A DNA stretch of 64,000 bases from Podarcis pityusensis (Eukaryota): assembly GCA_964106645.2 (NCBI GenBank), contig OZ067045.1; one strand, written 5' to 3'. Positions 1 to 64,000 of this stretch are shown here, piece by piece. Positions within the stretch are counted from its first letter, which is position 1. Every line of letters begins with the position of its first letter. Below the pieces are notes generated by a model, which was not told the DNA's origin, ran no database searches, and saw only the letters and a list, made by a program, of their open reading frames with translations. A program made the position numbers and the translations under genes.

Positions 1-892
1 TCTCTGCCCCACCAAATCTCAACTCGTTCTAAGAGGAGAGATAGATGAAACGAGCCAAATGAACTTCCCCAACTGTAAGCCCCAAAAGATTATTATTATT
101 TTACTTCTAAAAGGCAGAGGAGAAATCCTTTACCCATTTTAGAGAGGGAATAGCAACAAGAAGTCCCTCATATGAGGTTTCCATGGGGATTAAATGTACC
201 ATATAATTCATAAGGAATGATTATAGAAGTAACTTGCATGATCCACCGGAAATGATATCTTTGCCAGCTTTGTTGGGTTTTGTTGAGGAGCCTGAACACA
301 AATTGGGTGCCATCTGCAGTGGGGTTGGATTGAGAAGGTGGTCTGTCGGTTTGTGCCCATTGTAAATTTGTGTCTTTGTTCCATCAAAGGAAACTCTCCC
401 TCCTTAGCTGCCTGCAACTCCCCCCCCCCCTTTACCATTTCAAATCTGCAGAGGCAAACAATCCTTTAATGTTGTTTGTCACCATAATTAGGCTATCATT
501 GTTAGGTGATGGTAAACCTGAGCAACTTTCCATTGGGGGAGACAGCTTAAAACAAAGTGGGACTTGAACCCAGGACCACCCCTGTTCTCAGATTTCATGC
601 CAATTGCCTGGCTCAAAAACAAATGCAGAAACCTGAGTTGTCAGCAAACAAGGTGAGCAATTTTGTCCTGGCTTAGCATTCATGTCCAAACATGAATCTG
701 GTAGTGTCTGGATGTTTTCCTATATGTAAACACAATATAGCTATATATTTTTAACTTGGGCATTGTCAGACAAATCCCAGTAGAATATCCAGCTTCTGCT
801 GGCATTCTCCCTCCACCCCTTTCTACTGTTTGAACCTCTCTTGGGAGGCGAAGCATTCAGCAATTTTTAAACGTCAAGTTATCTCTTACTAC

Positions 893-1027
893 TGGAGCAG
901 TGAGCCTGTGGCCCTCCAGATATTGTTGGATTCCAAATCCCATCATCCCTGACCCTTGGGCCAATGCTGAATATGATGGATGAGAGTCAGACCTTAACAA
1001 CATCTGGAGGGCCATGGGTTGCACTCC
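893..1027. mobile_element. Palindromic ~135-bp hAT-type MITE, degenerate copy
   Basis: Arms 'tggccctccagat(at)tgttg' / 'caacatctggagggcca' are reverse complements; same family as the 2682-2820 copy. Confidence 0.7.
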
Positions 1028-1185
1028 ATAAGAAGAGCAGAAGAGGCTGCTGAATCAGGCCAAAGGCTGTCTAGTCCAGCACTCTGTTCTCACAGTAGCG
1101 AGCCAGAAGCCTATGGGAGACCCACAAGTAGGACCCGAGCATGAGAGCAGACTCCCCTCCTGTGGCTTCCAGAAACTGGTATTCT
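1027..1185 (-). mobile_element. Old CR1-group LINE 3' end remnant
   Basis: 'cataagaagagc...ctgctgaatcaggccaaaggc..tctagtccagcactctgttctcacag' pattern; similar remnants recur near 10280, 16070 and 41900. Confidence 0.55.
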
Positions 1186-2681
1186 CCCTTAGGATGCAGT
1201 CCTATAGGTATATTTCTACTTGGAAGTAAGTCCCATTGATTCAAGAGGACATAATCCAAGTGGCAATAGGGTTTCAAACTTTGTAACTATCATATGCATT
1301 TCAATGTAATAAGTGAACTGAGTTAGTCCTACACAGAGTAGACCCATCGAAAGTAATGGCCATGACTAACTTAGTTCCAATTAACATTTCATTGTATACA
1401 ACCCTGAATTAATCAGCCTGGTCCAAGGTATCTGTATGTGTGCAATAAAAAAACACATGGGCAAAGGTTTGCAGTCAACATGTGAAAATTGTGCAAATGT
1501 GCAGGTCTCGGCTCCCCCTTCTTCCCCTGACTCCAAGCAAAAAAGCTGAGAGATGGCTCTATCTAGTGCCAGACAAGGAGATAGATGCTCCTCCCTCCAG
1601 CCGTGGCTTGTCATGGCCTCTTTGATTTATTGCTTCTATTCTAGCCTCTAAAAAAGAAACTGCCCCCTGAGGTTGGAAGCCAAAGGTCAGGGGGCAGCAG
1701 AGGTCGCAGCAGTTCAAAAGTCATTGGGGGCTCTTTGTTGGCATCTGGGATAATGAGCCAGGAAAGGCTGTTTGCTGGGATATGGCTGATAATGAATGTG
1801 CTTGGGAGAAAGAGAAGAGAGGCGATGGAGGAGGAGGAGGGGTCAGGCACGCTAGACCCCCAGGTGATGCGCTCTCCATTAGGCCATTAGCCACATGTAC
1901 GTGTCTGTCTGTATTCAGGGGGTGGGTTTGGGACCAGCCTTCCCTTGACACCATCTGCCTGGGATGGGGGACGGGTAAGGAAGGAGGAGGAGGAGGAGGC
2001 AGCGAAACACCGAATTGCTCTGATGCTCCGGCTGTGTTTGCCGCTTGCTTGCACACAGATGGCGGTGGGTTTGGAGAGGTAGAGTGTGTACTTTTTGTTC
2101 TGAGGAGCTTTTGGGGGAGAGAAAAATAATCTAGAAAGAAAAAAGAAGCATGAGCAAGAGGGAGGGAAGGAGAATCTGGGGGGTGGAGAGGAGGGGAAGG
2201 AGAAGCACCATCAGCAGTGGGTGGAATCTCTGAACTTTACAGTCAGCAACTAGAATTATCTCCACGCCGGCCAAGGTGGTAAGGGAGACATCAAATGTTT
2301 TCCACCACTTCCTGCTCAGAGATGCCTGACCCAGGCTCCACTGCACATCTTAAATGCACTACTTCAGTTGGGGTGTGTGTGTGGTCCTGTGGTCTAGTCA
2401 CTTACTGATCATTTTATGTGTCTGTCTGCCCCCAAATGAGGCTTCTTGAAGGCAACTTTGTCCTTTGGCCTTCTTACCAGATCAGGAGTTTGAGAATATA
2501 TCCTAATTGGACATTCCTGGGAGGAGGCTTAGAGGGGCACCCACTTTTGGAGAAAGGAGCAGCTTTCTTTGTCTGCACAAAGGCGGAATCTGGTGCTTAA
2601 TGCTGAATTTGATTTCACATGAATCCCAGGCTTTGTTTTGCTTATTTTGAAGTTAAGCATCTAGATCTAATTCCACTAGAG

Positions 2682-2820
2682 CAGGGATAGGGAATCTATG
2701 GCTTTCCACATTTTTTTGACCTACAACTCCCATCAGCCCCAGCTCGCATGGTCAACAATCAAGGGTGATAGGAGTTGTAGTCCAGCAACATCTGGAGGGC
2801 TGCAGGTTCCCCCATCCCCG
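2682..2820. mobile_element. Palindromic hAT-type MITE
   Basis: Termini CAGGGAT.GGGAA / TTCCCC.ATCCCCG; internal 'ctacaactcccatca' / 'tgataggagttgtag' inversion; flanking 8-mers cactagag / atctagag (degenerate 8-bp TSD). Confidence 0.8.
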
Positions 2821-3127
2821 ATCTAGAGGAATGCATTGGCCATGTCTGCTAAAGGCTCACTCAGAAACTGAATGGAACTCTTGAAGATGAAAGCTATCAG
2901 TGGGTGGAACTTTGATTTGCTCCCACCACCATGCAGCCCTGCTTCAGCCCCTAATCTGAGCAGCTTTTTGGTTTTTTAAATTGGATGGCTTGAAATGCAG
3001 AATAAATGTGTGCAAAGTGGGGAAATGCATGCTGTGCCTAGCTGAGTAACAGGACGTATATAAAAGTGAAAGTGCCCAGCTTTGTAGAATAATCTACAAA
3101 TATTTGGGTGGATGGTTACACAGAGAA

Positions 3128-3374
3128 CAGCATTCCCCAGCTGGGTGCCCAGCAGATGCTTTGGGCCAGAAATCTCATCAGCTCATGGGCATAGCCAAGG
3201 GGGGCAGGGGGCAGCTACTCCCCTAAATCAAGTAAATCAATTAAAATAATTAACTGAGGTTGTGGCCCCCTTAATATGAAATCTGCCCCCCCAACATAAA
3301 TCCTGGCTATGCCCATGCATCAGCTCTGTGGCCATGCTGGCTGTGCCTGGTTAGCACCAGGTTGGGGAAGACAG
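3128..3374. mobile_element. Palindromic hAT-type MITE, interrupted by a younger hAT MITE
   Basis: Left arm 'cagcattccccagctgggtgccc' and right arm 'gcaccaggttggggaagacag' flank the 3184-3317 insertion. Confidence 0.65.
3184..3317. mobile_element. 134-bp hAT MITE with perfect TIRs and TSD
   Basis: 14-bp TIR CATGGGCATAGCCA / TGGCTATGCCCATG; perfect 8-bp TSD CATCAGCT at 3176-3183 and 3318-3325. Confidence 0.9.
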
Positions 3375-6089
3375 CAATATGTAGACAATGTATTAGCGTG
3401 CTGGAGCTAAGAGGTAGGGGTGTGTATGGGTGTGTATACACTCTCACTGGAGACACATTATGTAACAGCATATGTTCTAGGGCAGATTGCTTTAGGGTGT
3501 TGCATACTGTTGCGTGGACAAAGGCAGCTTAGCATAGCATCCTGTCTTGTGCGTTTGGGGTGCCTTTTTGCAAGCTCCGTTCCTGTCTCTCCTTGGCTCT
3601 AGATTTGTAACCCCTCTCTTAATTAAGCCCCTGCCGAGCTTCTCTTGCTTCCGTGGTTGTGACGCATTCTGCACCATGCTGAGATCGCTGCCTGGGGTGC
3701 TGCTCCTGCCCTCTCTCCCTTCTCTGCATCCAGCAATACCTGACTAATCAGGTGTGCTCTCTCTTCCCCACCCCACCCCAAATGGCTGAAATACACAGTT
3801 TGAATCTTCCTCCTCTTTTCCAGTGGCTTCTGTGTGCCTTTCTCCTCATGTCACCCCTTCCCACCCCATGCATAGCCTTTTGGCCAAGCCTATCAGGAGG
3901 CTTGGCTGCTGCCTGCTCCCGAGCAGAGAGCTTGCCACGCAGGGGCAATTTAAGGACAGGAAGCAGGTGTTCTAGCAGCGGTGGCTGTTGGCATGCCAAC
4001 AGGGGGGCAAGGGCTGCTTCCTAGCCAGCGTTTGTCACCTGCTTACTCCATAAAGCAAGTTCCATGTGTGCAGCATCCCATAGGTGTTCATGAGCAGCAA
4101 AATGCTAGCCTGCGTTAGAGGGCTTAGCATTTGCACAAGTCTTGTCAAGGCGTTTGAATTATTGCTGCTCAGCAGGTAGCTTTCCCCCCTCCCCTCCCCT
4201 CCCCAGGGCTTCCTGGCGGGGGCAAGTTGGAGCGGTCAGCTCCAGCTTGCCTCCCCGCAGGTGCTGGGGCCGGATCTGCCAAGCTCAGCTGCATTGGGAA
4301 AGCAGGCGGGTGGAAGGCTGCTGCCAGCACACTGCTGTTCTTTCCAAAGGTAGCAGCCATCTGCCGCTGTGATAAAAAGCCCCGCGGATGATAAATAGAC
4401 AAGTAGCACTTTTATTGGATTGCAGCTATCGGAGCAGCCACTTTGGGTTTGGCACCCGCACTAACGACAGGCTCCCTGAGCCTCACCGGGCACCGCAAGA
4501 TGGCTGCACTGGCTCCTTTTGTTAGGCTGAGCTTCTTTTGCAGCCCTTCTTCAGGGTCTTGGGATTCACCCAGGGGTGGGGGCCGCAAGCCACTTCAGAG
4601 AGTTATTTCTGCAAAGGTAGCTGGGAAAGAGGGCTGTAGGTTAGCAGTTGGAGCTTCCTAGTAGTCTACCAAGGCTTTGGGGCTGCTCAACAGCCACTCT
4701 GAGTGCCTCAGCATCCCTTTGGGAAAGAATGACCCTGTGTTCTGTGCTTCGCTCAGCAGGTAAATTGCCTTTCCTGTCTTGCATTTCATCTACAGAACAA
4801 TATGCATCAGTCTTGGTTGTGTGTGCTCTCTTGTATTCTAGATTGAGTGTGGGGTGTGGGGTATGGGGAGGCTTTCTCCATGCAACTTCCAAAACTGATT
4901 GACCCCTGAAGTTCTGAAAGTGTAAACAAGAACATATTCCCCCTAAGAATGAACGAATGAATGTTACATTTCTTTCCCTTCCCCCTGCCCGCCCCTTGGA
5001 AGGAACCCCTGGAGGCCTTGCTGGAACCCACTTCCCACTTTGAAGCTGCAGTGTATCACTGCCCATTTTGCAGATGGAAAAACTGAGGCTGAGGAAATAA
5101 AAGCTGCCAATGCAGTGAGCTTCCTGGAATGAACTGAGAATGTAAGACTGTTTTTTTCCTGGTCAACCATGCTAATTTTCTGTCACTGGGGCAGTTGAAA
5201 GGCAGGCAGGGATGGAACTGTTGATTGAAGAAGGACTGCGAGTACCCACCCTCCTCCCATTGCCTGCTTCAGAGTGCTCGCGTGATGGCCTTTCCATCAT
5301 CACCTGCAAGGAACAGCCTGTTTGTCAATAAAAGAAGAGAGAAAATTGCTGATGAAATGGACTGTGATTTGCTTTGTATTTCCTCAGCATGTTCACCCTG
5401 CAGGCACCTGTTCTGTGATTCAGGAAGAGGAGGCTGGCAAGGACTTGGAAAGCAAAAATAATATTAAAAAGGCTGATTGTGAAAGAGCCTTGCTTCATGT
5501 TTTTAAAGGCTCCATCTTGCCATATCTTGTGGATGTGTGAGAGCTCAGAGGGAGCAGGTAGCTGGGCATGCTTCCCATCCTGACCAGGCTGTTTTCTCCT
5601 TGCAAGAGGGCTGTGGTATCTGGAGAGGAGAGTCCCTCAATGAATAAAACTAGCATGAACAGGATTATGATAATCTGTACTTTGTGTGACTCCAAATAAT
5701 TAAAGAAGAATAAGAGTAGAATTTTCCCTATACTGACTTCTTTGCCAAGTCTCCATGCAGTTGCAGAGGTCAGTATTTACCAATAAATCCAGTCCGGTAA
5801 GCATGAAGAAAGCTCAGTATTCTCCTGGTTTGGAGAAAGCAAGAAATCTAGCCCAGTTCTCTCTGTTTTAGCTGATGGCCGCTCTCCAAGGTCCTAGCCA
5901 AAACCTTTTCCCTGCCTGGTTTCTGGAGACCTGTTACCCAGAGGCACCTGCAGTTGAAGATGGGACCTTACTTATCAAAGGATTTTTTCTAGCCCTGAGC
6001 CAGGAGCTGTATTGTTTGCTTCCTGCTGGACTCATCTGTAGCTTGGGGAGTGGCAGGAGCGGGTGACCAGAGAGAGATTTTTGTTCTGC

Positions 6090-6295
6090 AGCTCAGTGGT
6101 TAAGATCACCTGCTTTGCATGCAGAAAGTCCCAGGTTCAGCTAAAACCTCCAGTTCTTTTATTGTCCAAGGATTAGATAGCAGGAAAGAGTCATTATTTG
6201 CTTGAAACCTTGGAGTACCACTCCCATAATAGGCAATCCTGAGCTTAGTGGACCAGTGGTCCCGGCTCTGTGCAAGCGAAGTGCCCGTGTTTACC
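6090..6295 (+). mobile_element. tRNA-derived SINE, degenerate
   Basis: A box-like 'gctcagtggtta', B box-like 'ggttcagcta'; body similar to the 11968 copy. Confidence 0.6.
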
Positions 6296-7168
6296 TGCAA
6301 GTGCTTTTAAACAATGACCAATGAATCACCTCACAGTCTTGAAACTCTGCCAGAGAACACGCTCTGCAAAAATCACGACCACAGTAACAAAAGAGGCTAG
6401 TTCCTGGAATTTCAGAGAGCCCTGGGTATTACTACTACTACTATTATTTGTTATTTGGTATACTGAAACTCTGGAAAAGGTAGCATTGAGGACAGACACA
6501 CAGACACATGCCTTGTTCATTAGTGTTTCACCTTCTCATCCTTTGACCATTTCTGTGCAGCCCTGCCCTTTATCCAGCTGGAACTCAGGGCCAAGGCGAT
6601 GAGCAGCTCCTTCTTCCTCTTGGTCTTTCCCAGCAGGGCTCAGTATTTGGGGCAAGGCAAATTGCCGCCTTTTCAGCAGGGAGGCAGCTGCTAACAGGTG
6701 CTCCCTTGCTGTGTGGTGTTCTCTCTCTCCAAGCTTCCTAGAGAACTCTGTAATGAAGTTCAGCTGTGAACTTCGGTTTTGGGTCAGGAAGGCAATTTCT
6801 CATCATCCTTTCGGTGGCAATTGAGTGGAAGATTCAGGAGCTGAGAGCGAGAGAGATGGTGTCTCCCCCTCCCATTCTCTCCCCTACACTTTCTTTCATC
6901 TTCCTCTTCACTCTGATGAAATGAGGAGTGCTCAGGCTGCCAAGGTTAGCATTTGAGTGTTCTGATGAGGGAAGGAAGGACTGGGCATGAACACACCGTG
7001 GCAGCTTCCAGCAAGCTGCTACTAAAAGAGATTTCTTGAAACACACATCTTGCCTTCAGAGACACTTTGTGTCAGTTTTTCCCATGCCTGTGGTGCAAAT
7101 TGGGTTGGACTTTTATAGGGCTACAGATGTGCTGACAATGGCCCTGTTTGGGCCTGATGCTCAGGATT

Positions 7169-7215
7169 AAACAAACAAACAAACAAACAAACAAACAAAC
7201 AAACAAACAAACAAA
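7169..7215 (+). repeat. (AAAC)n microsatellite
   Basis: Direct reading. Confidence 0.95.
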
Positions 7216-7742
7216 TAAACTCCCGCCACTCTTCTCAAAGAAGCCCAAGGAAGCAATCATCAAAACGTTTAACAACCTTGGTAGGTTGCTGCCATTCAGT
7301 GTGGACAATAATGACCTTAAATGAACCTGATAAAATGTGACTTCCTGTGTGCCTTTTTCCGTTTTTCTGCACAGAGGTGATAACACAAGTATGTACCTTT
7401 CTCATTGATAGCTGCTGCTCTTAGACTGTCTGGTACCAAATCGCCACGTGATATCCCAAAGGCTAGTCTTTATCAGGAAATAATTGCAGTATTACTGTAT
7501 ATTTAGTGACTGTCTAAATATAGCATGTCTAAATATAAATATACTGTACTGCAGCCTTGCAAATAAGCCATCAGAAGTTAGTAGCCTGTAAAAAATGTTT
7601 ACCAGCCCAGCTTCCCACTTAAGCTTGTGCAACAGCTGAAAATGAGCCATTCCCCTGAGTGATGTCTGAAAGGATTCTTGTATGCCACAAGTGACTGACT
7701 ACAACAAGCCTGATTTACCCCTACCTGTAGACAAAGGAAGTA

Positions 7743-7984
7743 CAGTGGTACCTCGGGTTAAGTACTTAATTCGTTCCGGAGGTCCGTTCTTAACCTGAAA
7801 CTGTTCTTAACCTGAAGCACCACTTTAGCTAATGGGGCCTCCTGCTGCTGCTGCGCTGCCGGAGTACGATTTCTGTTCTCATCCTGAAGCAAAGTTCTTA
7901 ACCTGAGGTACTATTTCTGGGTTAGCGGAGTCTGTAACCTGAAGCGTATGTAACCTGAAGCGTATGTAACCTGAGATACCACTG
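7743..7984 (+). mobile_element. Tc1/mariner (Tigger-like) non-autonomous MITE, copy 1
   Basis: TIR CAGTGGTACCTCGGGTTA / TAACCTGAGATACCACTG; TA TSD at 7741-42 and 7985-86; internal TAACCTGA repeats. Confidence 0.9.
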
Positions 7985-8719
7985 TAGAGCTTTACAACCA
8001 CAAGAACTGCCTCACAACTGGTTCAAAGGACACCTTTCTTCCCAGCTCACCCAAATGGTGGTGTGGGAGAGGTTAATTAGAATTTAATCAAAGGAGGGTG
8101 TATTGTGGGTGAGAGTTAAGATACTTGAACAGGAGCCGTTTGCAGCTCTGGTCGTTATGTGGGTTTGCAATTAAAACAATTATGTCTTGGGAGAGTCAAG
8201 CTGTCTGACTCCTTGCATTCATAATTTGATGATGTTTGATAGCCACCCCTTCATTATTTATTTATTTCATTTCCATGCAGAGAGATGCAAAGACTAAATC
8301 CAGGAAGATTGGAAGCTGGGGAGCTGGTTTTATACACAGGAAACGAGTGCCATGGACAGGAATCAATTGAGACACACCTCTAATTTTGAAAAGGGGGAAT
8401 CCCATTGAGGTTGTTATTGATGCCCTGAAGTAGGGATTGCTCCATTGCTTGATATCATGCGCCCTAACACCAATGCCCTGCTCATATTTGGGGCATGTTA
8501 TATAAGGCTCTGTGCTATTGTCCCTTTGGGATCCAGAGGCAAATTTAATTCAGAAATGCCACATATGTTTAGGGGAGAAATATGTGGTATAAGATGGAAT
8601 TTTAAAAGATGTCTCATAGGACTGGAAAAAAATCCCAGCTGCCTAGTGTTCTAGGTTCATAGAAACCTGAAATACTTTGTACTGCCTTACACCAGGTTAC
8701 ATCAATAGCCCATTTAGAT

Positions 8720-8887
8720 CAGCCTTCACCAGCCTGATGCCCTCCAGATGTTTTGGACTACAATTCCCATCAGCCCCAGCCAACAAGACTTGCTGCCATC
8801 ACCCCCAGGAGCTTGCAGTTCTGCTGTCTGGGGATGATGGGAGTTGCAATTCAAAACAACTGGAGGGCACCAGGTTGGCAGAGGCTG
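8720..8887. mobile_element. Palindromic hAT-type MITE
   Basis: 'cagccttcaccagcctgatgccctccag' / 'ctggagggcaccaggttggcagaggctg' inverted arms. Confidence 0.75.
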
Positions 8888-9980
8888 ATGTAACCAATAT
8901 TGACTATTCTGACTGACAGCAGCTCTCCAGGGTCTTCGGTAGAAAGAGGCTTTCCCACATCCGGTACTACCTGGTCATTTTTAGTAGGACATGCCAAGGA
9001 TTGTACCTGAGACCTTTGGCATGCAAATCAGGTGCTTTACCACTGTGCTATGAGCCTAAAAGTTTCTAGGGTTGGAATCTGTAATTTCTGCACACACCCT
9101 TGCTATGTGTCATTTTGTCCCTGAAAATGTGGTTTGTTTGTGTTCTGCCGTTCTTCAAAAAAATACAAAAAAATAGGGTAGATACACAATCTCTTTCTAT
9201 GATCCTCACAACAAGCTGAGAAAAAATGATTGGCCAGTGAACTACACATCTGAGTGGGAATTTGATCCTGGTCCAATGCGCTTAAGTTAGGGACAGGGAA
9301 TCTGCCGTTCCCCCAATGGTGTTGGACTACAGTTCCCAGCTTCTCTGGCCATGCTGATTGAGGCTTATGGGAGTTGCAGGTTGACCACATCTGACAGGCC
9401 ACCTGTACCCTGCCCTGTGCCATGCTGGAGTACTAATCAGATTAACCCCTTCATTCTTTCTGTGTGTGACACTAGACCTTTTGGCTGATGTTTGGCGGCT
9501 GCGTATGTGTATACAAGCTTGCTGTACTCTGTATGGTTCTCTGCTTTAAATGTCATTACCTGCTATGAGCAACAGGAAGGTCCAAAGAAATGCATCTGAG
9601 AGATGCAACTTAGCCCCAGAAGTCTAGCCTTCATGGAAGGAGGGATCATGTCATGAAGGGATGTAGGCTTGTTGCTGTTCTCCACCATTGTCATACCCAC
9701 CTAGCACCCCCCACTGTCTTGCCAACTGCCTCAGCCAATGTGGAGAAACTGGGGTAAGAAAATTTCATTGCTTGGCAACTGCCTCATATGTGTCGGCAGT
9801 TGTCTAGCAACCATTGCCATCGTTCTCCAGCTCCCTCTCCTCCTGGTTTGATTTTAGCCAACACCTGTCTGATGAAGGTGAGGAGGAAGGTCTAATCTCC
9901 ATTAGGACCAATGTGAGCCCTAATTTGACAGTAGGGCATCAAGTGGTAGTCCAGGTTCCTGGACAGGAGCGGTTGAATTG

Positions 9981-10006
9981 GTGTGTGTGTGTGTGTGTGT
10001 GTGTGT
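9981..10006 (+). repeat. (GT)n microsatellite
   Basis: Direct reading. Confidence 0.95.
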
Positions 10007-10552
10007 AAACAAGATTTTTGCCTTAAAGAGTAAGGTTTTATGTAATTATGGGCATGCTAATATGGAAGTAGCATGCTTCCATTTAATTTAGAGATGTTAC
10101 TTGTGAGTAAATGTGACTAGAGGGATAATAATCTCCTTTCCTCTGTTCTGTCTAAATATGTCTGCCTGCTGCCTTCTGCCTGCTTTGGCTCCACTTGGCA
10201 AGCTTCTTGCCTCTATTCATTCAACCTCATTCCTAGTCATTGACATCTGGCGTGCAAGGTAGTTCCTTTGCATCCTGAGAACATTAGAAGATCCCTGTAG
10301 CTGGGTCAGGGCAAAGTAGGTCTAGTCTAGAATGCTGTGACTTGGAGTGAGTAACCAGTTGCCCCCTGGGACAAACGAGCAACAGCACCCTCCGTACTCA
10401 TATTTCCCAGCAAATGGGATTATGAGGCTTAGTTCCTGCACACATGGAAATAATATTTAGCTATCGCTGTGTTCTGGTGTGTCTGCCTTGACTCCACTTT
10501 GCAAGATGTTGGTCCACTAAAAATTAATTTATTTATATATTAAATGCCTATA

Positions 10553-10819
10553 CAGTTGTACCTCAGAAGTCAAACAGAATCTGCTCTGTAAGTCCATTCG
10601 ACTTCTGAAACATTCGACTTCCAAAACGTTCGACTTTCAAAGCGCAGCTTCTGATTGGCTGCAGAAAGTTCCTGCGGCCAATCAGAAGCTGCGGAAGCCC
10701 CATCAGACGTTCGGCTTCCAAAAGAACGTTAAAAAAGTGGAACACTCACTTCTGGTTTTTGATCGTTCAGAAGCTGGAACGTTCGACTCCCAAGGCGTTT
10801 GCGAGCCGAGGTGTGACTG
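10553..10819. mobile_element. Second Tc1/mariner-type MITE family with central hairpin
   Basis: Termini CAGTTGTACCTC / GAGGTGTGACTG; TA on the left (CA on the right); repeated 'ttcgactt'; internal 21-bp arms 10644-10664 / 10672-10692. Confidence 0.75.
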
Positions 10820-10982
10820 CACTGCTCTTCATTCAAGGATCACAGGGCAGCTAACAATATAAAAACTCAAGAATACATAGCACGGTAACAACAAAAGCAA
10901 TACCCCCCTCACTAGTTTAAAAGGCTGTAGATTGACCTTGTAAAGAAACATGCTGGATTAAATCACTCATTGGACCAGAATA

Positions 10983-11207
10983 CAGTGGTACCTTGGGTTA
11001 AGTACTTAATTTGTTCTGGAGGTCTATTCTTAACCTGAAGCACCACTTTAGCTAATGGGGCCTCCTGCTGCTGCTGCACCGCCGGAGCACAATTTCTGTT
11101 CTCATCCTGAAGCAAAGTTCTTAACCCGAGGTAATATTTCTGGATTAGCGGAGTCTGTAACCTGAAGCATATGTAACCTGAAGCGTATGTAACCCGAGGT
11201 ACCACTG
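10983..11207 (+). mobile_element. Tc1/mariner MITE, copy 2
   Basis: Same TIRs as copy 1; TA TSD; lacks one 17-bp unit between 'ttcttaacctga' repeats. Confidence 0.9.
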
Positions 11208-11967
11208 TAGACTCTAGTCTAGGAAGTATTTGTGGGTTGTATGTATGAAGATTGTGTGAGTGCTAAAACTTTGTGATATGCCTAAGACTCTTGCCCTGTA
11301 TGTTTGTCCTCCCTCCCTCCCTCCCTCCCTCTGTGTGTGTGAAATATATGTAACAGCAGTACACAACCACCCTCTTCTGCTGAGCCTCAAACAGGCATTC
11401 AGGAAGAGGAGCAGTGTAAATTCCATTTCTCAAGAGGTTGCTAAGAGCTAGAATTAGCACTCTGAGGCATCCTTCCAGTGCTGCCAGCCAGCAGTAGTTT
11501 GCCCTCTTCCATTCTACCCCCCCCCCCATGAAGCCTTGGGGCAGGGAAGAGCAGGAATGAAGGTAAATGGAATCCCCACAGAAAGGTGACAGACTGTATT
11601 TCAGTATTCAGAATGAAGCTATTCAGATCAACTTGGGAGGTATGGAGTAGTGGCTTGGCCGGAGCTTCAGATTCCCCCAGTGAACCCTTGTTTGACACAG
11701 TCCTTCCTTCTCTCTCTTCTGCTCTCCCCTCTCCTTCCCTCAAAAGCATCTTTGCTTATTCAACAATCCTTCTTTTCTTAACAATAAGCAGTTATAGGCC
11801 TTTTAAAAAAGTAATTGTCTCAGGTCTGCCCTTGAATCTGACTTTAGGAACACCAGTATCTCTCTGGTCCCATTTCTCTAAGGTGCAAGATGTTCATGTG
11901 AAAATAGTGTGGTTGGGTTGCTTGGTAGCAGAATGCTCTCAGATGACCTCTGCTTTCCCCAGAAATA

Positions 11968-12152
11968 GGGGAAGAGCTGTAGCTCAGTGGTAGATCATCT
12001 TCTGCCTTACACACAGAAGGTCCCAGATTCAGTCCCTGGCATCTCCAGGTTGGACTGGGAGAGAAGCCCCTGCCTGAAAATCAAGTCAGTGAAGACAATA
12101 CTGAGCTAGATGGATCAAAGGTCTGACTCAGTATAAAGCAGCTTTCTATGTC
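11968..12152 (+). mobile_element. tRNA-derived SINE (~185 bp, tail ...ggcagcttcctatg type)
   Basis: A box 'tagctcagtggtaga', B box-like 'gattcagtccc'; tail 'ctgagctagatgga..aaggtctgactcagtataaagcagctt'. Confidence 0.8.
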
Positions 12153-15100
12153 TCTGTGTTTGTTCCCAAGTCTTCATTCAACTGGCTCTCTTGCACCTTG
12201 GAAAGACAATGAATATCCATGGATAGGCTACTTGCATGAGCAATCTAACGTCCATCTATTACTTTATTTGTATGCTGCGTTTCCCATAGTTATAACCATG
12301 CTCAAGGCAGCTTAACATTAAAAAATACATAATTACAAACATAAAAAAGTAGTTGTAAACAATAAAACATCAAAACGTACACAACAAAATAGAACAATTT
12401 CCACATAAATCATAAGATCTAGAATAGAGAATAACAGCAACACCCCCAACAAAACTCCCTAAAGTCTGTATGACCAATCTGACCCTGAAGGAAGTGAACC
12501 TATATGGTTTGGGTTTTTTTGCATTTCGAAATCTCAACTCCCAGAAGCTAATCAATTATCTCATAATGATGTAGATCATTATTTTTCTTCCCATTTCATT
12601 GTGGGAAAACCTAGGCTGAGGTTGAATGATGGTCACCCAGCTTTTCTTTGGCTGAACAGTGCTTAGAAATAACTCGGTTTTCACCCAATACACTTTCAGC
12701 CTTACCCTATACATCCAGCAGTGAGGAGCTAGAATGAACTGTACCAATTCAGACTGTAGGTGGGGTGTGTGTGCTATTTTTGAATGCTCCCCCACATTAA
12801 ATAACAATAATAGTATTGCAAGCAGAAAGCTCTGGTGTGTCAGGAAAAAAGGCTCTGTCCCAGCCCACTCCATACTGTGCTAAATTTCTACTTGCAGGGA
12901 ATCCTTCTTGTTTTAAGAGAAGAAAACATTAACAAGAACATTAAAAAGCATTGTTGCAGTTCTAGGACACATCTCAGCTATGTTAAAAGCACCCAAGCAG
13001 GGCCCTGGGGAGCATTCTGAGGGCTAGACGGAGAGCCAGAGGCCAACGGTCCTACCCTTGCTGTAAATGCACCAATTTTGTGGTATGCATCCCAGAAATG
13101 TTATTGTAAACCAGGATGAGTTTTCCCCCTCTAATAGTCAAGTTTTATATGATATACATTTTTTAAAAAAATAGTAGATGCCTCCCAGAGTGGCTGGGAC
13201 AACCCAGTCTGATGGGTGGGGTATAAGAAATACATTATTATTATTATTATGATTATTTATTTATTAAAATACATTGTTCTTCTTGAACATCTGTGACGTT
13301 GGTTAAGGTCATGCTGCTGTTGAGTGGCAAGATGGGCAAAGGCTTGTAAGACTCCTGACTCCAGTCCAGCTGTTTGGTTGGAGTATCCCTAACAAGTCTC
13401 ATGAATTCCTCCTGATGAGAGTTGGCAGTAATCCTGCATTTCAGGATTCTCTGAAGCAACTCCCCCCCCCCCCTTAAATCCAACTACCTTCCATTTGATT
13501 TGGAATGCTATATGTGCTCCAGGGTCGTGGGATCTCTTTGAACCCCCCAGCATTCCTTGGGGCAGATAGCACTGAACAAGAGGGCGGGTGAAACCAATGC
13601 GTTGAGGTCACGTTGTACAAATAGACTGGGGAGCTAAGAGAGTGACCCATTCATGGATGATATATATCTGTGTGGAAAGGGTGCCTGCTTGCTGATGGAA
13701 TGATTCCCCCTGGAATGTCAGGAACATTTATAATTGATGATCTGATGGCTGATTAGCCCCTTTGTGGGGGTTGTGTGTGTATTTAGCACATGGGGGTCCC
13801 AATCCAGAGGGTATGTGTGCCTAGGCTGTGTGCACATAAGCAGGGTTTTAATCTCTCTCCCCTTTTTAAACCAACCCCCCAGAAGTTGTGTTTTTGTTTT
13901 TAAGAGAAGCTTAAAGTTGTGGCTAAAAGGTGAAAAGAAAGAAAAGCTTTTTATTGCAGAGAAGGGCTTTAGTATTTGGGGCAAGGACCTGCTTTTATCT
14001 GTCTGCCCCTTCTCTGGATTGTGTACTTCTTAACATTTTTGAGCTGATTCTGAGCTGTTTTCTGAGTCTGTGGAAGAAGTTGGGTTGGAAGTATCTGATA
14101 ATACTTCTGATAATACTGATAATATGGTGGGGCATTAGATGACAGGAGCACCTGGGCTTGCTTTTTTGGAGGACATTGGGTGAAGCACCGAATAAAATAA
14201 GGCCTCCGGGCTGAGCACAATGTTGGGCAACCAATTGTGAAGACCTTCATGCTTGCAGCTGGCCACAGCCTTTGTTCTTTGAGCCAGATTCCTAGAGAAA
14301 ATGGTCTTGAAAAATCCTCTCGGAGCAGCAGTGCATTTATGTTAGAGTCATGCACACACAGAATCCTCACCCAGAGCCATACGCTTCACCTGTGTATTTG
14401 GCTGCCAAGTCACATTTTTGTGTGTGTGTCTTTCTACCTATACACAGCTGTGTTGCCAGAGGCTGATGGGAGTTGTAGTTCAGAACTATGCAGGGAGCCT
14501 GGTTGGCAAAGGCTGGCCTAGTGAATGACCTGGAATGTCTGTGCACTTCCTTCAGGCATAGTTATGACCCCTTGTGTGCTTCCTTTCCAACATTTTCCTG
14601 TTTATAAACAGTAGCGTCTTGTGGGGCCTTATTTTTATTTATTTATAAAATAAAAGCTGTTGTGGCATGAACTTTTTAATGAGTGAAAAGCCACTTCCCT
14701 GTGTTTTCCACTGTTAACTGCAGCCCTCCCAGCTGTCCCCTTTCCCCACCCCTGGGCAGCACCTGCTCCATTGTCTCCTCAGGGAAGAAGCCATGCCAGA
14801 GATAGCAGCTGCCTGGCCAGGCGTGAATCCCAGGAATTTGGCCATGCTGGAGGAGAGCGGCTGACTCCTCTCGACCTCTGACCCAGCAGGATGATACAAG
14901 CCATCTTCTGTTTCTCTTCAGACTGATTTCTGGGGTCAGCACAACAGCTCTCCCTGTCTCCCTCTCTGCCTGATAAAATGTCTGGAGTCCCCGCCACACA
15001 ATAGATCTGTCAGACTCTTGGCATAAGCTTGGGAGGGAGGAGGGCAGGAGGAGGTGAGAAGAGAGAGCCACGGAGATACAACATTTCCTTCAGAAAATGT

Positions 15101-15201
15101 GCTGGGTGGCAAGGATAGGATCTTAACGGAGGCATCTCCCCCCGCCCTTCCATTTGCTATCAGATGAACTCCCAGAGCTTTTCGTATGGAACGACCATCC
15201 T

Positions 15202-15877
15202 AGGCCACATCTGTACCATTCATTTAAAACATTTTTATACTATTTTAGCAATCATATCTCCCCCCCCCAAAAAAAACAAATAAATCCTGGGAACTGTAAT
15301 TTGTTAAGCGTGCTGAGAGTTGTTAGGAGACTCCCTATCCCCTTCATATAGCTATAATTCCCAGAATCTCTGGAGTTTGTAGCTCTGTGAGAGAAATAGG
15401 GATCTCTTAACAGCTCCCGGCATGCTTAGCCAAACTGTAGTTCCCAGAATTATTTGGGGAAAGTCATGACTGTTAAAGTGATATGCTTTAAACTATGGTG
15501 CAGTAGGGACGCGGGTGGTGCTGTGGTCTAAACCACAGAGCCTAGGGTTTGCTGATCCGAAGGTTGGCGGTTTGAATCCTCGCGACGGGGTGAGCTCCCG
15601 TTGCTGGGTCCCAGCTCCTCCCCACCTAGCAGTTCAAAAGCGCGTCAAAGTGCAAGTAGATAAATAGGTACCGCTCCAGCGGGAAGGTAAACGGCGTTTC
15701 CGTGCGCTGCTCTGGTTCGCCAGAAGTGGCGTAGTCATGCTGGCCACATGACCCGGAAGCTGTACGCCGGCTCCCTCGGCCAATAAAGCAAGATGAGCGC
15801 CGCAACCCCAGAGTCGTCTGCGACTAGACCTAATGGTCAAGGGTACCTTTACCTTTTTATGGTGCTATATGGTCATA
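15202..15877. mobile_element. Palindromic PIF/Harbinger-like MITE whose right TIR is interrupted by a Sauria SINE
   Basis: Left end 'aggccacatctgtacca'; internal inversion 'aatcctgggaactgta' / 'tagttcccagaatt'; right end 'tatggtgc[SINE]tatggtgctatatggtc'; related copies at 25580, 45215 and 58121. Confidence 0.65.
15506..15857 (+). mobile_element. Sauria SINE, full length
   Basis: 5' GGGACGCGGGTGG.GCTG tRNA-like head, CpG-rich body, 'gtgcaagtagataaataggtacc' core and (ACCTTT)n tail; flanking duplication TATGGTGC at 15494 and 15858. Confidence 0.9.
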
Positions 15878-15982
15878 GCTTCTCTCTTTCTCCTCTCCTG
15901 TTTCTCTCTCCCCCATACCCACTCCACCTATAGCAAGATTGGAGCACAGAGCATTGGACCCCAGATTTTGCTGTCTAGGCTT

Positions 15983-16553
15983 CATGAAGTCTCCTTTGCT
16001 TTGGAACTGTCTGGAAAAAGCTTATTACTGTATTAGTCTCCAGTGTTAAGATCACACTGTGGGTGCACAGTTGTTACTCCAAGCAACTGACATTCAGAGA
16101 CATACTGCCTCCAACACTGGAGATAGAATATAGCCATCATGGCTAGTAGCCATTGACACCCTCCATGAATTCCCATGAATTTCACATGCTGGAAATTATT
16201 TTGAAAGTGAAATTTTGCAGAAAAGTGCACACTTTTCAGTATATTTATTTATTAAATTTATAGCCCAACCTTTCCTCCCAAAGGAGTCCACAGAACATGA
16301 CTTCCTTTTGCACCCCTTTGTCCCCCAAAGCTATGATCTAGCTGCAGCCGAACCAGGTAGGGGGTGAATTTGTGGATTCCATATTCTGAAACTATAGCTC
16401 CAGGCGTATTTGTTTGATTTTTATCATCTTGTTCAGTGTTCCAAGCACAGGGGCAACCCCTACCAGAGCTTTGACCTGTGATCTTAACACTGGAGACAAA
16501 TAAGCTTTTTCAGACAGTTGGAGGTGGTTTGAAAAGCAAGGTGACTGTTCATG
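15983..16553. repeat. Long-range inverted repeat (~75-bp arms, 420-bp spacer)
   Basis: Perfect 21-bp core 16036-16056 / 16477-16497, plus further matching blocks outward. Confidence 0.85.
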
Positions 16554-17044
16554 GTAAATAGTTTTCTTTTCCATCTTTCCAGCTTTTCCTGCTTTTTTTT
16601 TATTTAAAAAATTTGCTTGGTCAGATGCAATCTTGGGACAAAATTAATGCTTGTGCAGCTGTGGAGAGTAGTGTGTTGCTCAAATTGCCGTCAGCTCCCT
16701 TGGAAATTCATTGTTTGTTTCTGACCTTGCAGCTCTAGCCTAGTCAAAGATGGAGGAAGAGAGCAGAGCCTAGTGCAAAGGTGTTTGGGAGAATGGCTAT
16801 GCAGAATCAAGTGGTCATAGACCCCCCTCAGAGACTTTTTCTGGTGGGCCAGGAAAGTCTGTGCTAGCGGAGGAGAAAATGGCTTGATGAATGGAGATTC
16901 TCATTTGTAAGCAAAGACAGTGCCTAGTTAGGAGCTCAGACACTTGAGTTGTTAAAGCATTCTTTGCCAACCTGGTGCCCTTCAGATGTTGTTGGGACTC
17001 CCACCTGCCTCCATCTATTACAATTAGCCATGCTGGCCATGGCT

Positions 17045-17255
17045 GATAGTGTGGTGTTGTGGTTAATGTACTAGACTTGGACGTGAAAGACCTGGATTCA
17101 AATCCCCATGAAGCTCACTGGTTGACCTTGGGCAAGTTACTGTCTCTCTCAGCCTAATCTTCCTCATGGGTTGTTAGGAGAAAATGTGAACGGTGAAGAA
17201 CACTACCGTGAGTTCCTTGGGAGGAAATGTGGGATTATAAATATAATAAATACTA
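17045..17255 (+). mobile_element. tRNA/CORE-type SINE (MIR/Squam3-like)
   Basis: 'gtggtgttgtggtta...gacctggattcaaatcccc...tgaccttgggcaagttac...cagcctaatct..ctcatgggttgtt' with AT-rich tail. Confidence 0.75.
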
Positions 17256-17807
17256 AAAAAAATCTCGAGGGCACAAGTCCTGAAATTCCTTTCCTTTTCC
17301 TGTGAAGTATGGGTGTGGGGTCTTTCGGGGATGAGAGGGCAATGCTCAGTATATACTTAATATTTCATCCACCCAAGTAAATTAATTTTGGCTAAAGCAA
17401 AAAGATTTGTGCCAGAGTTTTGAGCATGTCAAGTGAAAAACAAAAGCTTCAAGGCACATGCAGAATGAAAGGCTGCTGACTCTTAGGAAGTATTTTAGCC
17501 TTTTCCTAGGAACTAAAAGCCACATGTAGCTATTAACAGAGAAGTGGATAAAACTTAAGAACTTCTAATGGTAAGTTTGGTTCAGAAAAGTGATTTAGGG
17601 GGTGGGGTGGAGAAAGAGATATAAATCAGGCGTTTGAATTTCTTTATTTTTTTAAATCAGCCAAGCTGCACACTGCGGTGTTTCTAATCCAGTGAGTTTA
17701 GTACCATTTATCAATGTGAAATTTTTAGGGGTGGGATTGTACACTTTAATTTGAGACTCTCACCTTATGGGCTTTTTTGGTGGATTTCAGCCCTAATGAG
17801 GGCTAGG

Positions 17808-17808
<1 letters not shown>

Positions 17809-17848
<40 letters not shown>
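17809..17848 (+). repeat. (GT)n microsatellite
   Basis: Direct reading. Confidence 0.95.
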
Positions 17849-17849
<1 letters not shown>

Positions 17850-18029
17850 TGGTTTCTTCCTTGGTCCTCTTGTTTTGTTTTCTCTCCTTCGCAAAGACAT
17901 GCAGCTCTTTTCCCTCCCCCAAGCCCTCTTCTGTCTCCAAGGATTGGGTCCCACCTCCTTGTCGCTCCCCTTCCCAATGGTTAAATACAAAAGAGGAAGT
18001 GCTGTGTGCTTGCCTGGGCCTGGAATGAA

Positions 18030-18498
18030 GAAGCAGGGGATGAGGGGGGAGGAGAAGGAAGAGGGGAGGGGAACCCAGAATCCAGAGTGCGTCTGCTATT
18101 GAGAAATGAAAAGGCTCCTCCAATTAGACGCTTTGGTGCTGCAAACTTGAGGCGAGGCACTTGAACTGTCACTGTGGAGCCTTAATTAGCAGCTGCGGGT
18201 GAGGGGTCAGCCTCAACTCAGCAGTCTTGACAAGGCTGATATCAAGTGCAAGGCAGAGGAGGAGGCAGGCAGGGAGAGAGAGAGAGAAAGAGGACGGGAA
18301 GGAGGCAGGCGAGCAAACAAGCGAAGGGGGGCGGGAAGGAGAGAAGCAAAAGCTCCCTCAACTCAGGACCCAAACCCTGGAACACACAGGAGGAGAGGTG
18401 GGGTGTGAGGGAAGCGATGGAGAGATGCAGCCGGCGCTTTAAAAGGGAATAAAATGGTTGCTATCTTTCTCTTTATCTGAGCTGGCTCTCTGCCTACA
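18030..18498 (+). promoter_or_regulatory. Candidate promoter / 5' leader region of host gene
   Basis: TE-free, purine-rich, locally CpG-enriched; CCAATTA and TTAATTA sites; immediately upstream of the candidate ATG exon. Confidence 0.4.
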
Positions 18499-18705
18499 GT
18501 GAGGATCCCAGGAGCAGCTGTTTGCCTGCACCCTGAGCTCTTCCTCCTCTTCCCCTGCCCCCCCCCCAACCCCGGACATCATTCCAGTCCACTTCCTCAC
18601 CTTCCCAAACTGTTTGCCTTGAGATCAGAGTGTGGACGCCGTCAGACAGTGACCCTGTTCCAGAGGGCAGAGGCGCGGGGGTTGTTGTCCTTGGGGTTGC
18701 TTGCC

Positions 18706-18726
18706 ATGCCACGGATTGCTGCCTAG
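18706..18726 (+). promoter_or_regulatory. Upstream ORF MPRIAA* in the candidate 5' UTR
   Basis: gccATGc context; stops 44 nt before ATG 18771. Confidence 0.35.
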
Positions 18727-18770
18727 GGTCTTGCTTTTGTACCCCTGCTGCCGTCGCTGCCAGGGCCAAC

Positions 18771-18813
18771 ATGCTGGAGATGAAGACCTGGTCCACCTTG
18801 CTTCAGAGTCTGA
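18771..18813 (+). CDS. Candidate first coding exon of an unidentified host gene (MLEMKTWSTLLQSL + 1 nt, phase 1)
   Basis: GCCAACATG Kozak context; consensus donor A|GTGAGT at 18813/18814; upstream acceptor-like 'ctctctgcctacag' ending at 18498; GC/CpG-rich TE-free setting. No downstream exon identified. Confidence 0.5.
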
Positions 18814-19746
18814 GTGAGTGAAAGTTTAGCTCCCTCCTCTCTGTCAAACCCCTCCCCCCCCCGCCTTGCAGCAAAATCTGGCTCCTGTTTTATCTAGCTT
18901 GGTGTCCAGCTTTCGGCAAGAGGCTACAGGGAAGGGAGAGCAGGGCTCACTCATGGACTTGCTTGGATGCCCTGTTAGTGCAGAGGAGGTCTCTTCTACT
19001 TGCACTGTTTGGAGCTGTTGGAGATGATCTAGCTCCCATGTTTATTTAGCAGGAGCTTATTGGGGGGAGGGGGGGAGACCCATTGTATAGGAGCTGTAGG
19101 CTTTGAGGTCCAACTCTTCCTCCTCCTCTTCTTTCTCACATTTCCCCTCCCCATGGTCAGTGATTCTGGGTTCTTTATATAAAAAAATCACACGATGGAG
19201 TGGCCAAATCCTGCAGTGAATCTCAAAGGCTGGTCTTGCTTTCCCTTGCAACATGTAGCTTGGCTTGCTTTCATGAGTCACATGCCTGTCTGTTTTTGTT
19301 CTAAGTAACCCTTTTTTGTGGTGGAGCTGCTGTGTGCCTATGATGCACCATGGTAGAGCTACTTTTGCCTTTAGCCAGTGGAGAGGAGCCAGCCTGGTGG
19401 TTTTAGGGGCCCTTGCAAATCATACAAATTGGCATCTGGGTCAGAAAGCAATGCAATGCAGAGAAGTTATGAGTAGTAGACACTGATGGAGAGGCAAGAG
19501 GCAACAAGAAACAGAAGGATCATGTGCATCCAGCTCACTTGAGATTAGAAAGGGCTTGTTTCTTGGGGGGGATGGGGGATGGGGTCCTGTATGATTTTTA
19601 ATGAGTTAAGGGGGGTGAGTCTGTTGAGAACTCTCTAGACAGCACCTCTCTTCATTTCAAGCTAATTAAACTCTACCTGCCTGGCAGTTTCCTGAAAGGG
19701 AGGGGGGAAACTCATGTTGACTGTGACTTCCTGACCTGGTGGGGCT

Positions 19747-19780
19747 TCACCTTTGACCTTTGACCCCTGGCCTCTGGCCT
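19747..19780. promoter_or_regulatory. Array of five nuclear-receptor half-sites at DR1 spacing
   Basis: TCACCT-t-TGACCT-t-TGACCC-c-TGGCCT-c-TGGCCT. Confidence 0.45.
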
Positions 19781-21322
19781 TTTTAGGGAAAAAAGAGATG
19801 CTTTAAATGCAAGTTATTTGATAGCTAATCCCAGCCGGAATTTTGGCTGCCTTGCCTTTTGTTAATTTAACCCTCACTTTATGTGTGGTGTGAGGCATTG
19901 GGTGAAAGACAGTTTTGATTGGTTGCAGGGGGGGGGGGCTTGTCTGGAGAAGGTGGGTGATTTAAGAGAGATTTTGAGGGCCGAAGCATAAAGGAACATG
20001 TTCAAAAGTAGCAGCTACTTAGTCTTACAATGTCCTGAGAGCAAACTTCCAAGTTATACAGAAATCTTTTTCCAAGCAGGACCTAAGAGAGACATATAAT
20101 ATATGTATTTGTTTATTGTGGTGTCAGTTTTCCAGGCTGCCTTATAGTGTGTGACACCGATGGGGACGGAGACTGGGAAGGCAAGCCTTCTGCAGAGGTC
20201 ATACAGATGTGCAGATTACTGGCTTCCTGAGTTGCAAAAAGAGCTTACAGCAAATCCTATATCCATCAGGTTGCAGATTAGACTGTTCAAAACATTTTTG
20301 GCGGGTTTGTTATGGTGATGAGGAATCTCTTTCTCTGTGTGCATGGGAATACGGTTCTTTCAAAAGCACATCAAATCAGAAAGTTTGAGGCCACCCAAAC
20401 AAAAGGGCATGTGGATGGAAGCCCTGAGCTGCAACTGAATGAACAACCAAGTCAAGGCAAAGCAACAATAAGAGAAGTGCATGTCTTAGTGGGGCTCCTT
20501 ATGACTGTGTGTACATCCATAGTAATGGTGCAACAGGTGTCATACCAAGATGGCACTTTGCACTGAAACGAAGCTTAGTGATGGAGCTCCCCACCCCGCA
20601 AAGTGTTATGGATTACTTTCTTTTTGGCTCTCCTCTTCTCTTCTCTCCCTCCATCTCTGATAGTATGCTGGGTGCTGTGGAAAACTCACTGATGACAAAG
20701 TCCTTACTTTGATCCAAGTTAATAGCTTAGTGGGTGAGTTTGGATTGGGTTTGGCAGGGATTTGAACTATCCTTTCCTTCCAACTGTAGGTCCTGCTTTT
20801 CTATTTTACTCTCTCCCCCTCCTCTTTCTGGGTCCCTGATGGATGTGTTTTTACAGAGCTCAAATTTTGATATTGAACTCAGTAGCCCTCAGTGTTGCAG
20901 CTTCGTTTCCAGTCGCCAGATATGGAACCGTTGAAGTAGTATTAAAAAGTTTGTATCTTTTAGACCTGATAATCAGAACCTCTGCCTTCAGACACCCTGG
21001 ATTAAGAGGTGGAGTAAGGTGGGCTCCCAGATCAGAAAGTGTTGCTTTTTGTTCACTCTGAGCTCCAGCATCTCTTTAAACCCCTGTTGCCTTCACTTTT
21101 GTTGCTCCTCATCAGTCTGTGATTAATAGCTTCCTGTGAAAATGGATAATGGGGTAATGGACAGGGAGGTGGTGTCTTCTTCACCCCTCCCCCAGTAGGA
21201 GCAACAAATCATAGCCCTTAGTTTAGTCTGAACTAGGGACCATGTTTCTTTTGTGGAAAACAAAGATGGGCAGTCAAGGTTTGTTCTTGACTCACCCACC
21301 AGTCACGCTTGGTTTGAGTGCC

Positions 21323-21475
21323 TGCAGGACAGCTTAGCTGGTAGAGTATGAGACTCATAATCTCAGGGTCATGGGTTTGAGCCCCATGTTGGGCAAAAAG
21401 ATGCCTGCATGGCAGGGGGTTGGACTAGATGACCCTCGTGATCTCTTCCGACTCTACAATTCTATAATTCTATGA
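21323..21475 (+). mobile_element. tRNA-Lys(CTT)-derived SINE with CR1 3' tail
   Basis: Head resembles tRNA-Lys ('gtagagtatgagactc.taatctcagggtc.tgggtt.gagcccca.gttgggc'); tail 'ggcagggggttggact.gatgaccct...ttcc.actcta..attctat.attctatg' matches the CR1 3' end at 40708-40790. Confidence 0.85.
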
Positions 21476-21582
21476 AATAAATCACTGTCAAATATTTGGG
21501 TAAGCCTAGGGACTGTGGCTTATTCCTCCCAAGAACAAGCCAGGAGCCATCTCCATGTTCATGGTAAACTGATTTACAGTGA

Positions 21583-21957
21583 GATGCAACCATAACTTGG
21601 TGGTAGAGCACCTGTCTTACATGCAGGAGGTCCCAGGTTCAGTCCTCAGCACCTCCAGATTCTCCTGTCCGAAACCCTGGGGAGCTGCTGCCAGTCAATG
21701 TAGGCAGTACTGAGCTAGATGGCATCTGATTCAGGACAAAGCATTTTCCTATTTTCCTACAAAAGTTTTTTTAAGGAAGGACCATAGCTCAATGGTAGAT
21801 CCTTACATGCAGAAGGTTCCATATTAAAGCCCTAGCTTTTTCAGGCAAGACTGGCAATTGCCCCTGTCTGAAACCCTAGAGAGCCACTGCCAGTCATTGT
21901 AGACAAGATTGCTAAATGGACTAATGGTCCGAACTCTGTATAATGCTGCTTCCTATA
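21583..21957 (+). mobile_element. Two head-to-tail tRNA-derived SINEs (11968 family)
   Basis: Units ~21583-21759 and ~21775-21957, each with A/B boxes and the shared tail. Confidence 0.75.
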
Positions 21958-23264
21958 GTTGTAGCATGTCAAGCAACACTGTATGTGTACTTGTGGTAGT
22001 ACCCTTAAAAGGGAGGAAAGGAGGAGCTTTAATGTGTGCCTGAACAGCTTTCTGTCCTAGGGCAAAGTTGGTGGTTACAGCAGCAGGATCAGCCTGTGCA
22101 GATGAACAGCTTGGGCCAATGGAGGCGGCTGCGCATTGATTTGCTGTCATAAAATACAAGGATAGAAAGCAGCATTTGCTAATAAAAAGGGAGACCTTCC
22201 CTGAAAAAACAGTTATTACTGTATCCTGGCACTCGAAAGGAACAAAGCAGGTGGGTGGGTGGGGGGTTGTTGCTTGTTAGAGCTGCCGCAGGCTAATAGG
22301 CAGAGGACAAGGCAGGCAGAGGGCAGGCTGTGCCCTCTCATATGGAGAAGGCCAAAAGGTGCCAGCTAAGCTCTTCTGGCATCAGAGTTCCCTTCCCTGG
22401 GGAGGATTAGCAGGCAGGGGTTATGCAGACGGACAGATGGGCAAGCTGTTTGGATCACGGGGAACTGGAAGCAGCTCAGGCTGTAATCTGAGCTAGGAGG
22501 GGGTTTATGATTCTGTGCACAGGTCAGTGCCCAGACTGGAAGGAGAGAATGGGGGGGGGGGAGGTGTCTCCTTTGGACAGCAACACCCATTGCTTATATG
22601 CCTGGTTCCAGACTGACTTTGAAAAGGGGGCATTATTGTGAATGCATTTCTCCATTACACAGTGATGTCAGGAATTAATTTAGAATTTGGCTTCCCCAGA
22701 ACCTAAGACACACCCTCCATGCCCAGCTCCAGGGCCCACTTTCAGTGGCTGGGAGTGTCTGCTGGCACGAGATTTTTACCATCACTACGGATGCAGAGCC
22801 TGCTTGAGTTATGCCTGCCCTTTGAGATGGCCAAGTGTTCTATAAGGACTACAGCCAAAGATCTAATTGATCAGTTAAAATGAGTAACTGAGTTCTCTCT
22901 CCCGGCCACCAGCCTTCTTGTGCCATGCTACCCTGGGGTGAAAGTGGGACAGCATGAAAAAGTGGACATGGGCACACACAATGACAAATCATCAAACTGA
23001 GGCTTGGGAAATAAAAATGTCTTGTGTGATATGGAATAATTTCAACATGTTTTGACTAGTTGTCTTTAGGGTGCAAAATAATCCTCCCCTGCCTTATTCT
23101 ACTGCCTGATAGCTGCCGTTTCCTCATAGCTTACTGTTCCCTAGGCCTTGTTCCCCCCCTCCCCCAGCCCCTAATTTTCTCAGCTCTGTTCATTTTACAC
23201 CCTTCTCTTCCTTGGGCCTTCAACTTCATCCATCAGCTCAGCTTGTTGCTTTACTTAATTACTC

Positions 23265-23560
23265 TATTTCTAGAATGGCTTTCAAGCCCTGGTTCCAAGG
23301 CAGCTTACGTAATCTTAAATAGTTAAAAACCATTCAAACAGGGACCCTAAACCCCATCATGATTAATGCAAGGACAGCAGAAAAGACCCACAGAGTATAG
23401 AAACAAAAGAACAGAACAAAAATAATACAAAAGCAGCTTTTCTAACCAAAGAGGTGGCTCCCCTGTTGAAAATAACAAGGGAGCATGATTCTTCAAAATC
23501 TTAAGGTGGAGGCAGTGCCCTAAAACTGGAGCCACCACTCTAAAAGCTCTGCTGCTTGTT
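23265..23560 (-). mobile_element. L2-type LINE 3' remnant
   Basis: 'ttccaaggcagcttac' tail motif, A-rich tract and 'ggagccaccactctaaaagctct'. Confidence 0.4.
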
Positions 23561-25582
23561 GAAACTGAGCTAATGCAGCAGCCACTGGTATCTGGAACAG
23601 GGTTAAAGTGTTAAACAAGTTAAAGTGAGGTGGGGGGGGGGCTCATAAAGGCACAGACTCCTCCTGAGATTCTTATCCTCTCTCCTGCCCTTGAGTCTTT
23701 CATCTTCCCCTCCACTCTCATTACCACCTTTCTTCCAAAAGTGTACAACACCTCTTTCTTGTGTTAAGGCAGACCTACCAAGCCTTTGAGGGATGATGTT
23801 CTCAGTAGTGCTGCTAGAGCCTGGTGTAGTGGGGAAAGGAATCATGACTTTTTCATGTTTAGCTCAGATCACTCTTGACCTGTTCTGGCTCTGCAGGTGA
23901 GAGGAGAGGCATTGGATATGCTGTTTCCTCTGCTCTAGTTTAACGGTGTTCTCTTTGACACAATAGGGACCAGCAACCCAGTTGCAATTCAGCTTGTTGT
24001 ACAGAGCAAATGTATCATCTGCATAGCACTATTCTTAGTTTTTGTTCCTTGCGTAAGAGAAACCCTTGTAAGAAAAGGCTGTTCAGACTCAATTTCCCAA
24101 TATGGCTGCCCCTCCCCCTTTTCAGAATGGTTGCAAACTATTTCACACCTTCTAACTGTTCTTCCCAAAGGTTGCTGAAATTTCCCCTTTATTGAGTCTC
24201 CCTCCCTCCCACATTCAACAAGGAGTCTGTTTCCTGTTGATTGACTGCTCTGGTGAAGATTGGGGTGTTGTAAAATAGGTTTGTCTCACTGAAAGACTTA
24301 CAAGAGGTATTTGAAATGCAACCTTTGTAACCTTTTCAAGGGCTATGTATATGCCACCTTTAAAATGGAGGGGGGGCTGGTGCACTCCAGATGTACTATG
24401 CCTCCCAGCATCTCTGACCATTGGCTATGCTGGCTAGAGCTGCTAGGAGATGGAATTCAATAACAGCAGGGAGGGGGTAGTTTCCCCATTCTTGCTTGAA
24501 GACAAACAAACCTGTAGTTGTATCCTGAGTGGCTCAGTGTCCTTTAATGCTGCCACAAGTGTCAATGAGCAGCTTCATCAAGCTCAACATTGTCTATACT
24601 GCCTGGCAGCAGCTCCCCAGGGCTTCAGACAGGGGACATTACCTGGATTGAACCTGGGGTCTTCTGTAGGGAAACCAGATTCTGTTTGAGAATCTGTTTG
24701 AGGAGCAATCCACCTTTGGGTTCTCGTGGGTTGATACGGGGAGGGGGAGAAAGAGGAGGACTAGAAGGAGTTGTCAGCTTTGTGTCTTAGGTGGCGGACT
24801 GAACCGCCTCTACAAATGATATATGTTTCTCTGAGTGAACAGGAGAGGTATGAGAACTCCACCATTCCTGGTCTGCTTCTTTTCTCCCGCTCTCCTTGTC
24901 TTGTGCTGTAGCACGATTCCTGTTAAATCAATATTGAGTTGGCACCTGTTATTACAGGATGTGGGACCCAGCCGCCTTCATGCTGTGACTTCTTTCTGTT
25001 TCTTTCTCTCCGCTTTTTGGTTTCTCCAATGCACAAATGTGCGCACACAGAGAGAAGGAAGGTGGAATTCAATCGCACTCTACAAAATAGGAAGATTGAA
25101 CGGCTGAGGAACAGCAGTTGCAGAGAAGGCCTGGATCCTCTTTAAGTGCCCTAATGTTGCCCTAGCCACTGAGGGTCAGAGGCCACCTCCCATATGGGCT
25201 TTGTTCACCTTGATGGTTATGGATATGCTTGGCATGTTTATGAGTCCCTGAATGACCTGCAATGCTGACATCGCCTTGCTCAGTAAAGAGCTAGGGGCAA
25301 AGGCTGCAGTTGCTGTGTCCACGTTATGTCTGGCCAGGAATGTGAAGTGGTCATTTGACTTAATTGGAGGGAATTAGGGACTGTCTGGTATGGTATGAAG
25401 TGGTGGCCATTTGAATCCTAGGCAGGAGGCTAGCAGCCCTTTTAGTTGGGCTGGACTCCAGTGCAGACAGAGGGTAGAAGCATCTTTGTGTACCTGAGTG
25501 TCTAGTAAAACATGGCCCACCCCTTTGTTCTGACATCTAATATGTGATGCCTTAACAGAGGCTCCATCAACATCATACTTTT

Positions 25583-25743
25583 CAAGCACATGGCTTCCCT
25601 GAAGAATCCTGGGAACTGTAGTTTACCCCACACAGAGCTCCAATTGCCAGCATCCTTGACAAACTACAGTTCCCAGGATTATTTGGGGGCATGGAAAGCC
25701 ATTTACTTTGAATATGCTTTAAATGTATGGTGTGGATCAGCCC
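25583..25743. mobile_element. Harbinger-like palindromic MITE (short form)
   Basis: 'aatcctgggaactgtagttt' / 'aaactacagttcccaggatt' perfect inversion. Confidence 0.7.
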
Positions 25744-26329
25744 AGAGGTTGAAGGCCAACTGGATATAGGCATAAGTCTAGTTGCTGAGAGAATCCAGGC
25801 TCCACCCCCAAGTGTGTCCTCTGGTACATCAGTTCTCTTCCATCATGCTTAAAAAACAAAACAAGCTGCAAAACCTCTCTCTCTTACAACAGCATTGGGC
25901 TTAAGGTGTAGAGAACCAATATTCTTCAGACGGCTTTAAGGGTGGGGCTGAAGAAACCCTCATCTTCCCCTCCACCCATCCCATTGCCTAATGTGCCCCT
26001 CCTGGAGCACAGCCAACTCACTTCAGAGTTGCAGCAACATTGCCTGCTCTGGTTTCTTAACAAGGTGTGGGGCTGATTTGCAGTCCTGGAAAGCCAAGCT
26101 TCTTCCAGAGTGCTTCTTTGCATGTGCTTGTATCTGGCAGACACACTGTCTTCTTCCAGAGCTGCTTTGTGTCTGGGGAAGGGACCACAGCTCAGTGGTA
26201 TGGCCATGTTTTGTACGTAGCCCTATGTGTTCATCCTCTTGCATTTGTAAGTTTAAAAATGATCAATTTGTACATGATGACTGCCTGATTCTTATGTTCC
26301 ACCTTGATTACTGAGATCTTCTCAATGCC

Positions 26330-26470
26330 TCTGAGGTTCAGTTGGCCTCTGTTATGGACAGGCCCAGCTGTTTGAAATTCCTTGCCAGTAGAGGTTTGGC
26401 AGGACTTATTCTTGCCTTCTTTTAGATGGCTCCTTTGCAATGTGAATTTGAATTTGAGATTGTATAACTC
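26330..26470 (+). mobile_element. L2-type LINE ORF2 C-terminal remnant
   Basis: Degenerate 'P..WNSLP' coding pattern ('ggcccagctgtttgaaattccttgcca'). Confidence 0.4.
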
Positions 26471-26534
26471 TGCTTCCAGTTCCAAACAACACAGAATCCT
26501 GTCCTTGACAAGGCCCTGCAGCCCTGCTCCCTTT

Positions 26535-26670
26535 GCCAAGGGATGGGGAACCTGTGGCCCTCCAGTTGTTGGATACTAACTCCTATTAGCCGTAGCCAGC
26601 ATACCCAGTGGTCAGGAATGATGGGAGGTGTAGTTCAGAACATTTAGAGGGCACCACTTTAGCTACCCCA
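26535..26670. mobile_element. Palindromic hAT-type MITE
   Basis: 'ggggaacctgtggccctccag' ... 'tgatgggaggtgtagttcagaacatttagagggcac'. Confidence 0.7.
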
Positions 26671-28433
26671 AAGTAATGGTTTTTAGTAACACCCCTTGCC
26701 CTAGATGCTTAAGATGCTGACTATGGTGTTCATGCAGTCTGAACAGACAGAACCCAAGTTAAAGGCAAACAAATGTATTTTGAAGCTAGACTGTTTCTAC
26801 CAACTGCTCCATGTCCCTCTCTGCTTTAAAGAGCAGCAAGCATCCCTTTCAAAAGTTGGATGGTTGCAGTGTCTGCAAATAGCTGAATCTAAGTCCAAAT
26901 ATGGGGGTGTTGGTGATGCCTGCCTTTATCTTTCTGGCTAACTCTTGTACAATGCTATTAGCCCTTCTCTGAACCCACTTGTGTGACTTGTTTCGTTGGC
27001 TGGCTGGAGGTCAGAGTAGATCTGTACAGATCAGGTTTCAGTTGCAACAGGGTTACATATAGAGGGTCAAAGATGGAACGGAGTCAAGCATTGAACAATG
27101 ACCTGGATCAGGAAAGAGGCTTTTGTGCAGGGTGGTGGCTAGAGGAGATAAAGGATGTACATCTATTGCTGCAGCATCTGGAGTCGTTGCCAGTTGCTCC
27201 AGCAAGGCTCTGTTTGTCCCCCACCACAGCATTCCCTGCCTGGCTGTGTGAGAGAAGCCCCCTTGAGCAAAAGACTTACTTTCCTGCCATGACGCCTGCT
27301 GATTTTTCCATTGTCTGTAAGCAGATAGGGTTAACATTCCCCAGGGAAGGCAGGGCCTCTGGAGACTCGCTGCAGTCCAGCAATGAATGGTGCCTTTTTA
27401 ATACTCCATCCTTCAATCCTTATCTCTCCTAATTTATTGGACGTAACTGGTGGCGCTGATGGATCCACAGCTCAGACCTTGGCTTCTAAATTTCAGCATT
27501 AATAATCTCAGCCTTCAGCCAGCTCTCCAGATGTCTTTGATTTAGCTGCTCACTCGGGAGGGGTGCAACCCCGTGTCCCTGGTGCCAGCGTTAATGTGGC
27601 CTGCTGACAATATATTTGGGCTTGGAATTGCATTTCCCTGATGAATTAATTCGCCTCTTAGTGACTGTCCCTCCCTCTGTCCTCCTCCCTTCTTAGCTGG
27701 GGTCAGATGTTCTAATGAATGGGGTCAGGAACAACTCGTTGCCTTCCTGCCCTATCCTCTCATTCTGCCCTCCTCCTCCCCAAGTGAGAAAGGGGAAATT
27801 TATCTGGCACTGTGAGTGAGTGAGAGACAGACAGACAGACACACAGGCACAGAGAGAAGCAAATAACTTGCTTAATCTTCCATCAGCTTTGAACTGTTGT
27901 GCTAGGGCACTCCATATTGGAAGGCCCCTAGTAGGGAATAGTAATCAAGAAATCTTTACCAGTTGCTTTGTGTGCTCCTGGCTGTTCCCGTTCTGCAAAA
28001 AATAGCCCAAGCACCATGGTGGTGCCTGCCTCCCCATCAGTGCCTAAACACAGGAAGCTGCTTTTTTTTAAAAAAATTTTTTTAAAAATAATCTTTATTA
28101 AAATTTCAAAGGAAAAAAAAATCACATTAGTAAAAAAAAAATTAACAATGAAAAGGAAAAATACAAAGTAGAAAAAAAGAAAAAGCAGTTAAAAACAATT
28201 CCATCCTTTCCTCACTTCTTTTACGTTTACTTGTTTCCCGGACCTCCTCATACCTCCCTCATTTGTATTCCAATTAAATTTGTTAATCCAACAATTCCTT
28301 TCCCTCCTTTTTAATCCTAATCTTTAATTTTGATATATTATAACTTTAAATTTTTACATATTAAAAACCAATTTTTCCATATTCTTTTGTACCTGTACAG
28401 CTAGAAACCACTTAACTTCAATCCAACATCATT

Positions 28434-28613
28434 CTAACATTCATTAATTTTGCAATATTTCTGTAAATAGTCTTTAAATTTCTTCCAATCTTCTTCCACC
28501 GACTCTTCTCCCTGGTCACGGATTCTGCCAGTCATTTCCGCCAATTCCATGTAGTCCATCATTTTCATCTGCCATTCCTCCAGTGTGGGTAGATCTTGTG
28601 TCTTCCAATGCTT
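28434..28613 (-). pseudogene. L1 ORF2 C-terminal 59 codons (KHWKTQDLPTLEEWQMK...CKINEC*)
   Basis: Aligns with KYWKTQELPTLEEWQMK...CKIKEC* at the end of ORF 59435..61534. Confidence 0.9.
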
Positions 28614-28614
28614 T

Positions 28615-29375
28615 TCTCCACTTTTGACTGTTGTATTTCCAAAGTCTTCTGGAAATGCAGGCTCAAATTTTTATCTCTCTCTTCTTTTGTTCGGAGGGTG
28701 ATCAAACAGTCTCTCACCCTGTTCTTTCTCCCTCCTTTTCCAAGTCTAAAAGCACTCACTATCTTGAAACTGTCTTTCCCCAAATCTGGGTTCCAAAAGT
28801 CTAGGAATTCCTGCGTAAGAAATTCAATCAAATTGTCTTTCTCCACTTCAGGTACAGCCCTGACCCTTAAATTCACTTGTTTCTCCTTCAACTCGATCAT
28901 AGACAGAATTGACTTATGGTCTTCAAGTTGTTTATGTAGCGGTGGTATCTTCTCTTGAACCACTGTAGCAGTAGCAGTAGCAATTTCTTTAGCCTCTTCG
29001 GCTGTCTTACGTGTCGAAGCAGATTCCTATAATAATTTCTGAATAGTTTCTGTATTAGTATTTACTTTCTGTCCCAAATTATTGATACTTGTCGTATTTT
29101 GATTAATACTTGTCGTATTTTGATCAATCTTATCCGATGCCTCGGCTACTTGTTTACTTATTCTATCCAAAGATTCATTAATTTTAGCTAATGCCTGAGC
29201 CAGGGCATCGTCAGCTGCCATACCTTTGGGTTTAGGTTGTGCCGATGAGGTTGCTGTTGGAACTCCAGGGGGGGCCAGATGTCGAAGCCCTTCTTTGCAG
29301 TCCACCGTCTGTACGAAATACTCTGCCAGACCTCGTTGCTTGTAACGAATCTATCTTCTCTTTCCCATCTGCCAT
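28615..29375 (-). pseudogene. L1 ORF1, disrupted and C-terminally truncated
   Basis: ATG 29375 (MADGKEKIDSLQATRSGR); apparent +1 frameshift in the C7 run near 29270; TAG at 29027-29029 where the intact copy has GAG; matches ORF1 of the 63-64 kb copy. Confidence 0.85.
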
Positions 29376-30029
29376 AACCCTCAAGATATAACCCAAGGTC
29401 AGTCACACAGTCAGAGTCAGAGTTGTTTTGAAATGGAAAATTCCCTTAGGAAATTGTAGTGGAAAATTCCCTCAGGCCAGCTGCAATTGTAACAAATTCA
29501 AACTTCCTCTAGGGGGACACTGTAACAGTCATAAAAGTCTTAAAGTAGTTAACCTCTCCCTTTAGTCCCCCAATTCACCAGAAAGACAACAGTTTCTATC
29601 TCAGTCTGTTACTTTAAAACCAGGAGATACCTGTCAGCAATATTGTAACCAAGTTGTATCTCGGATGCAGAGTTAACTGTCAAAGAGTGCTTTCAGAGAC
29701 AGCGCAGTTTCTAATACGGCTTCTTACTGTCACTGGGAACCCGTTCTGGGGTTTTAAGCGGTGGTTTTTGTCTCCTCTTCCTCTCTTTTTTCAGGGAAAT
29801 AACATTCAAACCTTCTCCCCCCTCCTCCCCTGCATCAAGGGGGGGAAATCACAGTTTTGATGCTCGAATTATAATCCTTTTCCAACGTCTTTTAAAGCTT
29901 CCGCTTTCAAGTTCAATGCTTTACTCTGTTTACAAGAGCGGGAGGCAGACTTCCTGTTTATACCTCTCCGCTTCGGTGCCGAATTATTCAAGATTTTGTA
30001 CAGTTCCTTTAATTGAGAAGTTAGCCTAC

Positions 30030-30359
30030 TCACGGATCGTTGTTTCAAAGCCAAATTGTCCCATGAAAAAGGCAGCGCTCTCCGGTAACAGCTGCGTGGC
30101 TTCACTCCACGGAAGAAGCAGACGACTCACAGCACAGCGCCACTTCCCCGCTCTGCTCCGGAGCCCGTTGCCGGGTTCCTTTGCTGATTGGGGGGGCGCA
30201 AACAGTGCCTGCCGAGTCCCACGGTCACAGGCTTCACCCGCCTGTGATTTGAAGGGTCCCCGCTGCGCCGTAGCGGTACAGACCCGATTTCCGTGGAGCC
30301 AGTTCCCTCCAGATCAGAGGGAATCTGCCATTACCGATGGCGCCACCTCCGGAAGTCCT
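30030..30359 (-). promoter_or_regulatory. CpG-rich L1 internal promoter
   Basis: Dense CpG; ETS motif ACTTCCGG at the 5' terminus; YY1-like ATGGC/GCCAT motifs; hairpin ttccctc..gagggaa. Confidence 0.65.
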
Positions 30360-33071
30360 CTAAACACAGGAAGCTGCTGCACAGCAGGTCAAGACTGTTT
30401 GTCCATGTACTCTGGTTTCGTGTGTTATAACTGGCAGCAGCTCTCCAAGGTCTGAGGGAGATAAGGGTCTGTTCTACCTGCTCTTCCTTCCTTTTAACTG
30501 GGGAGACCGGGGGTTCACCTTGGGACCTTCTGCATGCAAAGCAGGTGCATTCTGCATTCTGTAATTCAGGCATGAGTTTTATTTATTTATTATGGTGGTG
30601 GAGGGGCATGATCTGGACAGGGGTGTGTTTTGATCCCTGGAGCTCAAGCTACTTTGGCAGGGAACTGCAGGAGAACAAACTAGATTGTTGGGAACTGTTG
30701 CTTCAGTATTCGAGTGACAAATTCTAGGGCTCTTGCAGATGTTTTGGACTGTAGTTCCCATTCAGCACAGCTGGGAATTGTGGTCCAAAATATCTGGAAA
30801 GAATCTGGTTGGCAAAAGCTGACCTAATTAGAGACCTGAATACACTGTGTATTGATTTGCCTGTTTTGCAAAACTTAGCCTGCTCCTGCTGAGCTCCTAA
30901 AAGCCCTGATCAAATAGGAGCTGGAAGTTTCTGAAACAACCCCAAAAACCTGTTGGACCAGAACTAATGGTGCCCTGCATCATGGGCCACAATTACCGGT
31001 ACTTCATTGCTCTGTCTTCTAGAAACTTTTGCACTGCTGCTCCACTGGACAAACCTTTCAGCCTATAGAGCCCTGCAAACAACTACACCAGCATTTGATA
31101 CTGGCTTGTCTGCTGGTGCATGCCAATAAGGGTTACTGGAGGGGCACATCAACAACCCTCTTTCAAAAAAGAATCTCTTGCTTAGTCCAACTGACACCTA
31201 CATCCCTGACCTTGCTCACAGTGAATGCAATTTTGAGTCTATTTTAAAGGTCATTTACAATACTGGTCTTCATTGGCATCACGAGCAAGACCCAGCCGAT
31301 CCACGACTCTGCTTATGGTTCAGAGGAGCTATTTAAAGCCAAGGGAAATAATTGACTTGCTTTTCCTGTTGCACTTTGAAATCCTCTTTCTCCCTTTTTT
31401 TCCCTTTAAAGATGGTTAAAATCAGAAAAATTGACCTTCTTCCAAGTAGTTCCTTGCACAAGCCTGGCTGCAGTCTTAAAATAATCAGTGGATCAGCCAG
31501 GGCTGTCTGGGGGAGCAGAAGTGGGTTGCAGCCAGTAGATGTCCTTAGTCAGAGTGGCTGAGATTAGGAATGGCTTGTTTTCCTACAAGCTCTTATTTTT
31601 CCATAAAAAGGAGACACTAAGGCCTTGTTCAGTTGTTGCTGGCCATCCATTGTAATAGGGGTTATTATCCAGATAATTGGCACGTGGTGATAGATGGCAA
31701 TGCAGAGGTAAGGAAAATTAGGCTGGGCAGATTTTAAATTTTTTATTCCAGCCTTTGATTCACTGGACTTTCTTCACTTGAACACTGGCCTCCCCTTGAT
31801 GAAGAACTCAAATTCCCGTTGCAGTTTCTACCAAAATCTTTAATGCTCAGATCAGTGTGATACATAGGCAAAACACAGCAGGTGCTACACATATCTACAC
31901 AGAGACATTGATCCAGCAACAACACCTCCCTTACAAGCCTGTTATAAGTGATTTGGGTGGACACAACTTAGTGGAGCAAGGCGTTCTGATCCCTAGTGCT
32001 ATTTTTCTAGAAAAAGAAGTGTGGGAGCTCACCATTAGTGCATGCCTTGTTCTCTTCTAATGGCAAAGGCGCCCACCTGAGAGGTGCCGGAGCTTGAGTT
32101 CCAGCAAGTTCCAGCTGAAAAAAAGCCCTGGGTAGACAACCTGGTATTTCTCTGAGAAGGCTGAACCTGCCCTGTCTGTCCGTGCCTACTCTGGGGTCTC
32201 ATTAACCTAGGAGAAGGAGGGTACACCACTGCCTCTACAGGGCAGCAACCTCCCCTGGAGAGGGAGGATTAGATGTGATTTCTGACAACCCTAGAGGTGG
32301 AGTTGGTGGTGCAATAGGCAAACTGGCCAAACCAGAGCCAGCCTCCCAACAGCTCCAGAGTGGGCACTGAAGCCCATGCATCGTACTGTGGGAAATGGTG
32401 GCAACAAGGGAATCCCCTCTCCAGGATTCTCTTCCCCAGGGCTCTCCCAACACAGGCAGAGACCTTCCCAGTCTACTGGATCCCTTCCTGGGGTCTGCCA
32501 CTCGTGTTTTCTGTCCTGGCTTGACCAGCCCCCTCCCCAAGTCTATGACAAGGAGCACTAAGTGCGCAGAGGCGCCCTGATAAAGGGCCGAGTGGGCCCT
32601 ATTCTGGTAACATTTACATGAATAAACTGTTTAAGGGAATGGGCATATACTTGTTTAAAGAGAAGACAGCACTTGGGCTGCCTTTGGACGGGGTCAGTGG
32701 GGGGATATTGTGCAAGTGTTGCTGGGTTTATTGCTAACTCTCCCCTCCGCCCCAATTTATAACTACATTTTGTGATATGGAACTGTGCCTTTGTGATGGA
32801 TATACCATGGTTTCCTACATAATTTTGTTCACACCAGTGGGTGTGGTATGGCACAACTGTGGACATCATTGGACATGTCTACAGTACTACCATCCTCCCT
32901 CTACCCCATATCTTTTCCCTGTGATCCTGTGTGCAGTTTTGAAAAACTTATTTCCAGCTAAATAAGTGTATCTCATTGAAAGAAGGAAATAGTGGTAGCC
33001 TTCCATTTCAGTGTATCAATCAAAAATGGAAACTCACACTCTTTCCAACCTGTTTGTAGAAAGGTGCATGT

Positions 33072-33462
33072 TGGAAAGTTTGTTGCTCATTGACAGCACC
33101 TCTTTTACTTGCAGAAGGTCCCTGACTCAATTCCTGGCATCTTCAGGAAGGGCTGGAAAATACACCTCTCTGAAACCCTGAAGAGCCAATGCTAGTTGGT
33201 GAGGTGTTGAAAGTACACAGGAACATGGGAAGCTACCTTCTTTATACTGAGTCAGACCATTAGTCCATCTATCACAGTATCATTCACTCTGACAGGCAGA
33301 AGTTCTCCAGCATTTCAGACAGAGATTCCTTCCAGCTCATACCTGCAGATATCAGGAATTGCACTCTGGACCTTTTGCAGGCAAAGCATACGCTCTACCA
33401 CTGAGCAACAACCTACTCAGCTAGATGGACCAACAGTCTGACTTGGGATAAGGCAGCTTCCT
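33072..33462 (+). mobile_element. tRNA SINE split by an antisense copy of the same family
   Basis: Outer halves ~33072-33216 and 33414-33462 rejoin into the 11968-type sequence. Confidence 0.75.
33217..33413 (-). mobile_element. tRNA SINE, nested antisense copy
   Basis: Reverse complement reads 'gctcagtggtagagcg...actaatggtctgactcagtataaagaaggtagcttcccatgttc'. Confidence 0.8.
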
Positions 33463-34216
33463 CTTGTTTTCTACACAGTGAAAGTTGTGCAGAGTCCTAA
33501 TGAGAGTCTACCTCCTATGACCATTAGGGCTTATTTTGTAGCCACCATCCCATCACCTTAGTGTGGTTCTCTGTGGTTGGTGGGTTCTGATCCCCACGCT
33601 TTGGAGGTGATGGAGCCAGGGGCAAAAATCCCCCTCAAACTCTGTTTCCCACTTCCTCCAGAGTCTGCTTGTGTTCTGCTGATCCTCTGCTCATCTCTGA
33701 GCCTTTAAAGATCAAGGTGGGATTAAATGACACTGAGCTGAAGGGAGCAGGGAGAAGCTAATCGCAGCCTCTCCGGCTTCACACCTGAGAACATGCTGCT
33801 CTCAACATCTTTGCTTAATTAATCAGCTAGGTGTGCGTGCGTATATGTGTGCGCGCGAGTGAGCGAGCACACAACTGCCGGGGGCCTGTTTGTGGTGTTA
33901 GCCTATCCATGTGGTGCTTGGCAGCTTGCTATGCAGCAGACACGAGGCTAGACTTTAAATAAGGGTGCAATTATTGTCTGAATAATTGACGAACAACGGG
34001 CAACGCATCGGCACTCAGCGTAATGGGCTTTGGTCTGTTGCCACGGAAGAGGCGCCGGCCTCCTTGGCTCTGCCAGCTTTTTCCACATCTTTGGCGGGAA
34101 GGCCAAGCAAAGGTGTGGGGAGGAGCTTCTTCCTTTCCCTAATTTTGTTACTTTTTGCCCCAAGTTAAGAATTAGTCCTATAATGGGATTTAGCACTGAC
34201 ATGCTCTCAGCAGATT

Positions 34217-34282
34217 AAAGGTAAAGGTACCCCTGACCATTAGGTCCAGTCGTGGACGACTCTTCGGTTGCGCGCTCATCTT
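34217..34282 (-). mobile_element. 5'-truncated Sauria SINE (3' ~65 bp)
   Basis: 'aaaggtaaaggtacccctgaccattaggtccagtcg' is the reverse complement of the 15.8 kb SINE tail. Confidence 0.85.
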
Positions 34283-34442
34283 AGATCTGAGCTTTAGGTT
34301 GGGGTTTGTTTTTTGGGTTTTTTCTCAGGGGTGAGCAACTATAGTAGTAGCATCAATAAGTTTAATATACTCCCTCAAAATCCCAGATTGGTTGGAATAT
34401 CCACGTGACAGCCACAGGTACACCAGGTGCCTTTGCCTAAGC

Positions 34443-34578
34443 CAAGGCTGGGGAATCTGCGGCCATGTTGTTAGACTCCAGTGCCCATCATCCCTGACCA
34501 TTGGACATACAGACTACAAAGCATGGTGGAAGTTGTAGTCTGGCAACATCTGGAGGGCCACAGGTTCCCTCATCCCTA
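34443..34578. mobile_element. Palindromic hAT-type MITE
   Basis: Ends 'ggggaatctgcggcc' / 'ggccacaggttccct'. Confidence 0.7.
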
Positions 34579-34949
34579 AAGTACATCTGTGAAAGCTTCT
34601 GAGGGCCAGCTTGCTGTTGTGAGAGTGTTGTGTTTCAGTGCTGCAGACCTGAGTTCAAATCTTGTTTTGCTTGCTCAGTGGCCTTGGGCCACATCATTTT
34701 TGCTCAAGTCTACTCCATAGGGCTGTGGTGAGATTAACATGCTGCTTTGAGCTCCTTGAGCAAAAGACCAGATATTACAAATGTCATCAACTGTCCTGAT
34801 GAATGCCTGTCCTTGTATGTTTGGAAAGGGAAAGTGTATGAAGATGGGTGGTTTTGGTTTTACTAGTCTGCCTTTTTTCCTTTCTCACAACCTGTTATTT
34901 GAGGTTCTGCTTATTTGGCACTCTTGTAAATCAACTCAAAAACAAAACA

Positions 34950-35072
34950 TAGGGTAGCAGCCAACTAAATTTACCTGGGGGTACACCCATTGAAATTACT
35001 GGACCTAAGTTAAGCATATTCATTAATTCCAGTGGGTCTACTCTGAGTAGGACTAACATTGGATATAACCTA
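34950..35072. mobile_element. Palindromic MITE (related segments at ~1190-1410)
   Basis: Ends 'tagggtagcagccaa' / 'ttggatataaccta'; internal 'gtacacccattgaaatta' / 'taattccagtgggtctac'. Confidence 0.6.
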
Positions 35073-38000
35073 TTGTTTTAGTTCCAAAAACAAAACACAC
35101 AACCATATCAAACAAACTCATGTTTTAAATTGGGGGGGGGGGTTGCAAGGAGCAGGTGTTAATCAGTTGGGGGGAGGGAAACCTTGGTATGGGATATCTT
35201 CATGTCATGTGAAATGGTCAGAAAAGCATCCAAGGAATGATGGCAGAAAATCACAGCTCTTGGGTCCTCACATTGCTCAAGCAGTGGTGGAGTTGAGTAT
35301 GGAATTGGCTCAGGGTTCCTGGTCCTCATGGTGCTTTTGGCAGGGGGACATTGTGTCCATTTCAGCAGGAAACATTTAGCCCTGTTTGAGGCAGGTCCCA
35401 TTTAACTAGAGCATGAATGCATGTGTACACACACAACTTCTGGTGTCACTGACCTCAGTTCTATGCTGGGTTCAGTCTAAACATCACAGGTCAGCTGCAG
35501 GCTAAATCAAATTTGACTTGTCACTGACCCGCAATAAACATTTAAAGTAGACATTCAAGCACAAATCACTGAGGCTGTGCGATTTGCGTGTGTAAAAAAA
35601 GTGTTCTCTGGCAGTTTCAAAGCAACACAACTTTTAGAGAAGTATTTAGGCTAAAGAGAAGGCAGCACCACTCATACATTAGCAACATGTGGGAGTTCAG
35701 TTGGTCGACGTTGAGATGTGTTATTAGGCAGTCTGTGGGCAGACTTTAAGCTTCACATATGTATAGCTATGAACTCCTGTATTTAAGCGTGTGTCATCAT
35801 CTGCTTTTATGTTCTTTGTCATCTTTCTGTCTATCTGCTCACTTGTGTACCCCCTGTAATAATGAAATATCCAAGGTACTATTCAGCTAGTGGGAGACGG
35901 GAACAATACCTTTGGACCATGCTAACAGTGCCACCTGCAGTCATGGTGCCGATTTTGCTCAAGGTCAGAAAGCAAGCCAGTGGGAAAGAAGGTTCTTGGA
36001 TCTGGCAGACTCTGCCAGGGCACAGAAGTGGCTGGCTTTCTTTGGGCAGCCTAGGCGAACATGAGTAGACTGGCCTCTTGCGGTGCATTTCCATGCAGCT
36101 GCCTGAAATCCTGTGATTGGTGTTGTGTCAGGACTTGTATTTTTGCAGTGTTTCCTAAGAGGACAGGCGTTAGAAGGACAGAGTGGCTCTTTATATGGCA
36201 CATGAGTCATTGTGGCGGGGAGCAATTTTCCATTCTTATTCCACTTGCTATGCCTCTTCCTTCTCTCGCCTTCCTGCATAAGCCTTCAGTGAGCCTCGCT
36301 TCACTTTCTTGGATGAGCAGCTTTTGATGTAAGTGGTGGGAGAATCCTTATGCTTTCTCTTTCTTGCTGTGTATTAAGAACAGATGGATCGCCCTCCAAC
36401 GAGCCTGTCTGCACCGTTAACACTTGATGAGCCCTGCCGCCACTCTGACTTAAGAGAAGGAGCACCGGGTGCCTCACTTGGCTGCCTCTTGGCAAGGGAG
36501 GAGCTGCTGGCGCCTCCCTGAGCGTTACAGTGCTATGTGGCTAATTGTCCTTGTTTATAGTGGTAATATCCCTCTGTGGGGCGTAGGTGGCCTTGACCAT
36601 GGAAGGACCAGAGGGATCGAGAAAGAAAAAAGAAATAGATGACTAGGAAGACAGACATGAAGGTGCCAGGAAGCTGGGGGGGGGGATCTGATGAGGGTTT
36701 GGTAGGAGTGCAGGCTACAAAAAAAAGAGAGCGAAGTCCATAGTTGACAACTAGAGCAGGCAGCTGCTTTGGGAAAGAGAATAGTCATAAGGTAGGGCAG
36801 GTTCCATTGTACTTCCCCTTCTTAATTGTGGTTGTGGACTGTGTAACTGGATGGGTTGTTTTTGTACAGAGGCTGCAGGTAAAACTGTGTTACAACCTGT
36901 GTTACAAAACTTTGGGAAGTATCCCATGCCTTGTAAAACAAGCTGTGTACAGAATAACTTGAAGGGTGCTTCTTATTTGCTTAGAAAGCCAAGGGTAAAT
37001 TGGCTGCAGACAGAATATTGCACAGAGGTTGATAGCTGCCTACCACAACCACAGCTGCTGCAGCTGCTAAGTAAACAATTTGGGAGTGGACTTGTTGCAT
37101 AGATGGAGAATCCTAGTTGGGGATCACATTTGGGTAGGAAATGCTATGGTACATCTCCTTGACAATTACATCTCATTGAGAGATGGAAAGCAGACATGCG
37201 CTAAAACACCCCCAAGAAACCCTCTTCTCTCAAAATTCGAAAGTAGCACTTGGAGTATTGTGAATTGGCCCTTGAATCCCAAGACCCTGGGCTAAATCTG
37301 GGGGATGCTGGCTGAGGAACTGATGCTGCTTCATTTCTTTTCTGTATCTAATTAGTTAATTTCCCATTCTTACTAGAGTTCTTCCACCACTTTGACCAGT
37401 TAGGGCTCAGGGTAAAGGCCAGGGGTTCCACAGAGTTTGACTGGTCTTTGTAGTGAACTAAACATTTCAGGTCATCTGGACACCTCCCCTCCCACAAGAG
37501 GCAGGTATTGTCTCTAGCCTTGTGCTGCACACTGAAAAGTCAATGTGAGGTCAAGGACAATGCCTAGCATCAAGCTTCGGACTCTGGTGTGTGTGTGTGG
37601 GTGTGGGTGTGTGTGGGTGTGTGTGTTTCTTGCAATTATACCGTGCTTTTCCAAACCCAGTGGGGAAACTGTTGTATCCTGCCTTTAAAACACACACACC
37701 TCTTTTTATCGGAATTGGAGAGGAGGTTTAGGGTTCTTGTTTTGTTACTGAACTTTAAAAGTGCTGTACCAGCACATATACAATTTTGCTCACCAGAGGT
37801 GAGCGCTCCACTTACTCTCCAGTGTGAAGGACTTTCTGAAGCCTCCAACAAACTCTCATGCACTGCGGTTTGGAGAAGGAAATAAATAGGAGACAGTTCT
37901 TCCCATGATTGTTTCATTAGTTATTCAAGTCCCAGGTACAAGTAAGACTGGAATCCTGCTGCTCCCTCCAGCCCTCTATGTGCTTGTTAGATAAATTGCT

Positions 38001-38547
38001 TGAGGGTGATTTATTTATTTATCCTTTAGTCCATTTATGGACAGTTTACTCTTCACTGAACTCTAAAGTGGAGTTCAATAAGGAAAATCCACATATAAAT
38101 AAAAAATACATCAATATGCAACAAGCACACTTTCAGACCATTTGCATTAATATATAAAAATACACAAACAATATCCACAACAACTTTATCTATATCCCTA
38201 AGATATATAGTTAAGAATGGATGGGAAGGAGAAATGGAAGCTCGGCTCATTATCTTAGACTTTTGGACCCCCTGATCAAAGTGGGCCTCAGCCATCCCCC
38301 CAGTCTTGGAGCTAGATAAGAGCATTCACCCACCCCAAATGCCTCTGACCTTACTGCACAGTTAGAGTGATGACCTTCTCTCTCATCCCCAGCTCTAAGG
38401 AAGGCTGGGGGCACCCAACCCTTGTCAGAATCCAGAGGCGTACTTGCCATAGCGAGCGTGGCAAGGGGAATTGTGGACCCCCTCCCCAGTGCCTATATTC
38501 TTGACATCATTGAGCAGCTCCTTGTCATTATCCTTCTGATGACAGCA

Positions 38548-38622
38548 TCCTGCATTGCAGGGGGTTGGGCAAGATGACCCTTGGGGTCCCTTCCAGCTCT
38601 ACATATCTGTGATTCTGTGATT
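38548..38622 (+). mobile_element. CR1-type 3' tail fragment
   Basis: 'cctgcattgcagggggttgg..agatgaccctt..cccttcca.ctcta' followed by (attctgtg) repeats. Confidence 0.75.
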
Positions 38623-38704
38623 TTGGTTGGGTAGAGAGATATGCAACACCTTCATGCCTGCCTGTGGGGCTCTTGCTCATGGAGGCAAGAGGGGAGCTTT
38701 GGCA

Positions 38705-38945
38705 GCGGCGCTAATAATGCTGGGGCCTGCCCGGCAATTGATTTAAATCATTTTATAGAGAAACCTATGCAAAATAAAAAGCCCTTAATCACATTTGTAT
38801 CCATTTCCAGCCTCGGTAAATCAATTTGGATTGAGCCGGGTGCCACACTTACAGCTTATTAGTGTGTGTCTATATGGTCAAATTAATGCTAGCCCAGGTT
38901 CACCTAATGGGGTCGCTGCCATTAGATTTCCTGCCTAAGCCTGCA
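38705..38945. promoter_or_regulatory. Candidate conserved enhancer rich in homeodomain/PBX-HOX/POU sites
   Basis: TGATTTA, TAAATCA (x2), TAATCA, ATGCAAA and multiple TAAT/ATTA with retained CpGs in TE-free sequence. Confidence 0.4.
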
Positions 38946-39068
38946 TAAGCTGCAGCATTTCAAGAAAGAAAGAAAGCTGCAAGAGGAGTTGGTGAGAGCG
39001 CCAAGACGTGAAGGGCAAAGGCTAATGGCACTTCATCAGCGGCACAGCTTTCTATGGCTTCTACCTTT

Positions 39069-39259
39069 GGGGACGGGCCATGGCTCAGTGGCAGACTGGC
39101 TGCTTTGCATGCTGAATGTTGTAGGTTCAGCCCCTAGCATCTCCAGGTAGGGCAGGGAATGTACATTGTCTTAAGTCCTAGAGAGCTTCTGCCTCTCAGT
39201 TTAGACAATACTAGATGGACTGTGGAGTCTGTCTCGGTATAAGGCAGCTACTTACATTC
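39069..39259 (+). mobile_element. tRNA-derived SINE (11968 family)
   Basis: 'gggacgggccatggctcagtggcaga...ggttcagccc...tcggtataaggcagct'. Confidence 0.75.
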
Positions 39260-40707
39260 ACATGCCTGCTCATTTATTTTCTCCCTGATGTGGCCTCCCT
39301 GGCAGTGAGGAGAGGGAGTCTGGCACACATGGGCTGTGACCTTCAAAGAGGGGTTGCTGTCTCTGAAGCAATCCCACCCACCCACCATGTAGGTAAAGCC
39401 CTGGCATGCTCCCCTGGTGGGAGCAGCAAGTTTCTGATCAGTGCTGAGTGTCAGACTTATCATTTAAATTTGCAGCAGTGCCCCCTGTTGTAGCATCATT
39501 CTGGGAAATTAGGATGGTTCTTCCCAGAGCCAGCTGTCTGGTGCTGTTTAGAGCACTGGAAAGCAAAAAAAATTCAAGCGTGTGGTAGTTCTGCCCAGGG
39601 CTAGCATTAATTCTGGCAACTCTCAAGGTTGCTGTGTGCTGACACCAGGCCTGACTCAAACCAGGAAAAGACCATATGCAAACCTTCACACAGTGCCAAA
39701 CAGAAGCCTGGCTTAGTATGTCTTAGTAGGTCTTGCAGTGGTCAGGGTTCAGGCTGCTACCCCTTCTGTTGCTCCTTGCTCTGTCCCTGTGGCCAGCAGC
39801 AGCAGAATACCTTATGCAGATTTGCATATGGAAATTTATAGGGGTTACATAATTTATTTTGTGTGTACAGAATTCAAGGCTTTCTTCAACCCTGCTTACG
39901 ATGCTGCATGTGCAGCTCAAAGCATGATGGGAAGTTGGAGGTGGTGGCTCACCTGCAAGGATTAAACAAGGGCAGGTATTTTCAACAGAGGGTGCTGGGG
40001 AAACAGCTGATGGAGCACCTTAATTCCCCTAGCGGCAGCTTTCCCTCCTTCCTTTTCCCTCTTCTCCCCTCCCCTCCCTTTCATGTAGGTCATACAGCAG
40101 ATAGCCTAGTACATTTTCCACCCGCCCATGCTCCACACGTTGTGTACTGAATTCCTCTCGCACGCTCAATTATTTATAATTATAGCTTTAACAGGCTCTG
40201 GCACTGTGTCCTGTCCCATTAAGGGAAAGGGAATGGTATAGGGGGTGGAGGGGAGAGAGAGAAGAACTTGCATAGCCGGCATTGTCAGTATGCTTCCCTC
40301 ACTGTCGACATTGAGAATGCAGAAACCTCCAGCTTGCAGGCCCTCCCCAGTCTTTTCCACCACAGGCAGCTCAACTGCCCTGTCCAATGCAGAAGCTTAA
40401 TTACTAGTGAGTATTGCAGCACAGAAATGGAGAGTGGGGTGTGGAAGGTGTGCAAGGAGATAGATGAACACTGAAAATATCTGCATTAAAGCAGATACCC
40501 AATTGCACACTGTGTCCTTGGGAAACCAATTAGGGCACCTTGTGTCACAAGGGGTTGGGAAGCTTTGAAAGCCACTGTTTTAGCACTCTGGGTCCCTACA
40601 CTCCCATTTCCTAAGCAGAATTGTCAAAGGTCTCTGTCTCTCATTACTTTTCAAAATCGTGTGTCAAGAGTTCTTGCCCAAGCAGTTTTGTGGGGAAAGA
40701 AGCCTTC

Positions 40708-41846
40708 TAGAATCATAGAATCATAGAATCATAGAATCATAGAGTTGGAAGAGACCACAAGGGCCATCGAGTCCAACCCCCTGCCAAGCAGGAACACCAT
40801 CAGAGCACTCCTGACATATGGTTGTCAAGCCTCTGCTTAAAGACCTCCAAAGAAGGAGACTCCACCACACTCCTTGGCAGCAAATTCCACTGTTGAACAG
40901 CTCTTACTGTCAGGAAGTTCTTCCTAATGTTTAGGTGGAATCTTCTTTCTTGTAGTTTGGATCCATTGCTCCGTGTCCGCTTCTCTGGAGCAGCAGAAAA
41001 CAACCTTTCTCCCTCCTCTATGTGACATCCTTTTATATATTTGAACATGGCTATCATATCACCCCTTAACCTCCTCTTCTCCAGGCTAAACATGCCCAGC
41101 TCTCTTAGCCGTTCCTCATAAGGCATCGTTTCCAGGCCTTTGACCATTTTGGTTGCCCTCCTCTGGACACGTTCCAGTTTGTCAATGTCCTTCTTGAACT
41201 GTGGTGCCCAGAACTGGACACAGTACTCCAGGTGAGGTCTAACCAGAGCAGAATATAGTGGCACTATTACTTCCCTTGATCTAGATGCTATACTCCTATT
41301 GATGCAGCCCAGAATTGCATTGGCTTTTTTAGCTGCCGCGTCACACTGTTGGCTCATGTCAAGTTTGTGGTCAACCAAGACTCCTAGATCCTTTTCACAT
41401 GTACTGCTCTCAAGCCAGGTGTCCCCCATCTTGTATTTGTGCCTCTCATTTTTTTTGCCCAAGTGCAATACTTTACATTTCTCCCTGTTAAAATTCATCT
41501 TGTTTGTTTTGGCCCAGTTCTCTAATCTGTCAAGGTCGTTTTGAAGTGTGATCCTGTCCTCTGGGGTGTTAGCCACCCCTCCCAATTTGGTGTCATCTGC
41601 AAATTTGATCAGGATGCCCTTGAGTCCATCATCCAAGTCGTTGATAAAGATGTTGAATAAGACCGGGCCCAAGACAGAACCCTGTGGCACCCCACTAGTC
41701 ACTCTTCTCCAGGATGAAGAGGAACCATTGATGAGCACCCTTTGGGTTCGGTCAGTCAGCCAGTTACAAATCCACTGAGTGGTAGCATAGTCAAGACTGC
41801 ATTTTACCAGCTTCTTTGCTACCACTCAGTGGATTTGTAACTGGCT
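40708..41846 (-). mobile_element. Young 5'-truncated CR1 LINE with fold-back inversion at its 5' end
   Basis: (ATTCTATG)4 tail at 40708-40739; short 3' UTR; open RT frame; 30-bp inverted copy at 41817-41846. Confidence 0.95.
40800..41819 (-). pseudogene. CR1 ORF2 C-terminal fragment (reverse transcriptase), uninterrupted
   Basis: [54 protein letters not shown] and LEKRRLRGD motifs typical of CR1. Confidence 0.95.
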
Positions 41847-43051
41847 CTTTGTGACTGTGGCACCAAGACCTTGCTCCACTAAATGGAAGAAGTTAAGAAG
41901 TTCCACTCTGGACCTATCTAGTCCAGCATTCTGTTTCCTACAGCGGCCAATTAGATATCTCCTAGAAGCCTATAAGGGGACCAGGAAAGCAATAGCCCCC
42001 ACCCCCTGCTGCTGATCTCCAGTGCCTGCTATTCCTCTCATCCTTGAGATAGCACATAACCATCATGACTAGCTGTCCACGATAGCCTTAGTCTGCTATG
42101 ATCTAGCCTAGCAATCCTTTGATAGTGCCAGAGCTTATTAGGCAGGTGAGGGAGGGTTCTGTGCCTTCCTTGGCCAACTGACCAATCCCTCTCGGGCCTT
42201 AGCCTTGATTTTCACTCTGGGTTCTACAGGGAGAGTGGCTTTTGGAGTGGCATCTCTTCCAGCAGTTGAGAAAGGCTCCTGGGACCAAAAGGTAATCCCA
42301 TAGTTTGGAAGAAGGGTGGGCTATAAAATCAATACATGGATGGATGGATGAATATTGGAAAAAAGGTGTGGTGGCAGGATGACTAATATTATTATTATTA
42401 ACACCATCATCAATTTATTAATTTTCTTCCATACAAGCATCTCAAGACAACAGACAATAAAAAACAGCAAAAACAGCAAAGTTTTAAAAACTCAGCAGCT
42501 ACGGATATAACCATACAAAATAGGCATTTGTGGCAAAGACCCTTTTATGCATATGGGAAAGCCTGTTAGAACAAAGACCTCTTCAGTTGTTTATAGAAAG
42601 TGAAAATAGTGGTTACCTGCCCTGGAAGAGGTCATTCGTCAGGGTAACCAAGGCAGATTCAGTCCCAAACCCAGGTCTGAACCCAGGTTGGAATGGGGCT
42701 AATGATGAATTTTCACCAGGTCAGGTTGTTTAGGGCCAGGGGGCAGTTTTTGCCCCCCCCCCCCCGGTCTTCCAGCCTCTTGCAGTGAACATGCTCTTTG
42801 CTTGTGGGGGAATTTAATCTGGTTGATCTGCAAGGAGGGGCGGCATGTATAATCTTGCCTTTTGGGCAAGGAGTTAATTAGGTGCTCCTCTGGCTTAGTG
42901 ATTCTATGGATTGCCCAGCTAGCTCAATGTCAGAGGTGAAACCATTTTGGCAATCTAATCTGGTCTTTCTTCATACCTGCTGCCCCATCCCCCACTCCAT
43001 AACTGTCTCTCTTCTCTCCCCACATCCTCTGATTTTCTGCTGTTTATGTGG

Positions 43052-43056
<5 letters not shown>

Positions 43057-43087
<31 letters not shown>

Positions 43088-43365
43088 TCTCTCTTTGTGT
43101 GTGGTGTGGGGGGGTGGGAAGCAATAAACAGATCTTTGCATCTGGTGGCTGCTTAATTTGTTTTCAATAGGTTTCAATCAATTAAATGCAGTCCTGGGGA
43201 ATGGGGGAAAGTGCAGCAGTAATTGGCTAAAATAAATCACTTGGCTCTTCCCCGGGCAGCCGTAGCTGAGGCAGGAGGCAGAAATTACTTTGCTTCTTAA
43301 TCAATGCAAAGGAGGCATTGAGGGTGGTTTGGTTTTGTGGGTTGTGTGTGTTTTTCCCTTTTCTG

Positions 43366-43416
<51 letters not shown>

Positions 43417-43567
43417 ACACACACATCCATGCAGCCCTGGGAGAGCCAGGCAGGGTGTGCTGGCTCATGGTGTGCCAGTGATTAATGCACCTCCCTTGTG
43501 TCTGGTGTCATGGCCTCTGAGACTATGTTATCCTGAGCTGCTGCCCCCATTTTCTTGCCACCCTTCC

Positions 43568-43602
<35 letters not shown>

Positions 43603-43620
43603 TTATTATTATTATTATTT
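43057..43620. repeat. Microsatellite cluster: (CA)n 43057-43085, (GA)n 43370-43412, (TC)15 43571-43600, (TTA)n
   Basis: Direct reading. Confidence 0.9.
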
Positions 43621-44280
43621 TCCCTGCGAGATTTTCTCTACCTTCAAGGCTGCCTGCCTCTCCATTGCCTCTTCCTTTGTACTCTGCAGGCAGTGCTTAT
43701 GTACAGCATCTGCGGCAGAGCAGGGAGCCGGGAAATCAAGGCTGGGAGGTGAAATTGACAAGGTGGTTAAACTGCCTCAAAAGCCGGGTTCCTTCCTCTT
43801 CGCTCCTGCTCCCGCCTCCTCCGTGGACTCTGAGGGCTGCCCACATGAGCTGCAGCGAAGGTCGGGCTTTTTCCCAGCTTGGATGAAGTGCCTCGAGAGA
43901 TGCTCCACTTCTCGAGTGCAGCCTTCTGCCCTCAGCTCTCAGATGGCTTGTGCTTTGAAATATTTCCTGCCTGCCCTTTCCCCCCTCTCGCTTTGGCTCT
44001 GCAAAGTTCCAGGCACTGCTCATTTCTTCTCACTGAGGAGCCTTGTAATAGATGGCCGCTTTGGATGAAATGCTTCCTTGTGAATGCTTTAAAAATGAGA
44101 TGTACGGAAGTGACTAGAAAAAAATGGCAAAGTTAATGTTGAAAGGAGCAGACATGGAGGCCAGTGCTGTGTCCAGAAAACAGCTGATGCATCTTAGCAG
44201 TTGTATCAGTAAGCACTGGGCTGTAGGCAGTCAGTGCAAAGCCAAGGTTAGGCACCTGTGTGATTTGGGACAATGTTGCC

Positions 44281-44463
44281 CAGGAATAGGGAACCTTAGA
44301 CTCAGGGGCCAAATGTGATCCTCCAGACATCTCTGCCTGGCCCTCAGGACTCTCCCTGGGTGACGCATCCCTGCTTTGCACCCTCCTGACTGTTTTTGCC
44401 TGCCTCAAGTATGTTTTTGAATTCTGACAATGCTTCCTGCTTGACTGTATGGTGAGGATGCAG

Positions 44464-44512
<49 letters not shown>

Positions 44513-44657
44513 ACTAGCCTACTGTACAAAGGTAAAGTTCATGTTAGTGGATCTACCCCCTTTTGCCTCTGTCCCTGTGCACCACTGGCATGTGCCCTAC
44601 AGTAAGTTACCTTGAAGGGAATGTGGCCTGTGGGCTGAAAAATGTTTCCCATCTCTC
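44281..44657. mobile_element. hAT-type non-autonomous element containing a (GT)n tract
   Basis: Ends 'caggaatagggaacct' / 'atgtttcccatctct'; (GT)n 44467-44508. Confidence 0.55.
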
Positions 44658-44989
44658 TTCATAGCCATTGCCCCAATCAAGCCTGCCAGTAAGCCATTCC
44701 CTTGGGTATTCTGTGGAGATAATTGTCTCTAGCAGAGGTAGAGAGTCCAGGGCCTTCTGGTTGTTGTTTGGGCATTACCTATTGCGAGCCTGGCTGATAT
44801 GCAGGGATGGTGGATGTTGTGGTCACAGATTCCTCACCACTGCTTTTCAGGCAATCAAGCCAGAAGGCTGTATAAATATGAATGTGTTTCTTATAAACCC
44901 CATATGGATCAACACAGGTGTGTTTGGTCAGTTGAACTAGTAGTCCCCCCCCCCCTTATATGTTAACACGCTGGATGGGAGTAATGTTC

Positions 44990-45323
44990 CGTGTGCAGTC
45001 TGACTGCCATCTTCAAAGGCCTGTTGCATACGTAAATGATGGAGAAGCTTTTTGCTGTTGCTCCAGAAGGTAGATCTTGGAACCAATGAGTTAAAATCAG
45101 AATAAAAGGAACGGGCTAAATGTCAAGAGGAATGTCCTGAAAGTATGAGGTGTACCGACAGTTGAGCGGACAACCAGATTTTATCTTCTGTATTTCTTTT
45201 GCAACCTTATTAAGCACTGCTTAGCTGTGGGAGAGGAACAGGAGTCTCTTAACAACTCTCAGCACCCATAACAAACTACAGTTCCCAGGAATCTTTGGGA
45301 AAAGCCATGACTACTACTACTTC

Positions 45324-45361
<38 letters not shown>

Positions 45362-45595
45362 GCAGCAGTAGTAATATTAAATTTGTATACCACCCTTCAG
45401 ATGGTATACAGATCTTAGGGTGGTTCACAACATAAAAATACGAAATGAGAACACAAAAGACATAATAAAACAAAAACAAACTAAGTGGTATCATAGTGTA
45501 TGGTGCAGATGTGGCCTTGATGAATCTCCTGGATTGGAAGGGGATTGTAGATGTAGACATTTTGAGGTTCCTTTCAGCTGGGTGATTCTATGAGA
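44990..45595 (+). mobile_element. Old CR1 3' remnant interrupted by a Harbinger-like MITE, itself interrupted by an L2-type tail plus (ATT)n
   Basis: CR1-like 'tttgctgttgctccagaaggtaga..aaccaatgagtt' resumes as 'gaggttcctttcagct..tgattctatga'; MITE ~45215-45516 ending 'tatggtgcagatgtggcc'. Confidence 0.55.
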
Positions 45596-47776
45596 CTGTT
45601 CCTCTGGCAAAAGGGAAGTGTTTATAGTTGGGCTAGTCTGGGGAGAGAAAACTGGCTTTAATAACCACAATAGTTTCTTGCTTCTACTCTACAGCCGGCA
45701 GTGGCTCACAGCAATAGACACCAGCTCCCCACCTGGGCGGTCCCCAGTTCAAGTCCCAACTGCTCTGACTTTTTTACACCGACAGTGCACATAGCACAAA
45801 CAGTTGCTCCCCTCGTACAGACATTTTCAGAAATCTAGGGTTTGTTGTAAAAATGCACCTGAATGAGGTGGGAGAATCCTGTTGGCAGAGTGGGCTTTAC
45901 CATTTCAGACTGCAAGTAGGGGAAAACCCCTTTAAAAAATGTTCCCTTGTATTAAAAAACAACAACCTTCCTACAAGAATTAAACCAACTTATCAGAGAG
46001 CACAACCAGCCGTCTCCCTGCTTTGTTGGTCTTTTAGTTGTGAATACATCTTGTGATGGGGAAAGCATTAAAAAGTGTGTCCATCTTCCTTCCCAGTCAT
46101 TGTTCAACCTTGGGGCCATTATACTGCATGCCTAGATCCATTCTAGGAAGGAACTGGTAGGGCCAGAAGCAACTCTGTGGCAACAGGTCTTTGGAACGTT
46201 CCCCATAGCTTTAAATTGTTAATCTCCCACACGCTCCTTGTTGCCCCACCTCTCCCAAGAAATATCTAGGAGCTAATGAAACCTCTGTTTGATCTTGCAA
46301 CAGATCCCAAGGTATTGCAACAGGAAAACGGTATAAACCTAATTAGCTACCATGCACAAACTGCCAGGAACAAGTGCACATAATTTCAAGGGGGGTGGGG
46401 GATCAGCACAAAATGTTGTGATGTGTAAAATGTTGCCAAGGTACTTCTGTGCACCAATGGAAGCAGTGAGGCACTGGGGCTTCTTTTAACTGAGCCAGTT
46501 GAACTCAAATCTGTTTGACGTTTTTCTGTGGTCCGTATTGCCTTGCAATTTCTACTGGTTAACGAAGTGTTCTTTTTTTTCTCTTCAGGGGAAAAAAATA
46601 CCCCTTGATCAGAGGAGGTCATTGCCTCTGCAAAATTATAGTTGTAAGAACGTTGGGAGGGGGCTGCTCCTATGAACCTGCCAGCAATTATGTGAACACA
46701 GCACTTTTGATTGCTCCATTCCAATTAATTAAACACAACGGTGACCCAAATTATGATCTCTTGGCTCTGAGAGTGTGGTATTTTTAACCTTAACTGTCTG
46801 GGGCTGTGTTTAGATTTCAAACCCAGGCAGAAGTGTCACCCAGGGAGAATGGCTGGTTGTTGAGCTGAACTTTGCGGATGACAAAACCCGCAATTAGACA
46901 CCGCAGTGTCCCAGAGACAGGTCCTTAAAGCTGTCGGAAGCCAGGATCCCGTCATTTGATACAGGTCTGTCATTATGCTGCTGAACCTATTAGCTTCAGG
47001 TAAATAACCCGTCATGCCAGGGACAGAAAGCAGGCAGGCTGGGGAATTCTGTAGCCTCCTAATTAGGAGCTGTGGTGCAAAAAGATGGATGACTTCCATC
47101 CCTTAATTTCCTTCATTAGGGAGAAGTTTCAGGAGTTCCTACTCCAGTGCTGAGATGGCAGTTTTCACCTCTCTTAATTTTGATTCCACAACTCTTCGCT
47201 ATTCTATGGTGCATTGTTTGTTTGAGCTGCTTTTGCGCTTCTTGATTTCAGTAGATGGGGCTGCAGACCCAGCTTGCACCTGTGTTAACTTTCAGGTTTG
47301 TATAAATGACTCTGAAAATTACTGTCCACATTGAACTGATTTAGGTCTTTCCCAAATTTTTCGGTTTCATCTTGTCCTGCAAAGGGCACGGGAATGTCAC
47401 TCTCTCTGAACCCCCCCCCCCCGCCTTTTGGAAGAGGGAAGAAAGGAAAGCAAGACCTGTATAGCTTTTGGGTAACATAGGAAACTGCTTTATACTGAGC
47501 CAGAGCACTGGTCCATCTAGCTCAGAATTGTCACACAGACTGGTAGCAGTGCAAAGGATGGTGTTTACTTCACCAGCTACCTTCTGCCAAGCATGCATTA
47601 CTCAAGTGGACCTCTGGACATAGCAGGATTTTTATTTTATTTTTGCACAATAGTTGGCCACTCATTGACCCTCCAGTGTTGTGGACCCAAGACTGCAGAA
47701 CTCCCTTTTGACTGAGATTAAACACTTTCCTTGGTGAATCATGACCAAGACGTTTCCAGCAGACATTTTATCTGTT

Positions 47777-47975
47777 CTTATTTATTTATTACATTTCTAT
47801 CCCACCTTTCCTCCAAGGAGCTTTAGATGGTGGCATACCTGGTTCTCCCATTCCCATTTTATCCTTACAACAACCCTTTGAGGTAAAGAGATGGTGACTA
47901 TCTCAAGGTCACCCAATGAGCTTCATGGCTGAGTGTGTGTGGATGTGAAGCTCTTAACCACTCTACCATGTTGGC
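47777..47975 (-). mobile_element. tRNA/CORE-type SINE
   Basis: Reverse complement of the 17045 family with (TTTA)n tail. Confidence 0.7.
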
Positions 47976-48228
47976 AGTGTTGTAGTGTCTGGTTATATGG
48001 TGAAATTTTATTTATTTATTTTCTTTGTGGTTCATTTTTATTCACACTGCTTTTAAATGCTAATTAAGCAGGGTAGAAATGTTTTAAATAAAATTAATAA
48101 ATAAATAACATAAACCACTGGATTTAATTATTTCCAAGTGTTTCTATTGCAGCCTTAATAGAAGAAAAACAGTCATTACTAAAAATAGAAGAAAAATAGT
48201 CTTTACCCAAAGTTGGACCGTGATTATA

Positions 48229-48470
48229 CAGTGGTACCTCGGGTTACATATGCTTCAGGTTACATATGCTTCAGATTACAGAGTCCGCTAACCCAGAAAT
48301 AATACCTTGGGTTAAGAACTTTGCTTCAGGATGAGAACAAAAATCGTGTGGTGGCGGCGCGACAGCAGCGGGAGGCCCCATTAGCTAAAGTGGTGCTTCA
48401 GGTTAAGAACAGTTTCAGGTTAAGAATGGACCTCCGGAACGAATTAAGTACGTAACCAGAGGTACCACTG
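48229..48470 (-). mobile_element. Tc1/mariner MITE, copy 3 (inverted relative to copies 1 and 2)
   Basis: TIR CAGTGGTACCTC; TA TSD at 48227-28 and 48471-72. Confidence 0.9.
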
Positions 48471-50847
48471 TAGTTGTAAATTTATAACTCTGTGGTCTAG
48501 AAACAACCTTCAGTAGCAAGCTGTGAGGGCGGGTCTTTGAGTCCCCTTGACATTCCTTGCATACCATTCTGGAATAACAGCTGCAGGACCCTTTTGATTA
48601 CATAAACCTGTCTGGTGATAGAAAAGGCTTCTAATTCATTTGCAAGTGCTGTGAAATCCAGTGTTGGGATCCACTGGGCACATGCAGTGTACCTTTCTTC
48701 CACCATTTGCACACTTGAAGCCTAATACATCCGTCGTCAACCACGACCTCATTTGTGTGTGTTTGTCCTTGTGGGCCCCTGCACTGCCATCGTCTGTTGG
48801 GATGGGAGGTGGGGAGGTTACGTGCAAATTTCATTACACCATTTGCTAGCGATCAATACAGTTAAATTCCTGCTTCCCGGGCCCTGGCGGTTTCCCCTTT
48901 CACGTCAGCATCCGAGGGAACAATTGATGGATCTGAGTCTGGTAAGAGCATAAATCTGAGCCTGCCACAGCTTTTAGAGTGCTTGTCTTGGTGACATATT
49001 TGGTTTGTTTGAATGTCTAGCTGTGGGGGAAATCAATCACCTGGCTCTGTTCCTCACATGCCCCCCACCCCTGGCTTCATTTTAATTTGCTGGTCTGTGG
49101 GTTGCATATACCAAGTATTCGTCTATATTTGAATCAGGCAGACAGGGTCTCTCCTCTTAATAAATCCTGCCCAACAGGCCTCCTTCATTCAGTGTTCTTC
49201 GTACTCCTGGCCTGCCCTGAAAATTTACACAGCCACTAGCTCACATGTTGCAAAATCCTTTTAGGGTGACTTCCTCACTCGCTCACAACAAAATGTGATT
49301 CCAAATTAGGATTACCTAATTACCTGGGTTACTTTCTTTGCGAGGGGCAAAGAACATGATGGATGCCCCTTTAGTTCTGGACACAATCAGAGCCACAGGT
49401 GTCCACTCTGAATTCAAATCTGGAAGGTGTTTAGAAGCTGCATATAAGCAGAAGGTGCCTGAAGCAGTTCTAGTGAAGTTGATCAAACAACAGTAGATGA
49501 CCAATTTCTGAGAATTTCTACCCAGTTGAGCCAATCTGTTGCTGGAGCCACAGTTACATCTCTTCCCTGCTTTTCAGTGGCTGAAGTTAGTGGCGGAAGT
49601 CAGTGGCTGAAGTTTAGAGAGCCCACTAAGCTAGTTCTCATTCCTCAGACCAATAAGTTTCTGAATCAGGCTCTGGAGACTCTTGACACCATGGCCCCAA
49701 GGTACCCCTTCTTGGTTTTGAGATAGCACACCTACCTTCAGTGATACTACTTCTGTCCACATGGATTTCTTGAAGCTCATTGTGTTTGAACAGGAGGAGC
49801 ATGTTTCTTCTCTGTGCTACATCCAGGAAGGGTTAGAATTTATGATTTGGTCTAGGGAGTCCTGTGTTTACACACACCTGCCCTCTGAAGCTCACTGGGT
49901 AATCATGGGCTGGTTGTGCTCTTGCCTTCCCACTTCCAGCCTAACCCACCTCGCAGGGTTGTTGAGAGGATAAAATGAGGATGGAGTGGGAGATAATTCA
50001 TTTATTTCAGGTGTCTGTCCCTGCCTTTTCACATCCCTTACACACGTGTGTGTGGATGTGCACACACAAGTACACATATAGCTCTTCTGAAGGTAGCTAT
50101 TTCATTTACCCTCTGTCATCTGCTAGAAATTACACCAGCAACCCCCTCCCCTGCTGTGCACATAGACTTGGTGGGGATGGGGGTAATAGTGCATCCCCAG
50201 CCCCTTTGCCTACACAGAGCACAAGGCTCTGGCAGCCTTCATCTTTGCCTCCTACCTCCCTGCTCTCCCCTCCAGACGATTTCTCTGACAGAAGCTGACA
50301 AGAATCATTTCCAAGATGGATTGATTCAATTTAGCACCATTTTTTCCCTCTGCTAGGATTTGGTGATGTACGGCTCCCCAGCCAGAGCTGCCTTCCATGT
50401 GAGTCCTCATCCACTGGGTTTTCTTAGCAACACACTTACCATTGCTGGATATGGTGGGCAGGCCCAGATAATTGGGTTTGCATATGGCAAGGAAGCCTCA
50501 TGAGCCACTGGTCGTAACCCACCACTGCTTAGATTGAAGGGTGGAGGCACCAATGCATGTATTTTTGCATCCCCGAGGGCTTAAATACTATATTGGCTAC
50601 TTTGCCCATGCTGACCCTTCCACCTAAATGTTGCATTTCTAGACTGTTTCTCTCTCTTACAGTTTTGTAGAACTGGCTTCTCTTTTCCACAGACCTCCAC
50701 CAATGTGGACTAGTGCAGTGCAGCAGTAGCTACACTTGTGTACAATGGTACCGTAATTCTGGTGTATTCCTTATTCTGCATTTGTGATAATTTCTATGCA
50801 CCAACAGTAGACTACAAAGCCCATGTTGAACTGAGCGAGCATGTTGA

Positions 50848-51025
50848 ACATAGGAAGTAAATCAGACTGTTGGTCCGTCCAGCTCAGCATTGTCTCCACT
50901 GACCAGGGGTGGTTCACTGCGGGTGCAGACAGGGCCAGTCCCACCTTTACCTGAAAATGCCAGGGATTGAATCTGGGACCTTTTCACGCAAAGTGGGTGC
51001 TCTGCTACTGAACTGTGGCACATCC
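50848..51025 (-). mobile_element. tRNA-derived SINE (11968 family)
   Basis: 'acataggaag..tcagactgttggtcc..agctcagc...gggattgaatctgggacctt'. Confidence 0.65.
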
Positions 51026-51578
51026 CTAGGGCATGTCTGTGTTACATAAAGGAAGTCCAGCAGTGCCAAGGAACCTGATCTTTTTTTCCTGTAGACACAT
51101 CTGTCCCATTTATGGAAGTAATCTGAATCTTTTTGAGAATTCCCTTTCCTAGCTTTGCATATCCTCCAGTGGAACATAAGCTTGAAAACATCCAGGTATC
51201 TTGACATGGCAGAAGCTGCCATGCCATCTATTTTGTTCCCTTCTTGCTTCTGGATCAATAGGAAAGTGTTAAAACTGATGTAGAGTTAATGTAGAGAGGC
51301 TAGGCTACAACTGTAACTGCTCTCAAATCCTGCTGTTGCTTCATCCGTATCACAGAAGGAGAATCTGAACTCTTCATATGCTGCTGGCCTCCAACTTCCT
51401 TCAACCCCAACTATTGTGGCCTATAATTAGGGATGATGGGAGTTGTAGTCCAGCAACATCTGGAGGTCCCCAGGTTCCCCATCTCTCATCTCAGAAGCAG
51501 CGTTCTCTGCTGCCTGGAAGAATGCCTCTATTTTGAATAGGCACTGCCTCACAAGAGTTGGGAATGCCTCTTCTTCAG

Positions 51579-51718
51579 TTGGGGTGGGAAACCTGTAGCC
51601 CTCCATAAAATGTGGAATTCCTGACTCCCATCATCCCAAACTAGCATAGCCGGTGGTCACGGATGATGGGAGGTGTAGTCCAGCAACAAGCTCGAGGGCC
51701 ACAGGTTCCCCATCCCAA
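51579..51718. mobile_element. Palindromic hAT-type MITE (half copy at ~51375-51490)
   Basis: 'ggggtgggaaacctgtagccctc' / 'gagggccacaggttccccatccc'. Confidence 0.75.
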
Positions 51719-52039
51719 GTCTACAAATCCTTGATGACCCAGATGTTTGAATATTCCCTCAAACACACATATGCACAAACCTTCTGTGATTGTAAAGAAC
51801 AACAACAAAGAGCACGGCTAACACATCAGCCACCCCTCTGGAAAGTCTCCTTCCATAACTCTGTGTTTCATGATGAGCAGGGTTGAGTTGTGAGAGGGGA
51901 GCTTGGAAGCTGAGTGGCAGCCTCCCCCCCCCCCCCACCGCCGCCTGCCTACGGCTCCAGCAAGCTGAATGCTGCCCCTGCATGTTAGCCTGTCTCCATG
52001 GGGATTTTGGCGCACGTTAGCAAAACAAGTGCGACACCC

Positions 52040-52680
52040 CCCCACTGTGACACCGATTAAATAACCTCTCATGTTGAGGGACCCCGTGATCGACATTTCC
52101 CCCTGGTGCTGGGCTAACAAGCCTGAGCTGGGGAGATGGGAGGGGAAGGTTGGTGAGGACACCCAGCCTTGTCTGCAGGTCTTCCTCCGCCTCTTTCCGT
52201 CAATCTCCATCTCCCCATACTGGAACATTGCTGTGGTGTTGTTGTGGTGGTGGTGGTAGTTCTCTCCCCCCCCCCCCTTTGTTATTCTTAATGCCTGTCA
52301 TCCTCCAAATCAGCGTTGGCTGCCGCTCCCAGCTTCAGAGCCCCGGTGTGCCCATCCATTACTCTTACCTGTTATTTTTCAGGAAAGATATGTATATTTT
52401 TAAATCTACAAATGTGTGTGTTTGCAAAGCTGTCCCACACCCTCCACCCCTCCTTTCTTCCCTCCCCGCTTTTGGTTCTCTTTTGAGGCAAATAGCTGAC
52501 TGATTGCTTTTCATCTTCGGCTCTGAGGGAACTGTAAGAGCTACTTTATATAAACATCAATTACAGGCACGTCCTGAATTAAGGCTCCCTTGCACCGAAC
52601 CCATTAAAGTCCATCTGAAGGGCTGAGCAAGAGGAGGGGAGGGAAAGGGGGGGCAGTGCTGCCTGATTAGTCAGTCAGTT
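52040..52680. promoter_or_regulatory. Candidate conserved non-coding / enhancer block
   Basis: TE-free, CpG-retaining; GATTAA, TGTCA (TALE), TGATTG, ATCAATTA, TTTAT and CATTAA motifs. Confidence 0.35.
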
Positions 52681-52962
52681 GGCCCATCTTAGCTTCCTTT
52701 CTGTTTCCCAACAGGCCGCCAAAAGCAGAGGAGGATGCAGTGGGGTTTTAGCGTGACTTAATTTCCAGCATATTCTAGTTGTCATCTTAAGACCCATTCA
52801 GTGGATCCAGGCCATTAACATTTTTATGCTCGTGGGTTTTTCTGCACATCTTGTGGCAATGAGTTCCATAAGCTAATTATGTAATGTGTTTCCAATCAGC
52901 CTTTTTTAGGATAGATGATGCTCCACTTTGGTGATCCTTTGACATTTAGAAGCAAGTGTAGT

Positions 52963-53186
52963 GAGAGTCAATGTAGTGGTTAGAGTTTAGGACTAGGACC
53001 TGGAAGACCAGGGTTCTAATCCCCACTTGGGATATGAAGCATGCTGGGTGACCCTGGGTCATTCACTCTTAGCCTAATCTAACTCACAGAGTTGTTGTAC
53101 GGATTAATTGAGAAGGGGGAGAATAATGTGTGCCACTTTAAGTTCATTGGATAAAATGGTGGGATATAAATTGAATGAATGAATGA
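52963..53186 (+). mobile_element. tRNA/CORE-type SINE
   Basis: 17045 family; (TGAA)n tail. Confidence 0.75.
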
Positions 53187-53596
53187 AGATATGTTACTTG
53201 CCCTTCACCATGAGATCCCAGGGTGGGTTAAAACAAACTGAAAATACAGTTGCAAAACAGATAAATATCAGTACAATTTAAAACCACCTAAAAACATTCC
53301 TAAGCCCTTTTCATCTCTGGTTCCACCTAATCATCTGTAGGCATGGAGGTTGCTGACACTCAAGCACAAGCTTTTCCAGCCTGAGGCCACATTCCCTCAT
53401 AGACAACCTTCTGGGGGACCGTTTGCCCATAGGGAGTCAGGTCAGAGACAAAATGGGTGTGGTAACATATATGACTAACCTTTAGAAGCACAGTCTGCAG
53501 TTACAGCCACACTAAAGCCAGAGGTTTCTATACCCACATCTGTCCATCCAGACAAGCAAGAGACATTCATTCAAGGACTCCGACATTCCAGCTAGC

Positions 53597-54315
53597 CAGT
53601 GGTTTTCAACCAGTGTGCCGTGGCACCCTGGGGTGCCTTAAATGATGGACAGGGGTACTGCAGACAACACTGGCCTCTGTCCCCCTTTCCTTCTCGTCTT
53701 CCTCTTATGCCCTCTCGCATCTCTGCCACCCAAAGGCTTGCAGAGCTGTTTGTTGCAGCAGCCTGGTCTACAAACTTTCTAGGTGAATGGTTTGTCTGGG
53801 ACTGGCCAAGTGATGCTGGTTGCCAGGAGCTGAGGCAGCCTTGGAGTCAGCTGGACAGGCAGGCAGGCATTGTATTTCTTATGCTTGCTGTGCGCAAGGC
53901 CTTCCTGGGAACTGAGTGCCCAGTGCTGAGCACCCGCTGTTGCCACTGCTGCCTCCCAAGACAATGTGCTGGCCTCACGTTCACCTTTGTCCAGTCTATG
54001 TTTGGCCACTAAAGCTGGGGGCATCCTCTTTCGCAGTCCCTGTGGGGCAGCGTAAAGAGGCATCTCTCTTTGGGGCAGAGAGGGCAGCTCAGAGATCAGG
54101 GGTGGTATCAGCAGCTGCCTGGAGGACTCCCATGTGGGGAGAGGAGAGGAGGCTGCGGAAACACTCCACAAGGGAGGGTGTTAAAAAAGAGTGTGAGGCT
54201 GCCAGCTCTGCAGGCAAGGGGTGATGTAACTGTGCTTCTGAGCCCCACAGGGGTGCTGCAGAAAGAATGTAGTTGGTCAAGGGAGCCATGGACTCAAAAA
54301 GGTTGAAAACCTTTG
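53597..54315. mobile_element. ~720-bp hAT (Charlie-like) non-autonomous element nested in an older hAT element (~53366-54414)
   Basis: TIR CAGTGGTTTTCAACC / GGTTGAAAACCTTTG; flanks agctagc / agctaggc. Confidence 0.75.
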
Positions 54316-55592
54316 AGCTAGGCAAAAGCACCTGAAAAATGAGGTGGAGCCAGGCTGGTGTGGAGTGTGGCCTGGGAGAGCCCAAAGGCCTAGATCAGAG
54401 GTTCCTCCCTCCTGCTCTTTATAATTCTTATAAATGTCTAAATACTCTATCTCTAGGGAAGATCTTTTGAGAGTAGAGGGGTACTAAGCAACAGCCCTGA
54501 AAATTTGGATTTTTCTCCCTTATTCTGCAAGGGAGGTAGATTTGGAGGCTTATCTTATTACAGAAACACATAGAAAGAGACATTTCACCCTGTATCGACT
54601 AACCTTCCCTCTCTCCCAGCCCTGCTTAAGGAAGACACATGTAGCTTTTCCTGTCTTACAATACCAGAGCTTATTTCTCTTCCGAGTGGACTAATCTTGC
54701 CTTTCTCTGTCCTGTGGATTTTGGTCTTCTTCACAAGGGATGCACAGGGAGCTGTGCTCTGAGGCATACAACCTCCTTTGAAAAAAGCACCGGGCCAAGA
54801 TAAGGCAGCTGTGCATCATGGCAGGTGCCTGGCATCAGCAAGGGGTCTGGATGCCTGAGGATTAGGAGATGACGTGATTGGAGAGATAGACCCCTGGCAG
54901 GTTGCTAAGGGTCAGACGTGTTAAGCCTGCCATCTCTTGTGGCAGCCTTTGGGGCCAAGTCATAACATGAGCACTCTCCTATGCTGAAAAGGACCTACCA
55001 GCTAGTAAGATTAGTCTGTCTACCCCCAGCCCTTCACTATTTACAGGCCCTACCAGGGAGTGTCATGCAAAAATAAGGTGATAAGTTCAAATCTGAGTTC
55101 GGAAACATGATCCAAAGCTGCTCTAGGCTTAGCCTTGCCTCCTGCCCTAGAGTTAAAATAATCCAGCCTCCACCAGTTTGCAGCCAGAAAGCTGTTGCCA
55201 TCAGACAGCTGCTTTCAGGCTCATGTGGAATCATGTGTTGGACTTGTTCTAGTAAGTGGGGTTTTTTTGGTGGCACTCTCTGCTGAGGTCGCCACACTGG
55301 GCTAGCTGTCCTTGCTTGGCGTTTCCTTTTAAAAGCTTTTTGCTCTGGGGCTGCTTTTTGAAGCATATTGTGAACATCTCTGCTTCACCTTTTCCTTGCC
55401 CTTCCTATATTGCAAATTTGAAACTGTGTTCATTTTCATCATGGCTTCTAGACTTGGGAGAAGATGAGGGCTACTGAACAGGTTTCTTGAAACCTGAGAA
55501 AACTACAGATTCCAGCATTCCTTGAGGGGGAGGCATAAAGCCGCAACATTTAAGCCAGTTTAATTCTATAGTCTAGTTGAGCCTTTTTAGAG

Positions 55593-55726
55593 TAAGGTTA
55601 CCAGATTTTTTTCAATGAATCTGGGGATACTTCATTGAAATGCGTCGGAATGATAGGATTTTGTCAGGGGACTGATTTGTAAATCTGGGGACTGTCCCTG
55701 GGAAATGGGGATGTCTGGTAACCTTA
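55593..55726. mobile_element. hAT (Blackjack-like) MITE
   Basis: 13-bp TIR TAAGGTTACCAGA / TCTGGTAACCTTA; 8-bp TSD ttttagag / gtttagag; internal GGGGAC repeats. Confidence 0.85.
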
Positions 55727-56496
55727 GTTTAGAGAATACAGGAATGAGTGTTGCAAGGTGAAGTTTCTCTTCTCTTTGATTGGCTTCCAGAGACTCTTGC
55801 AACTGCTTTGTTTTTTGCTTGGTGAGAGGAAATTTAGGACTCCCATTTGAACATACAGGTGTAGCCTCAACTTAGTGTTAGAGGCCCTGATTTTCCTTGG
55901 TGGAGTTTGTCCTTTTAACAAGTGTGTGACAGAAACAGGCGCAAATACTCCATCATTCCCCACCATCTCTTTAGGGCTGTTCACATGCTACATTCAACGT
56001 ATACCAGTGCACACAGTAGTTGAGCTGTACAAATCAACAGATGTAATCTCTTTGACTCAAATATTTGTACATATGTAGAGAGAGCTTCTACCTGTGCTCA
56101 GTGTAATGCCTGAACAAACCTTATATCTCCATGTTGGGAAAAGCTCCAGGCCTTGAGGTCAGATCTAACCTTGCCCTGGTAATGTTTAAACCACCAGGGC
56201 TGTCACAGTTGCTGGATTACATGGGCAATTCTCTCTTGGAGTTCCTGATTCTGATGGAAGAAGGCAACCCCAATGACTGCAGCTCCTTTGTGTTACAGGT
56301 GTGACACAGGAGCTGAGTCTGGGGAAGCATTCTGCCTGTCTATATTTCTGAAGGGCATTTCTAAAAAAGTTTGTTGGATACAACCAACACTAATCAATAG
56401 GGCACAATAAAAGCAAACCGAAGCAAAGAAAGCAGCAAAAAAGTGAGAGGCAGCAGAATGACACAAAGCAAAAGAATGGGAAACAGTTCAATAGGA

Positions 56497-56687
56497 GAAT
56501 GTAGGAAGCTGCATTATACTGAGTCAGATCATTGGTCCCTGTAGTTCAATATTGTCTGCACAGACTGCCAGTGGTTCTCAAGTGTTTCAGTCTCCAAGGT
56601 TTCCGCCTTACCTGGAGATGCCAGGAATTGAACCTGGAACCTTCTGCATGCAAAGCAGATGCTTTACCACTAAGCTCGGGCCCTTCC
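56497..56687 (-). mobile_element. tRNA-derived SINE (11968 family)
   Basis: 'taggaagctgcattatactgagtcaga...ggaattgaacctgg..ccactaagct'. Confidence 0.8.
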
Positions 56688-57021
56688 TCTAAAGCCAAAG
56701 GCTCGCTGTAATGAAGTGGCACCTGAATCCCAGCAGGGAAAGGCAGGGGGCAAACAGGCTTTCCAGGGTCAGGAGTTGCACAATCTGAGCCAGCCACCAT
56801 GCAGAGGCTGCTTGTTCACCAGGCTGCGGCACGGCACAGTTTGAGAATTGGAACTAGAGGGAGAAGATCCTGGCCAGATAGAAAAGCAAGCAGCCTTAAA
56901 GCAGCAGAACGTATTTTCTGTCGTGGATTGCTCTTCCCCCTTTGCAGGGGTGATTTTCTCTCTCCCATGGCGTTTCATTCAGACCATGGCGTTTTATTCA
57001 GGCCTTGGGAGACTGACATTA

Positions 57022-57041
57022 ATGCACGTGTGTGTGTGTGT

Positions 57042-57077
<36 letters not shown>
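57022..57077. repeat. (GT)8(GC)5(AC)12 compound repeat with a 42-bp perfect palindrome
   Basis: Direct reading; palindrome 57028-57069. Confidence 0.9.
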
Positions 57078-57980
57078 CCTCCCTAGGAGCATGAGCACAT
57101 TGCGGTACAAGTGTCTGCATTGTGGTTGCACATAATGTAAGTGAGATAAAGCATGCCAGCCCTACTATGAATAACTGCAAATGAAAACCCAGGCAGCTAT
57201 AAAAGCCTTCACATTTGCCCTGTCAGCATGTGGTAGGTAGGCTAAACAATTGATTTAGCTCCTCTCTCTACTGCCAGCTCCTCCCCCCTCGATTTATCAT
57301 CACTTACAGAGGACACGCTCTTTGTGCCTGCCCTGTCACTTTCGGCTCAGTTGCCCTGTCGCTTCCTGTTGACGTCCCCCATGATCAGAGAAGCAGGAGT
57401 GAGGCTGTGGGCCTAGAGCTGGCTGACAGACACTATTAGCTTCTAGCCGAATTCATCTACTTGCTGCCAGGGCTATTTATCTGTCCCTCACAGAAAGCTC
57501 TTATCACATTTCCCACCTTGCACCAGCTCATGCCATTTTACAGTTTTTTTGATCTTGTTGATTTTTTGGGGGGGGGGGGTGACGATCCCAAATTCATCTG
57601 AGCTGGTGTTGGTGGGGGGAGCAGAGAGAGATGGGTTTGGGAAAGGTAAGGGTTAGCCTAGGAAGATTGAATTTCCACTAGAGGCCTGCGTGCTTCTTGA
57701 AATAGTAGCAGCCGCTACGGGAAGGGAAGCTGAATCCAGGAAAGCCAAAGGGGGCAGAGGCAACAGGAGGTGATAAACAGGATATTGGCTTCAATGGACT
57801 ATTTGTTCCATCTCTTAAGGCAGTTCTTATTAGCTGCCAGAAGCCAGGCCAAAGCTAGCACAGCCTGGGAAAAAGGTGGATGTTGATAGCTGCTTGGTGA
57901 CAGCAGGGAGGGATAGTGGTACATTTATGAAGCCTGACATCAGACTAAGCAAGTTCTGTGGGTTCTGCAAGCAGAAACAG

Positions 57981-58461
57981 AGGCCATATCTGCACAATAC
58001 ATTTAAAGCACTATTATACCATTTTAACAGTCACAGCTCCATGGATTGCAAAATCTGGGGTCTAAGAGTCTACTCTGGGGTGGGGGAGAGAGAGAAACAG
58101 GAATGAAAAAGAGCTTAATTAGGGCCATATCTGCACCATACCTTTAAAAGCACTGTGATAGCACTATGATACTACTTTGAGCGGTCATGGCTTTCCCCAC
58201 AGAATCCTGGGAACTGTAGTTTGTCGAAGGTGCTGAGAGTTATTATGAGACGCCTATTTGCCTCTTGGAGCTATGATTCACAATCAGTCCCTCCTTACAG
58301 GGGACTCTGCAAATTATAGCTCTGTGGGGAGAATAAGGATCTCTGATCAACTCTCACCATCCTTTACAAACTACAATTCCCAATATTTTTTTGAGGTGTA
58401 GGAAGCCATGACTGTTTAAAGTAGTATAATAGTGTGTTAAATGTATGGTATTGATGGAGCC
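57981..58461. mobile_element. Harbinger-like palindromic MITE (58121-58461) preceded by an orphan left end (57981-58040)
   Basis: 'ggccatatctgcac(c/a)atac' appears twice; internal inversion as in the 15202 copy. Confidence 0.7.
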
Positions 58462-58715
58462 AGAGTCTCCCAAGGCTGATGAGGCAGTCCATTGGAAGGT
58501 GTGGGGCTGGCAAAGAAGGGCAGGCCTACGAACACATTCTGATCATACTTACCCACTGAAAGTTCAGGGTGGGATTCAATCTGATTTGGAAAGGTTTATC
58601 TATTGCTCCAAGTTAATTTGGAGTTCTTGTTGGAGGATTTGGAAGATCACATTGGAAGAATCAAAAGTGTGTGTTGGGTGTCCATGGTGCTAATTCAGGT
58701 TTGTTTTGTTTGCTT

Positions 58716-58926
58716 ACTACATTTATATTTTGCCTTCCCTGCGAGGAAATTAAGGCGCGCACACACACACACACACTTTATGCTCACAACAGCCTTGTGA
58801 GGTAGGTTGGCTAAAGAATTGCTGACAGGCCTAGTGAGTTACCTGGTGAGTTTTGAATTCATAGGGATTTGAACCTGAGTCTTTCCAATCCTAGTCTAAG
58901 GCTCTGACCACTGCACAGTGCTGTCT
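58716..58926 (-). mobile_element. tRNA/CORE-type SINE
   Basis: 'ctcacaacagccttgtgaggtagg...gggatttgaacctgagtct' is the reverse of the 17045 family. Confidence 0.65.
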
Positions 58927-59434
58927 CTCCAAACTGAGCCTTCTGGCTTTGCAGAAGTCCCCCACACCATCTTGAAAAAGGGAATACTTCTAAAGCCTAT
59001 CCTTTCTGAAGAACCAGCATTTGTTTTTTTTTTTAAATAATTTTTATTAAAGTTTAAAACAACATAAAACAAAAAAAACAGAAAAACTCACATAAAAATA
59101 ATACAAAACTTAACAATAAAAACACAAAACACAACAATTAAAAACAAACTCTCTTTTCCATTTCCAATTTTACATGACTTATTTTCTAGACTTCCTCAAA
59201 CCTCCCTCCTTTGTATTCCAGTCCACATTGTTTGTTCAGCAGTTTCTTTTCCACTTTTTTTTAATCCCAATCTTTAATTTAGTAAAATGTTAAAATATAT
59301 AACTTCAATTTTTTTTTTAAACCTAGTCCTTGGTCTTAATATCATATAACTTTAAAGTTTTCCCTTTTAATATCAAATTTCCATAACTTTAACCTGTGCA
59401 GCTGGAAACCACTTGTTTTCAGTCCAACATCACT

Positions 59435-62400
59435 CTAACATTCCTTAATTTTGCAGTGTTTCTGAAGATAGTCTTTGAATTTCTTCCAGTCTTCCTCCAT
59501 CGACTCTTCTCCCTGGTCACGGATTCTACCAGTCATTTCAGCCAGTTCCATATAGTCCATAAGTTTCATCTGCCATTCCTCCAGCGTGGGAAGTTCTTGT
59601 GTCTTCCAATACTTTGCGATAAGTATTCTTGCTGCTGTTGTTGTTGCATACATAAAGAAAGTTCTATCCTTTTTTAACACCATTTGGCCGACTATGCCCA
59701 GGAGAAAGGCCTCTGGTTTCTTAGGGAAGGTATATTTAAATACCTTTTTTAATTCATTATATATCATTTCCCAGAAAGCCTTAATCTTTGGGCACGTCCA
59801 CCAAAGGTGAAAAAATGTACCTTCAATTTCTTTACATTTCCAACATTTGTTATCGGGCAAGTGATAGATTTTCGCAAGCTTGACTGGGGTTATGTACCAC
59901 CTGTATATCATTTTCATAATATTCTCTCTTAAGGCATTACATGCCGTAAATTTCATACCTGTGGTCCACAACTGTTCCCAGTCAGCAAACATAATGTTAT
60001 GTCCTACGTCCTGTGCCCATTTAATCATAGCCGATTTTACCGTTTCATCTTGAGTATTCCATTTCAGCAGCAAGTTATACATTCTTGACAAATTCTTAGT
60101 ATTGGGTTCTAACAATTCTGTTTCTAATTTTGATTTTTCCACCTGGAAGCCAATTTTCCTGTCCAATTTAAATACCTCCATTATTTGACAATAATGAAGC
60201 CAGTCTCGCACTTTGTTTTTTAGTTTTTCAAAACTCTGCAATTTCAGTCTATCTCCGTCTTGTTCCAAAATTTCCCAATATTTCGGCCATTTGACCTCCA
60301 TATTGACCCTTTTCAAGGCTTTCGCTTCCATTGGTGACAGCCACCTTGGGGTTTTATTTTCTAGCAAATCCTTATATCTTATCCAAACATTAAATAGCGC
60401 TTTCCTGACAATGTGGTTTTTAAATGCTTTGTGTGCTTTGACCTTATCATACCATAAATATGCATGCCATCCAAATACATTATTAAAACCTTCCAAGTCC
60501 AAAATGTCAGTGTTTTCAAGAAGTAGCCATTCTTTCAACCAGCAAAAAGCTGCTGATTCATAATAAAGTTTGAGGTCTGGCAGGGCAAATCCACCTCTTT
60601 CCTTTGCATCTGTTAGTATTTTAAATTTTATTCTGGGTTTCTTGCCCTGCCAGACAAATTTAGAAATATCTTTCTGCCACCTCTTGAAACAGTCCATTTT
60701 GTCCACAATCTGCAAAGTTTGAAACAAAAACAACATTCTAGGCAATACATTCATTTTTATCGCAGCAATACGGCCTAGCAGTGAAAGCTTCAAATTTGAC
60801 CAAATTTCTAAATCTTTTTTCACTTCTGACCAACATTTTTCATAGTTATCCTTAAATAAGTTCCCATTTTTTGCTGTCATGTTAATCCCCAGGTATTTAA
60901 CTTTCTTAACCACTGTTAAACCTGTCTCATTCTGAAACCTCTCTCTTTCAAACGGTGTTAAGTTTTTCTCTAGAACCTTGGTTTTTAATTTGTTCAATTT
61001 AAATCCTGCCACTTGACCAAATTCTTGAATCAGTTCTAAAACTCTTTTAGTACTAGATTCTGGCTCTTGTAACGTCAATACTAAGTCATCTGCAAATGCT
61101 CTCAATTTATAGTGTTTAGTTCCGACCTGTATACCTTTAACCATCTGGTCCCTTCTAATCATATTCAGCAACACCTCCAGGACCGAAATAAAAAGAAGAG
61201 GGGAAATTGGGCAACCTTGTCGTGTCCCTTTTTCAATTTTAAGTTCTTCCGTCACAACGTTATTTACAATTAGTTTAGCCTTTTGTTCTGAATAAATTGC
61301 ACTTATACCATTCTCAAAACCTTGGCCTACCCCCATACCCTGAAGATTCTTCTTCATAAAATTCCAAGAAATATTGTCAAAGGCTTTCTCCGCGTCTACG
61401 AATATCAACACTGCTTTAGTGTTTATATTCACTTCTAGTTTTTCCAAAATATCAATTATATTCCTCAAATTATCAGACAAATGTCTTCCTGGGAGAAAGC
61501 CCGCTTGGTCTTTATGAATCTCTTCCAACAGCACTTTTTAAAATCTCTTCGCCAAAATATCTGCAAAAATTTTGTAATCCACATTGAGTAATGATATAGG
61601 GCGGTAGTTCTTTAGTTGTGTCTTTTCAGCCTCTGGTTTTGGTACAAGTGTAATATATGCTTCTTTCCACGACTCTGGTGCCCTCCTCCCCTCCATTATT
61701 TCGTTACAGACCTCTTTCAATGGTTGAATTAGCCATTCTTTTAAAGATCTGTAGTATCTAGAGGTCAAGCCATCTGGTCCTGGAGATTTACCCAGTTGCA
61801 TGTTTTGAATGGCACCTTCTATTTCCTGTTCCGTTATTCTGTCATTCAAAATTAGTCTCTTTTCTTGAGATATTTTTTGTAGTCCATTTGTTTTCAAAAA
61901 TTGGTCTAAGTCTGTTTCTTTCACTGGCCCTTGAGTGTATAGTCTTTTAAAATACTTCTGGAAACAACTTCTAATCTCTGCAGGGTTCTGTATATTCCTT
62001 CCTTCCACTTCTAAATTCGTAATCGTATTTAATTTTTGTCTCTTTTTCATTTGCCATGCCAACAATTTACCACATTTATTGGCCGATTCAAAAGTCTTTT
62101 GTCTCATTTGTTTAATTTTCCATTCTATTTCCTGATTCATTATTTTCATATATTGTACTTGATATAACTTTAACTCTCTCAAGATCTCTTGAGATTTGGG
62201 ATTTACTCGCAATCTTTTTTCACATTCATTCATTTTGTTCATAATTTTATCCTTCTTCTCATTTTGAGTTCTTTTCTTTATCGCATTCTGTTGTATTAAG
62301 AACCCTCTCATAACAGCTTTACTTGCATCCCAGATTACTCTTTTCTCCATGTTGGAACTAAGATTTATCTCTAAGTAGTCTCTTAGAGTTTTTTGGGCCT

Positions 62401-63175
62401 TCTTAAGAAATTCTTCATCTCTAAATAAGGTGTCATTCATCTTCCATCTGAAGGAGCCAGTTGGTATTAGTCTCATTTCCATCTTAACAACGTTATGGTC
62501 GGAGCAAATTTTCGGGCAGATTTCCACCTTTCTTGTCTTTGGTGCCATTCCTCTAGTTATCCAAATTTGGTCAATTCTTGTCCAAGTCATTTTGGCTTCA
62601 GAAAAGAAAGTTCCCTCTTTTGCCAAGGGGTTTCTAATTCTCCAAATATCCACTAAGTCCAAGTTGTCTGTCATGTCAAAAAAGGTTTTCGGTAGTCTAC
62701 CATCTTTGGTGACTACCTGTCTTTGTGCCTTGTCCATGTAAGTAGATACCACTCCATTCATATCTCCCATCAAAATTATGTTGTAATCCATATGGTCCAT
62801 CAAGGTCTCATGCAACTTCTTAAAAAAATCAGATTTCCCGTCATTTGGTGCGTAAACTCCTACAATCAAAAATTTTTCTCCTTGTGTTTGAATTTCAATT
62901 GCCACAAATCTTCCTTGGTCATCCTTAAAAACAAATTTTGGTGATAAATTGTCTTTTGCGTAAATCACAACCCCTCTCTTTTTAACTTTATCTGACGAAA
63001 TAAATTCCTGACCAAGTCTTTTATTTATCAACAATTTCCTGTGTAATCTTGTTATATGTGTTTCTTGTAAGCAAATTAGGTCTAATTGTTCCTTTTTTAA
63101 TATATGAAATACTGACTTCCTCTTCTGAGGGGAATTCAAACCCCGGCAGTTCCATGTTAAAAGTTGCAGGGCCAT
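59435..63175 (-). CDS. L1 ORF2p (APE endonuclease, reverse transcriptase, CCHC knuckle); one in-frame TAA at 61538-61540
   Basis: EN: TWNCRGLN, LQETH, VYAPN, GDMN, RID, SDH; RT: DAEKAFD, GTRQGCPISPLLF, FADD, KYLGI; CWKC..H....C. The 545-aa and 699-aa ORFs are in the same frame. Confidence 0.95.
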
Positions 63176-63179
63176 GATG

Positions 63180-64000
63180 TTATTGTTTTAGATCTCCTCC
63201 TACTGCACCTAGTGCCTGTTCCTCATCCGTCGGTGGTATCCCTTCTTTCGAACGGTCTTTTGGTTCCGGAAATAGTTCTTTTTGTAAGTCTTCTCCGTGG
63301 TCCCTGTAAAATTTATCTTTATCGTCTTCCGATCTTATTTTCCTCTTCTTTCCCTTGTAACTAAAAGACAGGCCTTGAGGGAGTTCCCACCTGAAATCGA
63401 TGTTGTTCCTTCTCAGCAGGATAACCAGGTCTTTGTATTTTGATCTGAGATCCAGAAGATATTTCGGAATATCTTTGAATATTTCCACCGTTGTCCGATG
63501 GATTTCCAGTGTCTTCTTGAAATGTAGGCCCAAAATCTTATCCCTCTCTTCTTTTGTTCGAAAAGTAATCAGGCAGTCTCTCACCTTCTTCTCTCCTCTT
63601 CTCCCAAGTCTAAAAGTATTTACTATTCTGAAACTGTCTTTTGCCAGTTCTGGGTCCCAAAAGTCCAAAAATTCCTGCGTGAGAAATTCAGCTAAATTGT
63701 CCTTTTCCACCTCAGGTACTGATCTGACCCGAAGAGTCACTTGCTTCTCCTTCAAATCTATCATAGACAGAGTTAGTTTGTGGTCTTCCAATTGTTTATG
63801 CAGTGTTGGTAATTCCTCTTGAACCTCCTTAACATCCGTAGCAGAAATTGTAGCAATTTCTTTAGCCTCTTCAGCAATCTGGCGAATTGAGGCCGATTCC
63901 TCTAATAATTTCTGAATAGTCTCTGTATTAGTATTTACTTTTTGGCCCAAATTATTTATACTTGCTGTATTCTGGTTAATACATGCTGTATTCTGATTAA
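63180..64000 (-). CDS. L1 ORF1p (coiled coil, RRM, CTD), N-terminus outside the window
   Basis: Open to the edge (NQNTACINQNTASINNLGQK...); heptad-rich N-terminal part, TLRVRSVPE RRM entry; directly upstream of ORF2. Confidence 0.9.
   Translation of the reverse strand, partial: NQNTACINQNTASINNLGQKVNTNTETIQKLLEESASIRQIAEEAKEIATISATDVKEVQEELPTLHKQLEDHKLTLSMIDLKEKQVTLRVRSVPEVEKDNLAEFLTQEFLDFWDPELAKDSFRIVNTFRLGRRGEKKVRDCLITFRTKEERDKILGLHFKKTLEIHRTTVEIFKDIPKYLLDLRSKYKDLVILLRRNNIDFRWELPQGLSFSYKGKKRKIRSEDDKDKFYRDHGEDLQKELFPEPKDRSKEGIPPTDEEQALGAVGGDLKQ

Follow-up and report, generated by a model that had tools for sequence, protein, structure and literature searches.

A 2.3-kb lizard L1 without its middle is probably a single dead insertion

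Does an L1 element that keeps both of its ends but has lost its middle belong to a non-autonomous family, or is it one copy that was damaged during or after insertion? The question is raised by a deleted L1 of 2297 nt on the minus strand (30359-28063) of a 64-kb stretch of wall-lizard DNA (hereafter the window), in which the element lies between perfect 19-bp target-site duplications (TSDs; Table 1). A long L1 copy in the same window serves for comparison.

Table 1. Coordinates in the window of the deleted L1, its parts and the long L1 copy
Feature	Position	Strand	Basis or remark
5' copy of the 19-bp TSD	30360..30378	-	sequence; single copy at the empty site of organism C (record 25)
Full L1 5' UTR, 984 nt	29376..30359	-	sequence; family contig depth ends at about 30360
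GACTTCCGG terminal motif	30357-30349	-	match to start of lizard clade-1 L1 consensus
CpG island in 5' UTR	about 29960-30359	-	CpG count
ORF1, first 253 codons (761 nt), ATG at 29375-29373	28615..29375	-	sequence and protein matches
Deletion junction ORF1/ORF2, blunt	28614..28615	-	replaces 3866 nt (long-copy 59616-63481)
ORF2 3' end after the zinc knuckle: final 59 codons plus stop	28434..28614	-	alignment to long copy and P0013
3' UTR, AATAAA (28099-28094) and T5-A7-T7-A7 tail	28063..28433	-	sequence
3' copy of the 19-bp TSD	28044..28062	-	sequence
Long L1 copy, sister subfamily, comparison only	59021..64000	-	5' end outside window
Long-copy ORF1 (to 63180), 4-nt spacer, then ORF2 with EN and RT	63175-59435 (ORF2)	-	

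Both ends of the element are preserved. From its third base onwards it carries GACTTCCGG, which matches the beginning of the clade-1 L1 consensus for lizards in the available text of PMC5381506, the remainder of which matches only partially. The first 400 nt contain 27 CpG (observed/expected ratios of 0.76 and 0.98, the window as a whole having 0.21), and in run X1 the contig depth of the family drops from about 52,000 (30298-30395) to about 300 (30396-30493). Terminal motif, CpG ratios and this edge in depth bear out the first-pass annotation, which had described a full 5' end with a CpG-rich promoter-like region; the 3' UTR, polyadenylation signal and A-rich tail that it listed are all present as well. 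The ORF2 tail is identical to the long copy at 162 of 181 nt and shows 95% identity to P0013. ORF1 matches no Pfam family at the curated cut-off, and was identified from protein hits and position. A search for a host gene gave no Pfam hit among the 150 stop-to-stop frames scanned out of 494 (17.8-36.8 kb).

The target site provides evidence on the age of the insertion. The 19-mer is identical at both ends (19 of 19 nt) and occurs nowhere else in the window. In organism C (run X8, record 25), 28043 is directly followed by 30360 in one contig, which contains the TSD once, as the pre-insertion site, so that the perfect duplication reported earlier is confirmed. The site is probably empty in organism B too, a conclusion drawn from record ends, with no listed joint: record 24 begins at 30360 with 54 unplaced letters, and would overlap records 17/18 by 30. 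The 5' junction is present in both organism A runs (X1 and X2), with no difference in 350 nt, in contigs that extend only 29 nt into the element (the bridging rule being 31 nt). These comparisons cover 4 of 23 sequencing runs, all as assembled contigs. As the site is empty in C and probably in B, and both A samples have the 5' junction, the insertion is real and young; one related species with the empty site has flanks that differ by about 1%. An L1 sequence with a complete 5' end thus entered this site, creating a 19-bp duplication and leaving an A-rich tail. The deduced nick (TGCT/GC) is not of the TTTT/AA-like type that is the rule for human L1 (PMC2912911), but this mismatch weakens the claim of an L1 insertion little, as the rule is a human one and the preference of lizard L1 endonuclease may differ.

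What the element has lost can be read from BLAST alignments to the long copy, in which 28617-29127 matches 63484-64000 (79%), 28308-28614 matches 59314-59615 (84%) and 28077-28330 matches 59026-59280 (70%). These pieces agree with the missing middle as first annotated, which comprises the ORF1 C-terminus, EN, RT and the zinc knuckle. ORF1 is cut at codon 253, with its last ~100 codons gone, and is joined bluntly and out of frame to the ORF2 tail at 28615/28614. We found neither microhomology nor GT-AG at this join. An AAAG common to ORF1 and ORF2 of the long copy was rejected as its cause, being located 5 nt beyond the ORF1 break. Since microhomology is also absent from 54% of breakpoint pairs drawn at random from the long copy, the blunt join is little guide to mechanism. 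Undeleted relatives are found on both sides: in all four runs, contigs on the ORF2 side depart from the window at 28614 and continue as undeleted ORF2 (10, 6, 13 and 10 contigs), and the closest ORF1, P0001 of Podarcis lilfordi (93%), continues beyond the breakpoint.

ORF1 carries two further lesions, both upstream of the junction, namely a one-base frameshift in a run of seven G (29268-29274) and a TAG stop (29029-29027). They had been missed in the first-pass annotation, which was correct on the truncation and on the out-of-frame join. Contigs of the family lack one base at 29267/8, that is, the extra base of the element, which fits decay of this particular copy. As judged from its letters, the element makes no working protein.

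Only one copy of the junction came to light. In the window, the single match is the element itself, and six junction-spanning peptides are absent from the 75 proteins retrieved, all of them annotated gene models. As protein searches reach such models only, and 3 of the 11 ORF1 protein hits named Podarcis, this blank is weak. In metagenome contigs, the junction pattern and a control pattern from the ORF2 tail both gave no match; this collection thus holds no usable lizard L1, and the blank for the junction means nothing. Similarly, among the pieces listed in four runs none bridges 28615; as the runs hold 20,882 pieces and 1,263 loose ends beyond those listed, and as contigs lose rare variants, this is no evidence of absence. 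At 53 nt upstream of the junction, contig depths add up to 629, 1558, 2315 and 962 (6-30 on the flanks). These sums do not measure copy number; taken as an order of magnitude only, they are compatible with tens to a few hundred copies, counting undeleted ones, but not with thousands. Organism A contigs contain 66-69% of the query's words. By a rough reckoning, the element is about 2% from the A contigs retained, against roughly 0.5% expected since the split from B/C, a distance that could reflect either a diverged source copy or the dropping of rare variants from contigs. Of the 35 element positions shown, four (28668, 29554, 29804 and 30064) have a letter in the window that occurs in no X1 or X2 contig, so that no retained sister shares these letters.

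Taken with the lesions above, these results make it probable that the element is a single dead insertion of a lizard clade-1-type L1 with an internal deletion of its own, of 3.87 kb, made during or after insertion; we infer that the deletion happened once. The first-pass annotation had offered a one-off deletion or an undescribed L1-parasitic family, of which the former stands and the latter is without support, the junction having no second copy in the window or in the 75 proteins. Tentatively, the middle may have been lost during insertion: in the course of target-primed reverse transcription, ORF2p would have copied the last 552 nt, come off its template and restarted about 3.9 kb further upstream, either on that L1 RNA or on another one; alternatively, a broken RNA or cDNA would have been end-joined. 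Slightly less likely is that a full-length copy was inserted first and that end-joining repair later removed its middle, the shorter allele being kept. L1 copies are described as decaying by internal deletion in the available part of PMC5872511, frequent large deletions in a lizard are cited in that of PMC3381678, and the clades with ORF-less bipartite families named in that of PMC5786205 do not include L1. The doubled T/A tail and the target unlike TTTT/AA are points against this reading, which does not explain them. A point against a dead end is that all the cis parts for a second round are present: as the promoter-like 5' end and the poly(A) signal are kept, the element could, on these features of its sequence, be transcribed and mobilised in trans.

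The alternative that survives best, although we regard it as unlikely, is a young, low-copy non-autonomous family in wall lizards, in which a deleted source, transcribed from its 5' UTR, would have given rise to several ORF-less bipartite L1 copies (SIDEs) moved in trans by ORF1p and ORF2p of autonomous L1. Such a family would agree with the full set of cis parts and the clean TSD, with the low word share in organism A, and with the two ORF1 lesions of so young an insertion, which a dead source could explain. Moreover, low-copy SIDEs, down to 12 copies, are known from other LINE clades (PMC6740152, in the portion available), and the genus has full-length records of ORF2 (P0018, P0021 and P0023). 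Against it stand the lack of a second junction and the four positions without the window's letter in X1 or X2, as well as the preference of L1 for its own RNA, defective L1 RNA being mobilised in trans at a low level according to the accessible text of PMC5860796. The long copy, previously suggested as a near-intact potential helper, does not fill that role either: it belongs to another subfamily (ORF1 79% identical to that of the element in DNA and 72% in protein), and its ORF2 has an in-frame stop at codon 546 (61540-61538), before the RT domain. Trans-mobilisation works via RNA, so that the 30 kb between the element and the long copy mean nothing. Among candidate partners, the closest ORF2 records are partial (P0013, 438 aa), and the full-length ones show 71-78% over the tail.

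An assembly artefact or an allele of the source individual, that is, a full-length L1 whose middle was collapsed or deleted on one haplotype, is improbable. Both A runs show the 5' edge and neither shows the deletion, and at 28668, which is 53 nt from the junction, the window's letter is missing from all X1 and X2 contigs; however, this missing letter proves nothing, as rare variants drop from contigs, and the window is free of N and the join has no common repeat to invite collapse. A private deletion allele would, moreover, remain a one-off event.

Least credible of all is an origin through RNA, either as an L1 transcript that was spliced and then retrotransposed in trans (SpIRE-like) or as a U6/L1-like chimera of a premature 5' L1 RNA and a 3' L1 fragment: in gene models P0012, P0019, P0026 and P0031 the ORF2 tail is fused to other sequence 1-9 codons upstream of the junction (a hint, from protein models only, of a cryptic acceptor), an AATACA hexamer ends 17 nt before the junction, and blunt RNA joins are known (PMC6789731, in the part available), but the removed part neither starts with GT or GC on the ORF1 side nor ends with AG, as judged from long-copy DNA, the P0001 protein and loose ends rather than from parent DNA, which led us to reject splicing. 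The join also has no A tract, and premature polyadenylation was rejected because, by chance, 23% of long-copy positions have a poly(A)-like hexamer 10-30 nt before them.

As a single deleted copy, the element matters little beyond serving as a clean presence/absence marker that separates wall-lizard lineages and as an illustration of reptile L1 shrinkage. A family would matter more. Searches of a literature collection with few subscription journals gave no publication on a bipartite non-autonomous L1 from lizards. The available passages of PMC5786205 and PMC6740152 give RTE, Ingi, Vingi, R2 and CR1 as sources of bipartite elements and name L1 only for the ORF1-coding HAL1; a bipartite family, if true, would thus add L1 to these sources, and would imply that lizard L1 RNA needs the promoter and the last ~550 nt for trans-mobilisation. 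Should the junction recur elsewhere, it would reveal an L1 parasite that encodes no protein and has an RNA polymerase II promoter, which those passages do not list for L1, and would provide, in a reptile, a natural map of the cis-acting signals that trans-mobilisation requires.

Among known systems, the lizard clade-1 L1s (Boissinot & Sookdeo 2016; PMC5381506, in the text available) likewise have a long 5' UTR, the GACTTCCGG terminus and a CpG island and, to judge from the long copy, a near-zero spacer between ORF1 and ORF2 (4 nt) and EN and RT in ORF2. In contrast to them, the element has neither the ORF1 C-terminus nor EN, RT and zinc knuckle, and its 5' UTR of 984 nt has one clear CpG island, compared with two islands in an average of 1.3 kb in Anolis; its probable placement in clade 1 comes from anatomy. 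With HAL1 (accessible parts of PMC5753468 and PMC5786205), the element shares L1 5' UTR and ORF1 sequence, the 3' end and the absence of RT. However, HAL1 encodes ORF1p and is multi-copy, whereas the element, known from one copy, has an ORF1 that is cut at codon 253, frameshifted and stopped, and is therefore not HAL1-like; the first-pass annotation had rightly set it apart, as a complete open ORF1 is absent.

ORF-less bipartite LINEs and SIDEs (RIME, NARTc, Vingi derivatives, Bov-A, the R2 SIDE and Persaeus) arose through the same joining of 5' and 3' parts by internal deletion, and the element has the structure that defines a SIDE (5' and 3' parts of one LINE, no intact ORF). In the sources as available, these are repeated families derived from RTE, Ingi, Vingi, R2 or CR1, whereas the element derives from L1 and is single so far. 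Persaeus, for example, is about 260-320 nt long and arose from a 5-bp microhomology, while the element is 2.3 kb long with a blunt join. SpIREs, in the available part of PMC5860796, are also 5'-complete, internally deleted L1 insertions that are dead on arrival, but their junctions lie at splice sites in the 5' UTR or ORF1, unlike that of the element. Finally, the internally deleted, decayed L1s described in the accessible portions of PMC5872511 and PMC3381678 have the same kept ends and TSD, lost middle and dead ORFs, and from these the element shows no difference of kind.

The element is an L1-type insertion with target site duplications (TSDs) and a tail, from which 3866 nt of internal sequence have been lost at a blunt junction. 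Its structure, as described in the first-pass annotation, was borne out for the TSD 19-mers (no third occurrence of which was found anywhere in the window), the 5' end, the join between ORF1 and the ORF2 tail, and the 3866-nt gap. Aligned with the long L1 copy of the same window, the element falls into three pieces (79%, 84% and 70% identity), and the missing sequence corresponds to 59616-63481 of that copy. This covers the last ~100 ORF1 codons, the endonuclease (PF03372) and the reverse transcriptase (PF00078), both Pfam matches in the long copy, and a cysteine-histidine knuckle recognised in the translated sequence. In both copies, the part of ORF1 that encodes the coiled coil contains 21-bp tandem units, one heptad each (29081-29128 and 63954-64000).

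Features of the deleted L1 element and of the long L1 copy
Feature	Position or length	Strand	Remarks
Element	30359 to 28063, 2297 nt	minus	between the two 19-mers
Target site duplications	28044-28062 and 30360-30378		identical 19-mers
5' UTR of element	984 nt
ORF1 part of element	761 nt, ATG 29375-29373	minus
Deletion junction of element	28615/28614		ORF1 joined to ORF2 tail
ORF2 tail of element	last 59 codons + stop
3' UTR of element	371 nt		contains AATAAA and T5-A7-T7-A7 tail
Long L1, sister subfamily	59021-64000	minus	ORF1 open to window edge; ORF2 open but for one stop

The 5' end is complete: L1 family contig depth drops sharply just past 30360, the first 400 nt hold 27 CpG (o/e 0.76-0.98 vs 0.21 window-wide), and the terminal GACTTCCGG matches how the lizard clade-1 consensus begins in the available part of PMC5381506. 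Clade 1 is also resembled in the long UTR of the element and in the long copy's spacer of 4 nt between ORF1 and ORF2, a placement by anatomy rather than by tree. The closest named proteins come from Podarcis (ORF1, 93% to P0001 of Podarcis lilfordi; ORF2 tail, 95% to P0013, a partial record of 438 aa). Contig depth in X1/X2, the two runs of organism A, is 36,000-159,000 over the first ~350 nt (30004-30395) vs 800-17,000 across the inner UTR and the greater part of ORF1. In the portion of PMC5381506 consulted, conservation among clade-1 families is highest in the first ~120 nt, which may account for this depth, as might a separate abundant element sharing the L1 5' end. Among the 15 joints listed (of 34), none is a 5'-to-3' joint. 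One X2 contig (record 11, 29375-29531), which has a depth of 62 and differs at 1 of 157 nt, departs from the element at 29531 and is a very close sister copy, 5'-truncated or rearranged there. A little upstream of the L1 5' end lies a piece of an abundant short repeat (30440-30590, depth about 6,000-15,000), which shares a 19-mer with 56639 and may be a tRNA-derived SINE.

Contigs from four of 23 sequencing runs (X1, X2, X3 and X8) were compared with the window, and show that the insertion is real and young. In organism C (X8), a single contig spans 27854-28043 and 30360-30548 unbroken, with one target copy, i.e. an empty site. In organism B (X3), a contig starts at 30360 and its 54 unplaced letters would overlap left-flank contigs by 30 nt, from which we infer an empty site as well. 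In both runs of organism A, the right-flank contig enters the L1 by 29 nt (just short of the 31-nt bridging rule) with no difference over 350 nt, at the 5' edge only. Flanks differ from the window by 3/321 nt in B (record 24) and 6/541 nt in C, so that in all likelihood the insertion is younger than a split of ~1%.

The coding capacity of the element is gone. ORF1, which starts at the first ATG according to P0001, carries one extra base in a G7 run (29268-29274), absent from family contigs (7 in X1, 8 in X2, 4 in X3), and a TAG (29029-29027).

The likely explanation is a single deletion in one L1 copy, which may have occurred during insertion or, somewhat more doubtfully, later. At insertion, the reverse transcriptase would have released after a 552-nt 3' piece and resumed upstream. 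This length weakly suggests release at a usual point, being near the median of uninverted human somatic L1 inserts (503 bp, in the part available of 10.1101/2024.08.27.596794); unlike here, the internal deletions described in that part accompany 5' inversions and have a median of 14.5 bp. After insertion, the copy would have lost its middle by internal deletion, a form of L1 decay treated in accessible sections of PMC5872511; part of PMC3381678 cites a report that such losses, when large, are common in a lizard. The tail (28063-28088) is a doubled T/A unit in L1 sense, at a guess from slippage or fold-back during priming, and the putative nick is TGCT/GC, not the TTTT/AA of the human L1 rule.

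A low-copy family moved in trans, with the same structure at several loci, is unproven and less likely than such a one-off deletion; we regard it as unlikely. Counted against a single dead copy are the retention of every cis part, the presence of two ORF1 lesions already in a young element, the odd tail and target site, and the fact that the organism A runs contain just 66-69% of the query's words, which may reflect a diverged source. The window contains no second junction (the one match is the element itself), and six junction peptides match 0/75 proteins, all 52 representative hits included; both tests are weak. Summed contig depth at 28668, which is not copy number and is usable as an order of magnitude only, is 629, 1558, 2315 and 962 in the four runs vs 6-30 on the flanks; this argues against thousands of copies and permits a number in the tens or low hundreds. 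Of the 35 element positions listed, from a table with a further 220 rows, 4 have the window's letter in no X1/X2 contig, the pattern that a solitary copy in decay should give when contigs omit its variants.

An assembly artefact or a private allele is improbable, and a spliced or ligated RNA slightly more so. Contigs exit the window at 28614 into undeleted ORF2 in all four runs (10, 6, 13 and 10 among those listed), which fixes the 3' break, and the P0001 ORF1 extends beyond the 5' break. On the evidence of these contigs, P0001 and the long copy, the two sides meet bluntly, and neither microhomology nor filler nor splice dinucleotides are present. Such an outcome is the commonest by chance (54% of 20,000 random breakpoint pairs), and thus counts against splicing and homology-led switching, yet gives no date. 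Two Podarcis gene models (P0011 and P0012) join the ORF1 N-terminus in frame with ORF2 at two other points, that of P0012 lying ~7 codons upstream of the element's 3' break. These fusions may reflect either additional deletions of independent origin or introns introduced by gene prediction, the latter favoured because P0019, P0026 and P0031 join non-L1 sequence close to the same place, and were counted for neither side. Joins near one place in the ORF2 tail may hint at a cryptic splice acceptor.

The long copy, proposed at first as a near-intact helper, does not sustain that role. It is probably a young near-full-length L1. It carries an in-frame stop at ORF2 codon 546 (61540-61538), ahead of most of the reverse transcriptase, and in its present state cannot supply ORF2p; its promoter falls outside the window. 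With only 79% DNA and 72% protein identity to the element in ORF1, it belongs to a sister subfamily. The nearness of a helper has no bearing on trans-mobilisation, and full-length ORF2 records are present in Podarcis (P0018, P0021 and P0023). Elsewhere in the window are a ~250-nt repeat in three copies (7738-7988, 10981-11211 and 48227-48475; 84-91% alike), each with terminal 16-bp tandem units, and a 232-aa open frame (40800-41498, minus strand), presumably resembling the C-terminal part of CR1 ORF2.

We found no account of a non-autonomous bipartite L1 in lizards in the literature searched, mostly without subscription journals. HAL1 elements are defined by an ORF1p-coding frame in the available text of PMC5753468 and PMC5786205; given its frameshift and TAG, the element lacks this defining feature. 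ORF-less bipartite LINEs are alike in shape, whereas the repetition that defines such families is so far theirs only. The sources named for them are RTE, Ingi, Vingi and R2 (PMC5786205, in part), with CR1 added in part of PMC6740152, so that an L1-derived family would be of specialist interest. In its behaviour, the element resembles a decayed or dead-on-arrival L1.
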